A stretch of DNA of 56,600 bases from Candidatus Nomurabacteria bacterium (lineage in GTDB: Bacteria; Patescibacteriota; Minisyncoccia; Phycocordibacterales; UBA9973). Shown here one piece after another: positions 1 through 56,600 of the stretch (positions are counted from its first letter, which is position 1; the number at the start of each line of letters is the position of its first letter). The stretch is from assembly GCA_026395895.1 (NCBI GenBank), contig JAPLXV010000003.1, positions 1 to 56,600 on the forward strand. Direction: 5' to 3'. The translations under genes and the position numbers were made by a program. The notes beneath the pieces were generated by a model. That model was not told where the DNA came from, made no database searches, and worked only from the letters and a program-made list of their open reading frames with translations.

Positions 1-1506
<1,506 letters not shown>

Positions 1507-1512
1507 AAATCC

Positions 1513-2037
1513 ATGCTTAATAAATTCAAAATTTTTACTGTTTTTATTGGCTGTCTATTATTTAGATTGCTCCCTTTAAGAGCACCTAATGTGGAGCCGA
1601 TAATGGCTTCTATTATGCCCCTAGGACGCAAATTTGGAGCCTTGACGGGTTTTTTATTTGGCTTCCTATCTATTATTATCTATGATCTTTTTACTCATTT
1701 TGGGGCTTGGACTTGGACGGTATCCATAACCTATGGGCTTGTTGGAATAGCTTCTTTTTTTTATTTTAAAAGGTTTAAATCTTCAGCTTTTAACTTTGCA
1801 GTTTTCGCATTTTTTGCCACCATAATTTTTGATTTAATAACTGGAGTTTTATTTGCTCCAATGTTTGGGCAAACTATGCTTAATGCTTTAGTTATGCAAA
1901 TTCCTTTTACTGCCCTGCACCTAGCAGGGAATATTGGTTTTGCACTTACTTTAAGTCCGCTTATAAACAAGTGGCTTGCGTCCGAACAATTTTTTGCACT
2001 AAAAACAAGTCCCTCATTGTCAGGAGCAAAAATTTAA
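1513..2037 (+). CDS. Polytopic membrane protein of unknown function (weak DUF6580 / ECF S-component-like N-terminal motif)
   Basis: 174 aa ORF, hydrophobic throughout, with an RLLPLRAPNVEPIMA motif near the N-terminus. It lies 6 nt after ligA. Confidence 0.7.
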   Translation: MLNKFKIFTVFIGCLLFRLLPLRAPNVEPIMASIMPLGRKFGALTGFLFGFLSIIIYDLFTHFGAWTWTVSITYGLVGIASFFYFKRFKSSAFNFAVFAFFATIIFDLITGVLFAPMFGQTMLNALVMQIPFTALHLAGNIGFALTLSPLINKWLASEQFFALKTSPSLSGAKI

Positions 2038-3649
2038 TGTAGATTAAGAACATGGAGGCGTCGCATAGCGGTCTAGTGCACCATCTTGGAAAGGTGGCAG
2101 ACCTGAAAGGGTTTCGAGAGTTCAAATCTCTCCGCCTCCGCAATTTTTCAAAAAGGGTTTCCGAATGCAAAATGGGGTCGGCGCGAAGCGCCGACACTAA
2201 TGTATTTCCCCCGCCGAATTCAGAATCCAAAAGGGTTTTCCACGCTCCGCGTGGCTCAAAAAGTACGGTTCGATCTTTAATTAAAAAGTTCGAACCGACT
2301 TTTTTAAACAAATGAAGATTTTCTTCATTTGTTTTCTCGTTTGCCAATTCCATATTGTATATATTGGCTTTTAGGAATTTGTCGGTAAGTTCGAACCGAT
2401 TATGAGATTTTTTCTCAAAAGCTAGTAATTTCTCTTTGAGAAGCTGTTTTGAGCTAACCAACTTGTTTTTAGATTCGCGATATTCGTCGAGTGAAAGTGC
2501 ATTTTCAAGATAAGCGTTCATCAGCTTCTCAACTTTTGAATCCAAAAGAGAAATTTCATCTTTTGTTTTTTGAGAAAAAATCTCACTCGATTGATTTTCT
2601 GATTGTCGGTCTTTCTCATTTTCGACAATCATCCAATTTGCCCAATCGAGTGGCGAAGAAACTTTTTTGATTTCTTCCTTAATTTGAGAAGTGATGATTT
2701 CCTTACGAACATATTTTTGCAAACAAGGATTTTTCCGTTTGGTACAGCGAAGATAATTATGACCTTTTTGTGTTTCGGTAGTTATAAAACATCCACATTC
2801 TCCACAACGGAAAAATCCTCTATACAAAAATGGTTTCAATCCTTTGCTATGCGGTTTAGATTTTCGGCTCATCACTTCTTGAACAGAATCAAAAAGTTTC
2901 TTTGTGATAATCGGCTTGTGCTTTCCTTCGTATATTTCACCACCATATCTCATCAAGCCAGTGAATATCGGATTTCTCAAAATTTGTTGGTAGTTGGAAA
3001 CGGAAAGCACCTTTCCATTCTTTCTACTCAATCCAAGAGCGTTAAACTTATCGTGGAGCTGTCGCAAAGTGAAATTTCCAGTTGCGTAGGCCTCAAATGT
3101 TTTCTTGATTAACGGAGCAATATTTTCATCTGGTACTATTCCAGCACCTTTCACATTTACATAACCCAGAGGCGACATTTGAGGCCATATACCGTCTTTC
3201 ACTTTGTTTCTGTGCCCACGCTTGATATTCTCACTCAAATTGTCCACATAGTACTTGGATTGCGAAAAAGCAATGGAAAGCATGAACTTACCTTGTGGAG
3301 TTGTATCACACCAGAAAGTTGGAAAATTAAGCTCGGCAATTTTTCCCGTATCGAGCAAATATATTATCTTTCCACCATCAACAGAATTACGAGCAAGGCG
3401 GTCTGGATGCCACGCTAAAATTCCACTTGCCTCATTTGCTTCGATACGGAGAAGCATTTCATTAAATACTGGCCGACCCGGAGCTTTAGCGGTTTGTTTC
3501 TCCACGAAAATATCTACAACCTCAATTTGTTCTTTAACCGCTAACTCTTTGAGTTCGGCCAGTTGGTCTGAAATGCTTCTAACTTGCCGATCTTCTGTGT
3601 CGGTAGATTTTCTAGTGTATATAAAAAATTTTCTAGTTTGGTTATTCAT
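1961..3649 (-). CDS. Large serine recombinase (integrase); ORF reads through attL and antisense to tRNA-Ser
   Basis: N-terminal resolvase motif IYTRKSTDTEDRQ..SISDQ, a recombinase domain, a zinc ribbon (CGECGC...LRCTKRKNPC) and a coiled coil. There is no stop before 1961, so the last ~100 codons come from the X arm, the tRNA antisense strand and the 3' end of the preceding gene. Confidence 0.9.
   Translation of the reverse strand: MNNQTRKFFIYTRKSTDTEDRQVRSISDQLAELKELAVKEQIEVVDIFVEKQTAKAPGRPVFNEMLLRIEANEASGILAWHPDRLARNSVDGGKIIYLLDTGKIAELNFPTFWCDTTPQGKFMLSIAFSQSKYYVDNLSENIKRGHRNKVKDGIWPQMSPLGYVNVKGAGIVPDENIAPLIKKTFEAYATGNFTLRQLHDKFNALGLSRKNGKVLSVSNYQQILRNPIFTGLMRYGGEIYEGKHKPIITKKLFDSVQEVMSRKSKPHSKGLKPFLYRGFFRCGECGCFITTETQKGHNYLRCTKRKNPCLQKYVRKEIITSQIKEEIKKVSSPLDWANWMIVENEKDRQSENQSSEIFSQKTKDEISLLDSKVEKLMNAYLENALSLDEYRESKNKLVSSKQLLKEKLLAFEKKSHNRFELTDKFLKANIYNMELANEKTNEENLHLFKKVGSNFLIKDRTVLFEPRGAWKTLLDSEFGGGNTLVSALRADPILHSETLFEKLRRRRDLNSRNPFRSATFPRWCTRPLCDASMFLIYIKFLLLTMRDLFLVQKIVRTQATCL
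2054..2140 (+). tRNA. tRNA-Ser (anticodon GGA), no encoded CCA
   Basis: Acceptor GGAGGCG/CGCCTCC. Anticodon stem CCATC/GGTGG with loop TTGGAAA. Long variable arm. T arm GAGAG-TTCAAAT-CTCTC. Discriminator G at 2140. Confidence 0.9.
2144..2257 (+). repeat. X arm (P' arm of the att site), diverged inverted repeat of 3671-3784
   Basis: Collinear with the reverse complement of 3671-3784. Both encode EPRGAW....GGN...ALRAD....SE.LFEKL and keep the hairpins CCACGC-GGA-GCGTGG and GTCGGCGC-TTC-GCGCCGAC (CGGCAC-TTC-GTGCCG in X'). Confidence 0.75.
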
Positions 3650-3670
3650 ATTGTTGTATTGGCTAGCGAG

Positions 3671-3784
3671 GAGCCACGCGGAGCGTGGCGAATCCTTTCA
3701 GAATCAGGATTTTTTGGGGGGAATTCAGAACAGACGGCACTTCGTGCCGATCATTTTTTTGGTTCCGAAGCCCTTTTCGAAAAA
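3671..3784 (-). repeat. X' arm, inverted copy of the X arm
   Basis: See 2144-2257. It abuts core TTGCGG at 3785-3790. Confidence 0.75.
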
Positions 3785-3790
3785 TTGCGG

Positions 3791-4016
3791 TATTCATTGT
3801 ACAAAATTCGAACCTTTTTTGAAAGCAATCCTGATGAAGAAATCTGAAACAATGCGGACGAAGTTTTGCGGAAACAATTTTCTGGGGAAAGGATTCCGCA
3901 AAACTTCGGCTGATTCCTTTTTTCTGAATTCGGATGTCGCAAGCGGAGGAGGAGGGGTCTGGGGAGGAATCCTCCGCTTGCTCCTCTTTTTGTTTTGGCA
4001 AAATTCGGGCGGGCTT
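3791..4016 (+). repeat. Y arm: 226 bp inverted repeat, near-identical to 6046-6271
   Basis: I count 4 mismatches against the reverse complement of 6046-6271. Perfect internal stems CGAAGTTTTGCGGAA 3859-3873 / TTCCGCAAAACTTCG 3894-3908 and GCAAGCGGAGGA 3939-3950 / TCCTCCGCTTGC 3970-3981. Confidence 0.9.
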
Positions 4017-4032
4017 CCATAAAAAATACAGA

Positions 4033-4061
4033 TTGATAAAATCCATAATTTTTGCTATCAT
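4033..4061 (+). promoter_or_regulatory. Candidate sigma-70 promoter for the element cargo operon
   Basis: TTGATA 4033-4038, 17 nt spacer, TATCAT 4056-4061, about 60 nt upstream of the XRE gene. Confidence 0.35.
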
Positions 4062-4120
4062 TGTTTTGTGAGCAAAGAAAGTAATCACTCATAAGATAAT
4101 ACTATCAAAGTTTGGATACT

Positions 4121-4318
4121 ATGGCAACTATATCAGAAAACATAAAACGAATACGAACAAAACAAGGATTGACGCAAGACGACTTGTCGAAGAAAGCGGA
4201 CATCAAATACTCTACCCTGACAAAAATTGAGGGTGGCGTCGTTACCAAACCAAGCGTTCAAACAATTCAAAAAATCGCCAAGTCGTTAGGCGTTTCCATT
4301 GAGGAATTATTAAAATAA
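4121..4318 (+). CDS. XRE-family helix-turn-helix transcriptional regulator
   Basis: NIKRIRTKQGLTQDDLSKKADIKYSTLTKIEGG..KPSVQTIQKIAKSLGVSIEELL is a classic HTH_3 pattern. ATG at 4121 is preferred over the TTG at 4112 in the track. Confidence 0.85.
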   Translation: MATISENIKRIRTKQGLTQDDLSKKADIKYSTLTKIEGGVVTKPSVQTIQKIAKSLGVSIEELLK

Positions 4319-4329
4319 CTTAAAAAATT

Positions 4330-4941
4330 ATGTATATACCACTTTGGATAATTGTTATCGGTGTCGTCGTATATTTCTTTTGGGCTAAAAACAAAAAAGA
4401 AAAACCGGAACACAAAAAAGAAGCAACCCCGCCTTTAAATGACAAAAGAACAAGTTTGAATCCTTTATTTTCTGAAGAAGAAATAGCTCGCAAAAAAGAA
4501 ACCGCAGACAAATGGCAAGAATATGTTGTGCAGTATTTTGATGAGTTGTTCAATCAAGAAAAAAAAGAAGTAGAAGCTCACCAGAAATCTGGTAAAGATA
4601 AGGACACTTTCAAGCCAAGTGAAAAACTTATAGGCATTATTCAAAAACAATCAATGTCATTATTGGGACGAAATAATGCAATGAAAGATTATCGAAAAAT
4701 GATTGAATCCAATATTGCTATTATTAACGGAGGAGAAATTGAGAAAGTGGAAAAAACATATTGGGATCAAATGTGCCATATTCCTTACGATAACTTTGAC
4801 ATTATTTATAACCCCGATATTTATTTGGACGATAAAGAAATGAAGGAAATGTACAATAGCAATATGGAGCATCGCAAGAAATTCTGGAAAGACAGTTGGG
4901 ACTACATTCTTAAAAAAGAGTATGTGCAGAAAGAAGACTAA
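4330..4941 (+). CDS. Hypothetical protein with N-terminal transmembrane anchor (element cargo)
   Basis: 203 aa ORF with N-terminal IPLWIIVIGVVVYFFW, then a charged K/E-rich region. I recognise no family. Confidence 0.6.
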   Translation: MYIPLWIIVIGVVVYFFWAKNKKEKPEHKKEATPPLNDKRTSLNPLFSEEEIARKKETADKWQEYVVQYFDELFNQEKKEVEAHQKSGKDKDTFKPSEKLIGIIQKQSMSLLGRNNAMKDYRKMIESNIAIINGGEIEKVEKTYWDQMCHIPYDNFDIIYNPDIYLDDKEMKEMYNSNMEHRKKFWKDSWDYILKKEYVQKED

Positions 4942-4965
4942 TTATTAAAATAACTTAAATACACT

Positions 4966-5502
4966 ATGGACAAAAATAATATAAAACCAAAAGAATTATT
5001 TGAGAAATTAAAATCGGTTGGATTAGCCGAAGAAGTAAGCCCATTTTTATTAAAAGGAATAGATACTCACACTGAAAAAGATAATTTGGGTGGGTATTTA
5101 GTGTTAGAAGATCTAAAAGATTTTATTAAGAAAAAACTACCGTCCCTAGAGCAAAAAATAAGTGGCTGGGCAAAAGGAGGAATGCGTTCTTATACTAAAG
5201 ATGAGTTACTTGCATACGAACAAAGCAAGGTGCTTATTGATTTGCTTGAATCAACGGGTGGAAACGGCGAAAAACTTAGGGAATATTGGTTATCACATTG
5301 TCCAACACAACACAAAACAATCAAGGAATCAAAATTGTTTGACTCAAATAGTGAAGAAACAGAAGTTTTTGATAAAGTTCTTGGAAAAATCGTGAAAGAT
5401 GGTGGTGACGAAAATGATGAGAATTTTTTAAAGGAAGTTGAAAAGCGTTTGGGACACCCAATCAAAAACTTTTTTGATTGGTCGCTTCCTAGCGAAAAAT
5501 AA
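4966..5502 (+). CDS. Hypothetical protein (element cargo)
   Basis: 178 aa ORF on the same strand and tightly spaced. I recognise no family. Confidence 0.6.
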   Translation: MDKNNIKPKELFEKLKSVGLAEEVSPFLLKGIDTHTEKDNLGGYLVLEDLKDFIKKKLPSLEQKISGWAKGGMRSYTKDELLAYEQSKVLIDLLESTGGNGEKLREYWLSHCPTQHKTIKESKLFDSNSEETEVFDKVLGKIVKDGGDENDENFLKEVEKRLGHPIKNFFDWSLPSEK

Positions 5503-5503
5503 A

Positions 5504-6040
5504 GTGGAATTTTCAGAAATTCTTAAAAGTATAGAAAGTAAGTCTACTAAAGCAAACCATGAGTTGATTTGGGCTTATTTTTTTATTTTTCACTTAAACA
5601 AAGAAAAATCTTTTGACTATGAAGTTGAGGAAGGTCCAAATGACTTAACCGATGTTTATGCAAAATCTAAAAGCGAAAAGTTTCCAGTTTTGAAATTACA
5701 ACTTACATGGGCAAAAGAAAAAGATTTCAGTCCTAAAATAGTAATTAAGGATTTGAAGTTTAGTACAGAAATTATTTTAGAAGCCGTTAAAAGAAAATAC
5801 GAAAAGTATGAAAAACAAGGTAAAGCGGATTCACTAAATGAAATAATTCTTGTTATACAAGGCGACCTTCCAAGTGGGTGGGATGATTTAGTTGATGATA
5901 AAAAAATAAAAGAAGAAATTGTAAAATATCCTTTTCGTGGAATTTATTACATTACTCCACCTGGAACTAAATCATCCTTGAAAGATAGAACGCCTATTAT
6001 GCATAACGGATTCGTTCTATGTTTCAAGGAGGCATTTTAA
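5504..6040 (+). CDS. Hypothetical protein (element cargo); start uncertain (GTG 5504 or ATG 5438)
   Basis: The ORF is open over 5438-6040. GTG at 5504 lies 1 nt after the upstream stop, whereas ATG at 5438 would overlap by 65 nt. Confidence 0.55.
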   Translation: MEFSEILKSIESKSTKANHELIWAYFFIFHLNKEKSFDYEVEEGPNDLTDVYAKSKSEKFPVLKLQLTWAKEKDFSPKIVIKDLKFSTEIILEAVKRKYEKYEKQGKADSLNEIILVIQGDLPSGWDDLVDDKKIKEEIVKYPFRGIYYITPPGTKSSLKDRTPIMHNGFVLCFKEAF

Positions 6041-6045
6041 TTTAT

Positions 6046-6271
6046 AAGCCCGCCCGAATTTCGCCAAAACAAAAAGAGGAGCAAGCGGAGGATTCCTCCC
6101 CAGACCCCTCCTCCTCCGCTTGCGACATCCGAATTCGGAAAAAAGGAATCAGCCGAAGTTTTGCGGAATCCTTTCCCCAGAAAATTGTTTCCGCAAAACT
6201 TCGTCCTCATTGTTTCAGATTTCTTCATCGGGATTGCTTTCAAAAAAGGTTCGAATTTTGTACAATGAATA
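6046..6271 (-). repeat. Y' arm, inverted copy of 3791-4016, abutting the attR core at 6272-6277
   Basis: See 3791-4016. Confidence 0.9.
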
Positions 6272-6307
6272 CCGCAAATGGTTTTTTTATGCTAAAATTG
6301 TAGGTAT

Positions 6308-6805
6308 ATGGAACAAAATAAAAACTTGGGTTATATTTTAGGATTATTAAGATTAATAATAGGTTGGGTTTTCTTGTGGGCTTTTATTGATAAATTATTT
6401 GGTTTGGGTTTTGCCACAATAGCTGAAAAATCTTGGCTCGCCGGAGTTTCTCCGACTGCCGGATTTTTGCAATTCGGCGTGCATGGCCCTTTTGCCGATT
6501 TCTTTCACAGTCTGGCTGGTCTTCCGTTGATAGATTGGTTATTTATGCTCGGTTTATTATTTATTGGCGTTTCTTTGATGTTCGGTATTTTTATGAAGCT
6601 AGGTGGTTTTTCCGGAATAATTATGTTGGTTCTTATGTATGGAGCTCTTGGATTATCTCCGGCTAATAACCCACTGATAGATGAGCACATCATTTATATT
6701 CTAGTTATTTTTGTTTTGATGATGACAAACTCCGGACAATATTGGGGTTTTGGTAAATGGTGGGAGGGTACTTCTTTTGTGCAAAAATATAAGTTTTTAA
6801 AATAG
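6308..6805 (+). CDS. DoxX-family membrane protein
   Basis: LGLLRLIIGWVFLWAFIDKLFG motif, four hydrophobic segments, 165 aa. Confidence 0.8.
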   Translation: MEQNKNLGYILGLLRLIIGWVFLWAFIDKLFGLGFATIAEKSWLAGVSPTAGFLQFGVHGPFADFFHSLAGLPLIDWLFMLGLLFIGVSLMFGIFMKLGGFSGIIMLVLMYGALGLSPANNPLIDEHIIYILVIFVLMMTNSGQYWGFGKWWEGTSFVQKYKFLK

Positions 6806-6816
6806 TCGTAAAATTA

Positions 6817-6954
6817 TTAGAAAAATAATGTAACGAAGTGAAATATATTTTTCTTAACCCTGTTAAATAATTTTTGCAAGGTAAAAATTGCCCGAAGGGC
6901 ATTTAACAGGGTGATGATTTTTATACTCATTACATTCGTTAAAAATCAATCATG
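6817..6954 (+). ncRNA. Structured leader element, copy 1 (ends at the ATG of the cupin gene)
   Basis: Shares TTAGAAAAATAA...ATATTTTTCTTAACCC..GTTAAATAATTTT...TTTAACAGGGTGATGATTTT...AAAATCAATCATG with 27631-27776. There is a 12 bp stem 6857-6868/6901-6912 enclosing two hairpins. Confidence 0.55.
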
Positions 6955-7350
6955 AAAGGATTTAATGTAAACATAGAGAAAGAAACTTTGGAGAATACAA
7001 ATTTTCGCAAAGTTTTATATACGGGCAAACATAGCCAGTTGGTTTTAATGAGTTTAAAACCCAATGAAGAAATTGGCATGGAAGTTCATACTGACAACGA
7101 TCAATTTTTCCGCATAGAAAGCGGACATGGCAAATGTATTATTGATGGTAATTCCTATGACCTGATCGATGGGTCGGTTATTATTGTTCCTTCTGGTGCT
7201 CAGCACAATGTCATCAATACATCCAGCTCAGAAGATTTGAAACTCTACACAATTTATTCTCCAGCTCATCATCAAGATGGGGTAGTAAGATTTACTAAAG
7301 CAGAAGCGGAAGCCGACAGTCCAGAATTTGATGGAAAAACAACGGAATAA
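6952..7350 (+). CDS. Cupin domain protein
   Basis: GMEVHTDNDQFFRIESGHG...VIIVPSGAQHNVINT shows cupin motifs 1 and 2. Confidence 0.85.
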   Translation: MKGFNVNIEKETLENTNFRKVLYTGKHSQLVLMSLKPNEEIGMEVHTDNDQFFRIESGHGKCIIDGNSYDLIDGSVIIVPSGAQHNVINTSSSEDLKLYTIYSPAHHQDGVVRFTKAEAEADSPEFDGKTTE

Positions 7351-7358
7351 AAAAGTTC

Positions 7359-8852
7359 ATGAAATTAACCAAAACCGATTATCTCATATGGAAAGATTGC
7401 GCCAAAAATGCTTGGCTTAAAATACACAAGCCAGATATTTATTTTGCCGAACCTTTATCTGCTTTTGATCAGGGGATAATAGAAACAGGCAATGAAGTTG
7501 ATGTTCTAGCTCGAGAACTATTTCCGGGTGGTGTTTTAGTGTCAGGACTTGATGCCTCAGAAGAAACAAAAAAATTAATAAAATCCCAAACGTCTGTGAT
7601 TTATCAGCCGGTATTTGAGACTGCTTTATATAAAGTTATTTGTGATATTTTAGTATGGAATGCGGATTCCAAAACATATGATTTATATGAAGTAAAAGCT
7701 TCCAACAGCGGAGATGACAAAAAGAAAAAAGACGAACTTTACACTTACGACATTGCTTTTCAATATTTGGTGCTTAAAGAGTTGAATGTTCCTTTAGGAA
7801 GATTATCTCTTGTAAGATTTAATAGTGAATATGTAAGAGGAGCAGAACTTGATTTGGAGCAACTTTTTTTGAAAGAGGATTTTACTGAAAAAGTTATGAA
7901 AGTATCCAATATGGTTAAAGAAGAAATGAAAATCGCTCAAGAATTTCTTGCTTCTGAAAAAGAGCCATTTGGCCCATGCAAATGCGTTACTCGGGGAAGA
8001 AGCGCTCATTGCACCACTTTTTCGTATTCAAATCCTCATATTCCAGATTACAGCGTGCATGATATTTCTCGCATAGGGATGTCAAAAAAGAAACTAGAGG
8101 AATTGATTGATAGTAGTATTTTTCTTATTGAAGACGTTCCAGAAGATTTTCCATTAAGTGAAAAACAAAGAAATCAAGTTACGGCTACTCAACTGGATAA
8201 AGTTTTTATAAAAAAAGATGAAATAAATGCTTTTTTAAAAAATATTTCTATGCCAATATCTTTTTTGGACTATGAAACTTTTGCAGCTGGAATTCCGAGG
8301 TTTGCTGGTTTTAGTCCTTTTAATCAAATAACTTTTCAATTTTCCTTGCATATTCTTGAAGAAAAAGACAAGGAACCCAGACATGCTGAATTTATTTTTA
8401 CAGAAGATAAAAATCCGGATGAAGAATTTATTTTAGCCTTGAAAGAAAAATTACCAAGCAAAGGTTCAGTTATAACTTGGAATAAAAGTTTTGAGATGGG
8501 AAGAAATAAAAATCTTGCAAAAAGAAATCCAGAACATAAAGAATTTTTGGAAAATTTGAATTCCAGAGTTATCGATTTGATGGATGTTTTTTCTGAACAG
8601 CACTATATTCATCCTAAATTTAAGGGGAAAACGTCTATAAAATATATTTTACCTGTTCTTGCTCCAGAATTATCTTACAAAGCGCTTGATATACAAGAAG
8701 GAGCTAGTGCTTCAGACTCATGGAATAAAATAGTAAAAGGTGAGTATTCTAAAGAGGAGAGACTAGAAAAAATTGAACAATTAAAAACATACTGCAAACT
8801 TGATACCTATGCGATGTACGCAATCTGGAAGCATTTAAGTGATTTAGTTTAA
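7359..8852 (+). CDS. DUF2779-like protein (N-terminal PD-(D/E)XK/Cas4-like nuclease fold with Cys cluster, C-terminal exonuclease-like domain)
   Basis: 497 aa with LYEVKAS, the Cys cluster GPCKCV...HCT, and ISFLDYETFAAGIPRF...QFSLHI, as in DUF2779 proteins. Confidence 0.75.
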   Translation: MKLTKTDYLIWKDCAKNAWLKIHKPDIYFAEPLSAFDQGIIETGNEVDVLARELFPGGVLVSGLDASEETKKLIKSQTSVIYQPVFETALYKVICDILVWNADSKTYDLYEVKASNSGDDKKKKDELYTYDIAFQYLVLKELNVPLGRLSLVRFNSEYVRGAELDLEQLFLKEDFTEKVMKVSNMVKEEMKIAQEFLASEKEPFGPCKCVTRGRSAHCTTFSYSNPHIPDYSVHDISRIGMSKKKLEELIDSSIFLIEDVPEDFPLSEKQRNQVTATQLDKVFIKKDEINAFLKNISMPISFLDYETFAAGIPRFAGFSPFNQITFQFSLHILEEKDKEPRHAEFIFTEDKNPDEEFILALKEKLPSKGSVITWNKSFEMGRNKNLAKRNPEHKEFLENLNSRVIDLMDVFSEQHYIHPKFKGKTSIKYILPVLAPELSYKALDIQEGASASDSWNKIVKGEYSKEERLEKIEQLKTYCKLDTYAMYAIWKHLSDLV

Positions 8853-8944
8853 AATCTTGGTCCGTTGTCTAACCAACCTAAATAAAGACCCAAAAGCACA
8901 AAAATAATAGTTAAAATGATTAGAATCCAATCAATCTTTTTCAT
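8849..8944 (-). CDS. Possible 31 aa single-pass membrane peptide (not in track)
   Basis: Reverse strand reads ATG AAA AAG ATT GAT TGG..., giving MKKIDWILIILTIIFVLLGLYLGWLDNGPRF then a stop. It is short, so weak. Confidence 0.25.
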   Translation of the reverse strand: MKKIDWILIILTIIFVLLGLYLGWLDNGPRF

Positions 8945-8999
8945 AGTGGAATTATAACTCTTAATAGAATTTAAACCAATTTTGTGATATATTTTCTAT

Positions 9000-9710
9000 A
9001 TGGAAAAGGAAATAAAAAAAGGCAAAGAACACCCGCTTTCTATAATCATAAATAAGTCAGTCAAAATTTTCACTGATTTGGGTTTTGAAATTGCTACTGG
9101 GCCAGAATTGGAAAATATTTGGCATAATTTCGATGCTTTGAATATTCCAAAAGATCATCCAGCTCGCGATATGCAAGATACTTTTTATATTAAAGGAGAA
9201 AAAGATAAAGTTTTAAGAACACATACTTCCAATGTGCAGATTAGATATATGGAAAATTTAGTGAAATCAGGCGGGAAGCCCCCCTTTGCCATCATTGCTC
9301 CTGGAAAATGTTTTAGAAATGAAGCGACAGATGCGACACATGAAATGCAATTTTATCAAATTGAAGGATTGATGATTGGGGAAGATATTAATATGGCTCA
9401 CCTAAAAGGAGTTCTTTCTCATTTTTATAAAAAAATGTTAGGCGACGATGTTGATCTTCGTTTTCGTCCGAGTTTTTTTCCTTTTACTGAACCATCCATA
9501 GAATTCGATTTGAAATTTAATGGTAAATGGCTTGAGATAGGAGGAGCTGGAATGGTGCATCCAAATGTTCTTAAGAATTGTGGTATTGATTCGGATAAAT
9601 ATCAAGGTTTTGCTTTTGGTCCAGGTCTAGAAAGATTGATGGTTATTAAATATGGTATGCCTGATATCCGTCCAGCTTATCAGGGCGACTTAAGATTCAA
9701 TCAATTTTAA
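9000..9710 (+). CDS. pheS: Phenylalanine--tRNA ligase alpha subunit (short form lacking the N-terminal coiled coil)
   Basis: HPL..I...F..LGF....GPE, DHPARDMQDTFY, LRTHTS, FRPSFFPFTEPS, GAGMVHPNV; 236 aa. Confidence 0.95.
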   Translation: MEKEIKKGKEHPLSIIINKSVKIFTDLGFEIATGPELENIWHNFDALNIPKDHPARDMQDTFYIKGEKDKVLRTHTSNVQIRYMENLVKSGGKPPFAIIAPGKCFRNEATDATHEMQFYQIEGLMIGEDINMAHLKGVLSHFYKKMLGDDVDLRFRPSFFPFTEPSIEFDLKFNGKWLEIGGAGMVHPNVLKNCGIDSDKYQGFAFGPGLERLMVIKYGMPDIRPAYQGDLRFNQF

Positions 9711-9715
9711 AATAT

Positions 9716-11530
9716 ATGCTGATTTCTTATAAATGGTTAAAAAATTATGTTCCAGATTTACCAGAGCCAAATAAATTGGTAGATATTTTTACATTTCATC
9801 TTTGTGAAGTAGAAGGAACAAAAAAAACAGAAGACGATACCATTTTTGATTTAAATATTTTGCCGGATAGAGCACATGACTTGCTATCTTATAGGGGAGT
9901 AGCTAGGGACTTAGCAGGGCTTCTGGATATAGAATATAAAGACATAGAGTATAAAATTGAAGTAGGTGGAACTACAAAGCTTTCTATAAAAGTAGAAAGT
10001 GAAAATTGCCGTAGATATATGGGTAGAATAATAAAAAAGGTAGAGGTTTTACCTTCCCCAGACTGGATGAGGAATTATCTTTTATCGATGGACCAACGCT
10101 CAATAAATAATTTAGTTGACGCTTCTAATATTGTTATGTTCGACAGAGGAAATCCTATTCATGTTTTTGATTTAGATAAAGTAGAGGGTAGTATAATAAT
10201 TCGCCAAGCAAAAGAAGGAGAAAAAATGACTACACTAGATAATAAGGAAGTTAAATTAAGTCCTTCAAATATGGTTATTGCCGACGAAAAAAATATTTTG
10301 GCTCTTGCTGGGGTGAAGGGTGGAAAAATAGCAGAAGTAGATGAAAATACAAAAAATATAATTATTGAAGTTGCCAATTTTGATCCGATAAGCGTGAGAA
10401 AAACTTCCAAAGAAGTAAATATATTTACTGACGCAGTAAAGAGATTTGAAAATGATTTATCTCCTGAAGTAGCAAGTGATGCGATAAATGATATGAGCGC
10501 TTTAGTTTTAGAGATGTGTAGAGGTGCTATCTTAGAAGAGGTAGTGGATGTTTATACAAAAAAACAAGAGAAGATAAAATTATCTTTTGATATAAAAAAG
10601 ATATCTAAAAGATTAGGTTTAGATATTTCTATTACTACAGTTCAAGACATATTAAAACGTTTTGGTGTTCTATATAAAAACACTGGTAACAATTTTGAGA
10701 TTATTGTTCCCGATATGAGGCTTGATCTAAAAACAAAAGAAGATATGTCTGAAGAAATAATAAGAATTTTAGGATACGATAAAATAAAACCAAAAATTCC
10801 CAAAATAAATTTTAAACCACAAGTAAACGAGGTATATGCCAAAATTTCTTGGGCAAGAAATAAACTTTTAAACGAGGGATATAGTGAAGTGATGACTTAT
10901 ACTTTTTGTAATAAAGGAGAAGTGGAAGTGCTTGCTTCTGCTTCAGATAAGAAATTCTTAAGAACAAATTTGAGTGATGGATTAAAAGAAAGTCTAAAAT
11001 TAAATCAACTAAATATGCCGTTGCTCGAGATGGATGAAATAAAAATTTTTGAAATAGGAACTGTTTTTTTGGAAGATAAAGAACAGATGAATGTTTGTTA
11101 TGCAGATAAGAAAAATATTACAGAAGTTTCTTTGGAAACGTTTTGTATGAATTCTCCTCTTGAGGAGTACTCCGACTTAAAGTTGGAGGGAGGTGGAGGT
11201 GTTTTCCACCCCGCCTTCGGCACCCCTCAAGAGGGGAATAAATTCAAACTCTGGTCTCTATTTCCATTTATTGTTCGTGACATTGCAGTTTGGGTTCCGG
11301 AAGAAATAAAAAGTGTAGATGTGGAAAAAGTCATAAAAAATAGTATGGGAGAGCTTGTAATTCGAGGTCCAGAACTCTTTGATCAGTTCAAAAAAGATGG
11401 CAAAATATCCTATGCTTTCAGGCTAGTTTTTCAGTCCTACGATAGGACCCTTACAGATGCTGAAATAAACGAAATTATGACTAAAATAACCAATAAAATC
11501 AAGGAGAAAAATGATTGGCAAGTAAGGTAG
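9716..11530 (+). CDS. pheT: Phenylalanine--tRNA ligase beta subunit (short form, no OB-fold tRNA-binding B2 domain)
   Basis: MLISYKWLKNYV start, ILPDRAHDLLSYRGVARDLA, B3/4 and B5 regions, and a C-terminal FDX-ACB-like domain (RDIAVWVPEE...YAFRLVFQS). Confidence 0.93.
   Translation: MLISYKWLKNYVPDLPEPNKLVDIFTFHLCEVEGTKKTEDDTIFDLNILPDRAHDLLSYRGVARDLAGLLDIEYKDIEYKIEVGGTTKLSIKVESENCRRYMGRIIKKVEVLPSPDWMRNYLLSMDQRSINNLVDASNIVMFDRGNPIHVFDLDKVEGSIIIRQAKEGEKMTTLDNKEVKLSPSNMVIADEKNILALAGVKGGKIAEVDENTKNIIIEVANFDPISVRKTSKEVNIFTDAVKRFENDLSPEVASDAINDMSALVLEMCRGAILEEVVDVYTKKQEKIKLSFDIKKISKRLGLDISITTVQDILKRFGVLYKNTGNNFEIIVPDMRLDLKTKEDMSEEIIRILGYDKIKPKIPKINFKPQVNEVYAKISWARNKLLNEGYSEVMTYTFCNKGEVEVLASASDKKFLRTNLSDGLKESLKLNQLNMPLLEMDEIKIFEIGTVFLEDKEQMNVCYADKKNITEVSLETFCMNSPLEEYSDLKLEGGGGVFHPAFGTPQEGNKFKLWSLFPFIVRDIAVWVPEEIKSVDVEKVIKNSMGELVIRGPELFDQFKKDGKISYAFRLVFQSYDRTLTDAEINEIMTKITNKIKEKNDWQVR
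11192..11242 (+). repeat. GC-rich hairpin module in frame in pheT (shares a 22-mer with trmD)
   Basis: GGTGGA 11192-11197 / TCCACC 11205-11210. CACCCCTCAAGAGGGGAATAAA at 11221-11242 is identical to 24809-24830. It encodes GGGVFHPAFGTPQEGNK. Confidence 0.8.
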
Positions 11531-11552
11531 TTTATGATATAATTGCCTTATA

Positions 11553-13631
11553 ATGGCTAAAGAAAAAGAAGTAAAAAATGGGCACCATTATGATGCCTCT
11601 GATATCTCTGTTTTAGAAGGACTTGATCCAGTCAGACGTCGTCCAGGAATGTATATCGGAACCACCGGTCCAGAAGGTTTACACCATCTCGTTTGGGAAA
11701 TTTTTGATAACTCGCGCGATGAAGCGATGGGTGGTTTTTGTGATGATATAGAAGTTGTCCTTTTGCCGAACAATCGTATTCGAGTGGCAGACAATGGGCG
11801 AGGTGTGCCTGTTGATATTCACAAAAAAACTAAAGTATCTGCTTTGGAAACTGTTATGACTACTCTGCATGCTGGAGGAAAATTCGGTGGAGAAGGCTAT
11901 AAAGTTTCTGGAGGCTTGCATGGAGTGGGAGCGTCAGTAGTAAATGCGCTCTCAATTTATTGTAAAGCGGAAGTGCATAAAGATGGTGGTAAATATATAC
12001 AAGAATATTCTCAAGGTAAGAAAAAAGCTTCAGTAAAAAAAATTGGGTCTTCAAAATTACATGGAACCATCATTACTTTTGAACCAGATCAAGAAATTTT
12101 TAAAGATATAAAGTTTGATTTAAGTACAATTATAAATCATATTCGTCAGCAAGCTTATTTAGTTAAAAAATTAAAAGTTTCAATAATAGATGCGCGAGGT
12201 TGGGATAATAAAAAAGGACTTGATGACTCTGACGTATTTTATTTTAGAGATCTTGGCATAGAACTTCCCTCCACTTCTTTTTATTTTGAAGGAGGATTGA
12301 TTTCTCTTATAAAATATTACAACAAGTTTCAAAAACCACTTCACGATCATATTTTTTATGTTGAAAAAGAATTGGACGGTGTGATGGTTGAAATAGCTTT
12401 ACAATATGTTGATGACATTGTTGATAGAATAATTCCTTTCGCAAATAATATACATACCGCTGAAGGTGGGACACATGTGACTGGTTTTAAAACTGCTCTT
12501 ACTCGCACCTTGAATACTTATTGTAAAAAGAATGAAATGATGAAAGATTCAGAAGGTGGATTTACCGGCGATGATGTACTGGAAGGTCTTACAGCTGTCA
12601 TTTCGGTGAAGTTAAGAGAGATACAATTTGAAGGTCAAACCAAGGCAAAATTAGGCTCTATGGAGGCCCAAGGAGCTGTTGGGACAATTTTTGGGGAGGC
12701 TTTTGCTGCTTTTCTAGAGGAAAACCCAGATGAAGCAAAAGCTATAATAAATAAGTCTATTTTGGCCTTAAAAGCTCGTAAAGCAGCCAAAGCGGCTAAA
12801 GATTCAGTTCTTCGTAAAGGTGCGCTTGAAGGTATGACCCTGCCTGGAAAATTAGCAGATTGCCAAAGCAAAAGTGCAGAAGATTCAGAATTATTTTTAG
12901 TAGAAGGAGATTCGGCAGGAGGTTCGGCTAAACAAGGTAGAGATAGACGCACTCAAGCCATTCTTCCGCTTCGTGGAAAAATTTTAAATGTTGAACGTGC
13001 TCGCATAGATAAAATGCTTGCTTCTAAAGAAGTAAGAGCTCTGGTTATTGCGATGGGTACTTCTATTGGAGACACTTTTGATCTTTCTAAAATGCGTTAT
13101 CACAAAATAATTATTGCCACAGATGCTGATGTGGACGGTGCGCACATTCGCACCCTTTTGCTGACTCTTTTTTATAGATATTTTAGACAAGTTGTGGACG
13201 CGGGCTATATTTATATTGCTCAACCACCACTTTATAAAATAAAAAGAGGAAAGGAAGTTAGTTATGCATATTCCGATGAAGAGAAAATAAAAATTATCGG
13301 TAAAGAAACAGATGTAAGTGAGATACAAGCGGTTAATGATGAAGAACCCCTACCCGACCTCCCCCTTAGTAAGGGGGAGGAGAAAGGAGGGGGTCTAGAG
13401 TCTAAACAATCTACAAAAATTCACATTCAGCGTTATAAAGGTCTCGGAGAAATGAACCCAGAAGAACTTTGGGAAACAACCATGGACCCAGCTCATCGAG
13501 TATTAAAAAAAGTAAATATAGATGATGCCGAAGAGGCCAACAAAATTTTTGAAATTCTGATGGGTTCCGAAGTTCCTCCTCGAAAATCCTTTATCCAATC
13601 TAATGCTAAATTAGCAGAGATTGATATTTAA
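11553..13631 (+). CDS. gyrB: DNA gyrase subunit B
   Basis: YDASDISVLEGLDPVRRRPGMYIG, GGLHGVGASVVNALS, EGDSAGGSAKQGRDR, PLRGKILNVE, QRYKGLGEMNPEELWETTMDP. Confidence 0.97.
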   Translation: MAKEKEVKNGHHYDASDISVLEGLDPVRRRPGMYIGTTGPEGLHHLVWEIFDNSRDEAMGGFCDDIEVVLLPNNRIRVADNGRGVPVDIHKKTKVSALETVMTTLHAGGKFGGEGYKVSGGLHGVGASVVNALSIYCKAEVHKDGGKYIQEYSQGKKKASVKKIGSSKLHGTIITFEPDQEIFKDIKFDLSTIINHIRQQAYLVKKLKVSIIDARGWDNKKGLDDSDVFYFRDLGIELPSTSFYFEGGLISLIKYYNKFQKPLHDHIFYVEKELDGVMVEIALQYVDDIVDRIIPFANNIHTAEGGTHVTGFKTALTRTLNTYCKKNEMMKDSEGGFTGDDVLEGLTAVISVKLREIQFEGQTKAKLGSMEAQGAVGTIFGEAFAAFLEENPDEAKAIINKSILALKARKAAKAAKDSVLRKGALEGMTLPGKLADCQSKSAEDSELFLVEGDSAGGSAKQGRDRRTQAILPLRGKILNVERARIDKMLASKEVRALVIAMGTSIGDTFDLSKMRYHKIIIATDADVDGAHIRTLLLTLFYRYFRQVVDAGYIYIAQPPLYKIKRGKEVSYAYSDEEKIKIIGKETDVSEIQAVNDEEPLPDLPLSKGEEKGGGLESKQSTKIHIQRYKGLGEMNPEELWETTMDPAHRVLKKVNIDDAEEANKIFEILMGSEVPPRKSFIQSNAKLAEIDI
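13346..13394 (+). repeat. GC-rich palindromic module in frame in gyrB (family 3)
   Basis: 10 bp stem CCTCCCCCTT 13358-13367 / AAGGGGGAGG 13371-13380. Outer pair ACCCC 13346-13350 / GGGGT 13390-13394. It encodes PLPDLPLSKGEEKGGG just upstream of the RYKGLGEMNP motif. Confidence 0.8.
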
Positions 13632-13632
13632 T

Positions 13633-15384
13633 TTATTTTTTTTCTTCAATTTCCTTTTTGAGTTTTGAGACAAATTCTTCGGAAGAAATATTTTCTAGTT
13701 TTTCGTTATTTCGTCCTTCTATGGTGAGTTTTTTTGAATCTTTTTCTTTGTCTCCGATAATTATCAAATAAGGAATCTTTTGAATTTTGGCATTACGGAT
13801 TTTTTTACTCAAAGATTCATTTGATTCATCTAATTCTACGCGGATATTATGTTCTTTAAGAATTTTAAAAACTTCACTGGCATAATCTAAATGTTTATCT
13901 TCAGAAATCGGAATAACTTTCACTTGCACAGGGGAGAGCCAAAGAGGGAAGGCGCCGGCATAATGTTCGATCAAGATACCCATGAATCTTTCAAAAGATC
14001 CGAAGATGGCCACATGAAGCACAACCACGCGATGTTTTTTGCCATCTTCTCCAGCATAATCCATTTCAAAATTTTCCGGTTGATTAAAATCAAGTTGTAT
14101 AGTTGCTAGTTGCCATTCTCTTCCTATCGAATCTTTTATCTTTATATCGATTTTTGGTCCGTAAAAAGCAGCTTCTCCCTCTTCAATACTATATTTCAGT
14201 TTCATTTTTTCAGCGGAATTAACCAAGATTTTTTCCGCTTTTTCCCATACGTCATCATTACCGAAATATTTTTCTTTTTTCAATGGGTCTCGTATAGATA
14301 TTTCTATTTTATAATTGTCAAAACCGAATGTGCCATAAACTTTTTTCATTAGACCAAAAATCATTTCAATTTCTGATTCGATTTGGTCGGGTCTTATGAA
14401 ATGGTGCGTGTCATCTTGAGTCAAATTCTTAACACGCAAAAGGCCAGCTAATTCTCCACTTTTTTCATTACGATATACAGTTGTGTTTTCTGCTATACGT
14501 AACGGTAAATCACGATAACTATGTTGTTCAGCGTTATATATTTCAAAATGATGAGGACAATTCATGGCTTTCATGACAAATTCTTCACCATTTTCATCCG
14601 TCATGATTGGCATCATTGCATCGTATTTACCCATGTGTCCGCTTTTTATATAAAGTTCTTTTTTTGCGATATGCGGAATTGTGACAAAAGAATAACCCAG
14701 ATCTTCTTTTTCTTTTCTTATAAAATTTTCTAGTTCAGTTTTTATAATATTACCCTTAGGCAAATACATCGGTAGACCTTTTCCGACTAAATTTGAAACA
14801 GTAAATAATCCCAGTTCTTTTCCTAATTTTTTATGATCTCTCTTTTCTGCTTCTTCGCGCATTTTGATATATTTTTCCAATTCTTCTTTTGTCTCAAATG
14901 CCAATCCATAAATACGAGTGAGCATTTTATTTTTTTCATCTCCACGCCAATATGCTCCAGCTACGCGGTCTAATTTAAACGAGTCCGGTTTTATTTCTTT
15001 AGCTGGGTTTTCTAAATGCCCGCCTCGGCAAAGGTCTGTAAACTTGCCACAAGTATAAAATGTTATTTTTTCTTTCTTCCCAACGATCTCATCTATCAGT
15101 TCTATTTTGTATTCATTTTTTTTGAAGTGTTCTTTTGCTTCTTTTTCACTTTTTTCTGCACTTTCAAATACTTTCCAAGACTTCAAAATCTCTTTCATTT
15201 TCTTCTCTATTTTAGGTAAATCTTTATCAGAAATAGGATTTTTGAATTCAAAATCGTAGTAGAAGCCGTCCTCTATTGACGGACCAATAGTATTTTTAGT
15301 ATCTGGGTACATCTCTAAAACAGCCGCAGCCAAAAGGTGAGCCAATGAGTGTCTTAAATTGTGTAATTTATCAACCTCTGCCAT
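13633..15384 (-). CDS. thrS: Threonine--tRNA ligase (no N-terminal TGS domain)
   Basis: It starts in the editing/SAD region (LRHSLAHLLAAA). Class II core (NCPHH, RVKNLTQDDTHHF, GPKIDIK) and a C-terminal anticodon-binding domain. Confidence 0.95.
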   Translation of the reverse strand: MAEVDKLHNLRHSLAHLLAAAVLEMYPDTKNTIGPSIEDGFYYDFEFKNPISDKDLPKIEKKMKEILKSWKVFESAEKSEKEAKEHFKKNEYKIELIDEIVGKKEKITFYTCGKFTDLCRGGHLENPAKEIKPDSFKLDRVAGAYWRGDEKNKMLTRIYGLAFETKEELEKYIKMREEAEKRDHKKLGKELGLFTVSNLVGKGLPMYLPKGNIIKTELENFIRKEKEDLGYSFVTIPHIAKKELYIKSGHMGKYDAMMPIMTDENGEEFVMKAMNCPHHFEIYNAEQHSYRDLPLRIAENTTVYRNEKSGELAGLLRVKNLTQDDTHHFIRPDQIESEIEMIFGLMKKVYGTFGFDNYKIEISIRDPLKKEKYFGNDDVWEKAEKILVNSAEKMKLKYSIEEGEAAFYGPKIDIKIKDSIGREWQLATIQLDFNQPENFEMDYAGEDGKKHRVVVLHVAIFGSFERFMGILIEHYAGAFPLWLSPVQVKVIPISEDKHLDYASEVFKILKEHNIRVELDESNESLSKKIRNAKIQKIPYLIIIGDKEKDSKKLTIEGRNNEKLENISSEEFVSKLKKEIEEKK

Positions 15385-15464
15385 ATACCTTTATAATATC
15401 ATATTTTAACATTTCGCAAAAATTGTTTTGCTTTTTATGCCTATTATGTTAGTATAGAAATATT

Positions 15465-15692
15465 ATGGTAGTACGAATGAGACATACAAAATCGCATACA
15501 GCAAACCGACGTTCTCATCATGCATTGACGAGTACGGGTTTTACTAAATGTGAAAATTGTAAAAATCCAAAGAAACGTCACACGGTTTGTTCATCTTGTG
15601 GATATTATCGTGGAATGAAAGTTTTGGATTTGGTGAAGAAAATGGAAAAGAAGCAAAAGAAAGAAAAGGCTAAACAGAAACAAGCTAATTAG
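15465..15692 (+). CDS. rpmF: 50S ribosomal protein L32
   Basis: MRHTKSHTANRRSHHAL with CxxC...CxxC (CENC, CSSCGYYRG) and a lysine-rich tail. Confidence 0.85.
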   Translation: MVVRMRHTKSHTANRRSHHALTSTGFTKCENCKNPKKRHTVCSSCGYYRGMKVLDLVKKMEKKQKKEKAKQKQAN

Positions 15693-15771
15693 CTTATAGT
15701 TTTTGGCTTTTTAGGCAAGAAATGATTTGCTAAGAAGCTAATAGCTAAAAAGTTAGAAAGCTATTAAAAAA

Positions 15772-16710
15772 ATGGCAAATAGGCACCTTTCAAGATCAAT
15801 AGTTCTCCAAACGCTTTTTGAGTGGGATTTTATGTCTGCAGAAGAGAGTGGTGTTTGGAATGATAAAAAGATAAAAGAAGCACTTAATAGAAATTTAAAA
15901 GAATTTGCTCCTGGGTTAGAGGACGATATTTTTGTTTTTTCTTTGGTGGAACAAGTTTTAGAAAAATCTAAAGTAATTGATGAAATAATAAAAAAAGCTG
16001 CGCCGGACTGGCCTATTGATAAAATTTCCGTGGTGGACAGAAATATTTTACGAATTGGTTTAACTGAACTTCTTTTTGGTGATAGAAGCCAAGTACCTCC
16101 GAAAGTAGCTATTAATGAAGCCATAGAATTGGCCAAAACTTTTGGCGGGGAAAATTCTGGTAAATTTGTAAACGGTGTATTGGGTGCAGTTTATAAAGAA
16201 ATTGGCGAACCTGGCAAAGAACAAGTAAGTAAAAAGAAAAAAATTGAAGAACCAGTAGATATAACAAAATTGCCAGTTGAAAAACTGGGGGGTGCCTTGA
16301 TTTATGCCAAAAGGCCTGCCCGTTTCTCTGGCGGGGGCAATGATATTTTATTTGCCTTAGTGCACGACGTTTTTGGTTACTGGACTTTGTCTAAAGGTAG
16401 TATTGAAGATAGTGAAAATATAGAAGAGGGGACAATAAGAGAGATAAAAGAAGAAACGGGCCTTGATATTTTTATCAAAGAAAAAATTGGAGAAAATGAA
16501 TATGTAGCTAGTCATCCGGAAAAAGGAAAAACATTAAAAAAAGTGACATATTTTTTGGCAGAAAGTAAATATCAAAAACTTAAACTCGGAACTTCTGGCG
16601 GGCTAGATGACGCTAAATGGTTCCAGCTTTCAGAAATTCCTGAGCTTCGTATTTACAATGACATTATTCCACTTATTACAAAAGCGATCGAAATTATCAG
16701 TAAAAAATAA
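15772..16710 (+). CDS. nusB: NusB antitermination factor fused to a C-terminal NUDIX hydrolase domain
   Basis: The N-terminal ~145 aa are NusB-like (RSIVLQTLFEWDF..., DRNILRIGLTELLF, VAINEAIELAKTFGGENSGKFVNGVLG). The C-terminus has a Nudix box GSIEDSENIEEGTIREIKEETGL. Confidence 0.85.
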   Translation: MANRHLSRSIVLQTLFEWDFMSAEESGVWNDKKIKEALNRNLKEFAPGLEDDIFVFSLVEQVLEKSKVIDEIIKKAAPDWPIDKISVVDRNILRIGLTELLFGDRSQVPPKVAINEAIELAKTFGGENSGKFVNGVLGAVYKEIGEPGKEQVSKKKKIEEPVDITKLPVEKLGGALIYAKRPARFSGGGNDILFALVHDVFGYWTLSKGSIEDSENIEEGTIREIKEETGLDIFIKEKIGENEYVASHPEKGKTLKKVTYFLAESKYQKLKLGTSGGLDDAKWFQLSEIPELRIYNDIIPLITKAIEIISKK

Positions 16711-16721
16711 TTTTTTATATT

Positions 16722-17417
16722 ATGATTCAATTTTCAGGTTTTGAAAAAAATACAAAAGTGATTTTTAAAGATAAAAATTTATTAAAACAGGCTTTTATCC
16801 ATCGTTCCTATATAAATGAGAATCCGGGTTCTAATCTTTCACACAACGAGCGTTTGGAATTTTTAGGAGATGCAGTACTGGAGCTTGTTGTGACTGATTT
16901 TCTTTATAAAAAATATCCGAATTATACAGAAGGAGAATTAACTGCTATTCGTTCAGCTTTAGTAAATGCCATTATTATTTCTGAAGTTGCTTCAAAAATT
17001 GGGATGAATGATTACTTACTTTTATCTAAGGGCGAAGCTAAAGACAACGGTAAAGCCAGACAATATATTTTAGCTAATACGTATGAAGCGTATATTGGAG
17101 CGGTTTATTTGGATCAAGGCTATAATGCTGTAAATAAATTTGTCACTGCCACTCTTTTACCGCACACAGAAGAAATTGTGGCTAAAAAACTTTGGCGTGA
17201 TGCTAAAAGTTTGGTACAAGAAAAAGCCCAAGAATTTGTTGGAGTTACTCCTGCTTATAAAGTTTTACACGAATCGGGTCCTGACCATGATAAACATTTT
17301 ACGGTAGGTATTTTATTTGGCTCTGATTTAATTGCTGAAGGAAAAGGAAAATCAAAACAAGAAGCGGAACAGAAGGCTGCCGAAATGGCATTAAAAGTGA
17401 AAAATTGGATGGAATAA
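16722..17417 (+). CDS. rnc: Ribonuclease III
   Basis: NERLEFLGDAVLELVV signature and a C-terminal dsRBD (GPDHDKHFTV...GKGKSKQEAEQKAA). Confidence 0.95.
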   Translation: MIQFSGFEKNTKVIFKDKNLLKQAFIHRSYINENPGSNLSHNERLEFLGDAVLELVVTDFLYKKYPNYTEGELTAIRSALVNAIIISEVASKIGMNDYLLLSKGEAKDNGKARQYILANTYEAYIGAVYLDQGYNAVNKFVTATLLPHTEEIVAKKLWRDAKSLVQEKAQEFVGVTPAYKVLHESGPDHDKHFTVGILFGSDLIAEGKGKSKQEAEQKAAEMALKVKNWME

Positions 17418-17418
17418 T

Positions 17419-19566
17419 ATGCGACTAAAAAACCTTGAAATAAATGGCTTTAAATCATTTTCTAAAAAAACTGTTTTGGAGTTTCAAAATTCGATTGTGG
17501 CTATTGTCGGTCCCAATGGATCTGGTAAATCAAATGTAGTGGAAGCTTTGCGTTTTGTTTTAGGCGAACAGTCAATGAAATCAATGCGTGGGTCATTGGG
17601 AGCTGATTTGATTTTTAAAGGGTCAAAAAACTTACCCAAAAGTTCCCGAGCAACTGCTACTATATATTTTAATAACTCTGATAAAATTTTTAAACTTTCT
17701 AATGAAACAGGAGAAAATATAAATTTAAATTATGATGTTATTTCAATTTCTCGTGAAGTTTTTTCTGATGGCTTAAATAAATATATTTTGAATGGTTCAG
17801 AAGTAAGATTAAAAGATATTAATAATCTTTTATCCTCAGTTAATATTGGTTCTTCTGGGCACCATATTATTTCGCAAGGTGAGGCGGACAGAATTCTAAA
17901 TGCTTCTCCTAGGGATAGAAGGGAAATGGTAGAAGATGCTCTTGGACTTAAAATTTACCAATATAAAATAAAAGAAGCGCAACGCAAATTAGAAAGAACT
18001 ACCGACAATATGAAAGAGGTTTCACTTTTGCGTCGAGAAAATGCTCCGCATTTAAATTTTCTAAAAAAACAAGTAGATAAATTTGAAAAAGCAAAAGAAA
18101 TGCAGGTAACATTGTTATCTCTTTATAAAGAATACTTAAAGAAAGAAAGTGTTTATTTAGAAAAAGAACAATCAAATTTACTTTCAGAAAAAAATAAAAT
18201 TTCTTTAGAGTTGAAAAACGTAAAAGAGAAAATCTCTGATACAGATGAAACTGAAAAGAGAGGAGAAAGTGAAAAAGAAAAAGAATTAAAAGTATTTGAA
18301 AAAAAGATAAGTGAAATTCATGCAGTCAAAAATGAAATAGAACGCAAATTGGGAAGAATTGAAGGAATTCTTGAATCAAAAGGAAATAAAGTTAAAATTT
18401 CTGGTAAATGTCCTTTATGTGGCAGTGAAATTAAGGAAAAAGAAGAAGGTCAGATAGAAAAGAGACAAAATGATGAAAAAGAATTGGAAGAATTAAAAAA
18501 TTCTCAAGCTGGTATTCTAGCTGAAATGGAGAATTTAAAAAATGAGGAGGGAAATATTTTTGAAAAAATAGAAATATTGAAAAAAGAAATTAATCAAGAG
18601 AATGAAGCTCTGCATATAAAAGAAAAGGAGAAATTTAATTTTAGAGTTAGGCACCAAGAGTTATCCTCTTCTTTAGATCTAATTTCTGTCAAAGAACAAA
18701 ATCTTAAAAGAGAGATAGAATCTTTCGAAAATGAAATAAAAGAAGGTGAAGCTTTAATTGGAAGTGAAATTTTGTCTTATAAAAATTTTGAGGTGAATGA
18801 AATAATTGATAGAAATGCGCAAGAAGAATCAAGACGAAAAATTGAACGTATAAAAATGAAGTTAGAAGACGTTGGTGTGGGTGGAGGATCAGAAGTAATG
18901 AAAGAATATGAGGAAGTTTTTCAAAGAGATAATTTTTTAGCCAAAGAGATGGAAGATTTAGCTGTAAGTATAGAGTCTCTTCGAAAATTGATGGCAGATT
19001 TGAAAGAAAAAATAGATATAGAATTTAAAGAGGGTATTAAGAAAATAAATGTAGAGTTTGATAAATTCTTTTCTTTGATGTTTGGCGGAGGAACTGGCTA
19101 TCTTGCAATTGTTGTTGAAAGTAAAAAGAAGAAAGAAGCCCCGACGCTCGAAGAGGTCGGGGTCCCGACTCCTGATGAAGATCAGGACGTCGGGAAAGAA
19201 ATCGTTCCTGAACAAGGCATTGAAATTAATGTTTCGCTTCCACATAAAAAAGTGAAAGAACTGAATGCACTTTCTGGAGGAGAAAGGTCTCTTACCTCTA
19301 TTGCTCTTCTTTTTGCTATGTCCCAAGTAAATCCACCGCCATTTTTGGTACTTGATGAAACAGATGCTGCGCTAGACGAAGCAAATTCTCGCAAATATGG
19401 GGATATGCTAGAAAAACTCTCTCATCACTCTCAGCTTATAGTCGTTACTCATAATAGGGAAACAATGTCTCGCGCTGGCATTTTATATGGCGTCACTATA
19501 GGTTCCGATGGTGCCTCCAAACTTCTCTCTGTCAAACTGGACGAAGCCGCCGCAATTGCAAAGTAA
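17419..19566 (+). CDS. smc: SMC-family ATPase, short form (715 aa) with no recognisable hinge and a central CPLC motif
   Basis: SMC-type heads: GFKSFSKKTVLEF...GPNGSGKSNVVEALRFVLGEQS at the N-terminus and LSGGERSLTSIALLFAM...FLVLDETDAALDEAN...VVTHNRETM at the C-terminus. The middle is all coiled coil, with GKCPLCGSE at aa 331-334. Confidence 0.85.
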   Translation: MRLKNLEINGFKSFSKKTVLEFQNSIVAIVGPNGSGKSNVVEALRFVLGEQSMKSMRGSLGADLIFKGSKNLPKSSRATATIYFNNSDKIFKLSNETGENINLNYDVISISREVFSDGLNKYILNGSEVRLKDINNLLSSVNIGSSGHHIISQGEADRILNASPRDRREMVEDALGLKIYQYKIKEAQRKLERTTDNMKEVSLLRRENAPHLNFLKKQVDKFEKAKEMQVTLLSLYKEYLKKESVYLEKEQSNLLSEKNKISLELKNVKEKISDTDETEKRGESEKEKELKVFEKKISEIHAVKNEIERKLGRIEGILESKGNKVKISGKCPLCGSEIKEKEEGQIEKRQNDEKELEELKNSQAGILAEMENLKNEEGNIFEKIEILKKEINQENEALHIKEKEKFNFRVRHQELSSSLDLISVKEQNLKREIESFENEIKEGEALIGSEILSYKNFEVNEIIDRNAQEESRRKIERIKMKLEDVGVGGGSEVMKEYEEVFQRDNFLAKEMEDLAVSIESLRKLMADLKEKIDIEFKEGIKKINVEFDKFFSLMFGGGTGYLAIVVESKKKKEAPTLEEVGVPTPDEDQDVGKEIVPEQGIEINVSLPHKKVKELNALSGGERSLTSIALLFAMSQVNPPPFLVLDETDAALDEANSRKYGDMLEKLSHHSQLIVVTHNRETMSRAGILYGVTIGSDGASKLLSVKLDEAAAIAK
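19139..19195 (+). repeat. 57 nt double-hairpin module in frame in smc (family 1, TCCCGAC/GTCGGGA)
   Basis: CCCCGAC-N10-GTCGGGG, then TCCCGAC-[TCCTGAT GAAG ATCAGGA]-C-GTCGGGA. It encodes APTLEEVGVPTPDEDQDVGK. Confidence 0.85.
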
Positions 19567-19568
19567 AT

Positions 19569-21485
19569 TTATTTGAATTTGATTTTTTCTTCCTTGCCGA
19601 TTATTAATTGATTTGGCTGGAAGAATTTGTTTAGTTTAACGGTGTCTTTTTTTATGGACATACTTCCATCTCTATTTAATTTAATTTCCAAAAGCATACC
19701 CTGCATTGTATTTACGGAAAAACCCTGGTCAAAAATAAAGTTGCCTAGCGAATAAGCGATAAAACCCACGCACGAATTTTGAGTGCAATCTTTTGGGCTA
19801 TAAACTTCTGTATCTTCTACCACGTGTGGATGAGTGCCAATTATAATTTTAGCCCCGTCATCTATTGCCTTGTGCGCTAAATATTCTTGTCTGGAATTAT
19901 GTTTTATTTTATATTCGTCTCCAAAATGAAATGACACGACTAAATAATCAACTTGCTTAGATGCATTTTGCACTATTTCATCAAAACGCGGATTGCTTGC
20001 AAATAATAAACCAGCTTTGTCTGCTCCTGCCTCCATCCAATCTGGCCCTACATCTGAAAATCCCAAATATCCTATTTTCATTCCATATTTTTCTATAATA
20101 ACAGGCATTTCTGCTTCGTTTGCATTCATTCCTCCACCAATATATGAAATTTCATTTTCTTTTAATCTAGTTAAAGTATCAACATAAGCATTTTGTCCCC
20201 AATCTCCCATATGATTATTAGCAACCGAAACCACAGAAAATCCTGCGCCTTTTAATGCAGGAATAGTGGAAGGGTCCATTCTAAATGAATATAAATTATG
20301 CATATCTTTTCCTGCATCAGAGGCTGGACCTTCCAAATTTGCAAAAGTTATATCAGATCTTTTTAAGATTCCTAATTTTTCAAAAAGGGCTGAGTAATCT
20401 CCTTTGAAATTTTTGTTTACAGAATTTTTAACTCCACGATCAAGCATTATATCTCCACCGAACAAAAGAGTGACGAAATCTTGATCATATACTACAGGTA
20501 AATCAGTTCTTTCTTTGACCCAAGCAGTATTAGCGTCAGCTTCTCCGCCATAATATATATTTTTATTTAAATATTTTAAAATATTTTCTACGTCCTTAAA
20601 ACGATCTTTACTTTGTAAAAGAGTGATAGCAATATGGCGTGTTCCAGCTTCTGAAAGGGGAACTGAAAAAGTGGAAATAACTGTTTGTAAAGCGACATCT
20701 GTATAACCACTTTTACCTCCCAAATAGCCATTTTCAAGCAGGAATTGATTATTACTGAACCAATTGTGTGTTTTATTGGAATAGCTTCGTTTGGTTGTGA
20801 TTTGTAGTAAATTTGGGTCTTTTTGATTTAAATATCCTGCTAATTTAAACATATCAAAAACAGTTGATTGATTTTTAGGAGAAAGTCCGCTTGGGTCGTC
20901 AAAACTAGTCTTAGATAATTCTAATTTGAGAGCCTCCTGGTTCATTTTTTTTAGAAAAATATCTCGGCCAAAAAATTCAGCTATTACTTCGGCAGCATCA
21001 TTGCTTGATTCTAAAAGTAGGGGATAAATGAGGTCTGTAATTTTTATTTTTTCTCCTATTTTCAAATTACCATTCTTTCCAGAGGTGGCTGAGGCTTTTT
21101 TAGAAACTTTAGCAATATCATCTGAGCTTTTTGATTCTGTGGCCACAAGCGCAGTCATAAGTTTAGAAACAGAAGCAAGTGAATATTGTTCATCTTGATT
21201 TTTTGTCAAAATAATTTCTCCCGTATCTAAATCACCAACTAAAAAAGCCTTGGCTGATACTTTTGGTTTCAAATTTAAATCTTTTACGAAATAAGAAAAT
21301 CCAGATGTTAATTCTGGTGCTGTCAGAGATTCCATGGCTGTTGCGGTATTTTCATTTGGTTCTATTATTTTTTTATATTCAGCATCTTTAAAAAAGAGAG
21401 AGACAAAAAAAATACCAACCATAGTAGCAGAGATTGTCCAAAATCCGAGTTTAATTTTTGGACCTAGGGTAGATTTCATATTCAT
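19569..21485 (-). CDS. Fusion protein: N-terminal D-alanyl-D-alanine carboxypeptidase (S11 PBP) and C-terminal CapA-type metallophosphatase domain
   Basis: N-terminal TM, then SVSKLMT (SxxK), ESSNDAA (SxN) and KSGYT (KTG). The C-terminus has GGDIMLDRGV, ANLEGP, VANNHMGDWG, SFHFGDEY and GTHPHV. Confidence 0.85.
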   Translation of the reverse strand: MNMKSTLGPKIKLGFWTISATMVGIFFVSLFFKDAEYKKIIEPNENTATAMESLTAPELTSGFSYFVKDLNLKPKVSAKAFLVGDLDTGEIILTKNQDEQYSLASVSKLMTALVATESKSSDDIAKVSKKASATSGKNGNLKIGEKIKITDLIYPLLLESSNDAAEVIAEFFGRDIFLKKMNQEALKLELSKTSFDDPSGLSPKNQSTVFDMFKLAGYLNQKDPNLLQITTKRSYSNKTHNWFSNNQFLLENGYLGGKSGYTDVALQTVISTFSVPLSEAGTRHIAITLLQSKDRFKDVENILKYLNKNIYYGGEADANTAWVKERTDLPVVYDQDFVTLLFGGDIMLDRGVKNSVNKNFKGDYSALFEKLGILKRSDITFANLEGPASDAGKDMHNLYSFRMDPSTIPALKGAGFSVVSVANNHMGDWGQNAYVDTLTRLKENEISYIGGGMNANEAEMPVIIEKYGMKIGYLGFSDVGPDWMEAGADKAGLLFASNPRFDEIVQNASKQVDYLVVSFHFGDEYKIKHNSRQEYLAHKAIDDGAKIIIGTHPHVVEDTEVYSPKDCTQNSCVGFIAYSLGNFIFDQGFSVNTMQGMLLEIKLNRDGSMSIKKDTVKLNKFFQPNQLIIGKEEKIKFK

Positions 21486-23611
21486 TATGTTGTTAGCGCA
21501 TAATCTATCGTTTTTCTTTCTAAATCAACACTTTTTACTTTTATCTTTACTCGGTCGCCTAGTCTGTATTTTTTCCCCGACGCTTTCGGTCGGGATCCCG
21601 GCCCCAAAGGGCGTCGGGACTTTTTCCCTTGTCCGACTAGTTCCAATTTTTTTTCATTAAAAATATAAAAATTATCTTCCATATCTCGTACTCGTACCAG
21701 ACCCTCGCATTTTGTTTCTACTTCTTCTACATAAATACCCCATTCTGTTATACCACTAATAATACCTTCAAATGTTTTTGAAATACGAGAAGACATATAT
21801 TCAACTTGTTTGTATTTTATAGAGGCTCGTTCAGCATCTGAAGCAAATTTTTCTCTTTCTGATGCTTTTCTGGAAATTTCTTCATAGATACTTAATTTCT
21901 CTTTGCCCACTTTTAATCCTTTTAGGTAATCTGTCAAAAGTCTGTGGACTACTACATCTGGGTAGCGTCTGATGGGGGAAGTAAAATGAGCATAGTATTC
22001 AAAAGCCAAACCATAGTGGCCGACATTTTTTGTGGAATAAATTGCTTTGGCCATAGAGCGTATAATTGCGCGATTGACTGTATTTTCTTCATTTTTTCCC
22101 TCAAGACTCTTTAGAAGATTATTTAATTCATAATTTGGAATAACCCCATCAATTAAAGATATTTTATATCCCAAACTCCTTAAAAAGAATGCCAAATCAG
22201 TCATTTTTTCTTTACTAGGATTATCATGGATACGATAGACAAATACTCCTCCATCTTTCTTGGTGCCTTTGGAGATAGTTTCAGCCACTTTTTTATTTGC
22301 TAAAAGCATAAATTCTTCAATTAATTTGTTTGAATCACCTCGTACTTTTTTTATTACTTTTAACGGTGTTCCATTTTTATCTAAAACAAATTTTACTTCT
22401 TCTTGTTCGAGCGAGATAGCTCCATTTGCAAATCTTTCTTTGTTCAATTTTTTAGCCAAATTATTTAAAATAAAAAGTTCTTTGTGCAGTGGCGCTGAAT
22501 TTTCTTTTATAGATTTTTCCGCTTCTTCGTAAGTAAATCTTTTTTGAGAATGTATCACCGTACGTCCGTACCATTCTTTTTTTACTTGCGCGTTTTTGTC
22601 TAGGACAAAAACTGCGCTCATGGTCAGTCTGTCTTTATTGGGAACTAGAGAACAGAGGTCGTTAGAAAGTACTTCCGGAAGCATTGGGATAGTTCTATCT
22701 ACTAAATAAACAGAAGTGCCTCTTTTTTTTGCTTCCTTATCAATTTCGCTTCCAATTTTTACATAATGAGAAACGTCGGCTATATGAATTCCGATTTCAT
22801 ATACCTCACCCCCTAACCCCCTCTCCTTGAAACCCCCTTGCTCCCCCTTATCAAGGGGAAACCATTTGCCTCCCCTGACAAGGGGAGGTCTGGAGGGGTT
22901 AAGGAGAGGGGGGAGAATACGGAATGAAATGGCATCATCAAAATCTTTTGCATCATCTGGGTCAATAGTAAAAGTGAGAGTTTTTCTAAAATCGCGTCGC
23001 CCATTATAATCTTCATTTTTAATACCTAAACTTTTTATTTTTTCCGCTTCCTCCTCAACTTTTTGAGGCAGTTCACTATCAAACCCTTTTTCTATAGCGA
23101 TAGCATGCATTTCCGCATTATTGTCTCCGGGTTTTCCTAAAACTTTTATTATTTTTCCTTCTGGTGCTTTTAGTCCATCTTTCCAAAAAATTATTTCTGT
23201 ATAGACTTTTTGTCCTGCCTTTGCGCCATTTAGCATTTTTTCGGGTATTAGAATATCGGTATACATTTTTGTATCATCGGGTTTTAGAAAATATATGCCG
23301 TCTTCTTTCTCTAAGACTCCCGAAAAGCCCATCTTTGCACGAGAGATTATTTTTAATACTTCGGCTGTCAAACGCCCTTTTCCTTTTGGATGCAAAGTAA
23401 TTTCAACCATATCACCGTGCAGAGCTGTATTTAAGTGCCTAAAATCAATCTCAGGGTCCTTCCCGACGTTCTGATTTCTATCAGAAGTCGGGATCCCGAC
23501 CCCATTGGGCGTCGGGACCTCATTCAATATTCTTACATATCCAATACCCTTGCTTGTTATAGATATAATACCCTGTACTGTCTTTTGAATTTTTTTTGTT
23601 TTTCCTTTCAC
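21485..23611 (-). CDS. rnr: Ribonuclease R (start probably GVG-context GTG at 23611; track ORF extends to 23722)
   Basis: Cold-shock/OB N-terminus, an RNB domain (DPDDAKDFDDA, GIHIADVSHYV, VYLVDRTIPMLP) and a C-terminal S1 domain. The 23612-23722 extension overlaps the rpsP start region on the opposite strand. Confidence 0.9.
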   Translation of the reverse strand: MKGKTKKIQKTVQGIISITSKGIGYVRILNEVPTPNGVGIPTSDRNQNVGKDPEIDFRHLNTALHGDMVEITLHPKGKGRLTAEVLKIISRAKMGFSGVLEKEDGIYFLKPDDTKMYTDILIPEKMLNGAKAGQKVYTEIIFWKDGLKAPEGKIIKVLGKPGDNNAEMHAIAIEKGFDSELPQKVEEEAEKIKSLGIKNEDYNGRRDFRKTLTFTIDPDDAKDFDDAISFRILPPLLNPSRPPLVRGGKWFPLDKGEQGGFKERGLGGEVYEIGIHIADVSHYVKIGSEIDKEAKKRGTSVYLVDRTIPMLPEVLSNDLCSLVPNKDRLTMSAVFVLDKNAQVKKEWYGRTVIHSQKRFTYEEAEKSIKENSAPLHKELFILNNLAKKLNKERFANGAISLEQEEVKFVLDKNGTPLKVIKKVRGDSNKLIEEFMLLANKKVAETISKGTKKDGGVFVYRIHDNPSKEKMTDLAFFLRSLGYKISLIDGVIPNYELNNLLKSLEGKNEENTVNRAIIRSMAKAIYSTKNVGHYGLAFEYYAHFTSPIRRYPDVVVHRLLTDYLKGLKVGKEKLSIYEEISRKASEREKFASDAERASIKYKQVEYMSSRISKTFEGIISGITEWGIYVEEVETKCEGLVRVRDMEDNFYIFNEKKLELVGQGKKSRRPLGPGSRPKASGKKYRLGDRVKIKVKSVDLERKTIDYALTT
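21575..21619 (-). repeat. 45 nt double-hairpin module in frame near the rnr C-terminus (family 1, read in a different frame)
   Basis: CCCGAC-GCTTTCG-GTCGGG, then TCCCGGC-CCCAAAGGGC-GTCGGGA. It encodes SRRPLGPGSRPKASG. Confidence 0.8.
22807..22914 (-). repeat. ~108 nt nested multi-hairpin GC-rich module in frame in rnr, just upstream of the HIADVS catalytic motif (family 3)
   Basis: Outer 12 bp stem CCCCCTCTCCTT 22817-22828 / AAGGAGAGGGGG 22901-22912. Inner hairpins CCCCTT-ATC-AAGGGG (22844-22858) and CCTCCCCT-GACA-AGGGGAGG (22869-22888). It encodes PPLLNPSRPPLVRGGKWFPLDKGEQGGFKERGLGGE. Confidence 0.85.
23461..23517 (-). repeat. 57 nt double-hairpin module in frame in the rnr N-terminal region (family 1)
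   Basis: TCCCGAC-[GTTCTGAT TTCT ATCAGAA]-GTCGGGA, then TCCCGAC-CCCATTGGGC-GTCGGGA. Same length, orientation and frame as the smc copy. It encodes VPTPNGVGIPTSDRNQNVGK. Confidence 0.85.
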
Positions 23612-23673
23612 TCTTTTAATATAACATAAATTTTTGTATTTGCCTTTTTGGGGAATTATGTTAGACTCTAAAG

Positions 23674-23982
23674 ATGTTAAAAATAAGATTACAAAGAATT
23701 GGAAGGAAAAATGACCCATCATTTCGGGCGGTTTTGACTGATTCTAAAAACAGCACTAAAAGCGGAAAATTTTTAGAAATAGTTGGTACTTATAATCCAA
23801 AGGCGGGCGAGACTAGTTTTAAGACTGAAAGAATACAATACTGGGTTTCAAAAGGGGCACAACTTTCCGATACCATGCATAATTTTATGGTGCATCAAAA
23901 AGTGATAGAAGGGAAGAAGAGAAACGTATTGCCGAAGAAAAAACCGACAGTTAAAAGAAAGGAGTTGAAAGCTAAAAAATAA
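23674..23982 (+). CDS. rpsP: 30S ribosomal protein S16
   Basis: MLKIRLQRIGRKNDPSFRAVLTDS...GTYNP...W...GAQLSDT. Confidence 0.93.
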   Translation: MLKIRLQRIGRKNDPSFRAVLTDSKNSTKSGKFLEIVGTYNPKAGETSFKTERIQYWVSKGAQLSDTMHNFMVHQKVIEGKKRNVLPKKKPTVKRKELKAKK

Positions 23983-24044
23983 TCGTATATAATTATTACA
24001 GCAGTGCAGTTAATCATTTAAGGTCGTAACACTGCCAAACATTT

Positions 24045-24075
24045 CAGCCAGTGGGCTGATCCGCCTACTGGCGGA
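24045..24075 (+). repeat. Intergenic tandem-hairpin module (family 2, TCCGCC/GGCGGA)
   Basis: CAGCC-AGTG-GGCTG, A, TCCGCC-TACT-GGCGGA. Same architecture as the 30 nt modules in rpoB and the HMA permease gene. Confidence 0.7.
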
Positions 24076-24107
24076 AAAAATTATTAATAAAATATTTCTG
24101 AACACAT

Positions 24108-24443
24108 ATGCAAGACGCAGACAAGATATTTCTGGAATATGTAGTAAAAGCTTTAGTTGACAATCCGAACGATGTAAAAATCGATCGTACTGTTGATGAG
24201 ATGGGTGTCCTTATTTCTCTTACAGTAAATCCTGCCGACATGGGTAAGATTATTGGAAGAATGGGAAATACCGCCAAAGCTATTCGTACCTTGTTAAGAA
24301 TTATAGGTATGAAGAATAATGCCCGTGTGAATTTGAAAATCAACGAGCCGGAAGGTGGAATGAGACCTGAGCCAAGACCTGCAACTGGAGGAATGGCTAC
24401 TAAGACTGTTGATCAGGCTATGGAAGACCTCAAGGGAATTTAG
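24108..24443 (+). CDS. KH-domain RNA-binding protein (UPF0109/YlqC-like)
   Basis: LEYVVKALVDNPNDVKI......VLISLTVNPADMGKIIGRMGNTAKAIRTLL. It is in the conserved position between rpsP and trmD. Confidence 0.88.
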   Translation: MQDADKIFLEYVVKALVDNPNDVKIDRTVDEMGVLISLTVNPADMGKIIGRMGNTAKAIRTLLRIIGMKNNARVNLKINEPEGGMRPEPRPATGGMATKTVDQAMEDLKGI

Positions 24444-24474
24444 GATAGCTGATAGGTTTTAGCTTTTAGCTAAT

Positions 24475-24500
24475 AAAAAACCGCCTTCAGGCGGTTTTTT
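24475..24500 (+). terminator. Rho-independent terminator after the KH gene
   Basis: AAAAAACCGCC-TTCA-GGCGG followed by TTTTTT. Confidence 0.8.
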
Positions 24501-24542
24501 GTATGCTTGTATTTTTTTTCTATAAGCTATAAACTATAAGCT

Positions 24543-25250
24543 GTGAGATTCCATATCATTACAATTTTCCCAGATATTTTTGACTCATACCTCAAAGAGT
24601 CTATTATTGGGCGGGCGATAAAAAATAAGTTTATTTCAGTGAAGTTTTATAATCCTAGAGATTTTATTAGGGGTAATAAAAGTAATTACAAACCAGTAGA
24701 TGACAAGCCTTACGGCGGAGGGCCGGGGATGGTGATGAGAGCCGAGCCAATTCTTAAAGCTATAGAAACCGTAGTAAAAAAGATATCCACCCTGTCTCGC
24801 AAACGAGTCACCCCTCAAGAGGGGAATAAAAAAATATTAATTATCAATTTTATTCCTAGCGCTGAAAAATTTACCACTAATTATGCCAAGACGATTTCCA
24901 AAAAATATACAGATATTATTTTAATTTGCGGAAGATATGAAGGCATAGATGCGAGAGTAGATAAAATTCTCAAAACAAAGAAACTTTCAATAGGGGATTA
25001 TGTTTTGACCGGCGGAGAAATACCAGCTATGATTTTAGTGGATTGCGTTTCTCGCCAAATAGAAGGTGTCCTTGGTAATTTTGATTCAAGGGAAGAAGAA
25101 AGAATCTCTTCAAGCGAAGTTTATACAAGGCCAGAAGTTTTGAAACATAAAAACAAAAATTATAAAGTCCCTAAAGTGTTATTATCTGGGGACCACAAAA
25201 AGATAGAGGATTGGAAAAAGCGCGAGAAGAATGATAAAATAAATAAGTGA
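24543..25250 (+). CDS. trmD: tRNA (guanine37-N1)-methyltransferase TrmD (GTG start)
   Basis: FHIITIFPDIF, DDKPYGGGPGMVM, CGRYEGIDARV, SIGDYVLTGGE, YTRPE, LLSGDHKKIEDW. Confidence 0.93.
   Translation: MRFHIITIFPDIFDSYLKESIIGRAIKNKFISVKFYNPRDFIRGNKSNYKPVDDKPYGGGPGMVMRAEPILKAIETVVKKISTLSRKRVTPQEGNKKILIINFIPSAEKFTTNYAKTISKKYTDIILICGRYEGIDARVDKILKTKKLSIGDYVLTGGEIPAMILVDCVSRQIEGVLGNFDSREEERISSSEVYTRPEVLKHKNKNYKVPKVLLSGDHKKIEDWKKREKNDKINK
24809..24830 (+). repeat. GC hairpin module in frame in trmD (identical 22-mer to pheT)
   Basis: CACCCCTCAAGAGGGGAATAAA encodes TPQEGNK in the same frame as in pheT. Confidence 0.8.
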
Positions 25251-25696
25251 AAGATTATTTTAAATGGCATGCTATAAAATCTGATATTGAAAATTCTGGG
25301 AAAGAAATTCTTTTTCGTGATAGAGAAATTTGGTGGTGCTCGCTTGGAGAAAATGTTGGTTTTGAGCAAGATGGAAAAAATGAGAAATATGAACGGCCCG
25401 TTTTAGTTTTCAGAAAATTTAACAAAGGGATGTTTTGGGGATTACCACTTACTTCAAAAGAAAAAAATGATTCTTTTCACTATAAACTTACTTTACATAT
25501 AAAAAATGAAAATGATGAAATTGAAGAAAAAATTTCTATGGTTATATTATCTCAATTAAGGTTGTTGAGTGGAAAGCGTTTAATTCGTCGTGTTGCTCGT
25601 ATTAATGAAAATAATTTTAAAGAAATAGAAAACAAGGTTATTAGTCTAATAAAAACAAACGAAAACGGACCCCTTTCGGGGTCCTCGAGTGCCTAA
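25247..25696 (+). CDS. PemK/MazF-like toxin-fold protein (GTG start overlapping the trmD stop)
   Basis: REIWWCSLGENVGFEQDGKNEKYERPVLVFRKFNKGMFWGLPLTSK matches the conserved core of MazF/PemK-family proteins. GTGA start/stop overlap with trmD. Confidence 0.7.
   Translation: MKDYFKWHAIKSDIENSGKEILFRDREIWWCSLGENVGFEQDGKNEKYERPVLVFRKFNKGMFWGLPLTSKEKNDSFHYKLTLHIKNENDEIEEKISMVILSQLRLLSGKRLIRRVARINENNFKEIENKVISLIKTNENGPLSGSSSA
25667..25684 (+). repeat. GC hairpin at the 3' end of the MazF-like ORF (possible terminator or palindromic module)
   Basis: GGACCCC-TTTC-GGGGTCC encodes GPLSGS just before the stop. Confidence 0.5.
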
Positions 25697-25736
25697 CGGC
25701 AATTTGTATTTAGATATTACCATTTATTGGATATCT

Positions 25737-26309
25737 ATGCAAGCGAGGTTATCCACTTTTATGAAAAATAGGAATATAGAAAAATTTGATAAAGCATATA
25801 AACAATTTTTATCTGAGAAAGATTCACTAGCCCATTTTAAGGCTATAAAAATATTACTCTCTGGACCCGATTTAGAAGAGTGGTTTGAAGAATTCATTGA
25901 AGAAAAAGATAGTGTAAAAGATTTCTTTCTGATGTGGAAAGATGCCTATAAATATGAAAATAATCAAAAAGATAAAGAAGGATTAAAAAAGCTGGGTATA
26001 CAATCAAAAAAGTTATATATAAAAAAGGATTATAAAAAATTAACTGAGCTTTTCTTTGATATTACCTTGAGACACCTAGTTGATTTTATTCACCTGGAAG
26101 ATCGTGAAGATTTTGAAAAAATAACAGATGTGGAAATATACACAAAAGGACTAATCCCCAATGAAATTTATTTCCAATTTTTCTTAATGGAGACAATGAT
26201 AAAAAGAAAAGATTTTGATTGGGATAGAGGAGAAGTAATTATTAACCAAAGCTTAGCTTGTTTTATAATTTGTTTTTTAGATATTAATGCTTTTTTCAAT
26301 GGAGAATAA
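25737..26309 (+). CDS. Hypothetical protein
   Basis: First in-frame ATG of the track ORF 25689-26309. I recognise no family. Confidence 0.55.
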   Translation: MQARLSTFMKNRNIEKFDKAYKQFLSEKDSLAHFKAIKILLSGPDLEEWFEEFIEEKDSVKDFFLMWKDAYKYENNQKDKEGLKKLGIQSKKLYIKKDYKKLTELFFDITLRHLVDFIHLEDREDFEKITDVEIYTKGLIPNEIYFQFFLMETMIKRKDFDWDRGEVIINQSLACFIICFLDINAFFNGE

Positions 26310-26489
26310 TTTTTAGCTAGACAAGGTTTTAAGATTTATATGAGTAGAAAATTGAAAACAAAAAAATAATTCCTTGGTTGTGTTAGGCAAGACCTAGCTG
26401 GAACATAGTATCTAAAGAAATGTCATTCTTTTTACTTATTGTGCTATAATTATATTATATAAATTTAACCCCAATAACCCTAATAGCCT

Positions 26490-27458
26490 ATGTTTGGAAA
26501 AGAATCATTAAATATTCCTACTATTAAAAAAGAAAAAAAGGAAATTTCGCCCGAAATGCGTGATGGTATTTCATGGGAGGAAAAAATATCTAAATTATAT
26601 TCTTTTTTACGTGAGAAATATCCTGCATTAGAAAAAATAGCAAAAACCTCAAGAGCAACAATTCGTTTGCTTACAGCATTAGTGATACTAGAAGGTGGGC
26701 AACTTTTTGCACAAGAAATTCCTACTAAAAATATTTCAACGAAGGACTTATTCTCTACGGAGGAAATAACCAATCTTAATAGCATGACATTCACTGAAAT
26801 AGCACATCGCTTGGAGCCATTAAAAAAATCACTACCGAATGGCAAGGAGGTGACTTTTTCAAGCACTTTCAAACAAGATGATCAATTAGAAGGGACAGAT
26901 TATAACGGTGTTTTTTCGGAAGGATCTGTACCATCAGACACTGGAATGGTCGGAGATGCAGCAATAGTGTTAAATGATCGACATATTGAAAGAATGGATT
27001 CTGAATCAAGTACAAAAAAGGGAGACGAATTTGATTTTGATCTATATGATCGTGATATTTATTCGGAGATGAAATTTTCCAAATTTGATTCAGGGGAAAT
27101 TAAAGAAATAGGAAATAAAATTACTGTAGTGGGAGGAGGATCAACGAAAGAAGAAGCTGTTATAGAAGCTATGAAATGGCTTTCCATGCGGTATGGACAA
27201 CATCTTTATGGAGGAGATACTGATAATTTAGTAGCTAAAGATTCTAAAGATAATACACACGAATTCAAGCATGTTCGTACAAGTTATGCTTCTTGGAATG
27301 GTATTTCTTTTTTTAAGAATATTCATATAGATAAATTTGAAAGAAAGAATTTAACTAAAGTTGATGCTCTTGGAAAAGAGATAGGGAAAAGTGACAAAAT
27401 TATCTACCATGTTTATGTTTCGGCCCAAAAGGGAATATATGACGGGGAGGAAAGATAA
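26490..27458 (+). CDS. Hypothetical protein with an internal hydrophobic anchor or signal-like segment
   Basis: 322 aa with ATIRLLTALVILEGGQLFAQE near aa 55-75. I recognise no family. Confidence 0.6.
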   Translation: MFGKESLNIPTIKKEKKEISPEMRDGISWEEKISKLYSFLREKYPALEKIAKTSRATIRLLTALVILEGGQLFAQEIPTKNISTKDLFSTEEITNLNSMTFTEIAHRLEPLKKSLPNGKEVTFSSTFKQDDQLEGTDYNGVFSEGSVPSDTGMVGDAAIVLNDRHIERMDSESSTKKGDEFDFDLYDRDIYSEMKFSKFDSGEIKEIGNKITVVGGGSTKEEAVIEAMKWLSMRYGQHLYGGDTDNLVAKDSKDNTHEFKHVRTSYASWNGISFFKNIHIDKFERKNLTKVDALGKEIGKSDKIIYHVYVSAQKGIYDGEER

Positions 27459-27481
27459 TTACAAAAATATTGAATTTTGAT

Positions 27482-27509
27482 TTGACAAAAAAGGGAATGT
27501 GAGTATACT
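27482..27509 (+). promoter_or_regulatory. Candidate sigma-70 promoter for rpoBC
   Basis: TTGACA 27482-27487, 16 nt spacer, TATACT 27504-27509. This implies a ~260 nt 5' UTR. Confidence 0.55.
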
Positions 27510-27630
27510 AGGGTATAAGAGATTGATTGAGTTTCGGATGTATCTCCTAGTTTGTATTAATAGAGCTTAATCATAAATACCTAAATAAATTTAAAAGAAG
27601 CTAGAGAAAAGCATTTCTTTTTTGTTTTGT

Positions 27631-27776
27631 TTAGAAAAATAAGGAACGTAGTGACTATATTTTTCTTAACCCCAGTTAAATAATTTTCTGACTTAGGTCA
27701 GAAAATTCCCTGCAAAGCAGGGATTTAACAGGGTGATGATTTTAATAGTCGTTTCACTCCTTTAAAATCAATCATG
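27631..27776 (+). ncRNA. Structured leader element, copy 2 (ends at the ATG of rpoB)
   Basis: Conserved 5' and 3' blocks shared with 6817-6954. Internal hairpins TTTTCTGAC-TTA-GGTCAGAAAA and TCCCTGC-AAA-GCAGGGA replace the two hairpins of copy 1. Confidence 0.55.
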
Positions 27777-30700
27777 CAAACAGAAAAACGTCCAAAGAAG
27801 TATTTTGCCAGATACAAGGATCCATTAATAGAATTTCCTAATTTAATAGAAGCTCAAACTAAATCTTACAAGTGGCTTGTGGAAGAGGGTTTGAAGGAAG
27901 TTTTTAAGGAATTTTCTCCAATCATCGATTACTCTGGAAAAAAGTTTGAACTTGAGTTCACCTCTTTTTCTTTGGGTGAGCCTAATTGCGATGAGAATGA
28001 TGCGAAAATAAATAAACTCTCATATCAAGGGCTTTTGAAGACGCGAGTAAAATTAAAAAATAAAATTTTAGGAACCGAAAAAGAGCAAGAAATTTTTATG
28101 TCTGAAATTCCACTTATGACTGCACACGGAACTTTTATTATCAATGGAGTAGAGCGTGTGATTGTGCCACAGCTTGCAAGAAGTTTTGGAGTCTTTTTTA
28201 CTGAATCTGAAAATAAAGGCAAAAGATATTTTGGGGCAAAAATTATTCCAGCTCGTGGAGTTTGGATTGAAATAGAATCAGAATCTGATGGGGCAATTTA
28301 TATAAGAATAGACAAAAAAAGAAAATTTCCTGCTACCGCTTTGCTTCGAGTAATGGGATATGAAACGAATGAGATGATGCTCAAAGCATTTTCCGCCAAA
28401 GGCGGACAAGCCTCTGGCTTGGAAAACATATGCAAAGAAGCCATTGAAGCTTGTTTGGCAAAAGATGTAGCCAAAACATTAAATGATGCATATATTGAAA
28501 TATATAAACGCTTAAGAGACGGAGACATGGCTACTCCCGAGAATGCTAAAGAATTTATTAATTCTTTATTTACCCCTGAAAGATATGATCTTTCTCCAGT
28601 TGGACGATACCGATTTAATAAACGTTTTGAAAAATCTCTGGAAGAAGACGAACTTGCTCGCCGAACTATTTCTAAAGAAGATTTAATGACTGTCATTGCA
28701 AATATTATTGTTTTAAACAATACTCCTGGAGCTAAATCCGACGATATTGATCACTTGGGCCAAAGACGTGTTCGATTTGTTGGAGAAATGCTTCAGCAAA
28801 AAGTGCGTACTGGTATGATGCAAATAAAGAGAAACATTCAAGACAGAATGTCTATTATTGATGTTGATACTGCCATGCCCATCCATATTATCAATCAACG
28901 TCCACTCCAAGCTCGCATTAAAGAATTTTTTACTACCAACCAACTTTCGCAATTTATGTCGCAGGAAAATGTGCTGGCAGAGATAGAACACATTCGTTTG
29001 CTTTCTGCCCTTGGTCCTGGGGGACTTACTCGTGAACGCGCAGGTCTAGAAGTTCGAGACGTGCACCCTTCTCACTATGGACGTGTTTGTCCTATTCATA
29101 CTCCAGAAGGTCCAAACATTGGACTTATTTTACATCTTTCTACTTATGCAAAAATAAATGATTTTGGAATTATTGAAACTCCATATATAAAAGTTAAAAA
29201 TGGAAAAATCACCGGAGAAGTTCAATATTTAAATGCACTGGAAGAAGAAAAATACAATATTGCCCATGCTGGAATTCTTTATGATGAGCATGGAAAAATA
29301 ACAGAAGAAAAAGTAGCAGCCAGAATAAAAACTAATCCAGGAATGATAAATCGCGATCAAGTTGATTTTATTGATGTGGCTGCTAATCAGGGTTTTTCTC
29401 TAGCAACTTCTATGATTCCATTTTTGGAACATAATGACGCTAACCGTTCGCTCATGGGAAGTAACATGCAAAAACAAGCAGTGCCTTGTGTTCTTCCTGA
29501 AGCACCATTGGTGGCCACCGGAATTGAAGCGATGGCTTCTCGCTACTCTGGTAGAATGGTTATTGCTTTAGAAGATGGGGTTGTTTCTTATTTAGATGCA
29601 AAGAAAATAGTAGTCAAAGGAAAATCAGAAAAAACTTATACGCTCGTTAATTTTTTGAGGAATAATAACTTTTCTGCCTTTCATCAACGTCCTTCGGTAG
29701 ATGTTGGCCAAAAAATAAAAAAAGGAGACGTTTTAGCTGATACAACCAGCACAGTAGATGGACAAATTTCAGTTGGACAAAATATCTTTGTGGCTTTCTT
29801 GTCTTGGTCTGGATCAAACTATGAAGATGCTATAGTTATTTCTGAACGTCTTATAAAAAAGAGTAAATTTACCAGTGTTTATGTTGAAGAGTTCGTTTGC
29901 ACAGTTCGTGATACGAAACTTGGACCTGAAATTACTACTCGAGATATTCCAAACGTTGGAGAATTAAAACTAAAAGATTTGGATGAGGATGGTATCGTTC
30001 GTATTGGAGCTGAAGTGAGAGAGAATGATATTTTAATAGGTAAAATTACTCCCAAAGGTGAAACAGAACTTACTCCAGAAGAAAGATTACTTCGTTCAAT
30101 TTTTGCCGAAAAAGCACGTGATGTGAAAGATACATCACTTCGCATGGAACACGGCAAACGTGGACGTATTATTGGTGTTAAAATTTTCTCTCGCGATTTA
30201 GGTCATACACTTGAAGCAGGAATTATTAAAAAGATTGTGATTGAAGTTGCTCAAATTAGAAATATTTCAGTCGGGGATAAACTTTCTGGACGACACGGAA
30301 ACAAAGGAGTTATTTCAAGAATTCTTTCAGAAGAAGATATGCCTTATACAGCAGATGGTACACCAGTTGATATTGTTCTTTCACCTTTAGGTGTTCCTTC
30401 TCGTATGAATCTAGGACAAGTTTTAGAAATGCATCTTGGTATGGCAGCCAATACTCTAGGATATCAAGCCATCGTTCCTCCATTTTTAGGAGCCAGTCAT
30501 GAAGAAATAAAAGAGGAATTAAAGAAAGCTGGATTTCCTGAAAATGGTAAATTAAAACTTTTTGACGGACGCACAGGAGAAGCTTTTGATCAAGATATTG
30601 CTGTTGGTTATATGTATATGTTGAAGCTTCATCATATGGTAGAAGATAAAATTCATATGCGTTCTATTGGACCTTACTCTCTTATTACTCAACAGCCATT

Positions 30701-30968
30701 AGGCGGTAAAGCTCAAGGTGGAGGACAAAGATTCGGAGAAATGGAAGTATGGGCCTTGGAAGGATATGGCGCAGCTTATACTTTACGAGAAATGCTTACT
30801 ATCAAGTCTGATGACATTTTAGGTCGTTCCCAGACTTTTGATTCTATTATCAAAAACGAAGTCATTAAACCGCCAAATTCTCCAGCATCATTCAATGTGT
30901 TGCTAAATTATTTACGAGGGCTTGCGCTTGATGTTAACTTGAAAAAATACAATGAAAACTTTAAATAA
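27774..30968 (+). CDS. rpoB: DNA-directed RNA polymerase subunit beta
   Basis: LIEAQTKSY, GTFIINGVERVIV, RLLSALGPGGLTRERAG.EVRDVH.SHYGR.CPI.TPEGPNIGL, GRHGNKGV, GGQRFGEMEVWALE. Confidence 0.98.
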   Translation: MQTEKRPKKYFARYKDPLIEFPNLIEAQTKSYKWLVEEGLKEVFKEFSPIIDYSGKKFELEFTSFSLGEPNCDENDAKINKLSYQGLLKTRVKLKNKILGTEKEQEIFMSEIPLMTAHGTFIINGVERVIVPQLARSFGVFFTESENKGKRYFGAKIIPARGVWIEIESESDGAIYIRIDKKRKFPATALLRVMGYETNEMMLKAFSAKGGQASGLENICKEAIEACLAKDVAKTLNDAYIEIYKRLRDGDMATPENAKEFINSLFTPERYDLSPVGRYRFNKRFEKSLEEDELARRTISKEDLMTVIANIIVLNNTPGAKSDDIDHLGQRRVRFVGEMLQQKVRTGMMQIKRNIQDRMSIIDVDTAMPIHIINQRPLQARIKEFFTTNQLSQFMSQENVLAEIEHIRLLSALGPGGLTRERAGLEVRDVHPSHYGRVCPIHTPEGPNIGLILHLSTYAKINDFGIIETPYIKVKNGKITGEVQYLNALEEEKYNIAHAGILYDEHGKITEEKVAARIKTNPGMINRDQVDFIDVAANQGFSLATSMIPFLEHNDANRSLMGSNMQKQAVPCVLPEAPLVATGIEAMASRYSGRMVIALEDGVVSYLDAKKIVVKGKSEKTYTLVNFLRNNNFSAFHQRPSVDVGQKIKKGDVLADTTSTVDGQISVGQNIFVAFLSWSGSNYEDAIVISERLIKKSKFTSVYVEEFVCTVRDTKLGPEITTRDIPNVGELKLKDLDEDGIVRIGAEVRENDILIGKITPKGETELTPEERLLRSIFAEKARDVKDTSLRMEHGKRGRIIGVKIFSRDLGHTLEAGIIKKIVIEVAQIRNISVGDKLSGRHGNKGVISRILSEEDMPYTADGTPVDIVLSPLGVPSRMNLGQVLEMHLGMAANTLGYQAIVPPFLGASHEEIKEELKKAGFPENGKLKLFDGRTGEAFDQDIAVGYMYMLKLHHMVEDKIHMRSIGPYSLITQQPLGGKAQGGGQRFGEMEVWALEGYGAAYTLREMLTIKSDDILGRSQTFDSIIKNEVIKPPNSPASFNVLLNYLRGLALDVNLKKYNENFK
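28392..28421 (+). repeat. 30 nt tandem-hairpin module in frame in rpoB (family 2)
   Basis: TCCGCC-AAA-GGCGGA, then CAAGCC-TCT-GGCTTG. Codon-aligned; encodes SAKGGQASGL. Confidence 0.8.
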
Positions 30969-33900
30969 AACTGATTTTGATTATATTTCGCTCAAGCTCG
31001 CATCACCTGAGCAAATAAAAGACTGGTCTTACGGAGAAGTAACCAAACCGGAGACTATCAATTATCGTACCGGCCGATCTGAGCGCGGGGGTCTTTTTGA
31101 CGAAAAAATATTTGGACCGGAAAAAGATTATGAATGTTATTGTGGAAAATATCGCCGAATTCGTTATAAAGATATTATCTGTGAAAAATGTGGAGTGGAA
31201 GTAACTCGTTCTATTGTTAGACGAGAAAGAATGGGACACATTGAATTGGCAACACCTGTTGCTCATATTTGGTTTTTGCGTGGAGTCCCTTCTCGCATGA
31301 GTATTCTTTTAAATATTTCTGTTTCGGATCTTGAAAAAGTAATATATTTTGCTGGATATATCATTACTAAAGTTCATGAAGATGAAAAAGAAAAAATAAC
31401 TAGTAATTTAGAAAAAGAATATAAAACTAAGTTAAAAAATGCAGCTGATGATGACACTCGTGAAAAATTAAAAAATTTATTTTCTAATACCAAAAAAGAA
31501 ATTTTAGAAATTTATGAAGGGAAAGTTTTAAATGAAATTTCTTTTCATCATTATTCGTTGAAATATGGTATTTGTTTTGAAGCAAACATTGGAGCTGAAG
31601 CGATTTATTCTATTTTCAAAAACCTTGACTTGAATAAATTAAAAATTCATACCGAAAAAATGCTTGAAAAAACAAGCGTAATTGAAAAAGAAAAATTACA
31701 AAAAAGACTTTCACTTATTCGGGCAATGACCTACGCTGGCATCAGACCTGAGTGGATGTTTTTGACTGTTATTCCAGTTATTCCTCCAGTTTTACGTCCA
31801 ATGGTTGCCTTAGATGGAGGACGCCATGCTACTTCAGATTTAAATGATTTATACAGACGAGTTATAAACAGAAATAACCGCTTGAAGAAATTAAAGGAAA
31901 TTAATGCGCCAGATGTGATTTTAAGAAATGAAAAAAGAATCATTCAAGAAGCCGTAGATGCGTTAATTGATAACTCAATCGCCAAGCAAAACGACAGTGC
32001 GGCTATGAGTCAATCTCAAAAGCGTCCGTTAAAATCTCTATCAGATAACTTAAAATCAAAACAAGGTTTATTCCGCCAGAATTTGCTCGGTAAGCGTGTA
32101 GACTATTCAGGTCGCTCAGTGATTGTGGTTGGTCCGGAACTAAAATTAAATCAATGTGGTCTACCAAAACATATGGCATTGGAACTTTTCAGGCCATTTG
32201 TTATTTCAAAAATTCTACAAGCTGAATTAGCCTTTAATATTCGTGGAGCAAACAAATTAATAGAAGAACGCACACCAGAAGTTTGGGCAATGCTCGAAGA
32301 AGTAATTCAAGGAAAATATGTTCTTTTAAACCGCGCGCCTACGCTTCATCGATTAGGCATTCAAGCTTTCAATCCAATTTTGATTGAAGGAAATGCTATT
32401 CAAGTACATCCACTCGTTTGTGCCGCTTTCAATGCAGACTTCGACGGAGACCAAATGGCAGTTTATGTTCCTCTTTTAGAAGAAGCTCAGTGGGAAGCCA
32501 GAGAATTAATGGCTGCAAACAAAAACTTACTTAAACCCCAAAACGGAGAGCCAATAGTGCATCCAAGCCGAGACATTGTGCTTGGAGCTTATTGGATGAC
32601 CAAATCTGTTGATGGTGAAAAAGGAGAAGGTAAATATTTCTCAAGCCCGAACACGGCTATAACTGCTTACGGATATGGTGTTGTTTCTCTAAGAGCTAAA
32701 ATAAAAGTTTTATCCACAAACAGTCATAAATACAGTAAATTTGGCGGAGAAATTTTTGAAACGTCTGTAGGGAAACTTCTTTTCAACAGTATCTTACCTG
32801 AAGATTTTTCTTATGTCAGCGATGAAATGGGTGTGAAAAGATTATCGTCTTTGGTGGATGAATTGATTGTGCATTATGGAGTGGATGAAACTCCTCCTAT
32901 TTTGGACAAAATCAAGAATTTTGGTTTTCATTACTCAACTATTTCTGGTACGACTTGGGGGCTGGAAAATATAAAGGTACCAAAAGAAAAGGCAAAAATA
33001 ATTGAAGAGGGAAGAAAACAGGAAGAAAAAATAATTTCTGAGTGGAGTGAAGGTCTTCTTTCAGAAGAAGAAAGATATCAGAAAGTTATTGAAATCTGGA
33101 CATACGCTAAAAAAGAATTAGAAAAAATATTGCCACAATCTTTGGACAAAAATGGTTCGGCTTTTGATTTGCTTACTTCCGGAGCTAGAGGTTCAATGGG
33201 ACAGCTGGTTCAGATGACTGGAATGAAAGGACTTATTCAAAATAACCAAGGAAGAACATTAGAGTTTCCAATTATTCCAAGTTATCTTGAAGGGCTTTCT
33301 CCAATAGAATATTTCGTTACCACTCACGGTGCTCGTAAAGGTGCTTCAGATACTGCTCTAAATACCGCTAAAGCTGGATATTTGACTCGTAGATTAGTTG
33401 ACGTGGCGCAGGATGTGGTTATCACTGAAGAAGATTGTGGTACCAAAGAGGGTAAAATAGTAACAAGGGAAAACATTTCTGGAATTGAAATTCCACTTTC
33501 AAAAAATATTCGTGGACGTGTTTTGGCTGGTGATCTTAAAGATAAAAATGGAAAAGTAGTTTACAAAAAAGGATTTTTAGTCACTAAAGAAGAAGCTTAT
33601 AACATTGAGGGAGCAGGTTTTGAAGAAGTCTTTGTTCGTTCTCCTCTCACTTGTCGCACTACTCATGGTCTCTGTCAGATGTGTTATGGATTAGACCTTG
33701 GACGAAATCATCTTGTTGATTTGGGTGAAGCAGTCGGTATTGTTGCTGCTCAAGCCATAGGAGAACCGGGTACTCAGCTCACCCTTCGAACATTCCATTC
33801 TGGAGGGGTTGCAGGAACGGACATAACCACAGGCTTGCCTCGTGTTGAAGAAATTTTTGAAAGACGCATTCCTAAAAATCCAGCTATAGTTTCTGAAACC

Positions 33901-34584
33901 GATGGAGAAGTCTTTGAAATAAAAGATAAAGATGGAAAAGAAAAAATACTTAAAGTACTTTCTGATATACCGGATGGTAAAGTAAGTTCAAAAGCTGGAA
34001 CTAAATCAAATGAAATGGAATACACTATACCATTTCGTCGAACGCCAATAGTAAAAGTAGGTCAAAAGGTAAAGAAAGGTGAGTTGTTAACTGATGGGTC
34101 AGCTGATATTGCTGAAATATTTAAATTCGGAAGCAAGGAATTTGTGGAAGAATATATAATTCGAGAAATAAATAAAGTTTATGAATTGCAAAGCGCTTCC
34201 ATTTCCAGAAAACATACGGAAATAATAATTCGTCAAATGTTTTCACGTAGAAAAATAAAAGATGCCGGCGAAACCAATTTTTCTGTTGGTGACATTGTAG
34301 AAAATACAGCTTTTATTGAAGAAAATAATAGAGTAGTTAAAGCAAAATTACAGGAAGCCAAAGCAGAAACAATCGTACTTGGTATTACGGAAGTTTCTCT
34401 TCGTACTAAGAGTTGGTTGTCTGCGGCATCATTCCAAAATACCAACCGTGTTCTCATCGAAAATGCAGTTAAAGGCGGAGTTGATTCTCTCAGAGGTTTA
34501 AAAGAAAATGTTATCATCGGGCGATTAATTCCAGCTGGGACTGGATTTAAAAGTAAGGTAATTTCTCCCGAGGAGGAGGAATAA
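30952..34584 (+). CDS. rpoC: DNA-directed RNA polymerase subunit beta'
   Basis: Zn finger CYCGKY...CEKCGVEV, NADFDGDQMAV and GEPGTQLTLRTFHSGG. It overlaps the rpoB stop by 17 nt. Confidence 0.98.
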   Translation: MKTLNKTDFDYISLKLASPEQIKDWSYGEVTKPETINYRTGRSERGGLFDEKIFGPEKDYECYCGKYRRIRYKDIICEKCGVEVTRSIVRRERMGHIELATPVAHIWFLRGVPSRMSILLNISVSDLEKVIYFAGYIITKVHEDEKEKITSNLEKEYKTKLKNAADDDTREKLKNLFSNTKKEILEIYEGKVLNEISFHHYSLKYGICFEANIGAEAIYSIFKNLDLNKLKIHTEKMLEKTSVIEKEKLQKRLSLIRAMTYAGIRPEWMFLTVIPVIPPVLRPMVALDGGRHATSDLNDLYRRVINRNNRLKKLKEINAPDVILRNEKRIIQEAVDALIDNSIAKQNDSAAMSQSQKRPLKSLSDNLKSKQGLFRQNLLGKRVDYSGRSVIVVGPELKLNQCGLPKHMALELFRPFVISKILQAELAFNIRGANKLIEERTPEVWAMLEEVIQGKYVLLNRAPTLHRLGIQAFNPILIEGNAIQVHPLVCAAFNADFDGDQMAVYVPLLEEAQWEARELMAANKNLLKPQNGEPIVHPSRDIVLGAYWMTKSVDGEKGEGKYFSSPNTAITAYGYGVVSLRAKIKVLSTNSHKYSKFGGEIFETSVGKLLFNSILPEDFSYVSDEMGVKRLSSLVDELIVHYGVDETPPILDKIKNFGFHYSTISGTTWGLENIKVPKEKAKIIEEGRKQEEKIISEWSEGLLSEEERYQKVIEIWTYAKKELEKILPQSLDKNGSAFDLLTSGARGSMGQLVQMTGMKGLIQNNQGRTLEFPIIPSYLEGLSPIEYFVTTHGARKGASDTALNTAKAGYLTRRLVDVAQDVVITEEDCGTKEGKIVTRENISGIEIPLSKNIRGRVLAGDLKDKNGKVVYKKGFLVTKEEAYNIEGAGFEEVFVRSPLTCRTTHGLCQMCYGLDLGRNHLVDLGEAVGIVAAQAIGEPGTQLTLRTFHSGGVAGTDITTGLPRVEEIFERRIPKNPAIVSETDGEVFEIKDKDGKEKILKVLSDIPDGKVSSKAGTKSNEMEYTIPFRRTPIVKVGQKVKKGELLTDGSADIAEIFKFGSKEFVEEYIIREINKVYELQSASISRKHTEIIIRQMFSRRKIKDAGETNFSVGDIVENTAFIEENNRVVKAKLQEAKAETIVLGITEVSLRTKSWLSAASFQNTNRVLIENAVKGGVDSLRGLKENVIIGRLIPAGTGFKSKVISPEEEE

Positions 34585-34589
34585 AAACA

Positions 34590-34609
34590 AAACTCCCTTG
34601 TGGGAGTTT
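34590..34609 (+). terminator. Hairpin after rpoC (possible terminator)
   Basis: AAACTCCC-TTGT-GGGAGTTT, with only a short T run after it. Confidence 0.4.
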
Positions 34610-34657
34610 CTCGGAGGCCGAAGCCATTGTAACTAAAGTATATTAAACACAGAAAAT

Positions 34658-35167
34658 ATGTCAAACAAGCAGAAAAATAACTATGCTTTTATAGACAGTC
34701 AGAATCTTAATTTAAGCATTCGTAGTTTGGGTTGGAACTTAAATTTTAGGCATTTTCGTGTATATCTAAAAGATAAATATAATGTCTCAAAAGCTTTTCT
34801 TTTTATTGGTTATGTAGAGGGGAATAATGACCTTTATAAATCTCTTCAAGAAGCTGGTTTTATTTGTATCTTCAAACCTACACTAAAATATAAAGACGGG
34901 ACAACAAAAGGAAATTGTGATGCAGAATTAGTTTTACAAACCATGGTTGAATATCTTAATTACGAGAAAGCTGTTATTGTTACGGGTGATGGTGATTTTT
35001 ATTGTTTAGTAAAGTATTTAATTGAACAAAAAAAGCTACAGGCAATTATTGTTCCTAATCGTTTAAAATTTTCAGCTTTGCTTAAATTTAAAATTTGTCG
35101 TTCATATTTACGTTTTTTGAACGATTTACAGAGAAAATTAGAGTATAAAAAAGAAAAGACCCCATAA
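34658..35167 (+). CDS. NYN/LabA-like (PIN-fold) domain protein
   Basis: YAFIDSQNLNLS...FLFIGY...GNCDAELVLQTM...VIVTGDGDFYCLVKYL. Confidence 0.8.
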   Translation: MSNKQKNNYAFIDSQNLNLSIRSLGWNLNFRHFRVYLKDKYNVSKAFLFIGYVEGNNDLYKSLQEAGFICIFKPTLKYKDGTTKGNCDAELVLQTMVEYLNYEKAVIVTGDGDFYCLVKYLIEQKKLQAIIVPNRLKFSALLKFKICRSYLRFLNDLQRKLEYKKEKTP

Positions 35168-35234
35168 GGACAAAACCTTAAGGGGTGGTCTCTTCTGTTG
35201 GTGATATACTAGTATAATAGCAAATCGTAAACAA

Positions 35235-35516
35235 ATGTCAAGCTTTAAAAATATACAGAAATTATTTAAGAAATTAAGAGAAAAAACTATTTTAGGATGG
35301 ATAATCATTATTCTTCTTGGAATTATAATTCTTGGTACTTGGCCTATCTTAGTTTTTGTTTATGGAATTTATATTTTGTATTCCAATAAGATAGAAGACT
35401 CAAAAAAAATTGAGATATTAAAAGAATGTATTGGTTTAATATTATTATTGATAACCCTCGGAGTTATTTTTTGTCTTTCCAATCTTATTTTTGGTTCAAA
35501 TCCCATCAACTATTAA
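35235..35516 (+). CDS. Small membrane protein, unknown function
   Basis: 93 aa with three hydrophobic segments. Confidence 0.5.
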   Translation: MSSFKNIQKLFKKLREKTILGWIIIILLGIIILGTWPILVFVYGIYILYSNKIEDSKKIEILKECIGLILLLITLGVIFCLSNLIFGSNPINY

Positions 35517-35532
35517 TAATAAATCTATTTAT

Positions 35533-37323
35533 ATGAATTCACCAGTCGAACAAATTAAGGAGAGGCTTTCGATTGAAGAGATAGTCTCTTCCTACATAAA
35601 ACTAGAAAAAGCGGGCGCAAACTTTAAAGCCAAGTGTCCTTTTCACAATGAAAAGACACCTTCCTTTTTTGTCTCTCCAGACCGTGGCAGTTATTATTGT
35701 TTTGGTTGTGGAGCTAAGGGTGATATTTTCACTTTTATAGAAGAATTTGAAGGGCTTGATTTTAAGGGTGCATTAAAAATCTTGGCCGAACGTGCAGGAG
35801 TTTCGCTTGCGCAATACAGTAGAGAAAAAGAAGGAGAAAAGGAAAAATTATACAGAGCGATGGAAGAATCAACCAAATTTTTTGAAAAAAATTTAGAAGA
35901 GAACAAAAAAGCGCTAGAATATCTGAAGGCAAGAGGGTTAGAAGATAAAACTATTAAAGATTTTAGAATTGGATTTGTAAAAAATGATTGGCGTTTGCTT
36001 TACACTTATCTTAGAGATAAAAATTTTACAGATATAGAAATAGAAAAAGCTGGATTAATTAAATACCCCCACCCGGCCTCCCCCGAAGGAGGAGGAGGAG
36101 AATTACCCTCTCCTTTGGGGAGGGTTGGGAGGGGTTATGATAGATTTCGTGGGCGAATTATGTTTCCGATTTCAGATTCGAGTGGTCGCATCATCGCTTT
36201 TTCCGGCAGAATTTTTGAGGATGACCCTTCGACAAGCTCAGGGCAGGCGGTTAATCAGGCCAAATATTTAAACAGTCCAGATACCCCAATTTTCAGCAAA
36301 TCAGCCGTTTTATATGGATTAGACAAAGCTAAAGAATCAATCCGCAAAAATAATTTTTCTATTCTAGTTGAAGGACAAATGGATCTAGTTTTGTCTCACC
36401 AAGCAGGGTTTAGAAATACTGTAGCCACTTCTGGGACAGCTCTTTCAGATTCTACAGTTTCCAAAGAAAATGTTGTATCAAATTTAGGGCTATTACGTCG
36501 TCTTTCTGGGAATATTGTTTTGGCTTTTGATGCAGATCGCGCAGGATTTAATGCCTCTTCACGCGCAGGTAAAATTGCTCTTTCTTTTGGGATGGATGTA
36601 AAAGTAGTTTCTATGCCAGAGGGTATTGACCCAGCCGATTTAATTTCTAAAAGCGGAACGGACGCCTGGCGTACGGCTATTCGTAATTCAAAACATATCA
36701 TAGAGTTTTTATTGGATAAAGTTTTGGCTAGTCATAAAGATGATATGCGCAAAGCTGGGAGAGAAATAAGAGAAAAAGTATTGCCTTATGTTGATGCTGT
36801 TGAAAGTTCAATCGAGAAATCACATTTTATTAAGCTTATTAGTAATAAATCGGGGATAGCTGAAAATGCACTTCTAGAAGATTTAAAGAAAGTTCAATCC
36901 GAATTAAAGTCTGAAACGGAAGAAACAAAAATTGCTACAGAAAATGTGGAGAAAAGAATGAGAAAAGACCCGATTGAACGTAGACTTTTAGGTATAGCTT
37001 TTTGGCAAGAAAGTATTCAAAAGAAAACAATAGATCCAGAATTAATCTTTCAAAAATTAGATAAAGTGAAAGAAATTTATAAAAATATAAAAGAAGACTT
37101 AATTTATGAAGCGGAAGAATTTTATTTGGATAACGAAAATTTACAAAAAGATGTAAAGGAAATGCTATTGAATATAGAAGAAGAATATTTGAATGAAGAT
37201 TTGAATGAAAAAATGGTAGAATTAAAAGATTTTAAAGATAGAAAAGAAGAAGTAGAAATTTTAAAAAAGATAGACGAGATACATAAAAGAAAAGAAAAAA
37301 TTAAAAATAGAAGCGGTCGTTAA
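35533..37323 (+). CDS. dnaG: DNA primase DnaG
   Basis: Zinc-binding [14 protein letters not shown]....[11 protein letters not shown], a TOPRIM domain ([22 protein letters not shown]) and [11 protein letters not shown] at 35533 is preferred over the track start. Confidence 0.93.
36065..36135 (+). repeat. GC-rich palindromic module in frame in dnaG (family 3)
   Basis: CCTCC-CCCGAA-GGAGG (36077-36092), CCCTCTCC-TTT-GGGGAGGG (36106-36124), and outer ACCCC/GGGGT. It encodes [23 protein letters not shown]. Confidence 0.8.
36223..36248 (+). repeat. Second GC-rich module in frame in dnaG (family 4, GACCCTTCGA...CTCAGGGCA)
   Basis: GACCCTTCGACAAGCTCAGGGCAGGC compares with GACCCTTCGATTTCTCTCAGGGCAAGC at 51584-51610. 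It encodes DPSTSSGQA. Confidence 0.65.
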
Positions 37324-37334
37324 ATAAAAAACAC

Positions 37335-38540
37335 ATGAAAAAAAAAAACAAAAAAAAGAAAATAAGAAAAGCTAAGAAAAAAATTATAAAAAAATTAGCT
37401 CCAAAAAGAAAAAAAGTCAAAAAAGCTAAAAAAACCTTGAAAACTAAGGTTAAAAAACTAACGACAGCAGAGAAAAAAGCCGAAGGATTTGCTAAACTCT
37501 CAAATATCCTTATAGAAAAAGGACGAAAAAGGGGATTTGTGACTTATGACGAAATATTAAAAACATTTCCTGATATTGAAAACAATATTTTCTTTTTGGA
37601 TGAACTTTATGAAAAATTCGCAGTAGCTGGGATAGATGTATTAGAAGGTGGAAATTTACTCAATCTTGATAATGATATTACTGACAAAGATTTAAACAAA
37701 TCTACCATTCATGATTCTATTCAAATGTATTTGAAGGAAATAGGGCAATATTCACTTATTCATGCAGTGGACGAAAAAGATCTCGCTAAACGAATAGAGC
37801 TAGGAGATCCAGAGGCAAAAAATTTATTAGCTAGAGCCAATTTGCGTTTGGTAGTTTCCATTGCTAAAAAATATGTAGGTAGAAGTGCTAATTTAAGTCT
37901 CTTGGATTTAATTCAGGAGGGGAATTTAGGATTGTTTAAGGCGGTTGAAAAATTTGATTGGACTAAGGGATATAAATTTTCTACTTATGCGACTTGGTGG
38001 ATTCGCCAATCTATTACTCGTGCTTTAGCTGATCAGAGTCGCACCATTCGCATACCAGTGCATATGGTAGAAACTATTTCAAAATACAAACAAACTTATC
38101 GTAGACTTAGTCAGGATTTAGGCCGAGAACCTTTAGCCGAAGAAATAGCTACAGAAATGGGTATTCCGGTTGAAAAAATTCATGTGATTGAAAATATCAG
38201 TCAAGAAACTATTTCTCTAGAACAACCAGTAGGGGATGATGATGATAAATCAACTCTAGAAAACTTTATTCCAGATGATAAAATTTTGCGTCCAGATCAA
38301 GAATCTTCCAGGCGCATTTTGTCTGACCAGATTCGTGAAGTTTTAAATGAACTCAATCCAAAGGAATGTAAAATTCTAGAAATGCGTTATGGGTTAGTAG
38401 ATGGTATTCAACATACTCTTGAGAGAGTAGGAGAAGAGTTTGGTGTCACTCGTGAACGTATCCGCCAGATTGAAGCTAAAGTGCACGAAAAACTCCGCCA
38501 GCATGAAAAAATCGCTCGTCTTAAAAACTATTTTGATTAG
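37335..38540 (+). CDS. rpoD: RNA polymerase sigma factor RpoD (sigma-70) with lysine-rich N-terminus
   Basis: Region 2 ([37 protein letters not shown]), region 3, and region 4 ([23 protein letters not shown]). Confidence 0.96.
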
Positions 38541-38616
38541 ATAACTTGCTTTTTAAAATATGGTATAATCATAGTATTATTAAAGGTCATTTATAAATTA
38601 ATTTAACAAAATATTT

Positions 38617-38916
38617 ATGTGTAAAAATTGTTGTAAAGGGGGTTGCACTATGTCTATGATTGCTAAGATTTTAGTAATTGTAGGAGGAGTAAATTGGGGT
38701 CTAATAGGCTTAGGTATGCTTCTAGGTACAGTAGGGGGCTGGAATGTTCTCAATATGATTTTTGGTTCTGTGCCAGTACTTGAGGGAATAATTTATGTGC
38801 TTGTAGGTATTTCAGCTGTGATGATGATTTTTGGTTGTAAATGTGGTAAATGTATGAGTGGTGTTTGTGCTTCTTGTGCAGATCCAGACACAAACAAGGT
38901 AGGAGGAAGTATGTAA
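38617..38916 (+). CDS. DUF378-like membrane protein with Cys-rich N- and C-terminal extensions
   Basis: Core IAKILVIVGGVNWGLIGL...NMIFG...IIYVLVGISAV. Flanks MCKNCCKGGC and GCKCGKCMSGVCASC. Confidence 0.7.
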   Translation: MCKNCCKGGCTMSMIAKILVIVGGVNWGLIGLGMLLGTVGGWNVLNMIFGSVPVLEGIIYVLVGISAVMMIFGCKCGKCMSGVCASCADPDTNKVGGSM

Positions 38917-38964
38917 AGTAAGATTGCTTTTTCTTCTCAAAATGTTATATTACTGATATAGGAT

Positions 38965-40209
38965 ATGACTTCAATTTCAAATGTAGTCTTTTATATATTG
39001 ACCTTTTTATCTGTCTACGTGCAGGTGTTTTTTCTAATTACTTTTCTTGAAAACAGAAAAAGAATAATTACCAGAAACGGAACTACAAAACTTACAAAAT
39101 ATCCCAGAGTAACAATTATTGTTCCTTCTTGGAATGAAGAAAAAACAATTTATAAAACAGTGCGTTCATTACTTGATTTAAATTATCCGAAAGACAAGGT
39201 TCAGATCTTTTTAGTAGATGATGGATCTACTGATGGCACTTTGAATGCAATTTCAAAATTTTCTAAATATCCAAATATAAAAATTTTTCATAAAGAAAAT
39301 GGCGGAAAATATACCGCTCTCAATTTAGGACTAGAACATGTTCAGACTGATTTTTTGGGTTGTCTTGATGCTGATTCTACTGCGGACCCTGAGTCTCTTG
39401 TTCGTCTTATGAGTTATTTTGAAAAAGATTCCAGCATTATGGCAGTAGCGCCTTCTCTTATCGTTAATAATTCTAAAAATATTATTCAAGGCGCCCAGAA
39501 AGCGGAATATGATTTAGGTGTTTTTGTAAAAAAGATGCTTGGTTTTTTAGGAGCCATTCATGTCACCCCTGGTCCGTTGACCATTTTTCGTAAAAAAGTT
39601 TTTGATGATTTAGGCCCATATCGTCATGCCCATAATACAGAAGATATGGAAATCGCTTACAGAATGCAAAAAAATCTTTACAAAATAGAGCAATGTAATG
39701 ATGCCTATGTTTATACCAATACTCCTTCTTCAATTAGAAATCTTTTTAGACAAAGATTACGCTGGATTTATGGATTTATAAACAACACTATTGATTATAG
39801 AAGTATTCTTTTTAGAAAGAAGTATGGTAATTTTTCTATTTTTACAATACCTTCCAGTATTATTTCTGTTTTTGCTGTTAGTTTTCTTTTCGGGAAAATG
39901 GCCTATAGTTTTGGTAATTTTATATTTTCAAAAATTTTGGAATTTCAAGCTGTTGGTTTTAGTTTTTCTAGCAAAGTAAATTATCTTGATCCATTTTTCA
40001 TCAATACTCAGTCTCTTTCTTTTATTGTTATTTTGTTATTTGCTTTTATTATTTTGTCAATAATTTTAGGTAAAAAAATGGTTGAAGGAAAATGGAGGTT
40101 TTCTTTTAATATGATTTATTTTCTTTTTGTTTTTAGTATCATTGGTCCATTTTGGCTTTTGAAAGCAATGTATAATACTCTTTTATCAAGAAAGCCGGCT
40201 TGGAGGTAG
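38965..40209 (+). CDS. Family 2 glycosyltransferase, processive type (membrane-embedded)
   Basis: VTIIVPSWNEE, FLVDDGSTDGT, LDADS and the QRLRW motif (FRQRLRWIYG), with N- and C-terminal TM segments. Confidence 0.88.
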   Translation: MTSISNVVFYILTFLSVYVQVFFLITFLENRKRIITRNGTTKLTKYPRVTIIVPSWNEEKTIYKTVRSLLDLNYPKDKVQIFLVDDGSTDGTLNAISKFSKYPNIKIFHKENGGKYTALNLGLEHVQTDFLGCLDADSTADPESLVRLMSYFEKDSSIMAVAPSLIVNNSKNIIQGAQKAEYDLGVFVKKMLGFLGAIHVTPGPLTIFRKKVFDDLGPYRHAHNTEDMEIAYRMQKNLYKIEQCNDAYVYTNTPSSIRNLFRQRLRWIYGFINNTIDYRSILFRKKYGNFSIFTIPSSIISVFAVSFLFGKMAYSFGNFIFSKILEFQAVGFSFSSKVNYLDPFFINTQSLSFIVILLFAFIILSIILGKKMVEGKWRFSFNMIYFLFVFSIIGPFWLLKAMYNTLLSRKPAWR

Positions 40210-40246
40210 GGTAGTAGAAAGTTATAAAGTAATCAGGTTATAAAGT

Positions 40247-40942
40247 ATGGAACAAAATCATCCGATAGATTGGAAAAAATATTTAATTGTGTTTTTGTTT
40301 ACAGTGGCGCTTTTTATGACTGCCAGTTATGTTAGTAATTATTTTAGTAATAAAAAAGTTGATCAACTAAAAACGATTCAGGATTCTATCTCTATTGATA
40401 TTCTTTCTTCTGAAACTCAGTTTTCTTTACTTTCAGAACTTTCTTGCAAAAATATTTCTGATTCATCTGTTCTTTCTGGTGAACTTGCCGAGCTTGGAAA
40501 TAAGCTAGAATGGGGACAACAAAATTTAGGAATGACTGATACAGTTTTATATCTGAAAAAATATTATTCTCTTCTAGAGATAAAAGATTATCTTTTATCA
40601 AAAAATATTTCTACACGTTGTAAAACAAAGGCAGCTTTTATCCTTTATTTTTATACCACAGCCCAAAATTGTAGTGAATGTGAAAAACAGGGGCTAGCCC
40701 TTTCCGCTCTCAGAGATAAATACCCAGAACTTCGTGTTTATTCTTTTGATTACAGTATTGATCTTTCAGCTGTAAAATCGATGCTTCAAATATATAAAAT
40801 ACAGGACACAAAACTACCAGCTCTAGTTGTAGATGATAATGTACTAACTGGTTTTCATGGGGTAGATGAGCTTGAGACTATGGTCAAAAACTCTTTTAAG
40901 CTTTTAGAGACAACACCTAAAGAAATTCCCAAAAAATCATAA
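40247..40942 (+). CDS. Membrane-anchored protein with possible thioredoxin-like CxxC (CSEC)
   Basis: N-terminal TM (YLIVFLFTVALFMTASYV) and FILYFYTTAQNCSECEKQG. The product call is tentative. Confidence 0.55.
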   Translation: MEQNHPIDWKKYLIVFLFTVALFMTASYVSNYFSNKKVDQLKTIQDSISIDILSSETQFSLLSELSCKNISDSSVLSGELAELGNKLEWGQQNLGMTDTVLYLKKYYSLLEIKDYLLSKNISTRCKTKAAFILYFYTTAQNCSECEKQGLALSALRDKYPELRVYSFDYSIDLSAVKSMLQIYKIQDTKLPALVVDDNVLTGFHGVDELETMVKNSFKLLETTPKEIPKKS

Positions 40943-40957
40943 AGGGCAGAAAGCTAC

Positions 40958-40986
40958 TTGACTTATACCCCTAGGGGGTATATACT
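40958..40986 (+). promoter_or_regulatory. Sigma-70 promoter with embedded CsoR-type operator
   Basis: TTGACT 40958-40963, a 17 nt spacer TATACCCCTAGGGGGTA holding the inverted repeat TATACCCC/GGGGTATA, then TATACT 40981-40986. Confidence 0.7.
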
Positions 40987-40997
40987 AATCATTGTAT

Positions 40998-41402
40998 ATG
41001 AAATATTTACTTTCACTGGTTTTACTTGTTAGTTTTGTCGGGATAGCTATTTTTGGCTTCACTCTTTTTGCTCATGGGATGGATAGCTCTGACAATAATT
41101 GTATTACTTCTCCTATAGATGGAACAGCATGTCCAACTAGTATCGCTGCTATGACCTTGCATCACATCTCTTCTTTGCAAACCCTTTTAACATCAGTAAC
41201 CCCATCAATTTCTAACTGGCTTTTATTGCTTGCGTTTATACTTCTTATTTCGGTTTCAGTGTTTCAGTTATATAAAAATTTATTATTTCCAAAGCTAGAG
41301 CTGTTACGAAAACGCTTACATGATCTAGAAACTAATCTCTCATATAGTAAACAAAAAATTATCTCCTGGCTTTCTTTATTTGAGAATAGCCCTGCTTTCT
41401 AA
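40998..41402 (+). CDS. Membrane protein, unknown function (first gene after the CsoR-type operator)
   Basis: ATG at 40998 (the track uses TTG at 40992). Two TM segments and a C-terminal coiled segment. Confidence 0.6.
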   Translation: MKYLLSLVLLVSFVGIAIFGFTLFAHGMDSSDNNCITSPIDGTACPTSIAAMTLHHISSLQTLLTSVTPSISNWLLLLAFILLISVSVFQLYKNLLFPKLELLRKRLHDLETNLSYSKQKIISWLSLFENSPAF

Positions 41403-41501
41403 TATCGGCACGCATTAAGCGCAAGCTTTTTCGTGCTTTTTAATATCCTTTTTAAGGGTATTTTTACTAACTCTAATTAATAAATCTATGCAAAAAATTA
41501 T

Positions 41502-42368
41502 ATGGAAACACTTGTAGGAACATCATTAATAGCAGCGTTCGTGGCAGGAGTCGCTGCGCTCTTTGCTCCATGTTGCATCACAGTACTTCTCCCATCTTAC
41601 TTGGGGAATATATTCAGAGAAAAATACAAAATATTCTTTATGACCTTTGTATTTTTCTTGGGAGTGGCGACAGTTTTCTTGCCAATCGGATTAGGGGCAT
41701 CTTTCTTAGCTCAAGCATTTAGCAAATATCACAACATAATATTTACCGTTGGGGGAATCTTCTTACTTGTGCTTGGAATAACAATGCTTTTTGGCAAAAA
41801 GTTTTCTACTCCGACATCTGTTCGTGACGGAATGAAAAAGCACGTTTCATCAATCTATGTTCTTGGTATCTTCTCTGCGATAGCTACTACTTGTTGCGCG
41901 CCAGTATTGGCTGGAGTGCTGACACTATCTGTAGCAAGTGGAACAATTGCTTGGGGGTTACTCTATACCCTAGCTTATGTCATAGGTATGACCTTGCCGT
42001 TGTTTATAATTGCGGCGTTTCTCGACAAATTTAATCTAACCGAAAAATTCACTGGAATAAAGAAAACTATCCCAATGAAAATTGGAGGTTTCAGTTGGCA
42101 GATTACTATTTCAGAGTTAATCTCTGGATTAATCTTTCTTTTGATGGGTGGTTATATAACCTTCCTGGCCTTCAGTAATAAGTTATTTGTCCATTCGGAT
42201 TATCAATTAGAAATGAATCTGTGGAATGCCAAATTCTTGGGAGCAATAAATGGCTTTACGTCTTTGATTCCCGAATACATCTGGGCATTTCTACTTATCG
42301 GAATAGTCGTAGGTATATCTTACTTATTTATTAAACAATATAAAAAACAAAAATATGAGCAAAAATAA
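41502..42368 (+). CDS. DsbD/CcdA-like transmembrane thiol-disulfide (or metal) transfer protein
   Basis: Polytopic, with two membrane-embedded CC motifs (FAPCCITVLLP and ATTCCAPVLAG). Confidence 0.65.
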   Translation: METLVGTSLIAAFVAGVAALFAPCCITVLLPSYLGNIFREKYKIFFMTFVFFLGVATVFLPIGLGASFLAQAFSKYHNIIFTVGGIFLLVLGITMLFGKKFSTPTSVRDGMKKHVSSIYVLGIFSAIATTCCAPVLAGVLTLSVASGTIAWGLLYTLAYVIGMTLPLFIIAAFLDKFNLTEKFTGIKKTIPMKIGGFSWQITISELISGLIFLLMGGYITFLAFSNKLFVHSDYQLEMNLWNAKFLGAINGFTSLIPEYIWAFLLIGIVVGISYLFIKQYKKQKYEQK

Positions 42369-43020
42369 TAACAATGAAAAATCACCGATAGTGTCAATTA
42401 TTATAGTTTCGGTTGTGGTTTTGGGTCTAGGATATTTCTTGTTTAAGAGTTCTCCTGATAATTCACAAGCAAAGCAAAATGTTGTTAATAACACAAATGC
42501 AAATGTAGACAATATGCATGGCGGTGGAGCAGTTGCTAATAGTGAGGGATTAAACGCTCTTGTGGAAAAACCAATACCAGATATTCAGCTGTCAGACAAA
42601 GATGGAAAAATATATACAACCTCAGACTTCAAAGGAAAAAACACAGTTCTGTTCTTTAACGAGGGCTTGATGTGCTATCCGGCTTGTTGGAATCAAATGG
42701 CGTCATTCGGCAGCGATCCAAGGTTTAATAGCGATCAAATTCAAGCTATATCAGTCGTAGTTGACTCTCCGAGAGATTGGCAGACAGCTATAGCTAAAAT
42801 GCCACAGCTTGCGAAAGCAAACACAATGTTTGATACAAATGCCAATACTTCAAGGCAGATGGGTATGTTGACTACAGCTTCCTCAATGCATCGAGGATCA
42901 TTGCCAGGACATACTTACGTGATAATAAATAAAGAAGGTGTAGTTAAATATGTGTTTGATGATCCAAACATGGCGATAGCGAACGATATGCTTTTTAAAA
43001 GAATCGGTGAATTACAATAA
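42355..43020 (+). CDS. Membrane-anchored redoxin / AhpC-TSA-like thioredoxin-fold protein
   Basis: N-terminal TM, then LSDKDGKIYTTSDFKGKNTVLFFNEGLMCYPACWNQM. Confidence 0.7.
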   Translation: MSKNNNNEKSPIVSIIIVSVVVLGLGYFLFKSSPDNSQAKQNVVNNTNANVDNMHGGGAVANSEGLNALVEKPIPDIQLSDKDGKIYTTSDFKGKNTVLFFNEGLMCYPACWNQMASFGSDPRFNSDQIQAISVVVDSPRDWQTAIAKMPQLAKANTMFDTNANTSRQMGMLTTASSMHRGSLPGHTYVIINKEGVVKYVFDDPNMAIANDMLFKRIGELQ

Positions 43021-43032
43021 TAAATCAAAAAT

Positions 43033-43950
43033 ATGGAAAACAAAAATGAAGTAAAAGAAGAAATAAAAAAGGAAAACAATCTGCCTCCAATAACAAGTAT
43101 TATCATTGTAATAGCTTTAATTATCGGAGCTGTCGTTTACACAACACTATTAAAGAATCAGGGAGAGTTAGGAAATTCACATCCTGCAAAATTAAGCGCC
43201 GAACAACAAAGGGAAATTTCACAAAACGGCATAGAGTTGCCTGTGAAATGGGGAAACTTGGGAGTACAAATGACAGAAGCGGGTGTGATTGATAAAGTAC
43301 AGTTTGAAAATCTATACAGCCAAAGAGGTGGCTTAAGTGAAGCAGATAAAAAGTTGCTTGAGAGTGTTGATAATGGGAATCTTGTAATTAACTCCGAAAA
43401 TTCTGGAGTAATCTTAAATATGCTTTGGGCTTTAGGATTGGGAAATAAAAATCCTGTGCTTGAAAATGGTCCGATGATGGACCCTAAGTATGGAGGGGCT
43501 GGAAATTTTGCCTCGACTGGTGGATGGACATTGGCAAATGGTAAAGCGATGTCTCACTACAGCATGCACAAATTCATAACCTTGACGGCAGAACAACAAG
43601 CATTAGTGGAAAAAATCGCTAAAAATATTTACCGACCTTGTTGTGGAAACTCAACATATTTTCCGGATTGCAATCACGGCATGGCTATGCTCGGATTATT
43701 GGAACTCATGGCTTCACAAGGAGTGTCTGAAGCAGATATGTATAAAGTTGCGTTACAAGTAAATACCTTCTGGTTCCCTGATCAATACGCGGCGATTAAA
43801 ACCTTCGTGACCTCTCAAGGTGTTGATTGGAATACTGTTGATCCAAATAAAATTCTGGGAGCTGAATATTCCTCTGCTGCTGGCATTCAAAAAGTAATGT
43901 CGCAAGTAAAACCACAAGAACAGAAGGGCGGAGCAGGTTGCGGAGCTTAA
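43033..43950 (+). CDS. Membrane-anchored Cys-rich protein, unknown function
   Basis: N-terminal TM, RPCCGNSTYFPDCNHGMAM motif, and a C-terminal GGAGCGA. Confidence 0.6.
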   Translation: MENKNEVKEEIKKENNLPPITSIIIVIALIIGAVVYTTLLKNQGELGNSHPAKLSAEQQREISQNGIELPVKWGNLGVQMTEAGVIDKVQFENLYSQRGGLSEADKKLLESVDNGNLVINSENSGVILNMLWALGLGNKNPVLENGPMMDPKYGGAGNFASTGGWTLANGKAMSHYSMHKFITLTAEQQALVEKIAKNIYRPCCGNSTYFPDCNHGMAMLGLLELMASQGVSEADMYKVALQVNTFWFPDQYAAIKTFVTSQGVDWNTVDPNKILGAEYSSAAGIQKVMSQVKPQEQKGGAGCGA

Positions 43951-43975
43951 ATTATTATTAATTAACATCAATATT

Positions 43976-44506
43976 ATGAAAACGGAAAACAAGGTGTTTA
44001 TAGGCATTGGCTTGTTAACGCTGATTATCATAATCGGTGGTGTTTGGTTATCTAATAAAGAAGAAGTTCAAAATCAGGAGAAGCTGAGCAAGCCCATGAT
44101 GGGTGAAAAGATTCCTGATATGGGAGGTGAACATGTGGCTCGTGGAGCTACACATTCGGCATACAATTCAAATCCTCCAACTTCAGGCCCTCATTGGGCT
44201 GATGTAGCAGGACCTGGAATTAAGGATGAACCTATACCTGACGAGCTTGTTCTTCATAGCATGGAACATGGAGCAGTAGTAATTTGGTATAAAGAAGGGT
44301 TAGAACAAAGTCGAGTAAATAGAATAAAAGAAGTATTTAATCATTTTCTTGGAAAGAAAATAATGTTGCCTCGTAAGGATCTAGATGTGCCAGTTGCGCT
44401 AACGTCATGGGGCTATCTCTTAAAATTAAATACTGTTGATGAACAGGCAATGATAGAATTTATGCAAACTAACAGCGACAGAGGACCAGAACAGGCGCCA
44501 ATTTAA
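43976..44506 (+). CDS. DUF3105-like protein
   Basis: N-terminal TM, YNSNPPTSGPHW and LVLHSMEHGAVVIWY, as in DUF3105. Confidence 0.75.
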   Translation: MKTENKVFIGIGLLTLIIIIGGVWLSNKEEVQNQEKLSKPMMGEKIPDMGGEHVARGATHSAYNSNPPTSGPHWADVAGPGIKDEPIPDELVLHSMEHGAVVIWYKEGLEQSRVNRIKEVFNHFLGKKIMLPRKDLDVPVALTSWGYLLKLNTVDEQAMIEFMQTNSDRGPEQAPI

Positions 44507-44510
44507 GAAT

Positions 44511-44539
44511 TTGACAAATAGGGGGTGGGGGTATAGAGT
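44511..44539 (+). promoter_or_regulatory. Candidate promoter with G-tract operator-like spacer upstream of the csoR-family gene
   Basis: TTGACA 44511-44516, 17 nt spacer AATAGGGGGTGGGGGTA, TAGAGT 44534-44539. Confidence 0.5.
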
Positions 44540-44579
44540 ATAGGTAAGGTCGAGCTTATACATTAACTTATAGAAACTT

Positions 44580-44852
44580 ATGTTAGATCAAAAATTAAAA
44601 AATAAAGCGCTCCACCGAGCAAAAATTATACACGGTCAGCTTGGCGGATTAATAAAGGCAATTGAAGAAGAAAAGTATTGTATTAATTTGATAACACAAT
44701 CTCGATCAATACAGCTTTCTTTAAAGAGCATGGACAGATTGCTTCTCGCCAATCATCTTAGTGGTCATGTAAAACATATGCTCAATGACACCAAACAGGA
44801 ATCTAAGGCGATTAAAGAACTGGTCGACTTGTACGCGTTATCAAATAAATAA
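44580..44852 (+). CDS. CsoR/RcnR-family metal-sensing transcriptional repressor
   Basis: RAKIIHGQLGGLIKAIEEEKYCINLITQSRSIQLSL...LLLANHLSGHV is the DUF156 fold pattern, with Cys, His and His at the ligand positions. Confidence 0.85.
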   Translation: MLDQKLKNKALHRAKIIHGQLGGLIKAIEEEKYCINLITQSRSIQLSLKSMDRLLLANHLSGHVKHMLNDTKQESKAIKELVDLYALSNK

Positions 44853-44863
44853 AATAAATTATT

Positions 44864-45100
44864 ATGTACGGGATATATAATGGATGGGGTGTAGGTAATA
44901 TGATGGGTTGGTTTGGAGGTGGAATCATGATGATTTTGTTTTGGGCGGCAGTTATTTATTTCATTGTTTGGTTTATTCGCAATAATAAAGCAAACGGAGT
45001 GGATGATAAAAAAGCTCTAGATATTCTGAAAGAGAGATACGCCAAGGGTGAAATAGATAAAAAAGAATTCGAGGAAAAGAAAAAAGATTTAATTTCTTAG
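44864..45100 (+). CDS. SHOCT-domain small membrane protein
   Basis: N-terminal TM and C-terminal LDILKERYAKGEIDKKEFEEKKKDL. Confidence 0.75.
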   Translation: MYGIYNGWGVGNMMGWFGGGIMMILFWAAVIYFIVWFIRNNKANGVDDKKALDILKERYAKGEIDKKEFEEKKKDLIS

Positions 45101-45142
45101 AAAACATAAGTTTAATAAAAAATAATAATTAAGTAATATATT

Positions 45143-45418
45143 ATGCACGATCATAATAATGGAAAAGGTAATAATAGCATGCTGTGGATGATGCTCCCAT
45201 GTATTCTTTTGATAGTGGTTGTACTTTTTGGTGGAGGAAAATTAGTTGCATCAAATTATCTCTGGTTGGTTATTCTCGGTGTCTGCGTAGTTCCTCATCT
45301 TTGGATGATGTTTAAAGGAGGACATGGTGGACATAATGATAATACTGAAAATAAAATGGATGATATCCAAACAAAAAATGAAAATGATAAATCTAAACAT
45401 AGTGGTGGTTGTCACTAA
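45143..45418 (+). CDS. DUF2933-like small membrane protein with His/Cys-rich tail
   Basis: MLWMMLPCILLIVV...CVVPHLWMMFKGGHGGH, ending in KHSGGCH. Confidence 0.7.
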   Translation: MHDHNNGKGNNSMLWMMLPCILLIVVVLFGGGKLVASNYLWLVILGVCVVPHLWMMFKGGHGGHNDNTENKMDDIQTKNENDKSKHSGGCH

Positions 45419-45449
45419 AAATTAACAATTAATTAAAACACATAAATTT

Positions 45450-45620
45450 ATGTTTAATATATTTAAAGAAAAGTGTCCAGTTTGTAAAATGGAACTGGAA
45501 AAAGAAAAAGATTATCCTATGGAATCTGGTAAAAAGTTTTGTTCTGAGAATTGTAAAGAAGAATACGGAAAACAATCTGAAACACAGTCACATCATTCTA
45601 GTGGTGGCTGTTGTCATTAA
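45450..45620 (+). CDS. Unlisted 56 aa Cys-rich TRASH/YHS-like metal-binding protein
   Basis: ATG at 45450 gives MFNIFKEKCPVCKMELEKEKDYPMESGKKFCSENCKEEYGKQSETQSHHSSGGCCH, with stop TAA at 45618-45620. CxxC...FCSxxC is the TRASH pattern. Confidence 0.6.
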   Translation: MFNIFKEKCPVCKMELEKEKDYPMESGKKFCSENCKEEYGKQSETQSHHSSGGCCH

Positions 45621-45661
45621 AAGTTAAAAATATTATTAATTTTGCTTTAACAAAAAATTAT

Positions 45662-45862
45662 ATGAATCAAAATTTAGGAAAACTAGACAGAATTTTTAGG
45701 TTTATCTTGGGAATATTGTGGCTTAGCCCGATGGCTCCGCAATTTAATGCTCCTTGGGCAAATACACTTGTTTTTATTGTGGCCTTAATTGCGCTTGTCG
45801 AAAGTTTTCTTGGTTGGTGCGGACTTCACAGTTTCTTTAAGATAGATAATGAGAATCAGTAA
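45662..45862 (+). CDS. DUF2892 (YgaP-like) small membrane protein
   Basis: LGKLDRIFRFILGILWL...ALVESFLGWCGLHSFF. ATG at 45662 is preferred over the track start at 45611. Confidence 0.7.
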   Translation: MNQNLGKLDRIFRFILGILWLSPMAPQFNAPWANTLVFIVALIALVESFLGWCGLHSFFKIDNENQ

Positions 45863-46503
45863 TGGAAAACTCTTACGGCCTCTGGCCATTGGTCATTATA
45901 AATTCGCTGGTTTTTATTATCTTTGCTTTTAGTTTTACTAAACCAAAGACTTCTCGAGACTGGCGTTCATTTGGCGGATTCTCGGCATTTATTGTTGCTC
46001 TATTCACAGAGATGTATGGTTTTCCTCTGACGATTTATTTATTTTCTGGTTGGCTTTCTTCTAAATTTCCTAATGTTGATTTCTTTGCGCACAATTCAGG
46101 GCATCTTTTTGAAGATTTCTTCGGCTGGAGCGGTGATCCGCATTTCGGGCCATTCCATATTGCAAGCTATATTTTAATCATATATGGCTTCACACTTCTC
46201 TCTATGGCATGGAAGATTCTTTATAAAGCTCAAAGTGAACACACCTTAGCCATTACTGGATCTTATGCTTACATTCGTCATCCGCAATATATTGGTTTTA
46301 TGCTGATTATGTTTGGATTCTTCTTGCAATGGCCGACACTTCTTACGTTAGTCATGTTCCCGATTCTTGTATGGATGTACACACGACTTGCTAAAAGCGA
46401 GGAGAAAGATTCTCAAAAAGAATTTGGAGAATTGTGGAATGAGTATGCAGAAAAAACTCCAGCATTTATTCCCCAATGGAAAAAATTAACAGCTAATTCT
46501 TAA
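45862..46503 (+). CDS. Isoprenylcysteine carboxyl / phospholipid methyltransferase-family membrane protein
   Basis: LAITGSYAYIRHPQYIGFMLIMFGFFLQWPT...E...F; polytopic. Confidence 0.75.
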   Translation: MENSYGLWPLVIINSLVFIIFAFSFTKPKTSRDWRSFGGFSAFIVALFTEMYGFPLTIYLFSGWLSSKFPNVDFFAHNSGHLFEDFFGWSGDPHFGPFHIASYILIIYGFTLLSMAWKILYKAQSEHTLAITGSYAYIRHPQYIGFMLIMFGFFLQWPTLLTLVMFPILVWMYTRLAKSEEKDSQKEFGELWNEYAEKTPAFIPQWKKLTANS

Positions 46504-46508
46504 ATTAT

Positions 46509-46721
46509 ATGGAAAACAGAATTAAATCATTAATTAAAAAATTAAGCAGGCTTGGCTATCATGTTAGGCCAAAAAATAATACCAAAATAGATCCTGTGTG
46601 TGGAATGAAAGTATCAAGTGATTTGTTAAAGACTGATTATCAAGGAGAAAGTTATTTTTTCTGTGCAGAACATTGCAAAGAGCAGTTTGATAAGGATCCT
46701 GAAATCTATATCTTGAAATAG
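46509..46721 (+). CDS. YHS-domain metal-binding protein
   Basis: DPVCGMKV......YQGESYFFCAEHCKEQFDKDPEIY. Confidence 0.8.
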   Translation: MENRIKSLIKKLSRLGYHVRPKNNTKIDPVCGMKVSSDLLKTDYQGESYFFCAEHCKEQFDKDPEIYILK

Positions 46722-46723
46722 TT

Positions 46724-47164
46724 ATGATAAATAAAACAAAACCAATTTTATATGGAACATTGGCAAGCGCAATTCTGCTCGGAGTTTATTTTGCGGTGCT
46801 TACATTGGTTTCTGGGTGGAATTTTACCCTGAGTCAATTTACAGATTACTGGTATTTTGTTGTCAGTTTGGCTATAGGTTTCGGAATTCAAATTGCATTG
46901 TATCAATACATTAAAAATTTGGTACATAGCGGAAAAGGCATGGGAAAAGTAGTTGGAGTATCTGGGACTACCTCTACTGCAGCTATGATTTCTTGCTGTG
47001 CGCACTATTTAGTGAATCTAGTGCCTATCATAGGAGTGACGGGACTTGCAACATTCGCGGCGCAATATCAAGTAAAGTTGTTTTGGGTTGGAATTTTCTT
47101 TAATGTGGTCGGGATTGCGTACATGACAAGTAGAATTATTAAAATAAAAAAAGATTATGAATAA
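46724..47164 (+). CDS. Membrane protein with intramembrane CC motif, unknown function
   Basis: Four TM segments with TSTAAMISCCAHYL. Confidence 0.6.
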   Translation: MINKTKPILYGTLASAILLGVYFAVLTLVSGWNFTLSQFTDYWYFVVSLAIGFGIQIALYQYIKNLVHSGKGMGKVVGVSGTTSTAAMISCCAHYLVNLVPIIGVTGLATFAAQYQVKLFWVGIFFNVVGIAYMTSRIIKIKKDYE

Positions 47165-47627
47165 TAAAAATCTAATAATACTCACATTAATACTTGCTTT
47201 CTTGGGAGGATTTCTCTTTTTCTATCGTAGTAATTCTGCAAAACAAATAACTCCTATTTTCAATCAAGCGAATCAGCAAACAACTAATGCTAAACAAAGT
47301 TGGGAAACAAAAACCGATGAAAAAGAGAATGTAACAGTAATTATTACTCCCATAGATTTATCATCAGATTATAAAGAATGGAAATTTGATGTCATTATGA
47401 ACACCCATTCAGTTGAATTAGATCAAGATATGATAAAATCTGTGATTCTTGTGGATGATGCTGGAAAAGAATACAAACCAATAGCTTGGGATGGACAAGT
47501 TGGAGGACATCATAGAGAAGGTGTGTTAATATTTAATCAAGTAACACCAATGCCAAAATCTGTCGAATTAAAAATTTCTGGTATTGGGGAGATAGTTAGA
47601 AGTTTTACTTGGAAATTAAATAAATAA
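47157..47627 (+). CDS. Membrane-anchored or secreted protein, unknown function
   Basis: N-terminal TM or signal, then a beta-rich domain with GGHHREG. Confidence 0.6.
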   Translation: MNNKNLIILTLILAFLGGFLFFYRSNSAKQITPIFNQANQQTTNAKQSWETKTDEKENVTVIITPIDLSSDYKEWKFDVIMNTHSVELDQDMIKSVILVDDAGKEYKPIAWDGQVGGHHREGVLIFNQVTPMPKSVELKISGIGEIVRSFTWKLNK

Positions 47628-47628
47628 T

Positions 47629-48321
47629 ATGCAATATATCTGGTTAATTTGGAGCTTAATATTAGTTGTGATTTGGCTAGTTATTTATGTCTCTCTCGGT
47701 TCTAAAAAGGCCCAAAAAGAGATGCTGATAGTTAGTCTATGGACATCGCTTCTTGGTTTCACTGAGCCCCTTTTTGTTCCGTCATATTGGTCTCCGCCAT
47801 CTTTGTTTAATCTTGCTCTGCAAACAGGATTCGACATAGAAAGCTTGATTTTTTCTTTTGGTATCGGAGGTATTGCAATTATTTTATACAATAAAATTTT
47901 TCACAGGCAGGACATTTCTATGCCAATGAAAGATCATTATTCATCCAGGCATAAATTTCATATGTGGGCACTTATTTCCACGCCAATAATTCTTATCTTA
48001 CTCTTAATTACAACAAATTTAAATCCTTTACATTCAGCAATTATTGCTATGATCATCGGCGGACTAGCCACATGGTATTGCAGGCCAGATTTGAAGAAAA
48101 AAATGATCGTAAGCGCATTTATATTTTTTATTCTTTATTTTTTCTATTTCCTGACACTTATAGCAATTTCACCTGGTTATGTTGAGCAAGTTTGGAATCT
48201 TAAAGCCATTTCCGGGATTTTAATCATTGGAATTCCTCTTGAAGAACTATTGTTTGCTTTCAGTTTCGGTTTTTTGTGGTCGAGTGTGTATGAACATATT
48301 ACTTGGAAAAAATTAATATAA
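47629..48321 (+). CDS. Lycopene-cyclase-domain-like polytopic membrane protein
   Basis: 230 aa with ~7 TM segments. It shows a repeated pattern with PLEELLFAFSFG, as in lycopene cyclase domain proteins. Tentative. Confidence 0.55.
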   Translation: MQYIWLIWSLILVVIWLVIYVSLGSKKAQKEMLIVSLWTSLLGFTEPLFVPSYWSPPSLFNLALQTGFDIESLIFSFGIGGIAIILYNKIFHRQDISMPMKDHYSSRHKFHMWALISTPIILILLLITTNLNPLHSAIIAMIIGGLATWYCRPDLKKKMIVSAFIFFILYFFYFLTLIAISPGYVEQVWNLKAISGILIIGIPLEELLFAFSFGFLWSSVYEHITWKKLI

Positions 48322-48331
48322 ATATAAATTT

Positions 48332-48496
48332 ATGGATCCTAAAAACGATAATTATGAAACCAACGAAAAATTATTCCAATGTCCCGAGTGCGGTTTGTAT
48401 TACAAAGAAAGTGAATGGGCGGAAAAATGCGAAGTATGGTGCAAAGAACACAAAAGTTGCAACCTTGAAATTATAAGTCATTCGGTCATGTTATAA
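48332..48496 (+). CDS. Unlisted 54 aa Cys-rich protein upstream of copA
   Basis: MDPKNDNYETNEKLFQCPECGLYYKESEWAEKCEVWCKEHKSCNLEIISHSVML then stop (TAA 48494-48496). Confidence 0.5.
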   Translation: MDPKNDNYETNEKLFQCPECGLYYKESEWAEKCEVWCKEHKSCNLEIISHSVML

Positions 48497-48524
48497 TATA
48501 TAAATTAAAATAAATAAAAAAAAG

Positions 48525-51080
48525 ATGAAAAAAGAAACATATAAAATTCAGGGAATGCATTGTGCGAGTTGTGTCGCTACGATTGAAAAAGTACTTTCAA
48601 AGACGAATGGGATACATTCTGCTTCTGTTAATTATGCGACCGAGTCGGCCTTGATTGAATTTGATGAAAATATTATTTCTGAATCGGGTCTTGAGAAAGT
48701 GGTAGATGAAGTAGGATATCATCTCGTTATTTCAAATAGTGCTAGAATTAATTCTCCTAAAAAAGATGAGATAATTTCTAGCGGGAATGTTAAAACAATC
48801 TCAATAAAGGTAATGGGTATGGATTCTCCTCATTGCGCTATGATAGTAGAAGGAGCGATCAAAAAATTATCTGGTGTAAAAAATACTGATGTTGATTTTT
48901 CAAATAGCCGTGCAAAAGTTGTTTTTGATTCATCTCTAGTAAATGTTGATGATATTTTTAAGGTTATAATTGATTCAGGTTATAAGCCAATGAAAGAAGA
49001 AGGCGAGGCGGAAGATATTTTAGATAAAGAAAAAATCGAAAGAGAAAAACAATTAAAAACATTAAAAACCAAACTCATTATCGGAGGTATTCTTTCCGTT
49101 TTTATATTTTTAGGCAGTTTTCCTGAATGGTTTTCTTTTGTTCCTAAAATTTTAAATAATAATTGGGTGCTTCTTTTATTGACAACACCGGTGCAATTTT
49201 GGGTTGGTTGGCAGTTCTATAGCGGTCTTAAACTTCTTATAAAATACCGTACGGCTGATATGAATACCCTGATTGCCATTGGAACACTGGCAGCCTTCTT
49301 TTATAGCGTCTCCGTTACGCTGTTTCCGGATTTCTTTGCCAAAGGAGGAATCGTACCGAAAATATATTTTGACACTTCGGCAATTATTATTGTCTTAATT
49401 CTTCTGGGAAAATATTTTGAGGTTTTAATGAAAGGAAGAGCTTCAGAAGCTATTAAAAAACTCATAGGATTGCAACCAAAAACTGCAAAGATTTTAAAAG
49501 ATGGAAAAGAATTTGAAATATCTATATCAGAAGTACAAGTAGGAGATTTGATAATTGTTCGACCGGGAGAAAGAATTCCAGTTGATGGAAAAATAATTGA
49601 AGGGGATTCAGAAATTGATGAATCAATGATTACTGGTGAGTCTATGCCAGTTCATAAAAAAATTGATAGCTTAGTTATTGGTAGCACTATAAATAAATTC
49701 GGCACTTTTACTTTTAAAGCAACAAAGGTTGGCAAGGACACTATGCTTTCACAAATTATTAAGATGGTAGAAGAAGCCCAGGGTTCTAAAGCTCCTATAC
49801 AGCGTTTGGCTGATTTAGTTTCTTCTTATTTTGTTCCGGCAGTATTTATTATAGCTGTTTTAACCTTTGTTGTTTGGCTTTTTTGGGGACCAAGTCCCGC
49901 TTTTACCTTTGCGCTTGTAAATTTTGTGGCAGTTTTAATAATTGCTTGTCCCTGCGCTCTTGGGCTAGCGACTCCTATGGCTATTATGGTTTCTTCAGGT
50001 AGCGCCGCTTCTCGAGGAATCTTAATCAAAGATGCTACCTCTTTAGAAACGGCTAATAAAATAAATACAGTAGTCTTAGATAAGACAGGTACTCTTACAG
50101 AAGGAAAACCACAGTTGACAGATATTATTGCTTTTAATAAAGAACATAGAACAGAGATTCTTAATTTAGCTGCTTCTTTAGAACAGCGTTCAGAACATCC
50201 TTTAGCTCAAGCCATATTGCAATATGCTGCAAGTCTTGACCAAAAGTCTTCACATCCCCTTGATAAAGCAATATTAGATGAAGTAAAAAAAGAAAAACTT
50301 GAACTTTATAAATTAGAAGAATTTAAAGCTATTTCTGGTAAAGGATTGCGAGGTTTTTTACAAATCCAGAATCAGAGAGTTGAAGCATATTTAGGGAATC
50401 GAGCTTTAGTGTTAGATATGGGTCTTGATATAAATCCTTTTGAAACAGATATTAGTAAACTTGAAAATGAAGGCAAGACGGTAATGATTCTTATGGTTGA
50501 TAAAAAATTAAAAGGCGCACTTGCTGTTGCAGATGTATTAAAAAAAGAATCAAAAGAAGCAATACAAGAACTCAAAAAAAATGGCATAGAAGTTTGGATG
50601 CTTACAGGAGACAATGATCGTACCGCTAGAGCTATAGCATCTCAAGTAGGTATAGATAATGTAATGAGTGAAGTATTACCTGATAAGAAATCAGAGAAAG
50701 TCCGTGAACTCCAAGAACAAGGGAAAATTGTGGCAATGATTGGTGATGGTATAAATGATGCTCCAGCTCTGACTCAAGCCAATATTGGTATCGCTATGGG
50801 AGAAGGCACAGATATCGCGATGGAATCAGCAAATATTACTTTAATGAGAGGGGACTTGATGCTTATTTTTGAGGTGATAAAAATCTCAAAGAGAACAATG
50901 AGAATAATAAAACAAAATCTTTTTTGGGCATTTTTCTATAACATTGCTTTTATCCCGGTTGCTGCCGGCCTTCTTTTTCCATTTTTTGGAATTCTTCTTA
51001 ATCCAATTTTTGCCGCAGTGGCAATGGCTTCCAGTAGTATTAGCGTTGTTCTGAATTCTTTAAGATTAAAAAAAATATAA
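48525..51080 (+). CDS. copA: Copper-translocating P1B-type ATPase
   Basis: N-terminal HMA (GMHCASCV) plus a second, degenerate HMA (GMDSPHCAM). CPC motif (IACPCALGLATP), DKTGTLT, SEHPLA, GDGINDAP. Confidence 0.95.
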   Translation: MKKETYKIQGMHCASCVATIEKVLSKTNGIHSASVNYATESALIEFDENIISESGLEKVVDEVGYHLVISNSARINSPKKDEIISSGNVKTISIKVMGMDSPHCAMIVEGAIKKLSGVKNTDVDFSNSRAKVVFDSSLVNVDDIFKVIIDSGYKPMKEEGEAEDILDKEKIEREKQLKTLKTKLIIGGILSVFIFLGSFPEWFSFVPKILNNNWVLLLLTTPVQFWVGWQFYSGLKLLIKYRTADMNTLIAIGTLAAFFYSVSVTLFPDFFAKGGIVPKIYFDTSAIIIVLILLGKYFEVLMKGRASEAIKKLIGLQPKTAKILKDGKEFEISISEVQVGDLIIVRPGERIPVDGKIIEGDSEIDESMITGESMPVHKKIDSLVIGSTINKFGTFTFKATKVGKDTMLSQIIKMVEEAQGSKAPIQRLADLVSSYFVPAVFIIAVLTFVVWLFWGPSPAFTFALVNFVAVLIIACPCALGLATPMAIMVSSGSAASRGILIKDATSLETANKINTVVLDKTGTLTEGKPQLTDIIAFNKEHRTEILNLAASLEQRSEHPLAQAILQYAASLDQKSSHPLDKAILDEVKKEKLELYKLEEFKAISGKGLRGFLQIQNQRVEAYLGNRALVLDMGLDINPFETDISKLENEGKTVMILMVDKKLKGALAVADVLKKESKEAIQELKKNGIEVWMLTGDNDRTARAIASQVGIDNVMSEVLPDKKSEKVRELQEQGKIVAMIGDGINDAPALTQANIGIAMGEGTDIAMESANITLMRGDLMLIFEVIKISKRTMRIIKQNLFWAFFYNIAFIPVAAGLLFPFFGILLNPIFAAVAMASSSISVVLNSLRLKKI

Positions 51081-51097
51081 ATTATTAAAAAACATTT

Positions 51098-52171
51098 ATG
51101 CAAAAAACATACACATTTCATGTAAACGGTATGCACTGTAACGCGTGTGTAGTATTAACCGAAAGCGAACTTTCTGAAGTGTCTGGGATTTCTGGTGTTA
51201 AAGCATCACTGAATGATTTTAGTGTTGAGGTAACAGGGGATTTTTCCGCCAGAGGCGGATCCGCCTCTGGCGGAGGAGATACACCAGAAGCTGTGGCTGA
51301 ATATTTATCTACAGTATTAAAACCACATGGTTATACGCTTTCGCTTCAAAAGGAAGAACATTTGGTTAAATGGTCTGATTTTCGCATTGCTTTGCCGATT
51401 GCCGTCGGTTTTGTTTTTGTGTTTTTTATTTTACAAAAACTTGGCATTGTAAATTTAATAAATGTGTCAAAAGTCAATTATGGAACTGCTTTTATTATTG
51501 GTCTTGTTGCTTCTGTTTCTACATGTATGGCGGTAGTTGGTGGTTTGGTTCTTTCTATGTCGGCAAATTTTGCTAAAGAAAACGACCCTTCGATTTCTCT
51601 CAGGGCAAGCAATATGCGACCGCAAATTTTATTTCATATTGGCCGGCTCGCATCGTTTTTTATTCTTGGTGGAGTAATCGGGGCACTTGGTTCGACATTT
51701 CAACTTGGGACAATTGGCACCTTTATTCTTAGTTTTATTGTGGCAATTGTTCTACTTATTCTCGGTATTAATCTTTTAGATGTTTTTCCTTGGGCAAAAA
51801 AACTTCAACCAACTATTCCAAGTTTTATTGGTAAACGTGTTCATGGTCTAAAAAATATTAATCATACCCTTACTCCTCTTTTGGTTGGTGTTGCCACTTT
51901 CTTTTTGCCTTGCGGTTTTACTCAATCAATGCAAATATATACTTTAACTACTGGAAGTTTTTTGACTGGATCTTTAATCATGTTTTCATTTGCTCTTGGA
52001 ACACTTCCAGTATTATCACTTTTAAGTTTTAGTTCATTGGGGATACATAAAAAAGCGCAGTCCGGAATTTTTTTCAAAACAGCTGGTCTTATTGTGATAT
52101 TTTTTGGAATCTTTAATCTAATCAATGCTTTGGTCGGCGCTGGAATTATTCCTCCAATTTTTAATTTTTAA
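51098..52171 (+). CDS. HMA domain fused to a DsbD_2/TauE-like permease
   Basis: N-terminal NGMHCNACV. The membrane domain has VSTCMAVVGG and FFLPCGFTQSMQIY. Confidence 0.8.
   Translation: MQKTYTFHVNGMHCNACVVLTESELSEVSGISGVKASLNDFSVEVTGDFSARGGSASGGGDTPEAVAEYLSTVLKPHGYTLSLQKEEHLVKWSDFRIALPIAVGFVFVFFILQKLGIVNLINVSKVNYGTAFIIGLVASVSTCMAVVGGLVLSMSANFAKENDPSISLRASNMRPQILFHIGRLASFFILGGVIGALGSTFQLGTIGTFILSFIVAIVLLILGINLLDVFPWAKKLQPTIPSFIGKRVHGLKNINHTLTPLLVGVATFFLPCGFTQSMQIYTLTTGSFLTGSLIMFSFALGTLPVLSLLSFSSLGIHKKAQSGIFFKTAGLIVIFFGIFNLINALVGAGIIPPIFNF
51245..51274 (+). repeat. Perfect 30 nt palindrome in frame in the HMA domain (family 2)
   Basis: TCCGCC-AGA-GGCGGA, then TCCGCC-TCT-GGCGGA. Codon-aligned; encodes SARGGSASGG. 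Confidence 0.85.
51584..51610 (+). repeat. Family 4 GC-rich module in frame in the permease domain
   Basis: GACCCTTCGATTTCTCTCAGGGCAAGC encodes DPSISLRAS. It is related to 36223-36248 in dnaG. Confidence 0.6.
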
Positions 52172-52175
52172 TTCA

Positions 52176-52568
52176 ATGAAAACGAACAATGCAATTTATA
52201 TATCAATAATTATTGTTCTACTCTTAATATGGGGAGCAATTTTTTTGTCTGGAAATAATAAAAATTCAGATGGCAATGTCAATAATGTGAGTATTGTAGA
52301 TGGCAAACAAATTATCGAAATCAACGCTAAGGGTGGATATGCTCCCAGAATAACAACTGCCAAAGCAGATATTCCAACAGTCATAAAAATGAAAACGAAC
52401 GGCAGTTTTGACTGTTCGTCCGCTTTAGTCATCCCCAGTTTAAATTATCGTAACAACCTTCCGCTGTCTGGTGAAACCTTGATTGATGTGCCTGCCCAAA
52501 AATCTGGCACAAAATTGCAAGGCTTATGCGCCATGGGGATGTATAGTTTTACAGTAGAATTTAACTAA
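52176..52568 (+). CDS. Cupredoxin-like domain protein (membrane-anchored)
   Basis: ATG at 52176. N-terminal TM, then IEINAKGGYAPRIT....FDCSSALVIPSL...GLCAMGMYSFTVEF. Confidence 0.7.
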   Translation: MKTNNAIYISIIIVLLLIWGAIFLSGNNKNSDGNVNNVSIVDGKQIIEINAKGGYAPRITTAKADIPTVIKMKTNGSFDCSSALVIPSLNYRNNLPLSGETLIDVPAQKSGTKLQGLCAMGMYSFTVEFN

Positions 52569-52571
52569 TTG

Positions 52572-52605
52572 AGCCGCCTCTCAGATTCGAACTGAGGACC
52601 TTCGC
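52572..52605 (-). other. Orphan tRNA 3' fragment (T arm plus 3' acceptor strand); candidate relic att site
   Basis: Reverse strand reads GCGAA GGTC CTCAG-TTCGAAT-CTGAG AGGCGGC T. No matching 5' acceptor strand (GCCGCCT), D arm or anticodon arm lies upstream. Confidence 0.65.
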
Positions 52606-52635
52606 TTTAATATAAACAAACCCATAAAAGTAGAT

Positions 52636-53024
52636 TTAATTTTCAGATGGTATGTTTTTTTTCAAAATGGGAAAGATATAAGGATAATAAAAATTTATTA
52701 GGTTATCAATCAAATCTGTGTCTTTTTTTGAAAATCCTTCCTTTTCTAACTCGTTAATAGTACCTGCATAATTATATTGGAGAGAATCAATGGCATTACT
52801 AATACCTAAAGTTTTAAAGTAGTCTTTTTGGGTAAAATTTCTAGAAGTTTAAATAATCTTGCTAATTGTATAAATGCTTTGGGACAATTCCAAAAGTATT
52901 TGCTCAAAAATTCTTTTATTTTTTCATTTTTTATGTTAAAAAAGTTAACAAAATTGTCGGGAATCGGATCTCTAATTTCTTTTAGAGTTATATTTGGTTG
53001 TTGTGAAATTTGATCAAAATTCAT
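52636..53024 (-). pseudogene. Hypothetical gene split by a 1 nt frame change at an A5 run (indel, sequencing error or -1 frameshift)
   Basis: The ORF at 52806-53024 stops 8 codons after CCC AAA AAG. The -1 frame then stays open for 64 more codons (QKDYFKTLGISNAIDSLQYNYAGT...) down to the TAA at 52636-52638 and has no start codon of its own. Confidence 0.4.
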
Positions 53025-53041
53025 AAAAAAGTAAATATAGT

Positions 53042-54049
53042 TTATATTTTAATGAATTTTTTTGCGTATATTTTTGTTTTTGCAGAAAAAGTGTTATTAT
53101 CATCATTATCAAGTACTATTTCAGCAGAAGCACCAGCGTGATCAATTTTGTTTTTCAATGGGTATTTTATCCCCGCAGTATCAAGTAAGATTTGTAATTT
53201 TGTAATATCTCCATCAGTCCAAAGAGTGATATTTTTTCCTTGTGCTTCAAATTTTTTGAGTATATCAAGAGTTTTTGTATTTAATTCTTCGCCGTTAAAC
53301 AAAGTACCCTCAATATCACAATACACTCCTTCAATATTTTTTCCCTTCATAACTTCTGGAACATTTTGTCGTATTGCAAACAAAAACTCAACAATTTCTT
53401 TATCAGTTTTATCAATCAAAGCGGGAAAATATTCTTTAGCTTCTATAATTGTTCGAGCAAGTCTGCTTGGATCTGCTTGCGAGATATCTTCCGCTGATCT
53501 GACATTACTAATTGCATGCAATAATACTGATACTTCATGACTAATTTCCTTATCTTGAATTTCTTGTAATTTGTCTCCCACAATATATTTATTCATACCA
53601 CTATTCAATATATTAATTGCATCTTTGGTAGCAAAAGGTAATCGTGTAAATTTTACATTTTCTTTAGCAAGCAAAAGATCAATTTTAGGTTTTATTTTTC
53701 GGATTGCATCCAAATTAGAAAAACCATATAGTAAAATTTTTCTTTCATTATTCTGGTTTATTAAATTTTCTACTAAATCAACATTATCGAAACCCTGTCT
53801 TTGTTTGTTAGCTATTTTGGCTTCAATATTTACAAAAGTAGAATTATTTAAACCAGTGAGGTCAATGCTCATTAAATCTTTTTTAAAAGAGTCAATAAAT
53901 TCTTGATTATCATCATAAAAAGAAAAACTTTTGAGAATTTCTAAATTTTCCGCATATTTTTCAGGGTTTTCCTTTTCTATTAGATGTGAAACTTTAATGT
54001 CTTTTTTTTCACCGGAATAAGATTCTGGATTTATATTTATTTGTTCCAT
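53042..54049 (-). CDS. Hypothetical protein with possible C-terminal HAD-like domain
   Basis: 335 aa. The C-terminus has VYCDIEGTLF (DxDxT-like) and NITLWTDGD. The N-terminal two thirds are unrecognised. Confidence 0.6.
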   Translation of the reverse strand: MEQININPESYSGEKKDIKVSHLIEKENPEKYAENLEILKSFSFYDDNQEFIDSFKKDLMSIDLTGLNNSTFVNIEAKIANKQRQGFDNVDLVENLINQNNERKILLYGFSNLDAIRKIKPKIDLLLAKENVKFTRLPFATKDAINILNSGMNKYIVGDKLQEIQDKEISHEVSVLLHAISNVRSAEDISQADPSRLARTIIEAKEYFPALIDKTDKEIVEFLFAIRQNVPEVMKGKNIEGVYCDIEGTLFNGEELNTKTLDILKKFEAQGKNITLWTDGDITKLQILLDTAGIKYPLKNKIDHAGASAEIVLDNDDNNTFSAKTKIYAKKFIKI

Positions 54050-54123
54050 ATATTTATTTTTTATTATTTAATAATGTATTTTGCCTTTTTAACTTTGGTG
54101 ACTATATTTTATATATTAACATT

Positions 54124-54690
54124 TTACATATTTTCTCTCAATTTAACAGCAAACATCCACAAATTTTGAACTTCTCGTGAAAGTCTATCTAGGCTTAGGC
54201 GTAATTCCTTACTTTTTTCTTCCATTTTTTTGTTCTCCATTTCAATTGGTAATTTTCTCCCACTTTCTTGGCAAGAAGCAGAAAAAATCTTTGCTCCAGA
54301 TATAAGTTTTTCTACATTCTGAGAATCTTCTGCCATTCGATTACCGACTGGTTGAAATTTCATATCATTAAACAATCGACTAAGTTTATTTATATTTTCA
54401 TTTATTTTTTCAATAGATTCTATATTAAATTTTTCTTCAAAATTTTTTATGTTTTTAATATGACTAACCATTCCCTGGAATTGCTCATTGTTTTGTAACG
54501 GCGTCAATCGATTCTGTTGTCGTTCATACAAAGCATCAATCATTATTTTTGATTGAGTTGAAAAATCTTCAATGATTTGTCTCAAATTACTCTCAAACCT
54601 TTTAGTATCTTCGGATTCCTCGTTCGTTTGACTAGAGTCTTTGTCTCTAATATTTACTGGTGGCTTTTTAAATGGGTTATTATCTTCCAT
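54124..54690 (-). CDS. Hypothetical coiled-coil protein
   Basis: 188 aa, charged and helical in composition. I recognise no family. Confidence 0.55.
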   Translation of the reverse strand: MEDNNPFKKPPVNIRDKDSSQTNEESEDTKRFESNLRQIIEDFSTQSKIMIDALYERQQNRLTPLQNNEQFQGMVSHIKNIKNFEEKFNIESIEKINENINKLSRLFNDMKFQPVGNRMAEDSQNVEKLISGAKIFSASCQESGRKLPIEMENKKMEEKSKELRLSLDRLSREVQNLWMFAVKLRENM

Positions 54691-54883
54691 ATAGATATAT
54701 TAACATGAAATTAATATTTTTTAAATAGCCTCTCAGGCCATGAGTTTTTTATATATTTTTTCATTCTCCATTTTCTACCTTTTCCTTTATTTATATTTTT
54801 ATAAAAAGGTCTAAAATTAATTTATTTTTTAAAATATAGATATTTGATTTTTAAATAATATATGCTAATCTAGAAGATAGCAA

Positions 54884-54956
54884 GCCGGCATAGCTCAGTT
54901 GGTAGAGCATTCGCTTTGTAAGCGAAATGTCCGGGGTTCGATCCCTCGTGCCGGCT
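54884..54956 (+). tRNA. tRNA-Thr (anticodon TGT)
   Basis: GCCGGCA/TGCCGGC acceptor, GCTC-AGTTGGTA-GAGC D arm, TTCGC-TTTGTAA-GCGAA anticodon arm, CGGGG-TTCGATC-CCTCG T arm. Confidence 0.92.
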
Positions 54957-54962
54957 CAATTA

Positions 54963-55376
54963 TTATTCTATCCCTTCTTCTTCTTTTATTCTATGTTTCA
55001 TCTGCCTAATTTTTTCTCGATATTCTGAAATTGTCTTTAAATATTTAGAAACTTCTTTTTTCTCCACTATTTCTTCCGGCACATTTTTTCTTAATTTTTT
55101 TAGTGTGTTTTTAATTTTTTCTATAAAAATTACACTTTGGGTTTTTAGAAAATTTGAAGATCTGATAAAAAATCTTAAAGTGGTAAAAACCGCGATGTAT
55201 CCAAATTTTTTGCCGTTTTTAAAGGTTAAATGTTTTATTTTTTGCAAGTCAGGTACAAAAGGATGCGAATGTCTGGTTGCAATAACCTGGCCGTTTCTAA
55301 CTAATACCAACTCGCGCCATATCATTATGATAATGCCGGCCAGAGATATTAAGAAAAAAAATAAGGGTAGATACAT
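54963..55376 (-). CDS. Membrane-anchored hypothetical protein
   Basis: 137 aa with N-terminal TM YLPLFFFLISLAGIIIMIW. Confidence 0.55.
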   Translation of the reverse strand: MYLPLFFFLISLAGIIIMIWRELVLVRNGQVIATRHSHPFVPDLQKIKHLTFKNGKKFGYIAVFTTLRFFIRSSNFLKTQSVIFIEKIKNTLKKLRKNVPEEIVEKKEVSKYLKTISEYREKIRQMKHRIKEEEGIE

Positions 55377-55383
55377 GATAATT

Positions 55384-56163
55384 TTAAATAGAATAACGTT
55401 TTACTTCTTTTATTTTTGCTTTATTTTTTTCAAGAAGTTGGCCAATTGTTTCATCTCCGTTTTTTATAAATACCTGATCCAGTAGGGTTTTTTCTTTGAA
55501 ATAGGTGTTTATTTTACCTTCCAACATTTTTTTCTTGATTTCTTCTGGTTTATTTACTTCAGCAATTTCTTTTTCAAAAATTTCTCGCATGGTATTTTTT
55601 ATTTCTGTAGTTATTTCATCTCTAGAAAGATATTCTGGTTTCATAGCGGTGATGTGCATAGCAATGTCTTTAGCTAATTCTTCATTGCCACCTTCCAAGG
55701 AAACAATTACTCCAATTTTATTATTGTGTACATAATTTCCCAAAACATTTCCTTTTACTTCAGATACCTCTCCCAATTCTATTTTTTCTCCGGTTTTTTG
55801 AATTATTGGATCAATTAAATCTTTTGCTTCTTCTTTCATTTTTTCTACTCCATCCTTGAAAACTTTTTCTGTTAGTTTTGAAATTAAATTTACAAAATCT
55901 TCATTTTTAGAAACAAAATCAGTTTCACAATGAAGGGCAACTAACACAGATTTTTTACCGTCAGTTTTTATACAAACTCTTCCATCTTTGGCATCACGAC
56001 CTGCTTTTTTTAATGCAATATCAGAACTTGTTTTTTTTAAGATAGCTAAAGCTTTTTCCATATTGCCCTCAGCTTCTTCCAAAGCATTTTTACATTGCAT
56101 TACAGAGATGCCTGTTGCATCTCTAAGTTCTTTTATCAACTCAGTAGTTACATCTTTAGACAT
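55384..56163 (-). CDS. tsf: Translation elongation factor Ts
   Basis: MSKDVTTELIKELRDATGISVMQCKNALEEAEGNMEKALAILKK (UBA-like N-terminus). The internal ATG at 56163 is chosen because the track extension overlaps rpsB. Confidence 0.92.
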   Translation of the reverse strand: MSKDVTTELIKELRDATGISVMQCKNALEEAEGNMEKALAILKKTSSDIALKKAGRDAKDGRVCIKTDGKKSVLVALHCETDFVSKNEDFVNLISKLTEKVFKDGVEKMKEEAKDLIDPIIQKTGEKIELGEVSEVKGNVLGNYVHNNKIGVIVSLEGGNEELAKDIAMHITAMKPEYLSRDEITTEIKNTMREIFEKEIAEVNKPEEIKKKMLEGKINTYFKEKTLLDQVFIKNGDETIGQLLEKNKAKIKEVKRYSI

Positions 56164-56167
56164 AATA

Positions 56168-56600
56168 TTATTTAGTGGGCAGAGACATTTGGCCTCCCTT
56201 GTAAGCATTAGCAATAGAAGCAGTGAAAAGTTTGATGGAAGGAATTCCGGAATCATTGCCAACTATAGGGTAATCAATCCCTTTAATATTTGAATCAGAA
56301 TTTACTAAAGCAACGACAAGTACGCCAGATTTTCTAGCTTCAGTGGCAGCAATATGTTCTGCTTTTGCATCAACAACGAACAACGCATCAGGAGTTTTCT
56401 TCAAACCAATTAAACCACCGTAGTATTTGGTAAGTTTTTCCATTTTTTTAGCCATCATCACTCTTTCTTTCTTTGTGTATTTTTCAAGTCCACCTTCTGC
56501 AATATCTTTATTATATTTTTCAAGTTCAGCAATTCTTTTTTTTATTTCTGTGAAATTACTTAAGGTGCCTCCAATCCAACGAGTATCAACATAAGGCATA
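56168..56600 (-). CDS. rpsB: 30S ribosomal protein S2, N-terminus beyond window edge
   Basis: RWIGGTLSNF...LFVVDAKAEHIAATEARKSGVLVVALVNSDSN...IDYPIVGNDSGIPSIKL. Confidence 0.93.
   Translation of the reverse strand, partial: MPYVDTRWIGGTLSNFTEIKKRIAELEKYNKDIAEGGLEKYTKKERVMMAKKMEKLTKYYGGLIGLKKTPDALFVVDAKAEHIAATEARKSGVLVVALVNSDSNIKGIDYPIVGNDSGIPSIKLFTASIANAYKGGQMSLPTK

Follow-up and report, generated by a model that had tools for sequence, protein, structure and literature searches.

The rnr gene for RNase R (positions 21485 to 23722, minus strand; Pfam domains RNB, CSD2 and S1) in the window that we analysed, a 56.6-kb stretch of DNA from a Candidatus Nomurabacteria genome, carries in its S1 domain a palindromic module that keeps the reading frame, raising the question of whether this module serves the protein, serves the mRNA or is a piece of DNA that propagates by itself. 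Module C (21575 to 21619, minus strand) is a 45-nt double hairpin in which a 43-nt core, from CCCGAC to GTCGGG, has one nucleotide on each side. Its sense codons, from 21619 down to 21575, are TCC CGA CGC CCT TTG GGG CCG GGA TCC CGA CCG AAA GCG TCG GGG and give the peptide SRRPLGPGSRPKASG. A preliminary description of this DNA had reported such a two-hairpin module with CCCGAC/GTCGGG stems at these positions, in the frame tcc-cga-c, and both sequence and translation confirm it. Relative to B. subtilis RNase R (8cdu), module C is an insertion of 15 amino acids, modelled by AlphaFold as an unstructured loop linking strands (pLDDT of the block ~54-55). We assign a probability of roughly 0.8 to the reading that module C is a copy of a DNA-level mobile element and that its peptide is a by-product.

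Two 57-nt double hairpins of the same family are found in the window. Module B (23461 to 23517, minus strand) occupies the N-terminus of rnr, where the codon phase G|TC CCG ACG yields VPTPNGVGIPTSDRNQNVG (pLDDT <50 in the AlphaFold model), and module A (19139 to 19195, plus strand) a variable loop of an SMC_N/AAA ATPase protein of 715 aa (17419 to 19566, plus strand; Pfam), where G|CC CCG ACG yields APTLEEVGVPTPDEDQDVG. Both read (A/V)PT...VG, in agreement with the earlier statement that the copies in smc and at the rnr N-terminus are framed one base apart from module C. A central rnr insert (22808 to 22915, minus strand; fold z = -5.2, pLDDT <50) belongs to other families: its outer hairpin, CCCCCTCTCCTT..AAGGAGAGGGGG, encodes ILPPLLN|KERGLGG and holds in its loop a second palindromic module (22829-22897, minus strand) encoding PSRPPLVRGGKWFPLDKGEQGGF, while orthologues have the outer module without the nested one (peptide ILPPLLNKERGLGGEV). 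The count of three modules from two families first given for RNase R must consequently be raised to four modules from three families, the central insert being a nested pair.

Modules A, B and C each fold into two adjoining hairpins (z = -7.3, -5.7 and -2.6, respectively), and the family as a whole shares this anatomy. The first hairpin, N-CCCGAC-G-variable stem-loop-GTCGGG-R, bears a bulged G after its first stem word and is followed directly by the second, T-CCCGAC-variable stem-loop-C-GTCGGG-N', with a bulged C before its last, the core measuring 34-64 nt. These mirrored bulges are present as G in 111 and as C in 109 of 125 elements. The element has the terminal inverted repeats CCCGACG...CGTCGGG.

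Indications that these modules move come from the closest relatives of the window, which are 92-94% identical to it in rnr outside the insertion sites and differ in module presence; indels of at least 7 aa that set the window apart from them are nearly all module-like. The closest rnr orthologues, in L121 and L122, have no module C. L122, whose rnr is 92% identical to that of the window, carries a copy differing from module C by 2 nt at another rnr site and in another frame, as VPTPFGAGIPTASVG. The corresponding target site in the window is empty (21881 to 21931, minus strand; ..GGC AAA G^AG AAA.., KVGK^EKL), and each of the two genomes is thus empty at the site where the other carries its copy. 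Excising exactly 45 or 57 nt regenerates the empty-site sequence at L122 site 4 and at the rnr B site. At the latter, the empty alleles of L121, L122 and L029 read GAG G^AG GAC, which makes module B an exact 57-nt insertion with no target duplication. In the window the smc loop holds a copy with a 55-nt core, read in the APT frame, versus one with a 43-nt core in the SRRP frame in L066, and gyrB of another Nomurabacteria genome (L007) contains a copy matching module A in 54 of 55 nt, with its frame unchanged. From this patchy presence across compared sequences we infer mobility. Two possible traces of earlier events were discarded. Close to empty sites there are native half-sites (GTT CCC GAC for B in L121, GTC GGG for C in L066), which lack conservation among relatives and appear coincidental, and a GCCGGG stem mismatch, considered as a lineage marker, occurs also in the distant orthologue P0046 (peptide GPG) and is undiagnostic.

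A pattern scan of public sequences detected at least 120 loci, and at least 120 were likewise present in a second public collection. Among the matches listed, the label is Patescibacteria for 94 of 120 loci and Omnitrophota for 8 of 120, and a search for a phage vector gave 0 matches among 2.9 million viral contigs. About one third of the copies among the matches listed lie within long ORFs, in unrelated housekeeping genes (CarB, UvrA, PolA, EF-G, P-type ATPase, MnmA, trigger factor, FBA-II, ExoIII, GyrB), and 45 copies in open frames <100 aa make up the intergenic class. A 5' AG or (A/T)AG flank precedes 28 of 44 intergenic copies and 17 of 41 genic ones, the latter being partly confounded with Lys/Glu codon usage, against a background of 5.5% (matches listed).

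The preliminary description had proposed tabulating the frames in use, with stop codons as a possible reason for excluded ones. In a set of 128 family copies, drawn from the matches listed (120 public loci) and the window, the genic copies among the matches listed divide into 7 in the PD, 13 in the SR and 21 in the PT frame. Stops do not account for this usage, as 70-90% of frames are open across the family: module C has no stop in any of the six frames, ruling out exclusion in its case, and modules A and B have one closed sense frame each, in which the long loop contains a TGA or TAG. Length is what distinguishes genic copies. Among the matches listed, the core length is 1 mod 3 in 31 of 41 genic versus 19 of 45 intergenic copies (Fisher p = 0.002), the remaining 10 of 41 genic copies having other lengths. 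Translation of the modules is inferred from this length filter, which implies that genic copies are translated and not removed.

Many intergenic copies split a sequence that partially copies the 5' end of a tRNA and lies directly upstream of the intact tRNA, and in at least 27 loci the order is hairpin, GIY-YIG ORF (~88 aa), tRNA. The linked ORFs match PF01541 (E = 1e-12 to 1e-16), and in all six contexts chosen via the nuclease protein alone a hairpin lies upstream and a tRNA downstream of the ORF. These proteins are minimal stand-alone domains nearest to UPF0213 / prokaryotic Slx1-like proteins, a GIY-YIG group that figures in PMC1564403. A genic solo copy (L034) and a homologue of the nuclease (P0124) are present on one complete Saccharibacteria chromosome (OZ246412.1). 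In the 56.6 kb of the window, in L121 and in L122 no GIY-YIG homologue was detected, and none of the window copies is near a tRNA; an ORF within the element, as in GIY-YIG homing elements, is seen in related loci only and not in the window. We rejected the idea of an interrupted, intron-like tRNA gene: in-silico excision with 0, 1 or 2 nt of padding followed by ARAGORN restored a tRNA in 1 of 128 cases (L113, where the copy concerned comes second in a tandem pair) and in 2 of 116 cases of a further set, all others being 5' tRNA fragments only. Hairpin and GIY-YIG gene together at a tRNA are a candidate autonomous element.

Could the hairpins instead be a MITE or a REP/RAYT-type repeat, moved by a DDE or HUH (Y1) transposase, with the GIY-YIG linkage a separate matter of using the same tRNA sites? 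The terminal inverted repeats fit MITEs, and the bulged hairpins are similar to those that single-strand transposases (IS200/IS605, REP) are said to recognise. The lack of target duplication is as for the HUH type, and a GTAG stands 5' of the hairpin in tRNA-linked copies, as is said of REPs. However, this GTAG belongs to the tRNA itself, being its U8-A9-G10 region, and DDE-type MITEs make target duplications, of which none was found at the rnr B site, at L122 site 4 or at the rnr C site. Furthermore, no transposase was seen beside any copy, whereas the GIY-YIG gene described above is the sole one to show tight and recurrent linkage. We therefore regard movement by such a transposase as unlikely. 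A point against our own reading is that, to our knowledge, GIY-YIG enzymes do not act as transposases.

Propagation of the DNA itself also has to be weighed against a functional mRNA structure, for instance a processing or stability signal for RNase III or RNase R that regulates the host gene. The hairpins are stable, and the inner stems covary, being 82-99% paired versus 46-79% in shuffles, with all four Watson-Crick pair types. Judged from the sequences, this covariation is a sign that the hairpins are maintained, and a functional RNA or DNA structure would look alike. Where a copy is linked to a tRNA, its position would correspond to the pre-tRNA leader, in L006 downstream of a TATAAT-like box. 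Against regulation of the host gene, the two-fold symmetry gives the same structure from either strand, an architecture that favours a DNA-level over an RNA-level unit. Orientation with respect to the host gene shows no bias (13 of 30 G-centre copies in the sense orientation), so that the orientation shared by the three window copies, which all lie the same way relative to their host genes, is not a rule of the family. Hosts and positions within them are unrelated, module presence varies even between genomes as close as the relatives compared above, and Rfam 15 at the gathering score, applied to the window and 11 loci, returned tRNAs only, with no family covering the element. An RNA function of this kind is improbable in our view.

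Selection at the protein level, with a flexible Gly/Ser/Pro/Arg linker of benefit to RNase R and an incidental palindrome, would be consistent with the in-frame location of the module in a loop at the S1 surface, and also with the distribution of module C among 120 RNase R orthologues (BLASTP identity 67-83% over the whole protein, 72-91% in the alignment). C-family copies recur at the rnr C site in 13 of the 120 proteins, which belong to 11 scattered lineages. Distant lineages carry them at nearly one position and in one frame, and most occupied alleles have a Gly codon just upstream. This shared position, frame and codon could stem from an ancient insertion that was lost repeatedly, or from homologous recombination spreading the module, and not from repeated insertion. 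A search for a recombination tract at the site gave as best local matches close relatives without a C-family copy there, the flanking 56 residues being highly conserved. One close relative in this flank comparison has an unrelated module at the site. A benefit to RNase R is difficult to reconcile with the other alleles, as about 103 of the 120 orthologues, including the nearest relatives of the window, have an empty site (KKKKK/KKKKR) and 3 have another family there, an unrelated module at this site reading NLPAGRQGK. Moreover, one DNA family is read in three frames and has intergenic copies too, and the changes by which orthologous copies differ are all non-synonymous or stem-breaking. Taken as the reason for the presence of the module, a beneficial linker thus appears very improbable.

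A chance resemblance between GC-rich stretches in an AT-rich genome has a negligible probability, being refuted by the loci in two public collections and by shuffle tests, in which the complete double-hairpin pattern is found 3 times in the window versus 0.00 expected (100 shuffles), CCCGAC 17 times versus 5.3 expected (11 of the 17 within modules A, B and C), module C aligns locally with module B over 31 nt with 28 identical at a score of 47, where the best of 2000 dinucleotide shuffles reached 26, and the score of 25 between C and A was equalled by 1 of 2000 shuffles. The family resemblance of module C, which the preliminary description had made dependent on such a comparison, therefore stands, and its proposal that the DNA or RNA element is what propagates, with peptides as by-products, is supported by the use of three frames, the intergenic copies and the copies in L122 and smc.

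In the mobile-element reading, a GC-rich, two-fold symmetric double hairpin would have dispersed among Patescibacteria (CPR) and Omnitrophota, both inside single genomes and from one genome to another, inserting exactly, without target-site duplication and mostly after ...AG or ...AGG. A genic copy would survive only if its length is divisible by three, its landing frame free of stops and the receiving loop tolerant of 12-20 added Gly/Ser/Pro/Arg/Thr/Val residues. The peptide, be it SRRP..., VPT... or PD..., would then be a by-product of the landing position relative to the codon phase. The three window copies would have been acquired after the split from the closest relatives. The full unit, as we envisage it, would combine the double hairpin as its cis part with the ~88-aa stand-alone GIY-YIG (UPF0213 / Slx1-like) nuclease gene and sit in the D-arm region of a tRNA along with a duplicated tRNA 5' end. 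Solo hairpins, those in rnr and smc included, would be non-autonomous and rely on this nuclease or on host recombination; dependence on the nuclease, taken as a step by itself, is a tentative proposal that falls a little short of even odds. With similar caution, somewhat below an even chance, we suggest that the family may be an undescribed kind of bacterial mobile element, composed of a CCCGAC hairpin and a ~88-aa GIY-YIG protein, targeting the tRNA D-arm and leaving ORF-less derivatives in essential genes. The target would be the universally conserved D-arm at G10|Y11, the tRNA would survive thanks to the 5'-end duplicate that the unit carries or creates, and the nuclease ORF would borrow its stop codon (TAG) from U8-A9-G10 of the tRNA. 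Derivatives without the ORF would be scattered in tRNA leaders and in coding sequences of CPR essential genes, where they would be a main source of protein length variation. Such a partnership would resemble that of REP and RAYT, with a GIY-YIG nuclease as the enzyme.

Several known systems share some of these traits. Rickettsia palindromic elements (RPE) were reportedly described by Ogata et al. in 2000. Like the CPR family, they are dispersed palindromes of a small AT-rich genome, situated in frame in many unrelated housekeeping genes (here 41 genic copies among the matches listed, with the length bias given above) as well as between genes, at tolerant sites and with peptides regarded as by-products (see also the reviews PMC2229807 and PMC10969869). 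In size and hosts the CPR family does not correspond to RPE-1 to RPE-8, which are here set apart by description: it measures 37-66 nt instead of roughly 100-150 nt, consists of two adjoining hairpins with a fixed 6-7-nt stem word, belongs to another phylum and spans phylum-level groups, whereas RPE are confined to one genus, and shows linkage with tRNA 5' fragments and with a GIY-YIG gene. REP/REPIN sequences with their RAYT share the short GC-rich imperfect hairpins, the many non-autonomous copies around one small hairpin-flanked nuclease gene and the absence of target duplication. REPs are extragenic and have an HUH Y1 transposase, whereas CPR copies are often intragenic, and the gene flanked is GIY-YIG rather than Y1_Tnp, placed between a tRNA fragment and a tRNA. 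Mobile GC-rich elements are also known from organelles, as the double-hairpin elements of Allomyces mitochondria and the GC clusters of yeast. We know of no description of tRNA D-arm targeting or 5'-end duplication for them. These organellar elements are described as palindromes or double hairpins, rich in GC within AT-rich genomes, situated in intergenic as well as coding or rRNA sequence and sometimes beside mobile endonuclease ORFs (for yeast GC clusters, PMC4478555), but their sequences are different. Phage T4 SegB, a GIY-YIG nuclease encoded among tRNA genes, recognises a conserved tRNA-gene motif (PMC2330249) and is similar in that the element spreads along with flanking sequence; it differs in its extra DNA-binding domains, T-psi-C target and phage-borne state, and it is not known to have an associated hairpin repeat.

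A full-text literature search found no description of such elements in CPR. CPR proteins are known for odd insertions, and the genomes of these bacteria have been considered poor in mobile DNA. Our findings suggest that many length differences between CPR orthologues are selfish insertions filtered by frame and loop tolerance, and not adaptations. This has consequences for how genes are annotated, for alignments and phylogenies built from CPR marker proteins and for structure prediction. Furthermore, the linkage of hairpin and GIY-YIG gene at tRNA genes offers a testable candidate for how in-frame palindromic elements move, a long-standing question, and points to a possible biological role of the UPF0213 / prokaryotic Slx1-like proteins, which are widespread.

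We confirmed the observation on module C, i.e. that one motif family is read in two frames, in the window sequence and its translations. Module C (21575-21619) lies in the RNase R gene rnr (21485-23722, minus strand; Pfam domains RNB, CSD2 and S1), on whose sense strand it runs, from 21619 to 21575, TCC CGA CGC CCT TTG GGG CCG GGA TCC CGA CCG AAA GCG TCG GGG and encodes SRRPLGPGSRPKASG. Two longer copies, module B at the rnr N-terminus (23461-23517, VPTPNGVGIPTSDRNQNVG) and module A within the gene for an SMC_N protein (19139-19195, APTLEEVGVPTPDEDQDVG), are read with the frame shifted by one base (x|YC CCG AC), and two adjacent hairpins are the predicted fold of all three. The pattern CCCGAC-N4-24-GTCGGG-R-TCCCGRC-N4-24-GTCGGG is matched in the window, with its GC content of about 34%, only by A, B and C, where 0.00 matches are expected. 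Chance similarity of C to the family, a possibility raised in the preliminary description, did not hold up, as the alignment of C with B (28 of 31 bases identical) scores 47 and the best of 2000 dinucleotide shuffles 26. That description had counted three modules from two families in rnr; the number is four, from three families. The central rnr insert (22808-22915) is a nested pair, with a palindromic module (22829-22897) within the loop of an outer hairpin that stands alone in many orthologues (ILPPLLNKERGLGGEV).

Module C belongs to a DNA-level family of wide distribution. Scanning public genomes, one per species, with the same pattern gave at least 120 loci; by record label, the 120 loci listed comprise 94 Patescibacteria, 8 Omnitrophota (one being the complete Candidatus Velamenicoccus archaeovorus genome), 7 unclassified and 11 other records, and no copy was found in the viral contigs scanned for the double-hairpin pattern. 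The loci listed and the window together provided 128 copies, 41 of them genic (in ORFs of at least 200 aa) and 45 intergenic (in open stretches of less than 100 aa). The host genes are unrelated housekeeping genes (CarB, UvrA, PolA, EF-G, P-type ATPase, MnmA, trigger factor, FBA-II, ExoIII and GyrB), and all three frames occur among the genic copies: CCC GAC (PD) in 7, xCC CGA C (SR) in 13 and xxC CCG AC (PT) in 21. It had been suggested that stop codons might exclude some frames, but the element stems are free of stop codons whatever the frame, all six frames of module C are open, modules A and B each have one sense frame closed by a TGA or TAG of the long loop, and 70-90% of frames are open across the family copies. 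Thus, frame usage is set by landing position and not by stop codons. A core length of 1 mod 3, which makes the whole element a multiple of three, was seen in 31 of 41 genic versus 19 of 45 intergenic copies (Fisher p = 0.002; genic copies against an expectation of 1/3, binomial p = 4e-8), and this length filter implies, at the level of sequence, that the genic copies would be translated in whichever frame the insertion gave. The use of all three frames, the intergenic copies and the unrelated hosts support the earlier proposal that the DNA or RNA element is the propagating unit and the peptides are by-products.

Among 125 distinct elements, 111 have a G after the first CCCGAC and 109 a C before the last GTCGGG, which are mirrored bulges, and the variable inner stems are 82-99% paired, versus 46-79% in shuffles, with all four Watson-Crick pair types occurring. 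Together, these features define a two-fold symmetric palindrome in which a 6-7-mer occurs four times in alternating orientation. The double-hairpin structure is kept while the inner sequence drifts, and the two-fold symmetry is more readily reconciled with recognition as DNA than with an RNA function tied to one strand.

The insertion of module C is exact. Removing in silico precisely N + core + N', the core being the CCCGAC..GTCGGG stretch, gives back the empty-site sequence, which is GAG G^AG GAC at site B, AAG G^AG AAA at the rnr site of L122 (a contig of a close relative), AAG^AAA at site C and in smc of the scan locus L066, and AAG^AAG at site A; no target-site duplication was found at these compared sites. 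AG lies directly 5' of the element in 17 of 41 genic and 28 of 44 intergenic copies (background 5.5%), and the genic excess may be partly due to Lys and Glu codons. Flank phase yields three peptide classes, K-S-R from AAG|TCC CGA, E-V-P-T from GAG G|TC CCG AC and S-P-D from AG|Y CCC GAC. In comparison with Bacillus subtilis RNase R (8cdu), module C adds 15 residues between two strands of the S1 domain, and the central rnr modules map to the stretch that separates the two aligned blocks. An AlphaFold model of the window RNase R (mean pLDDT 77) places modules B and M, the central insert, below 50, and module C as coil between strands 657-661 and 681-683, in a block of pLDDT about 54-55.

Module C has been gained or lost over a short evolutionary scale. 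An alignment of 120 rnr orthologues has insertion hot spots at three sites, and the C site is empty (KKKKK or KKKKR) in about 103, occupied by the CCCGAC family, in the SR frame every time, in 13 proteins (11 scattered lineages) and by an unrelated module, NLPAGRQGK, in 3. Occupancy is scattered over the rnr tree, and all nearest relatives of the window (89-94% identity outside the insertion sites) have an empty C site; common descent or recombination of the occupied alleles is possible. In 9 of the 13 carriers a Gly codon directly follows the conserved Gln (QGKK|SRRP), a position that is always Lys in empty alleles, and the Lys run beside the element is 0-3 residues long. The clearest case of gain or loss is L122, whose rnr is 92% identical to that of the window: modules A, B and C are absent, and its rnr carries TCCCGACGCCCTTCGGGGCCGGGATCCCGACCGCAAGCGTCGGGA, 2 nt off module C, at a separate site (KVGK^EKL), read as VPTPFGAGIPTASVG, the corresponding window site (21881-21931) being empty. 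Similarly, one smc loop holds a copy with a 43-nt core in the SRRP frame in L066, a copy with a 55-nt core in the APT frame in the window (module A), and neither in L122 and L121, a second close relative; the gyrB copy of the scan locus L007 shares 54 of 55 nt with module A. Indels of at least 7 aa in genes shared by the window with L121 or L122 are almost all modules, of the CCCGAC or other palindromic families. In L121, the closest relative of the window, the 3' end of a nusB-NUDIX gene (7845-7878) also holds a degenerate copy of 34 nt, CCCGACCTTTGTCGGGATTCCGACTTTGGTCGGA, and the window has none at the matching position.

The genome is peppered with palindromic inserts. Modules of other GC-rich families, of the CCTCCCC/GGGGAGG type and of the CCGCC..GGCGG type with a GGATCC centre, lie in the window at 689-783, 11184-11240, 13346-13402, 36059-36136, 51234-51291, 24043-24077 and 28392-28423, their hosts being LigA, PheT, GyrB, DnaG, a DsbD-like protein and, probably, rpoB. 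In L007, the GyrB copy of the CCCGAC family occupies the region matching the window GyrB insert, between the Toprim and C-terminal domains. The window also contains a large serine recombinase ORF (1961-3649, minus strand; Resolvase, Recombinase and Zn-ribbon domains), which adjoins and, by the ORF call, overlaps tRNA-Ser(GGA) (2054-2141). Beside it, a 232-nt inverted repeat pair (3785-4016 and 6046-6277, 98% complementary) encloses about 2 kb with three ORFs without a Pfam match, and this region may represent an integrated element or a segment that inverts.

Over half of the intergenic copies are flanked as ...GTAG | element | CTCAGTTGG..., which is tRNA D-arm sequence. Interrupted tRNA genes were rejected as an explanation, since the flanks are partial copies of a tRNA 5' part. 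Seventeen of the 128 copies lie 13-154 nt 5' of an intact tRNA gene in equal orientation, and each splits, at G10|Y11, an incomplete repeat of the 5' part of that very tRNA (ten isoacceptor types); for many intergenic copies across the genome and metagenome loci (L001-L120 and L123-L242) the tRNA duplicate is found 6-197 nt upstream of the intact tRNA, again in equal orientation (e.g. L006 187-370, L065 4658-4850, L022, L033 and L077). As a control, the tRNA 5' 10-mer was repeated upstream in 11 of 21 cases with an element versus 0 of 59 without (p = 3e-8). A metagenome scan for the tRNA-linked configuration gave at least 120 loci, and among the 116 listed matches with at least 150 nt downstream, an intact tRNA starts downstream in 69 (median 24 nt), the ten flanking bases being exactly tRNA positions 1-10 in 30 of these. 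In V. archaeovorus (L006), positions -12 to +22 of tRNA-Thr form an exact tandem duplication of 35 nt; the element lies in the first of the two copies, 3' of a TATAAT-like box. L113 (3184-3400) has a tandem tRNA-Gly(GCC) pair, the first intact and the second full length with its D loop split by the element (TTCAG^...^TTGG), an arrangement that is a possible intermediate of the tRNA-fragment architecture. In L050 (about 1455-1560), the tRNA-Thr(GGT) 3' of the element apparently has a long insert past the anticodon region (..CTCCATGGTGGTTCGTAACTGCCCCACGCGCGAGC..), which may be an intron.

The family is physically coupled not only to tRNA 5' fragments but also to a minimal GIY-YIG nuclease gene. 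At 27 further loci the element is directly followed by an ORF of 83-96 aa and then a tRNA; this ORF encodes a GIY-YIG catalytic domain (PF01541, E = 1e-12 to 1e-16), with the stand-alone UPF0213 proteins 1zg2 and 1ywl as nearest matches and SLX1 as a weak one. It typically extends into the tRNA, whose U8-A9-G10, read as TAG, is its stop (...ATT CCG CAG TAG in tRNA-Asn, ...AAG CCG GAG TAG in tRNA-Met), so that the last 3-4 codons vary with the tRNA. Stand-alone GIY-YIG ORFs of 83-99 aa between a hairpin-bearing tRNA fragment and an intact tRNA occur in L123, L135, L137, L140, L080, L037, L243-L252 and others. In an independent test, 509 homologues were found by protein sequence and six were picked on contig size alone; all six have a double hairpin (CCCGAC family or a close stem variant) about 10 nt or less 5' of the gene, after ...TAG, and an intact tRNA 3' of it. 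Many homologues are on very short contigs, as a repeated element would give. Stem variants (GGCCGAC..GTCGGCC, TTCCGAC..GTCGGAA) accompany some of the genes (L245/L246, L252, L250 and L244), which hints that stem word and nuclease clade may co-vary. A solo copy within a gene and a nuclease gene of this type occur together on one complete Saccharibacteria chromosome; no GIY-YIG homologue was found in the window, L121 or L122.

We propose that the hairpin and nuclease unit would be the autonomous element, that the ORF-less copies in tRNA leaders would be its deletion derivatives and that the solo copies in coding sequences would be non-autonomous derivatives. Whenever part of a tandem duplicate is deleted, what is left is still a tandem repeat, only shorter, and L006 and L113 fit this. 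Movement might involve nuclease cleavage at AG^ sites followed by homing-type repair or, alternatively, structure-specific cutting of an extruded cruciform.

Like Rickettsia palindromic elements, the copies are in-frame selfish palindromes, but the CCCGAC family is shorter, built differently and found in other phyla. REP/RAYT systems also pair hairpins with one nuclease gene, but the present nuclease belongs to the GIY-YIG type, and there are intragenic copies. In form, the family resembles mitochondrial double-hairpin elements and GC clusters. Its nuclease part is reminiscent of T4 SegB, described as a homing endonuclease of the GIY-YIG type with a conserved tRNA-gene motif as its recognition target (PMC2330249), and the protein is of the minimal prokaryotic Slx1-like type, as outlined in PMC1564403. 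A keyword search of full texts on CPR bacteria, which could miss a description, found no account of such an element. Altogether, the analysis supports the interpretation of a DNA-level element with peptides as by-products. Module C itself is probably in-frame palindromic mobile DNA, a known kind, and a mobile element made of hairpins plus a GIY-YIG nuclease, for which we see a credible lead, would be new.

Follow-up and report, generated by a model that had tools for sequence, protein, structure and literature searches.

The window analyzed here is a stretch of 56,600 nt from a Candidatus Nomurabacteria genome. On its minus strand lies an ORF for RNase R of the VacB/RNase II family (21485–23722), annotated as a protein of 708 aa (P0001, 21485–23611). 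Pfam, PDB and the AlphaFold2 model agree on this assignment: the ORF matches RNB (1.5e-104) along with CSD2 and S1, in the PDB it is closest to RNase R of B. subtilis (8cdu, 3.6e-107), and the model aligns to 8cdu_C in Foldseek with a TM score of 0.81. The CSD–RNB–S1 architecture, the motif I aspartates and HIADVS are all present, and residues D217, D223, D225 and D226 are invariant across 90 orthologues. The host gene is RNase R, a member of the RNB family.

Inside this gene sits a nested palindrome (22804–22915) with a GC content of 58% against 34% in the window, approximately the largest GC-rich module there, as a preliminary description had stated. Read on the plus strand, its outer 12-bp stem (CCCCCTCTCCTT, 22817–22828, with AAGGAGAGGGGG, 22901–22912) surrounds a 6-bp hairpin, CCCCTT/AAGGGG (22844–22858), and an 8-bp hairpin, CCTCCCCT/AGGGGAGG (22869–22888); all three stems are perfect, confirming the nested layout described earlier. 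Missing from that description were a second-level 6-bp stem, AACCCC/GGGGTT (22831–36 / 22895–22900), and an extension of the outer stem by 6–7 bp across a 3-nt bulge.

The outer or “type A” element is present in two halves. The first (22804–22828) comprises the tag CCTCACCCCC (22804–13), a linker TAA and the left arm; the second (22901–22918) comprises the right arm followed by GAGAAT. Comparison with the copies on a Mu-like contig (L172) identifies GAGAAT as a degenerate complement of the tag, and the pairing of the two makes the 6–7 bp helix extension. The loop of the outer hairpin (22829–22900) holds 72 nt, compared with 3 nt in type-A orthologues. The nested insertion in this loop amounts to 69 nt (23 codons) and consists of the AACCCC/GGGGTT stem around the two hairpins, which resemble a hairpin in gyrB, CCTCCCCCTT-AGT-AAGGGGGAGG (13358–13380).

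As RNA, positions 22790–22930 fold at −79.5 kcal/mol, against −55.8 ± 4.1 kcal/mol in dinucleotide shuffles (z = −5.8; 0/200 shuffles as good). The whole window is rich in such structures: 27 k-mer hits mark perfect inverted repeats of ≥12 bp within 100 nt, whereas first-order Markov simulations predict 1.8. The purine arms include AAGGAGG, a Shine–Dalgarno-like sequence, and 4 of the 10 occurrences of this motif in the window fall within modules.

At the protein level, the affected segment covers 40 codons, R231–V270 of P0001 (22802–22921, minus strand; RILPPLLNPSRPPLVRGGKWFPLDKGEQGGFKERGLGGEV), in place of the 7 codons (KEINKDE) of empty alleles. It lies in the RNB domain between DFDDAISF and YEIGIHIADVS, at the tip of the β-hairpin that joins motif I (DxxDAKDFDDA) to HIADVS. 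The RNase R proteins of B. subtilis and E. coli have about 6 residues where the window protein has about 39, in line with the earlier claim of an insertion between catalytic-core motifs. The gain of about 36 residues given there needs correction; relative to the empty allele of a close relative (L165), it is +99 nt, or +33 aa. In the AlphaFold2 model, the insert is a disordered excursion (pLDDT <50 at residues 237–264) flanked by strands 226–233 and 270–278, and the RNase R fold elsewhere is confident. The three repeat modules of this gene all match low-pLDDT segments, the others being residues 31–50 (<50) and about 662–680 (about 57). In the sense orientation of the 108 nt, the used frame alone is free of stops; the other two carry 1 and 3. 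Peptides predicted from the gene are ILPPLLNPSRPPLVR, WFPLDK, GEQGGFK and GLGGEVYEIGIHIADVSHYVK. The insert is probably translated as a disordered loop of Pro, Gly and charged residues. To judge from the model, the best explanation is that the enzyme tolerates the extra residues at a surface β-hairpin tip, and their effect is likely neutral or nearly so.

The same turn is variable among relatives. Of the closest 120 orthologues from Nomurabacteria, 74 have inserts of 3–33 extra residues and the other 46 keep a 25-residue DFDDA..HIADV spacing. This spacing is also found in all 125+ non-Nomurabacteria loci sampled; most loci from the metagenome orthologue scan were Bacteroidota, with few close relatives among them, and the close alleles were picked individually. 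Because inserts are present in 74 of these orthologues and absent from 46, the turn is a tolerated hot spot rather than the site of a unique event, and to call the insertion unexpected, as the preliminary description did, was an overstatement. The alternative it allowed for, that a loop is generally present here in orthologues, holds for the filled majority and fails for the remainder.

Three states of the site can be distinguished. The empty allele is seen in L165 (TTCAAAGAAATAAATAAAGACGAATATGAA; P0009), which is among the closest relatives at 80% identity. Type A alone is present in L161, L162, L166, L168, L169 and L170. The window has type A with the nested 69 nt, and so does L301, an independent JGI contig whose strain is 88% identical and whose copy differs at 6 of 108 nt; a Logan assembly carries the nested module in identical form. 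Other lineages fill the turn with unrelated sequences. Comparison of filled and empty sites reveals no direct repeat at the junctions, and the 7 codons are replaced, not duplicated.

Type A itself is strongly conserved. Its junctions are identical in all type-A lineages; across 7 lineages, nucleotides and third-codon positions of stem and tail are 96% identical, compared with 50% at third-codon positions of the flanks, and variation is confined to the loop triplet. What separates type A from type B is a 3-nt deletion in each arm, the two matching one another. On a neighbor-joining tree, the type-A orthologues (n = 12) require 12 parsimony steps (11–12 in bootstraps), a scatter no different from that of shuffled labels.

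A second repeat family (GTCCCGACGCCCTTTGGGGCCGGGATCCCGACCGAAAGCGTCGGG) lies in frame in the S1 domain of the same gene (21575–21622, minus strand), where it encodes SRRPLGPGSRPKASG. This copy is missing from the 88% identical strain, and L165 carries the same element at a different RNase R site. A partial copy (GTCGGGATCCCGACCCCATTGGGCGTCGGGAC; 23487–23518, minus strand) is read in another frame (VPTPNGVGIPT) in the N-terminal region, at the low-confidence residues 31–50. Among relatives, the same element of about 48 nt occurs at three RNase R positions and in two frames, which directly shows that this sister family is mobile. In ligA, a related copy (690–725) has the opposite coding orientation; read as the reverse complement, CACCCCCTCCTTATGGAGGAGGGGGTTGGGGGTGGT, it matches the “type B” element that relatives carry at the RNase R site. 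The housekeeping genes of the window contain at least 10 in-frame modules of this kind, at sites where orthologues vary or have nothing. Similar modules are carried by ligA, pheT, gyrB, smc, trmD and dnaG, and the earlier suggestion of a link to the unwinding of structured RNA by RNase R thereby loses its support.

A widely dispersed tagged palindrome, CCTCACCCCC-N2-3-CCCCTCTCC-loop-GGAGAGGGG, matches the outer stem with its tail (GGGGGTGAGG). At least 120 IMG/VR stretches, with 38–74% GC, contain CCTCACCCCCNNCCCCTCTCC, with tag and arm as in the window; these contigs are unrelated phages or prophages, and the palindrome sometimes lies in frame inside phage genes. Loops vary among these copies, and several hold long nested inserts. 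The Mu-like contig carries 5 copies in 7.3 kb, two of them inside long ORFs matching a Mu F-like protein and a large terminase. Further matches lie on replicons of cyanobacteria and Cupriavidus, including one within a CDS of 1621 aa. At multi-copy loci, all copies share the same orientation in 25 of 26 cases. An inverted pair on another contig (L196) flanks an ORF that, to judge from the translations, is phage portal-like rather than a transposase, and it adjoins a terminase-like ORF. Such repeats have been associated with DUF559 endonuclease genes, an association not found for this family, with 0 motif hits within 400 nt across 127 loci. In the window, the exact tag CCTCACCCCC occurs once in 56.6 kb, and about 5 diverged relatives lie in ligA, gyrB, dnaG, pheT and trmD. 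No second copy of the inner 70 nt was found among the sequences searched. RNAalifold put the arms of 18 MAFFT-aligned element copies out of register, and its pair counts are excluded as evidence of covariation.

Intragenic REPs are GC-rich hairpins of 20–40 nt with a GTAG or CGTC tag; they lie in frame and add 20–80 aa to proteins of replication, repair and RNA metabolism, including DNA ligase, tRNA synthetases and helicases, and some lie within other palindromes (Di Nocera et al. 2013, PMC3733652). In-frame intragenic REPs and RPEs are often dimers or palindrome-nested (PMC3733652, PMC3184786). The window element resembles REPs in its short GC-rich stem-loops (stems of 12, 8 and 6 bp) with a short asymmetric tag, in its in-frame position, and in occurring singly, as dimers or clustered. 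It differs in its tag (CCTCACCCCC / GGGGGTGAGG), an apparently low copy number, a CPR host of 34% GC, and the presence of the same element at one site in many lineages, and no RAYT was found beside it. Neither GTAG/CTAC nor CGTC/GACG occurs in or beside the element (22800–22925), the conserved tag being CCTCACCCCC; the second family does contain CGTC, though in the stem/loop and not as a terminal tag. With the Y1_Tnp of L162 as query, tblastn gave no homologue in the window, and Pfam assigned none of the 40 ORFs scanned there to the Y1 transposase family. The Y1_Tnp genes of the relatives L162, L011 and L001 are flanked by CTAGGCCTTGCCTAG hairpins, not by the window element.

RPEs are described as Rickettsia-specific families of 105–146 bp (Ogata et al. 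2000, as cited in PMC3184786 and PMC3733652). They and the window elements share in-frame palindromes within the essential genes of a reduced genome, with the ORF intact, empty sites in close relatives, and extra segments compatible with the protein surface. The window units are set apart from that published description by their size (20–50 nt), very high GC content, nesting, and spread across phyla and phages. Yeast mitochondrial GC clusters such as GC42 are selfish and take substitutions mostly in loops (Wu and Hao 2015, PMC4478555). They share with the window elements GC-rich hairpins in an AT-rich genome, conserved stems with varying loops, and composite merging (PMC4478555). The likeness extends to Allomyces double-hairpin elements and sponge mitochondrial RHEs, and throughout it is an analogy that makes no claim of homology. 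Those elements are organellar, mostly intergenic and targeted to AG, whereas the window elements are bacterial or phage-borne and often in-frame coding. MITEs are likewise small, non-autonomous, structured and at times fused to ORFs (PMC3184786). Unlike in MITEs, no terminal inverted repeats of 15–30 bp around a core and no target-site duplication can be defined here, and the units are much shorter.

A stable hairpin insert in the coding sequence of an AT-rich genome also recalls T4 gene 60 and the byp elements of Magnusiomyces mitochondria, reported as inserts of GC-rich hairpins into coding DNA that is AT-rich (Lang et al. 2014 PNAS). In bypass elements the frame is broken or stops are present, and they require matched take-off and landing codons; the window insert, unlike them, is open in the used frame. 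Functional RNA families give no match: at the gathering threshold, Rfam finds 2 tRNAs in the window and nothing else, in e-value mode sub-threshold generic hairpin (miRNA precursor) matches alone, and on 8 multi-copy loci no matches.

The reading that best accommodates these observations, with a probability of about 0.7, is that the module is a composite of small REP-like palindromic repeats that entered the RNase R gene as DNA, in frame, and was tolerated. The elements are DNA-level repeats, read in various frames and orientations, and the stepwise anatomy of the module is visible in its filled, half-filled and empty alleles. Growth would have taken at least two steps. A type A element of about 48 nt, (degenerate tag)-CCCCCTCTCCTT-loop-AAGGAGAGGGGG-TTA-GGGGGTGAGGT, would have arrived first, and its 3-nt loop would later have received a double hairpin of 69 nt from the same superfamily. 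The elements probably spread by transposition, perhaps through single-stranded hairpin DNA, by recombination over short tracts, or by both. Comparable insertions have been described in Rickettsia and other bacteria; the present one comes from Nomurabacteria, a candidate phylum. The identical type-A junctions and conserved stems sit less easily with a selfish repeat and demand extra assumptions: a purely neutral view would have to invoke hairpin selection, concerted evolution or reinsertion that is site-specific. These same features, together with the scattered type-A labels on the tree and the shared orientation at 25 of 26 loci, point toward a homing-like behavior, in which the CCTCACCCCC-tagged palindrome would be an undescribed cross-phylum phage/bacterial element that keeps re-entering, or is actively kept at, one RNase R site, its stems conserved for its own propagation or RNA function and its loop serving as a landing pad for more hairpins. 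This remains a tentative reading and is on balance doubtful.

The conservation of stem and tail, with the loop triplet alone varying, could also mean that the hairpin or the loop is kept for the host. The structure might control stability or translation of the rnr transcript as a substrate of RNase III (encoded at 16722–17417) or RNase R, or the protein loop might tune substrate access near the catalytic center. The occupancy of 74/120 orthologues, the paired 3-nt deletions that separate types A and B, and survival of the nested module across 12% nucleotide divergence are in keeping with such a role. However, relatives as close as L165 have empty alleles, the 25-residue spacing is universal elsewhere, and other lineages have unrelated sequences at the turn; members of the element family turn up in unrelated genes, phages and intergenic DNA, the insert is modelled as disordered, and loop-only substitution also marks selfish mitochondrial GC clusters (PMC4478555). 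A host function is improbable. Perfect stems, nested growth and the symmetric arm change could also have a local origin, with template switching during replication or extension of a hairpin in a run of AT-rich loop codons, and the type A loop (TTAATAAGG) does resemble the center of the empty site (ATAAATAAAGA). The likeness to other copies would then be convergence, which cannot give the same 21–40 nt tag and stem in at least 120 unrelated contigs and ligA, nor put an identical 48-nt element at three sites; local origin is strongly disfavored. Removal of the segment from the mature product by mRNA excision or ribosomal bypass would suit the very stable RNA and the reported setting of byp elements, but the insert has no in-frame stop and a length that is a multiple of three, at 108 nt is shorter than a group I or II intron or an intein, and matches no intron or ribozyme family in Rfam. 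Excision is very unlikely because the used frame alone is open, and all other modules are likewise in frame. Hairpins and GC-rich islands can mis-assemble in AT-rich metagenomes; the recovery of the nested module from the JGI contig, with its 6 substitutions, and from the Logan assembly, and of the outer element from at least 6 independent assemblies (JGI, ENA, NCBI and Logan), refutes an artefact for practical purposes.

The composite-repeat reading lifts the apparent paradox of a large insert beside the RNase R active site, because the insert would be selfish repeat DNA in a permissive hairpin tip and not an adaptation of the enzyme. In streamlined CPR genomes, core genes (ligA, gyrB, dnaG, pheT, smc, trmD and rnr) carry palindromic repeats in frame. 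These repeats inflate and diversify proteins, confound alignments and domain boundaries, and make GC-rich islands that can pass for functional RNAs. If both its recurrence at one site and its cross-phylum spread are true, the tagged palindrome would offer a tractable case for hairpin movement in which no transposase is linked and for the addition of loops to essential proteins.

The RNase R gene of this contig (56.6 kb, GC = 34%, Candidatus Nomurabacteria bacterium, Patescibacteria/CPR) is a complete minus-strand ORF (21485..23722) with Pfam domains CSD2, RNB (1.5e-104) and S1. Of solved structures, B. subtilis RNase R (8cdu) matches it best (3.6e-107), and an AlphaFold2 model of the protein, built from 90 orthologues, aligns with 8cdu_C at a TM of 0.81. 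All 90 orthologues keep, without change, the HIADV motif and the catalytic aspartates D217, D223, D225 and D226, which established structural work equates with D201, D207, D209 and D210 of E. coli RNase II.

Between DFDDA and HIADVS lies a GC-rich nested palindrome (22804-22915), which encodes RILPPLLNPSRPPLVRGGKWFPLDKGEQGGFKERGLGGEV, flanked by DFDDAISF and YEIGIHIADVS. The preliminary description of three nested hairpins is accurate: the outer arms CCCCCTCTCCTT (22817-28) and AAGGAGAGGGGG (22901-12) pair, and two perfect hairpins lie inside them (22844-58, 6 bp; 22869-88, 8 bp). Further elements are an intermediate stem, AACCCC/GGGGTT (22831-36 / 22895-900), and a 6-7 bp outer extension across a UUA bulge. 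The RNA fold of the module reaches -79.5 kcal/mol, lower than for dinucleotide shuffles (z = -5.8). Across the window, perfect inverted repeats of 12 bp or more outnumber those of Markov simulations ~15-fold. Assembly error as the source of the module is excluded, because the nested module also occurs in a JGI contig obtained independently (L301; strain 88% identical), where 6 of 108 nt are substituted, and, in identical form, in a Logan assembly.

The turn that carries the module holds ~39 residues, compared with ~6 in solved RNase R proteins. Across the 160 fetched loci, the DFDDA-to-HIADV spacing is exactly 25 residues in every RNase R from outside Nomurabacteria. Among the 120 closest Nomurabacteria orthologues, 46 have a basal FKEINKDEYEIG-type turn, 12 carry type A (RILPPLLNKERGLGGEV), 24 carry type B (LPSLEKEGVGGG-type inserts, some lengthened by more hairpin-encoding stretches) and 38 carry other inserts. 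From these counts and the constant spacing elsewhere, the turn is a clade-specific insertion hot spot. The insertion had been regarded as unexpected unless orthologues generally have a comparable loop; inserts are indeed common within Nomurabacteria (74/120) but absent from the loci sampled outside the clade.

Comparison of alleles resolves the module into layers. The empty allele of one relative (L165) reads TTC AAA GAA ATA AAT AAA GAC GAA TAT at the turn. Type-A alleles of other relatives (L161, L162, L166, L168, L169, L170) share the form CT[CT]CCCCCTCTCCTT-NNN-AAGGAGAGGGGG-[CT]TA-GGGGGTGAGGT. The window allele is also type A, but its loop has 72 nt rather than 3 nt: a further 69 nt (23 codons) are nested within it.

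Within type A, the stem is strongly conserved: third-codon identity across seven lineages is 95.6% in the element vs 49.8% in 480 nt of flanks, and the loop triplet is the only part that varies. On a neighbour-joining tree of RNase R with the insert columns masked (built on a single gene, and of limited weight should recombination be common), type A needs 12 parsimony steps for its 12 sequences, as many as with shuffled labels (bootstraps 11-12), and the empty/filled character requires 26. Despite this scatter, the junctions are identical in all type-A alleles. The conservation and recurrence might reflect selection acting on the hairpin, concerted evolution with copies elsewhere, exchange of short allele tracts, or reinsertion that prefers the site.

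Rather than a protein domain, the module is a piece of repeat DNA. The type-A tag and arm belong to a very widespread palindrome, CCTCACCCCC-N2-3-CCCCTCTCC-loop-GGAGAGGGG, whose 21-nt pattern matches at least 120 IMG/VR stretches of 38-74% GC; among the matches listed, the loop can be as short as 3 nt or hold >40 nt of nested sequence. The pattern also matches cyanobacterial, Cupriavidus (17 places) and other replicons. A Mu-like contig (L172) has five copies, two of them within long ORFs matching Mu F-like protein and large terminase. In a large subfamily (L181, L183, L189, L195, L196, L200, L204 and further IMG/VR loci), GGGCGAGGGG is the right arm and faces CCCCTCTCCC, leaving a T/C mismatch that is conserved in the stem and might serve protein recognition.

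A second family, GTCCCGACGCCCTTYGGGGYCGGGATCCCGAYCGMAAGCGTCGGG, forms the two other GC islands of the window gene (21575-21622 and 23487-23518). Across relatives it is found at three different points of RNase R (the N-terminal region, the linker after RNB, and S1) and in two reading frames (VPTPxGxGIPT and SRRPxGxGSRP), and the 88%-identical strain lacks it in S1, direct evidence that the family is mobile. On the opposite strand, a 108-aa ORF (21334-21660, +) runs through the S1-domain palindrome (…PAPKGVGT…) at the RNase R 3' end; it is probably spurious, held open by the GC-rich repeat. A third dispersed palindrome, TCCGCCAGAGGCGGATCCGCCTCTGGCGGA (30 nt, perfect), lies at 51245-51274 in the HMA/DsbD_2 gene, with a near-identical copy within the trmD ORF of a relative (L161 5995-6038).

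Similar GC-rich hairpin modules occur in ligA (685-789), pheT (11180-11246), gyrB (13338-13401), smc (19126-19199), trmD (24785-24827), dnaG (36056-36135) and the HMA/DsbD_2 gene (51226-51302). All window modules are in frame within intact housekeeping ORFs and sit where orthologues vary or are shorter; the dnaG module, for example, adds 18 aa relative to L165. The ligA copy is type-B-like, in the opposite coding orientation. The gyrB, dnaG, pheT and trmD modules have arm motifs or identical 16-mers in common, and CACCCCTCAAGAGGGG is identical in pheT and trmD. In RNase R, only the used frame of the module is stop-free in the sense orientation. Residues 237-264 have a pLDDT <50 and lie between strands 226-233 and 270-278 of the AlphaFold2 model, and the other two RNase R modules likewise fall on low-confidence segments. 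Shine-Dalgarno-like AAGGAGG occurs in the purine arms of several modules (715, 746, 13384, 36086), where CCTCCTT-like arms pair with it and sequester it; modules account for 4 of its 10 occurrences in the window.

Tail-plus-hairpin elements at 690, 13346, 22804 and 36065 all have the C-rich tail left on the + strand (4/4), independent of gene strand (minus for RNase R, plus for the other three genes). Copies of the widespread palindrome share one orientation in 25/26 multi-copy loci. Together, the window elements (n=4, weak) and these loci hint at a strand- or replication-linked insertion bias.

A tRNA-Ser gene (2054-2141) lies within the ORF of a large serine recombinase (1961-3649; Resolvase, Recombinase and Zn ribbon). 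Next to this ORF, near-perfect inverted repeats of ~135 nt (3882-4016 / 6046-6180) bracket ~2 kb of hypothetical ORFs, and 1961-6200 is rich in further inverted repeats of 12 bp or more; the region resembles a mobile segment, either integrated or invertible. The trmD/rpsP/rnr neighbourhood is locally variable, with small cargo genes that differ in each relative: a MazF/PemK toxin in the window (25247-25696), a PD-(D/E)XK protein (L161 6470-6871), Patatin, DUF6363 and Y1 transposase (L162 6415-8347), and a PIN protein (L163 1636-3034). The Y1_Tnp (IS200/RAYT-like) gene of relatives (L162 6772-7434, also L011 and L001) is flanked by inverted CTAGGCCTTGCCTAG hairpins. This layout is REPtron-like, but the hairpin differs from the RNase R elements, and the window has no Y1_Tnp gene.

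Essential genes are known to carry in-frame palindromic repeats, the first case being the RPEs of Rickettsia (Ogata et al. 2000, as cited in PMC3184786). REPs tagged with GTAG or CGTC also occur inside genes for ligase, polymerase, helicase and tRNA synthetases, where they encode 20-80 aa, and some are nested within palindromes (PMC3733652). Yeast mitochondrial GC clusters resemble the RNase R element in loop-biased substitution and hairpin merging (PMC4478555). The RNase R element differs from these in its tag sequence, in that no linked RAYT was found in the window, in its CPR host, in its breadth across phyla and phages, and in its recurrence at one site. A full-text literature search found no account of such repeats from CPR bacteria and no name for the CCTCACCCCC-tagged family, an absence that is not proof of novelty. 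The module is real, and the puzzle of an active-site insertion is largely explained as selfish palindromic repeat DNA, predicted to be translated, in a permissive loop of RNase R.

Follow-up and report, generated by a model that had tools for sequence, protein, structure and literature searches.

What purpose could be served by one and the same structured cassette lying flush against the start codons of genes as different as rpoB and a cupin gene? The element described here belongs to a new family of the Paceibacteria lineage, with a fold that is supported by covariation, a sense placement directly at the starts of genes and strong conservation in place. Our best explanation, held tentatively and with slightly less than even confidence, is that of a lineage-specific, cis-acting RNA module, a leader in some places and an intercistronic spacer in others, which would act on the start site it abuts as a weak, tunable gate of translation and as an insulator.

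The window, by which we mean the whole 56.6-kb stretch of DNA that was analysed, contains two copies, and both lie where the preliminary description had located them, with coordinates off by at most 1 nt. The abutment to a start codon that it had claimed for each is borne out as well, copy 1 leading to the ATG of a cupin gene and copy 2 to that of rpoB, whose open reading frame (27774-30968) encodes RNA polymerase beta-subunit domains. The two copies and their parts, named after the hairpin domains D1, P2 and D3, are the following.

6809..6814, + strand: TAAAAT, a possible -10 box just 5' of copy 1, called by eye
6816..6954, + strand: copy 1, whole cassette (covariance model R1, 131.9 bits, E = 9.7e-30)
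6819..6854, + strand: copy 1 D1, alignment columns as in copy 2
6857..6912, + strand: copy 1 P2, stem ACCCUGUUAAAU/AUUUAACAGGGU around two hairpins
6913..6951, + strand: copy 1 D3, which pairs the 10 nt preceding the AUG
6952..6954, + strand: cupin start codon (ORF 6952-7350, Cupin_2 E = 1e-14)
27482..27509, + strand: promoter-like site TTGACA-16-TATACT, ~120 nt 5' of copy 2
27630..27776, + strand: copy 2, whole cassette (covariance model R1, 133.7 bits, E = 3.7e-30)
27633..27666, + strand: copy 2 D1, AGAAAAAUAAG paired with CUAUAUUUUUCU with a single bulged A; above this basal pairing a tandem G.A, 2 base pairs and a GUA triloop
27669..27734, + strand: copy 2 P2, stem ACCCCAGUUAAAU/AUUUAACAGGGU around hairpins 27682-27707 and 27707-27723
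27735..27773, + strand: copy 2 D3, GAUGAUUUUAA paired with UUAAAAUCAAUC, the start region from -1 to -12; in its upper part a bulged U, a covarying G-C pair, U.C/C.U mismatches, 2 base pairs and a triloop
27774..27776, + strand: rpoB start codon, directly 3' of D3

The blocks that the two copies had been said to have in common are exact matches, and TTTAACAGGGTGATGATTTT, a 20-mer, occurs twice in the window against a chance expectation of 0.07. Compared with shuffled sequence, the folding of the two copies yields z = -5.2 and -7.0, and a covariance model scan of the whole 56.6 kb revealed no third copy. The promoter proposed for copy 2 at 27482-27509 matches the consensus in 11 of 12 positions and is kept in orthologous rpoB leaders (those of L069, L071 and L072); the TAAAAT in front of copy 1 was not called in a strict promoter scan.

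To build a covariance model and to scan related genomes had been the check proposed initially, and it uncovered further copies, placed non-randomly relative to genes. An exact-pattern scan for TTTTCTTAACC-N40-70-GGTGATGATTTT, a pattern that includes neither end of the element, through the JGI metagenomes and a single genome for each GTDB species returned 28 non-identical true copies along with obvious chance matches. Covariance model R1 then added copies without the exact pattern in loci already found, bringing the family to 31 distinct sequences (alignment A3) from Paceibacteria genomes and metagenomes. As the search pattern fixes both blocks B and C, their apparent sequence conservation is inflated, and among the pattern-derived copies it is partly a matter of ascertainment. 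A spread into phages was considered, and the covariance model rejected every one of the 10 pattern matches on viral contigs.

All true copies reside in Paceibacteria/Parcubacteria records, under Paceibacterota, Nomurabacteria, Yonathbacteria and Parcubacteria labels, with two records, L001 and L011, titled 'Saccharibacteria'. The rpoB of the window is nearest to those of Paceibacterota and Nomurabacteria, and since the L011 rpoB is 80% identical to this Paceibacterota-type rpoB, we treat the label of L011 as unreliable; L001 has no rpoB on record. There are 2 copies in the 56.6-kb window and ~7 more in ~200 kb of flanks elsewhere, an estimated density of about one every 30 kb. No known riboswitch class had been recognized at the outset, and Rfam 15 yields no family match at the gathering threshold in the window or in 17 motif-bearing loci, where it detects tRNAs only; at E <= 10 over 27450-27850 it returns matches at chance level, with no ribozyme or riboswitch among them. 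We found no published description of the element in the literature on CPR RNA motifs, leaders, Shine-Dalgarno sequences, MITEs and leaderless mRNAs.

The architecture of the family, three tandem, independent hairpin domains around an open junction, is supported by covariation. Pair counting and RNAalifold were applied to a MAFFT alignment that had not been fitted to structure, in which the helices are paired in 93.3% of cells, with changes on both sides at 19 pairs; none of 500 shuffles reached the observed pairing, and slid controls were 35-51% paired. D1 is formed by block A with block B and has a loop that tolerates insertions, two covarying pairs above the tandem G.A, and covariation at A2 columns 12:48, 13:47, 16:43, 20:39 and 21:38. 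P2 corresponds to the long-range stem recognized at the outset, which proves to be real, with strong covariation across 24-31 homologues and both-side changes in 9 of its 12 pairs. Its interiors are unrelated between the window copies, just as the differing inner hairpins had been described. In D3, block C pairs with the last ~10 nt before the AUG, GAUGAUUUUWA with UWAAAAUCAAUC (-1 to -12), followed in the upper part by a bulged U, a covarying pair, U.C/C.U mismatches, two covarying pairs and a triloop. Covariation is seen at 137:173, 143:149 and 144:148, and the basal helix shows compensatory exchanges from U:A to A:U and from U:A to C:G in copies found independently of the pattern (L002:4169, L029:2610). 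Thus, the stem that had been thought to enclose the whole element gives way to three domains in tandem. What is invariant in the element is their open junction, AGA / UCUUAACCC / GGGUGA, in which the AUG is located. Among helix mismatches, G.U (23) is barely more frequent than A.C (19), so that strand-specific selection on RNA is not demonstrated by these counts.

Several familiar motifs do not account for this fold. A hammerhead ribozyme is rejected on the grounds that GUGAUGA differs from the core CUGANGA by a G at the essential C3 position, that no GAAA strand follows, that the junction strands are UA and zero nt, and that Rfam is negative. A kink-turn or box C/D motif would need GA where the opposite strand CUUAA-CCC has AA, there is no conserved CUGA, and the tandem G.A of D1 comes without a 3-nt bulge. 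For an integron attC site, the P2 arms GTTAAAT...ATTTAAC stand in the order opposite to RYYYAAC...GTTRRRY, other copies carry unrelated P2 arms such as CCCCCTCTTTTT/AAAAAGAGGGGG, and there is no integron context. Kissing of the D1 and D3 triloops was dismissed on inspection of the alignment by eye, the middle loop positions being without covariation. A conserved upstream reading frame from the invariant GUG-AUG of block C was likewise dropped, as frame and stop differ among copies and are shifted by insertions.

The outermost pairing, originally described as co-varying, has to be revised. Complementarity is present in both window copies, but across the family the pairing of the D1 tip with the D3 tip gives no sign of being a conserved helix. 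As these tips are complementary in every copy, the window pair by itself gave the impression of an outer stem with covariation. The conserved nucleotides left unpaired in the D1 tip read G,A,G,A,G,A and those in the D3 tip C,U,C,U,C,U, an exact complement with, for example, G-C at 40:142 and A-U at 42:141 each in 23 of 24 sequences. The variable inter-arm positions are mostly unpaired (16:173 in 11/22 sequences, 43:137 in 17/24), and variable tip positions that mismatch between the arms covary within each arm. In terms of energy, cognate tips form no better duplex than non-cognate ones (-12.8 vs -12.7 kcal/mol, permutation p = 0.41). The mean of the hairpin state, -41.9 kcal/mol, is close to that of the outer-stem state, -40.7 kcal/mol; of the 31 copies, 17 have the hairpin state as the lower one. 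Such near-isoenergetic states, together with the complementary tips, make an alternative outer-stem state possible. However, the mirror symmetry of the tips could equally reflect an inverted repeat at the DNA level.

In ~30 of 33 copies (~90%) the 3' end falls exactly on the ATG of a real gene, the orientation is sense in every copy, and no copy was found elsewhere in the ~700 kb searched. The exceptions to this abutment are L026, with ATA instead of ATG, and L029:12342 and L045, where the gene starts farther downstream. The view of an element that conserves structure while varying in sequence, fixed at the initiation codon, is supported across the family. The genes that follow include rpoB (twice), nusA (three times), typA (twice), fusA, rpsL, rpsG, rplN, rplE, rplK, rpmI, rplT, groEL, gatA and adk, and, beyond these, pilB, pilC, rseP, htpX, an MFS transporter, a solute-binding protein (twice), an RNase T-type exonuclease and the cupin gene. 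In front of secE there is a truncated remnant made up of D1 with block D attached. Translation and transcription functions are strongly over-represented among the genes that follow the cassette, most of which are highly expressed.

This range of genes bears on two kinds of known regulators. A riboswitch defined by a gene theme is rejected, as transcription, translation, chaperones, secretion, pili, proteases and transporters are all represented, and so is an operon-specific autoregulatory leader, since one motif precedes 7 r-protein genes and many genes for other proteins. R-protein autoregulatory leaders and riboswitches are structured, covarying elements of the 5' UTR (Rfam cis-regulatory families; PMC7247131), and like the former the cassette precedes genes for ribosomal proteins and translation and pairs the initiation region. 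However, any known r-protein leader serves a single operon and imitates one site of the rRNA, and riboswitches go with ligand-linked genes, whereas here a single motif stands before more than 20 unrelated genes, including those for a pilus, a protease and a transporter. A functional analogy, implying no homology, may be drawn to eukaryotic 5'TOP mRNAs, in which the mRNAs of the translation machinery have a leader feature in common.

The 5' edge comes in three settings. In 15 of 33 copies the stop codon (UAG or UAA) of an upstream open reading frame on the same strand lies inside block A, which means that the element must be co-transcribed there; among these are the operon spacers rpsL-rpsG, rpsQ-rplN, rplX-rplE, rpmI-rplT and groES-groEL. 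Other copies have a -10 box 5-9 nt 5' of block A, in several cases with a TGn extension (e.g., L016, L013, L003 and L026), and still others start right after a terminator-like hairpin (e.g., the three nusA copies, secE and fusA). Of the earlier term 'mobile leader cassette', 'mobile' thus fits, given the presence, absence and scars described below, but 'leader' is too narrow, as many copies are intercistronic and begin at the upstream stop codon.

What kind of start site does the cassette adjoin? The genes of the window have no Shine-Dalgarno sequences and are preceded by A/T-rich regions, a character to which block D conforms, and in many of them an extended -10 box 6-9 nt 5' of the ATG suggests leaderless mRNAs. 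For complementarity to 16S rRNA, the strings considered were GGUGAU and CUUAACCC; none of the fetched loci contains a 16S gene. The predicted cost of opening the region from -12 to +3 averages 2.85 kcal/mol in motif copies and 3.44 kcal/mol in other genes of the window. Strong occlusion of the start region is therefore not predicted, the cost being no higher than elsewhere, and D3 would be a weak gate at most.

Each copy fills the whole gap that separates the AUG of its gene from the upstream unit, whose end may be a stop codon, a transcription start or an attenuator hairpin. The RNA would fold into its three hairpin domains, presenting the start codon at a sequence-conserved open junction, and D3 would pair the A-rich landing region from -1 to -10, devoid of a Shine-Dalgarno sequence. 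Such pairing right at the start site makes post-transcriptional action on the abutting start most likely, and the outcome would be a weak gate and insulator of translation initiation that a group of housekeeping genes have in common. As DNA, the cassettes would be kept up by duplication or gene conversion and lost by internal deletion. That the element acts as RNA and that initiation is its target we infer; the fold, the sense abutment, the enrichment of genes and the conservation in place jointly point to a host-level role in cis on the adjacent start site. Counted against an RNA leader are the inversion and homogenization of P2, the scars at rpoB or absence from it in close relatives, and the mirrored tips of D1 and D3. 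In its favor we count that in relatives the cupin slot holds unrelated long hairpins which also reach the AUG.

The same placement could be read as a signal for RNA processing or stability, an unlikely but substantial alternative. RNase III would cut D1 and D3, irregular hairpins of ~20 bp, or the alternative long duplex of their tips, or these structures would block RNase J; the cistrons would thereby be separated, leaving a protective structure on the upstream mRNA and releasing a downstream mRNA whose leader is very short and A-rich or missing altogether. Processing of this kind would suit a host that seems to translate such mRNAs well; the extended -10 boxes near the ATG of many other window genes suggest leaderless mRNAs. 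It would further suit the exact 3' edge at the AUG and a cassette that spans stop to start between cistrons which are tightly linked in other bacteria, namely the five operon spacers listed above. The predicted hairpin geometry would be compatible with an intercistronic RNase III signal, and the invariant helix sequences are compatible with recognition by a nuclease. Precedents are the RNase III signals in the early region of phage T7 and the RNase III-activated leaders of lambda N and E. coli adhE, where processing shapes mRNA stability and translation. Like the T7 sites, the cassettes are irregular hairpins with internal loops, lying between cistrons just 5' of starts, with sequence common to the sites. 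However, a T7 site is one hairpin of ~60 nt with a normal Shine-Dalgarno leader behind it, while the cassette has three domains, no Shine-Dalgarno sequence and a structure that ends at -1. The nucleases themselves would be at hand, as CPR bacteria keep RNase III, RNase J and PNPase (PMC12641178), and related loci were seen to carry rnc. Opposed to processing are the usual behavior of RNase III, which does not cut at the very base of a helix, the lack of any known ribozyme core, and the fact that close relatives manage without the element.

How the family evolves bears on a second alternative, in which the cassette is essentially a palindromic DNA repeat, selfish or domesticated, of the same type as MITE, REPIN, Correia or ERIC elements, and survives only where it does no harm to expression. 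Spacers of 5-25 nt would leave it only the gaps between stop and start, and its hairpins would reflect the needs of single-stranded DNA or recombination rather than RNA function. This account, too, we consider an improbable but serious rival, and the dynamics of the family at the DNA level are real. Within a genome there are multiple similar copies, with P2 interiors that are near-identical among them, and short-read assemblies of the same organism break within the element. On one contig the P2 module is inverted between two copies, 58/61 positions being identical to the reverse complement and 35/61 in direct comparison, and within 14.5 kb of L037 there are three full copies plus a rearranged one.

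At orthologous sites, the element is present in some genomes and absent from others, as is the case for mobile repeats. The rpoB slot contains the full element in the window and in L011. In L072, whose rpoB has 81% amino-acid identity, there is a colinear leader ending in TTTAGGAATCAATAACC directly before the ATG, which resembles a fusion of block A with block D; L071 (90%) retains a scar ending in ATAAGGATTTAACTCAATCAATC directly before the ATG; and L069 (83%) and more distant relatives have nothing of the element at rpoB. Around the cupin gene, the flanks can be aligned at the nucleotide level among relatives, and the slot between them is occupied by the motif in the window and by long, unrelated hairpins in L079/L080 and in L078; in L081 it measures just 44 nt. 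The hairpins of L078 and L079 run up to or into the AUG between direct repeats ATGAA(A), which look like target-site duplications. The family is thus gained, homogenized, partly inverted and deleted like a DNA cassette, dynamics that may coexist with a function as RNA. In addition to these observations, the truncated secE copy, the similar numbers of G.U and A.C, the mirrored tips of D1 and D3, and the other palindromic elements in the cupin slot of L078 and L079 speak for a palindromic repeat.

Against a repeat of this kind stand its boundaries, its placement and its conservation. Target-site duplications of the motif are absent, the longest string common to both boundaries measuring 4.66 in cognate pairs and 4.62 in controls, and so are terminal inverted repeats at the true ends TTTAGAAAAATA and AAAATCAATC, mirroring being confined to subterminal segments. 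A MITE with terminal inverted repeats is rejected on both grounds and by the sense-only orientation. No transposase adjoins any copy in the fetched flanks, and the left flanks have no tetranucleotide in common beyond their T-richness. Neither the ~90% of copies flush with an ATG, nor the lack of copies elsewhere, nor the enrichment for translation and transcription genes is expected of it. Further, copies at orthologous genes are 71-92% identical in the motif and 30-46% at four-fold third codon positions, which argues for purifying selection or for continuing homogenization. Random placement with target-site duplications, or a failure to find further copies and covariation, had been named initially as speaking against a cis-regulatory element; what we found is further copies, non-random placement, boundaries free of such duplications, and covariation.

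Known repeats illustrate the difference. Correia/NEMIS in Neisseria, ERIC/IRU in enterobacteria, BOX and RUP in Streptococcus, and REP/REPIN are small palindromic intergenic repeats that are co-transcribed and can alter mRNA stability or expression. The cassette resembles them in its length of 100-150 nt, its multiple intergenic copies, its stable hairpins and its presence or absence between strains. However, these repeats insert either way round and at varying distances from genes, and most of them have terminal inverted repeats and target duplications or a RAYT transposase, whereas the cassette is sense only, has its 3' end flush with the ATG, lacks a duplication and is strongly conserved in place. 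Putative mobile promoters, reportedly described by Matus-Garcia, Nijveen and van Passel in 2012 as reused upstream regions in prokaryotes, are said to be defined by sequence reuse alone. Like these, the cassette provides homologous upstream segments to non-homologous genes of one genome, but it differs in its covarying RNA fold, its exact abutment to the ATG and its conservation across species.

More specific devices at the start site have less to recommend them. The cassette might dock or hand over ribosomes in the manner of an IRES, a shunt or TURBS, with the AUG positioned at a three-helix junction beside the upstream stop codon; or it might be cut exactly at the AUG, by itself or guided by a nuclease, such that leaderless mRNAs would be made from operons. 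A dedicated device of either type appears doubtful to us. Still less probable is a two-state switch that hands the ribosome from cistron to cistron, in effect like viral shunting or TURBS, in which a structure between stop and start joins both for re-initiation, again by functional analogy and not by homology. In the three-hairpin state the landing site would be paired; D1 would be opened, for example by a ribosome terminating on the UAG or UAA in block A, and its tip would then pair with the tip of D3, forming the outer stem described initially and dissolving D3; the freed AUG would come to lie beside the stop codon, permitting coupled re-initiation across 140 nt. The near-equal energies of the two states, the exact complementarity of the conserved unpaired tip nucleotides and the 15 stop codons inside block A are what one would expect of such a switch. 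However, the variable positions show no covariation from one arm to the other, half of the copies lack an upstream reading frame that ends in block A and yet precede highly expressed genes, and overlapping stop and start codons would be a far cheaper means of coupling.

A promoter cassette at the DNA level, in which T(T/A)AAAAT followed by CAATC would be the -10 box of a leaderless transcript from the A of the ATG, is very improbable: the TAAAAT 5 nt 5' of the ATG in block D is spaced as in the leaderless-type promoters of the window, and D1 contains a weak TAGAAA-18-TATATT match, but the box has neither a -35 element nor a TGn extension, AT-rich hexamers are frequent by chance in this genome, and covariation, variable hairpins and insertion-tolerant loops have no role in a promoter.

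For the biology of these organisms, a cis-acting module at start sites would matter in several ways. Paceibacteria and other CPR bacteria are uncultivated, with tiny genomes and few known regulators, and the genes seen here have no Shine-Dalgarno sites. A cassette at the exact starts of genes for RNA polymerase, ribosomal proteins, elongation factors and chaperones thus provides a testable handle on the control of expression in CPR bacteria, and the element is a candidate for a new RNA family in Rfam. In practical terms, it breaks short-read assemblies and marks the starts of genes in these genomes. Even if it were only a domesticated repeat, it would still be an unusual one, tolerating or requiring exact abutment to a start codon and evolving by module inversion and gene conversion.

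Between copies of the motif, the cassette of about 140 nt that abuts the ATG, the entire P2 module (the stem enclosing the variable hairpins P2a and P2b) can be reverse-complemented, loops included, with 58 of 61 positions identical in this orientation vs 35 of 61 in the direct one. The reversal is a DNA inversion between the arms of the P2 stem. It distinguishes two pairs of copies in loci from other genomes or metagenomes (L-numbers):

L056:6413-6565 and L056:2068-2212, P2 inverted between the two
L023 and L026, P2 inverted between the two

A rearranged relative at L037:3205-3333 has a P2 resembling that of other L037 copies, a duplicate of hairpin P2a in place of D1 (blocks A and B), and a short D3 (blocks C and D). 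TGTTACAAT precedes it, and on either side lies a copy of the 10-nt direct repeat ATAGAGTAAA, the second of which overlaps the ATG. Elsewhere the motif has decayed. Before secE (L014/L041:5105-5165), D1 is fused straight to block D, and just 5' of rpoB in L071 and L072 all that remains are scars joining the 5' end of block A to block D. The scars are consistent with deletion between A-runs.

Copies before ribosomal-protein genes carry additional structured inserts of 70-100 nt within D3, putative gene-specific binding sites (e.g. for L1 or L20 autoregulation) that could have been grafted onto the common cassette. In other copies a GC-rich hairpin and its trailing T-run sit immediately 5' of block A, leaving no space for a promoter; at nusA, the pair could act as an attenuator within the leader. 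Within P2 itself, on the antisense strand, P2b and the T-run of P2a that comes after it resemble an intrinsic terminator, which might block antisense transcription.

L014:5904-6131, D3 insert, rplK
L020:1554-1766, D3 insert, rpmI
L020:1001-1241, D3 insert, rplT
L001, L017/L053 and L046, hairpin and T-run before block A, nusA
L041, the same, secE
L025, the same, fusA
Window 27707-27723, minus strand, terminator-like P2b/P2a
Window 6889-6901, minus strand, terminator-like P2b/P2a

The cupin (window 6952-7350; 132 aa) is exceptionally conserved across Paceibacterota, with more than 100 clusters at 83-97% identity and 8000 matches scored, and its neighbours always include pheS/pheT and a gene of the UvrD or DUF2779 type. 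In relatives, the slot before it holds long-hairpin elements of 125-150 nt (z = -4.6 and -3.7) that are unrelated to the motif and whose outer stems extend to, or take in, the AUG:

L079:9854-10000, long-hairpin element
L080:4731-4877, long-hairpin element
L078:9875-10000, long-hairpin element

Direct repeats, ATGAA(A), lie on both sides of these elements, as would be expected of MITE insertions with target-site duplication. In L081 the cupin spacer is just 44 nt. Three short-read assemblies of the same organism (L075, L076, L077) stop inside the motif, 31-38 nt 5' of the cupin ATG, which is where the assembly graph should break if the motif is repetitive.

Many Paceibacteria share the promoter TTGAC-16-TATACT in their rpoB leaders, and after it comes a conserved box that reads (C)TGATTGAGT...GGATG.ATCTC. 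This arrangement is independent of the motif and may represent an rpoB leader element in its own right:

Window 27516-27560, rpoB leader
5' of rpoB in L069, L071, L072, L067, L068 and L073, promoter and box

On the long contigs L067, L068 and L069, rpoB and rpoC are broken into many short ORFs, probably through frameshift errors of long-read assembly rather than biology.

Many genes of the window have an extended -10 box (TGnTAnnAT) close to the ATG. Shine-Dalgarno sequences are absent at all gene starts in the window, for example:

11553, 9000, 6308 and 23674, gene starts
15384 and 54690, minus strand, gene starts

Because the extended -10 boxes lie only 6-9 nt 5' of the ATG, they suggest that leaderless mRNAs are widespread in this Paceibacterota genome.

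Follow-up and report, generated by a model that had tools for sequence, protein, structure and literature searches.

What is a GC-rich double hairpin doing inside rpoB, and does it belong to that gene? In a Candidatus Nomurabacteria (CPR) contig, of which a 56,600-nt stretch (the window) was analyzed, codons 207 to 216 of rpoB are formed by two abutting hairpins and encode SAKGGQASGL in frame. A preliminary description had reported this 30-nt, codon-aligned module and suggested that it forms a surface loop of RpoB; its sequence, coordinates, and frame all proved exact. The element and its surroundings in rpoB are as follows.

27774-30968, forward strand: host gene rpoB, 1064 aa, with all six Rpb2 Pfam domains.
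28389-28391, forward strand: TTT (Phe206), left side of the insertion site; part of the target and not of the element, by comparison with the empty allele of L001.
28392-28421, no strand assigned: copy of the element in rpoB, 30 nt or 10 codons, which the closest relative (L001) is without.
28392-28406, no strand assigned: hairpin 1 of this copy, TCCGCC-AAA-GGCGGA (TCCGCCAAAGGCGGA).
28407-28421, no strand assigned: hairpin 2 of this copy, CAAGCC-TCT-GGCTTG (CAAGCCTCTGGCTTG).
28422-28424, forward strand: GAA, right side of the insertion site (target TTT^GAR, from the empty sites in rpoB and dnaG).

Judged from sequence comparisons, the copy in rpoB is an insertion and not native RpoB sequence. 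The empty allele of L001 reads GCA TTT GAA AAA, and the filled allele has a net gain of 24 nt over it, made up of the 30-nt element and a 6-nt deletion a few bases downstream, with no flanking direct repeat in this comparison. The ten residues did not align to conserved RpoB sequence, either in relatives or in solved chains: in approximately 106 of 120 close homologues a short KAFE-KTPN-CKE loop replaces them in the alignment, and the solved RpoB chains, aligned from the PDB, have at this site a gap or a lineage-specific insertion of their own. The site lies in the beta lobe, where E. coli-type RpoB bears its lineage-specific insertion (approximately chain residue 224/225) and where proteobacterial RpoB has a large lobe insertion. 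In an AF2 model that was poor for the whole of RpoB (pLDDT 45) and usable for residues 140 to 320, residues 210 to 213 form a low-confidence loop between two helices. With homologue alignment, PDB chains, and modeled loop in agreement, the suggested surface loop of the beta lobe holds as the predicted location of the ten residues.

Two further copies are present in the window.

51245-51274, no strand assigned: canonical copy, a perfect 30-nt palindrome (TCCGCCAGAGGCGGA followed by TCCGCCTCTGGCGGA); an exact 30-nt insertion relative to the empty homologue L207.
24044-24075, no strand assigned: non-coding copy, 32 nt with 4-nt loops (TCAGCC-AGTG-GGCTGA followed by TCCGCC-TACT-GGCGGA), between divergent genes; a longer orthologous copy occurs in L002 at 8529-8580.

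The first encodes SARGGSASGG in the same phase as the rpoB copy, as had been claimed, and lies within the HMA domain of an HMA-DsbD_2 membrane protein (ORF 51098-52171). The second also exists, but it had been placed at 24045-24075 and is 32 rather than 31 nt long; as a promoter-like site (23965-23993) lies upstream, this copy is probably in the 5' UTR of the rpsP operon. Searching the window for TCCGCC-NNN-GGCGGA gave 3 matches, far beyond chance (0.00 over 100 shuffles). GC-rich hairpins with 6-bp stems numbered 19 (1.1 expected) and directly abutting pairs of them 3 (0.01 expected), and each window copy folded well above its shuffles (z, −3.3 to −6.5). The element is flanked on both strands by a T-run 5' and an A-run 3' of its stems, a polarity that excludes an intrinsic terminator on either strand, and a terminator scan flagged neither the rpoB copy nor the intergenic one.

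That the copies belong to a family of mobile modules, as first suggested, was borne out by presence/absence differences among relatives in rpoB, dnaG, an SMC-like gene, and the HMA gene. The empty/filled pair for dnaG differs by exactly 30 bp added at TTT^GAG (empty site, ATT TTT GAG), and the HMA gene differs from L207 by an exact 30-nt insertion at GAT TTT^GGA/TTT^GGT. Boundaries are exact to the base in both genes, and neither of these two clean comparisons contains a target-site duplication. The landing sites are junctions of T-rich sequence with a purine, namely, TTT^GAR in rpoB and dnaG and TTT^GGA in the HMA gene; most copies have TTT or TTY immediately 5', and the flank consensus is ttY^...^Raa, with T at position −2 in 101 of 118 copies elsewhere. 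The insertions in dnaG and the HMA domain are likewise in frame and at positions that most homologues lack; the predicted surface location applies to the rpoB lobe loop. A relative represented by 23 kb of sequence (L002) carries four copies, two of which are not in the window. Filled rpoB alleles are patchy on the Nomurabacteria tree and share linked differences (E-N-I-C versus E-K-T-P-N-C), so that homologous recombination may have contributed more than repeated transposition to their spread within this group.

The canonical element consists of two abutting 15-nt hairpins, TCCGCC-RRA-GGCGGA followed by TCCGCC-TYY-GGCGGA, and this 30-mer was identified in at least 120 GTDB genome stretches from many phyla. 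Such a spread had not been foreseen; the element is not genome specific. Carriers among the matches listed include CPR classes, Omnitrophota, PVC, Ignavibacteria, Gammaproteobacteria MAGs, and Chloroflexota, with 80 listed titles comprising approximately 37 CPR, 8 Omnitrophota, 8 PVC, 9 Gammaproteobacteria MAGs, 4 Ignavibacteria/Bacteroidota, 2 Chloroflexota at 69 to 70% GC, and others. Among the matches listed, 93 of 125 copies (74%) lie within open frames of at least 120 codons. Sixty-two host proteins matched 129 Pfam families, including DnaG, Pol III alpha, and aminoacyl-tRNA synthetases, with RpoB and RpoC also serving as hosts at other sites. A phage or plasmid vehicle was rejected: neither 72,556 plasmids nor 50,697 phage records gave a real match, and only two IMG/VR contigs contained the element. 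The full-text literature, searched also by the sequence strings of the element, held no description of it; subscription journals fell mostly outside this search, and an earlier description is possible there.

A strong filter for in-frame events had been proposed from the rpoB copy. A 30-nt insert never shifts the frame, so what is filtered is the codon phase, one of three, in which the element lands. Of the copies in long ORFs among the matches listed, 77 of 93 read Ser-Ala-x-Gly-Gly-Ser-Ala-x-Gly-Gly, and the three phases were observed at 77:9:7 against an availability of TTT^RAA sites of 50:50:0, an 8-fold enrichment of the Ser/Ala/Gly phase among coding copies. The filter also holds the loops at 3 nt in coding copies: 4-nt loops were found in 3 of 125 copies among the matches listed, none clearly coding (two in short ORFs and one in an ORF of 220 codons, approximately 20 nt short of its end).

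Once fixed, the element is, on the evidence of orthologous copies, inherited vertically and then either eroded toward AT or kept paired by compensating changes. Some orthologous rpoB copies are intact, others have compensated stems, and at the far end of the series are fully AT-decayed sequences of as little as 13% GC, which retain the ten codons as ordinary sequence and keep the protein loop. Compensated stem variants obey YCNNCC/GGNNGR, and hairpin 2 of the rpoB copy differs from that of the relative L125 (CCAGCC/GGCTGG) by one compensated pair. In a set of 17 rpoB copies selected by their position, pairing was found in 72% of cells, compared with 59% in shuffles (0/500), and the covariation score is 0.47 versus 0.26 (slid registers, ≤0.20), although these counts overstate the evidence, as AT-biased mutation by itself would produce GC-to-AT changes on both arms and quasi-palindrome correction can mimic selection.

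By analogy, the element would belong beside three known kinds, Rickettsia palindromic elements (RPE), intragenic REP, and mitochondrial double-hairpin elements. RPE, said to have been described by Ogata et al. in 2000, are palindromic repeats of approximately 100 to 150 bp, confined to Rickettsia, which lie in frame within essential genes, are translated and tolerated at the surface of proteins, and encode no transposase. The element shares with them a palindromic structure, tolerated in-frame insertion in essential genes of an AT-rich reduced genome, and the lack of its own transposase, but it is 30 bp long, is built of two abutting 6-bp hairpins, and has hosts in CPR and other phyla; its sequence would be unrelated to that of RPE. 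The IS200/IS605 family and its miniature derivatives (PATEs) have a subterminal hairpin at each end, asymmetric left and right ends, a cognate TnpA, guide sequences, cleavage sites some 10 to 20 nt or even tens of nucleotides from the hairpin foot, and a single-stranded DNA intermediate. Like a PATE, the element inserts 3' of a short target (TTT/TTY) without duplication; unlike one, its hairpins are strictly terminal and two-fold symmetric, and it is too short to fit the guide and cleavage-site spacing. Neither tnpA nor tnpB was seen in the 8-kb pieces around copies. Classical MITEs, with terminal inverted repeats, target-site duplications, and lengths of 50 bp or more, are likewise small, non-autonomous, and multicopy, but the element is 30 bp and made no target-site duplication in dnaG or the HMA gene.

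REP, BIME, and REPIN sequences are short, imperfect GC-rich hairpin units (20 to 40 bp), often inverted dimers, of high copy number; intragenic REP dimers occur notably in replication and repair genes, where they add 20 to 30 residues, and the units carry a GTAG or CGTC tag and are thought to be moved in trans by Y1 (RAYT) enzymes acting on hairpin single-stranded DNA (Di Nocera et al. 2013, PMC3733652). As a short GC-rich palindrome in which 15-nt units abut as a 30-bp inverted dimer, the element is similar. It differs in the length of its units (15 nt), in having no GTAG/CGTC tag (consensus, ttY-TCCGCC...GGCGGA-Raa), in being mainly intragenic among the matches listed (the 93 of 125 copies above) where REP are mainly extragenic, and in having one sequence common to many phyla where REP families are lineage specific. 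Genomes with REP/REPIN carry a cognate RAYT gene, typically flanked by the repeats; around the element, no recurrent neighbor gene was seen in the 8-kb pieces or the 56.6-kb window. In mitochondria, Allomyces DHE, sponge RHE, and yeast GC clusters are GC-rich hairpin elements of AT-rich genomes, found between genes, in variable regions of rRNA, and occasionally within protein genes; those of Allomyces have no flanking duplications, and their mobilizing mechanism is not established (PMC2800124). The element resembles these in its two adjacent, dispersed GC-rich hairpins without flanking duplication, but whereas they are organellar, longer, variable, and mostly non-coding, it is bacterial, fixed at 30 bp, and mostly coding.

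Taken together, we consider it probable that the element is a non-autonomous mobile double hairpin of very small size, which is translated and for which the encoded peptide acts as the filter. Its transcription and translation would give a flexible surface loop, which in RpoB would be a lobe loop at the position of the proteobacterial insertion, and the element would persist because the peptide is harmless. The most uncertain step is copying, in which hairpin or cruciform DNA would be recognized by a structure-specific enzyme supplied in trans, for which the candidates are an HUH/Y1-transposase-like enzyme or a structure-specific nuclease; its substrate would probably be single-stranded DNA at replication forks. 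Such an enzyme is suggested by the two-fold symmetry, by stem covariation with conserved loop classes, and by duplication-free insertion next to a T-rich motif. All-against-all clustering of 2,439 ORFs from 120 loci (8-kb pieces) revealed no family in more than six loci, and no transposase or nuclease was tied to the element in the 8-kb pieces or the 56.6-kb window; with no linked gene within 8 kb, the element is non-autonomous. The largest ORF family, a small YhbQ-like GIY-YIG nuclease that lies at distances of 50 nt to 4.8 kb from the element and has no member in the window, was kept as a lead only. In two close GIY-YIG cases, a duplicated tRNA half next to the cassette carries the element in its anticodon loop; in L030, no tRNA was called. 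A bolder version, which we advance tentatively, is that the element is perhaps the smallest mobile DNA yet seen, moving across phyla by a new, hairpin- or cruciform-directed, duplication-free mechanism and forming an ongoing source of protein loops; its mover might then be a widely conserved host enzyme or a small structure-specific nuclease, such as the YhbQ-like one found near a few copies.

The strongest competitor, possible though unlikely, is that the element is selfish but is copied by host replication or repair through microhomology-mediated template switching, without an enzyme of its own: a 3' end that terminates in T's, after stalling or breakage, would anneal by microhomology beside another copy, copy the hairpin-prone 30 nt, and switch back. 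The lack of a linked gene fits this account, as do the A/T microhomologies at the flanks of nearly all copies and the small deletions a few bases 3' of the element in filled rpoB (6 nt) and in the filled HMA allele (3 nt), and cross-phylum spread would then need just the transfer of any DNA bearing the element. Imperfect direct repeats also flank a subset of copies, with a longest shared flank word of 4.72 compared with approximately 3.95 in controls and a tail of 8 to 15 nt in some copies. However, the HMA direct repeats are already present in the empty site and so are not insertion products, which also removes target-site duplication as their origin in at least this case. The base-exact boundaries in dnaG and the HMA gene, and the dominance of the TCCGCC stem across phyla, which suggests sequence-specific recognition, likewise count against template switching.

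It is improbable that the double hairpin is instead a selected nucleic acid signal, adaptive in rpoB, such as a DNA uptake sequence in competence-dependent hosts, a site bound by a dimeric DNA-binding protein, or a hairpin that governs mRNA stability or pausing. Two-fold symmetry would suit a dimeric binder, paired changes keep the stems in some lineages, the density is high (approximately one copy per 6 to 19 kb in the window and L002), and patchy filled alleles fit biased uptake with recombination. Against these points, many orthologous copies decay freely while the protein loop is retained, the closest relatives manage without the element, and positions relative to gene starts and ends are not fixed. 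Occurrence of the same 30-mer in phyla of unrelated biology argues against a lineage-specific signal, and Rfam 15 at the gathering score returned two tRNAs only for the window, with no match for the element.

Removal of the element from mRNA, or skipping by the ribosome, is very improbable. It would resemble the "byp" insertions that Lang et al. reportedly found in 2014 in Magnusiomyces mitochondria, which are likewise GC-rich; the hairpins here sit within essential genes while the genome is AT-rich, and our peptide is itself deduced. A skipped segment would bear no constraint on length, phase, or codons, yet coding copies have a length (30 nt) divisible by 3 and lack stop codons in every frame, the benign phase is enriched, and decayed orthologues retain ten ordinary codons. 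Finally, a protein-level origin (SAxGGSAxGG as a convergent linker or an ordinary RpoB loop with an incidental palindrome), chance, or an assembly artifact is effectively refuted, for although the peptide would make a plausible linker and lineage-specific RpoB insertions are known to concentrate at this site, the DNA agrees across phyla at 24 of 30 nucleotides where the codons are 4- to 6-fold degenerate, non-coding copies and copies in the other two phases exist, the chance expectation is approximately 0, the same alleles occur in independent NCBI, ENA, and JGI assemblies, and the copies form an evolutionary decay series.

If a translated and peptide-filtered mobile element is the correct reading, core enzymes of streamlined CPR genomes, RNA polymerase and primase among them, are being remodeled by a 30-bp selfish palindrome, and part of the many lineage-specific insertions in CPR proteins may stem from it. 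Its presence/absence would be useful as a population-genomics marker and calls for caution when marker genes like rpoB are annotated or used in phylogenetics. Being fixed in length, symmetric, identical across phyla, and common, the element would offer a clean natural system for duplication-free mobilization of hairpin DNA, a question still open for REPs, RPEs, and the mitochondrial hairpin elements, and for selection on random peptide insertions. Should the bolder version hold, the element would generally and continually supply essential proteins of uncultivated bacteria with new surface loops.

TCCGCC-N3-GGCGGA was matched three times in the window, compared with 0.00 in shuffled sequences. 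The window carries three copies of a palindromic double-hairpin element, here designated E (canonical form 30 nt, TCCGCC-RRA-GGCGGA followed by TCCGCC-TYY-GGCGGA):

28392-28421, rpoB: TCCGCC-AAA-GGCGGA then CAAGCC-TCT-GGCTTG; RpoB residues 207-216, SAKGGQASGL
51245-51274, HMA gene (ORF 51098-52171, HMA-DsbD_2 membrane protein): perfect 30-nt palindrome, TCCGCCAGAGGCGGA followed by TCCGCCTCTGGCGGA; SARGGSASGG, same phase as in rpoB
24044-24075, intergenic: non-coding, 4-nt loops

The first copy is in frame within a 1,064-codon ORF (27774-30968) identified as RpoB by an identical protein on record (Candidatus Nomurabacteria MAG) and by all six Rpb2 Pfam domains. Sequence, frame and host gene thus agree with the preliminary description of a codon-aligned ten-codon module, as does the translation of its sister copy; the reported non-coding copy is present and non-coding, but starts at 24044, not 24045. 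The window has a GC content of ~0.34 and contains 19 GC-rich 6-bp hairpins (1.1 expected) and three directly abutting hairpin pairs (0.01 expected); the pattern is not due to chance. Computed single-stranded DNA folds gave two hairpins for the rpoB copy (-11.6 kcal/mol, z -3.3) and the intergenic copy (-13.5 kcal/mol, z -5.4), and one 13-bp hairpin for the perfect copy (-18 kcal/mol, z -6.5). A promoter-like site near consensus (TTGAAA-17-TATAAT, 23965-23993) probably places the intergenic copy in the 5' UTR of the rpsP-KH-trmD operon.

Alleles with E (filled) and homologous alleles without it (empty) define the insertion. In dnaG, the syntenic relative L002 reads ATT TTT [TCCGCC GAA GGCGGA TCCGCC TCT GGTGGA] GAA GAT and the window ATT TTT GAG GAT; in the HMA gene, the window reads GGG GAT TTT [30 nt] GGA GAT and the empty locus L207 GGT GAT TTT GGT GAT, with GDF-GDK in 113 of 120 HMA-DsbD_2 homologues and an insert in seven. 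In both of these clean pairs E is exactly 30 bp, has TTT on its left and a purine-initial codon on its right, and lacks a target-site duplication. Across 118 further copies the flanking consensus is ttY^...^Raa (T at -2 in 101, A at +2 in 92), loop 1 is RRA (A at the third position in 110) and loop 2 is TYY (T at the first position in 112), making E two-fold symmetric; whichever strand is read, a T-run precedes it and an A-run follows, so it does not resemble a terminator. E is an insertion of exact length, without duplication, symmetric and directed to a T-rich target. Relative to the empty alleles, small deletions lie a few bases 3' of E in rpoB (6 nt, 28422-28433) and the HMA gene (3 nt, 51275-51283), which could represent loop-length compensation or a junction scar. 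Imperfect direct repeats (A/T-rich 7-8-mers, e.g., AAATCTT and AAAAGTC) flank a minority of copies on both sides (L040, L063, L065, L107, L108, L115 and L124), and could have arisen because E entered sites resembling microsatellites or because the junction was duplicated.

At the rpoB site, the majority of 120 RpoB homologues (86-100% identity) read ...LKAFE-K-TPN-CKEAIEACLAKD with no insert, and approximately 14 carry a recognizable ten-residue insert after Phe. The closest relative, L001 (95% amino acid identity), is empty (GCA TTT GAA AAA ACT CCT AGC TGT), and the window allele (GCA TTT [30 nt] GAA AAC ATA TGC) is consequently a net 24 nt longer, comprising the 30-nt element and, shortly after it, a 6-nt deletion. 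Pseudomonas/E. coli-type RpoB stops aligning exactly at E (query ~209 corresponds to chain residue 233, and the match picks up again at 358), the E. coli chain is alignable up to residue 223, and a solved clostridial chain has a 12-residue gap spanning the module. This is where the beta lobe carries the lineage-specific insertion beta-SI1 (E. coli 225-343). The AF2 model is poor overall (pLDDT 45); lobe residues 140-320 score 71-86, and residues 210-213, which separate helices 199-208 and 214-230, fall below 50. Thus, the ten residues do not match conserved RpoB in the homologues or solved chains, the surface-loop placement proposed earlier is upheld, and the rpoB copy is an insertion in a tolerant loop.

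Among the matches listed, 93 of 125 copies lie in open frames of at least 120 codons. Coding copies are read mostly in phase 0 (SAxGGSAxGG, n = 77), with nine in phase 1 (PPxADPPxA) and seven in phase 2 (RxRRIRLxR). TTT^RAA sites in long ORFs of E-bearing loci are divided 371:370 over phases 0 and 1, with none in phase 2, so target choice cannot explain the bias; it can be explained by selection on the encoded peptide, implying that E is translated. The strong filter suggested for in-frame events acts on which codon phase is hit, as a 30-nt insert never shifts the frame. Loops of 4 nt occur in three of the 125 copies, none clearly coding (two in short ORFs, one ~20 nt from an ORF end).

Comparison with L002 (23 kb, ~80% DNA identity) revealed that the rpoB and intergenic copies are common to both, and that L002 has further copies, one in dnaG and one in an SMC-like gene; the window has a copy in the HMA gene, which falls outside L002 and allows no comparison between the two. 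Several other GC-rich hairpin modules differ, with L002-specific inserts at the equivalents of window positions 23985, 36655, 23220 and 18799 (e.g., CTGCCTGCCGGTAGGCAG in dnaG and an intergenic module of 38 nt), which demonstrates turnover of several hairpin families between ~80%-identical genomes. In a series of 80 metagenomic loci plus L210 at the rpoB site, L210 carries the canonical copy (TTT [TCCGCC AAA GGCGGA TCCGCC TCT GGCGGA] GAG), L125 and L193 (CCAGCC-TCT-GGCTGG) and the window (CAAGCC-TCT-GGCTTG) have compensated stems, L002 has single mismatches, and in L145 AT decay is complete (13% GC) with ten codons kept. In 17 rpoB copies, picked by position and not structure, 72% of cells were paired versus 59% in shuffles (0/500), the tested structure coming from one of them; the covariation score was 0.47 versus 0.26 (slid registers ≤0.20), although AT-biased mutation yields GC-to-AT changes on both arms. 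Compensated stems (YCNNCC/GGNNGR) also occur at independent loci. E is inherited vertically, with decay or compensation. Filled rpoB alleles within Nomurabacteria have linked differences in common and are scattered patchily over a rough NJ tree, and the window rpoB apart from E is most like empty L001; recombination that exchanges alleles, or repeated hits at the site, could account for this pattern. A 21-nt GC-rich insertion is nested inside E in the HMA copy of L209, and a larger set in L211 rpoB extends the insert from 10 to 26 residues; E may itself be a target for such insertions.

Using the canonical 30-mer as a query (24 specified bases; by our own estimate, 596 Gb should hold far less than one match by chance), E was identified in at least 120 stretches of GTDB species genomes. 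The 80 titles among the matches listed comprise CPR/Patescibacteria classes (about 37), Gammaproteobacteria MAGs (9), Omnitrophota (8), Kiritimatiellae, Verrucomicrobiota, Lentisphaerae and Planctomycetes together (8), unclassified "bacterium" MAGs (8), Ignavibacteria/Bacteroidota (4), Firmicutes (2), Chloroflexota (2, contigs of 69-70% GC), Deltaproteobacteria (1) and Firestonebacteria (1). Viral contigs were nearly free of E (two matches), and it was absent from the sequenced plasmids and isolated phages searched. Sixty-two host proteins match 129 Pfam families, including DnaG, Pol III alpha, tRNA synthetases, helicases, Mur ligases and PGK; among these hosts are RpoB in L101 (at a site unlike that in the window) and RpoC in L068, with the window's own proteins as empty references. 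In a Kiritimatiellae MAG, E forms one end of a ~190-nt intergenic repeat with a long GTCATTCCGAGCG...CGTTCAGGATGAC hairpin (L009 4570-4770 and 6390-6585; L054 7176-7366).

As no neighboring gene recurs within 8 kb at E-bearing loci, E is non-autonomous. We propose that it would spread through a hairpin or cruciform DNA form recognized by a trans-acting enzyme. The chief alternative, template switching at microhomologies without a dedicated enzyme, would account for the small deletions 3' of E in two filled alleles and for the direct repeats flanking a minority of copies. E is less likely to be a functional signal, whether for DNA uptake, protein binding or as an RNA hairpin, since orthologous copies decay freely and close relatives lack E. 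At L030 (7380-7500) and L117 (1285-1316), E lies in the anticodon loop of a duplicated tRNA 5' half (insertion points TTG^AAA and TTTT^CAT). Directly downstream of this half comes the gene for a small YhbQ-like GIY-YIG nuclease, which has been inserted next to the intact tRNA; this nuclease family was found within 8 kb of seven of 120 E-bearing loci among the matches listed.

The window also contains other hairpin families and mobile DNA:

21575-21619, 19137-19172 and 23487-23521: second GC-rich tandem-hairpin family, with GTCGGGATCCCGAC as its basic unit; the copy at 21575 (45 nt) is 15 codons of minus-strand ORF 21485-23722 and missing from L002, and CGTC/GACG borders its stems, which recalls CGTC-tagged REPs
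689-779: GC-rich hairpins spanning ~90 nt, CCCCCTCCTCC-ATA-AGGAGGGGG among them, within the gene for NAD-dependent DNA ligase (ORF 52-1506) and close to its zinc-finger region
13355-13380 and 22840-22890: third family, CCCCTT-N3-AAGGGG, in ORFs; PLxKGE-like peptides
1961-3649, minus strand: large serine recombinase gene, adjoining tRNA-Ser (2054-2141)
3936-3977 and 6085-6126: 42-nt inverted copies bracketing ~2.1 kb with three ORFs, no Pfam match

Positions 1961-6126 are probably an integrated mobile element.

E works like the Rickettsia RPEs, which are 100-150 bp compared with 30 bp, and like intragenic REP dimers (PMC3733652); unlike REPs, it has no GTAG/CGTC tag and is mostly intragenic. 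It also works like mitochondrial double-hairpin elements (DHEs), which likewise lack flanking duplications (PMC2800124) but are organellar, whereas E is bacterial. Its hairpins are strictly terminal and symmetric, unlike IS200/IS605 ends, and unlike MITEs it generates no target duplication. E thus fails the defining features of the RPE, REP, DHE, IS200/IS605 and MITE classes, and no description of it was found in the literature searched. The rpoB feature is real and its initial interpretation is supported; E is notable for its minimal size, its identity across phyla and its predominantly coding location.
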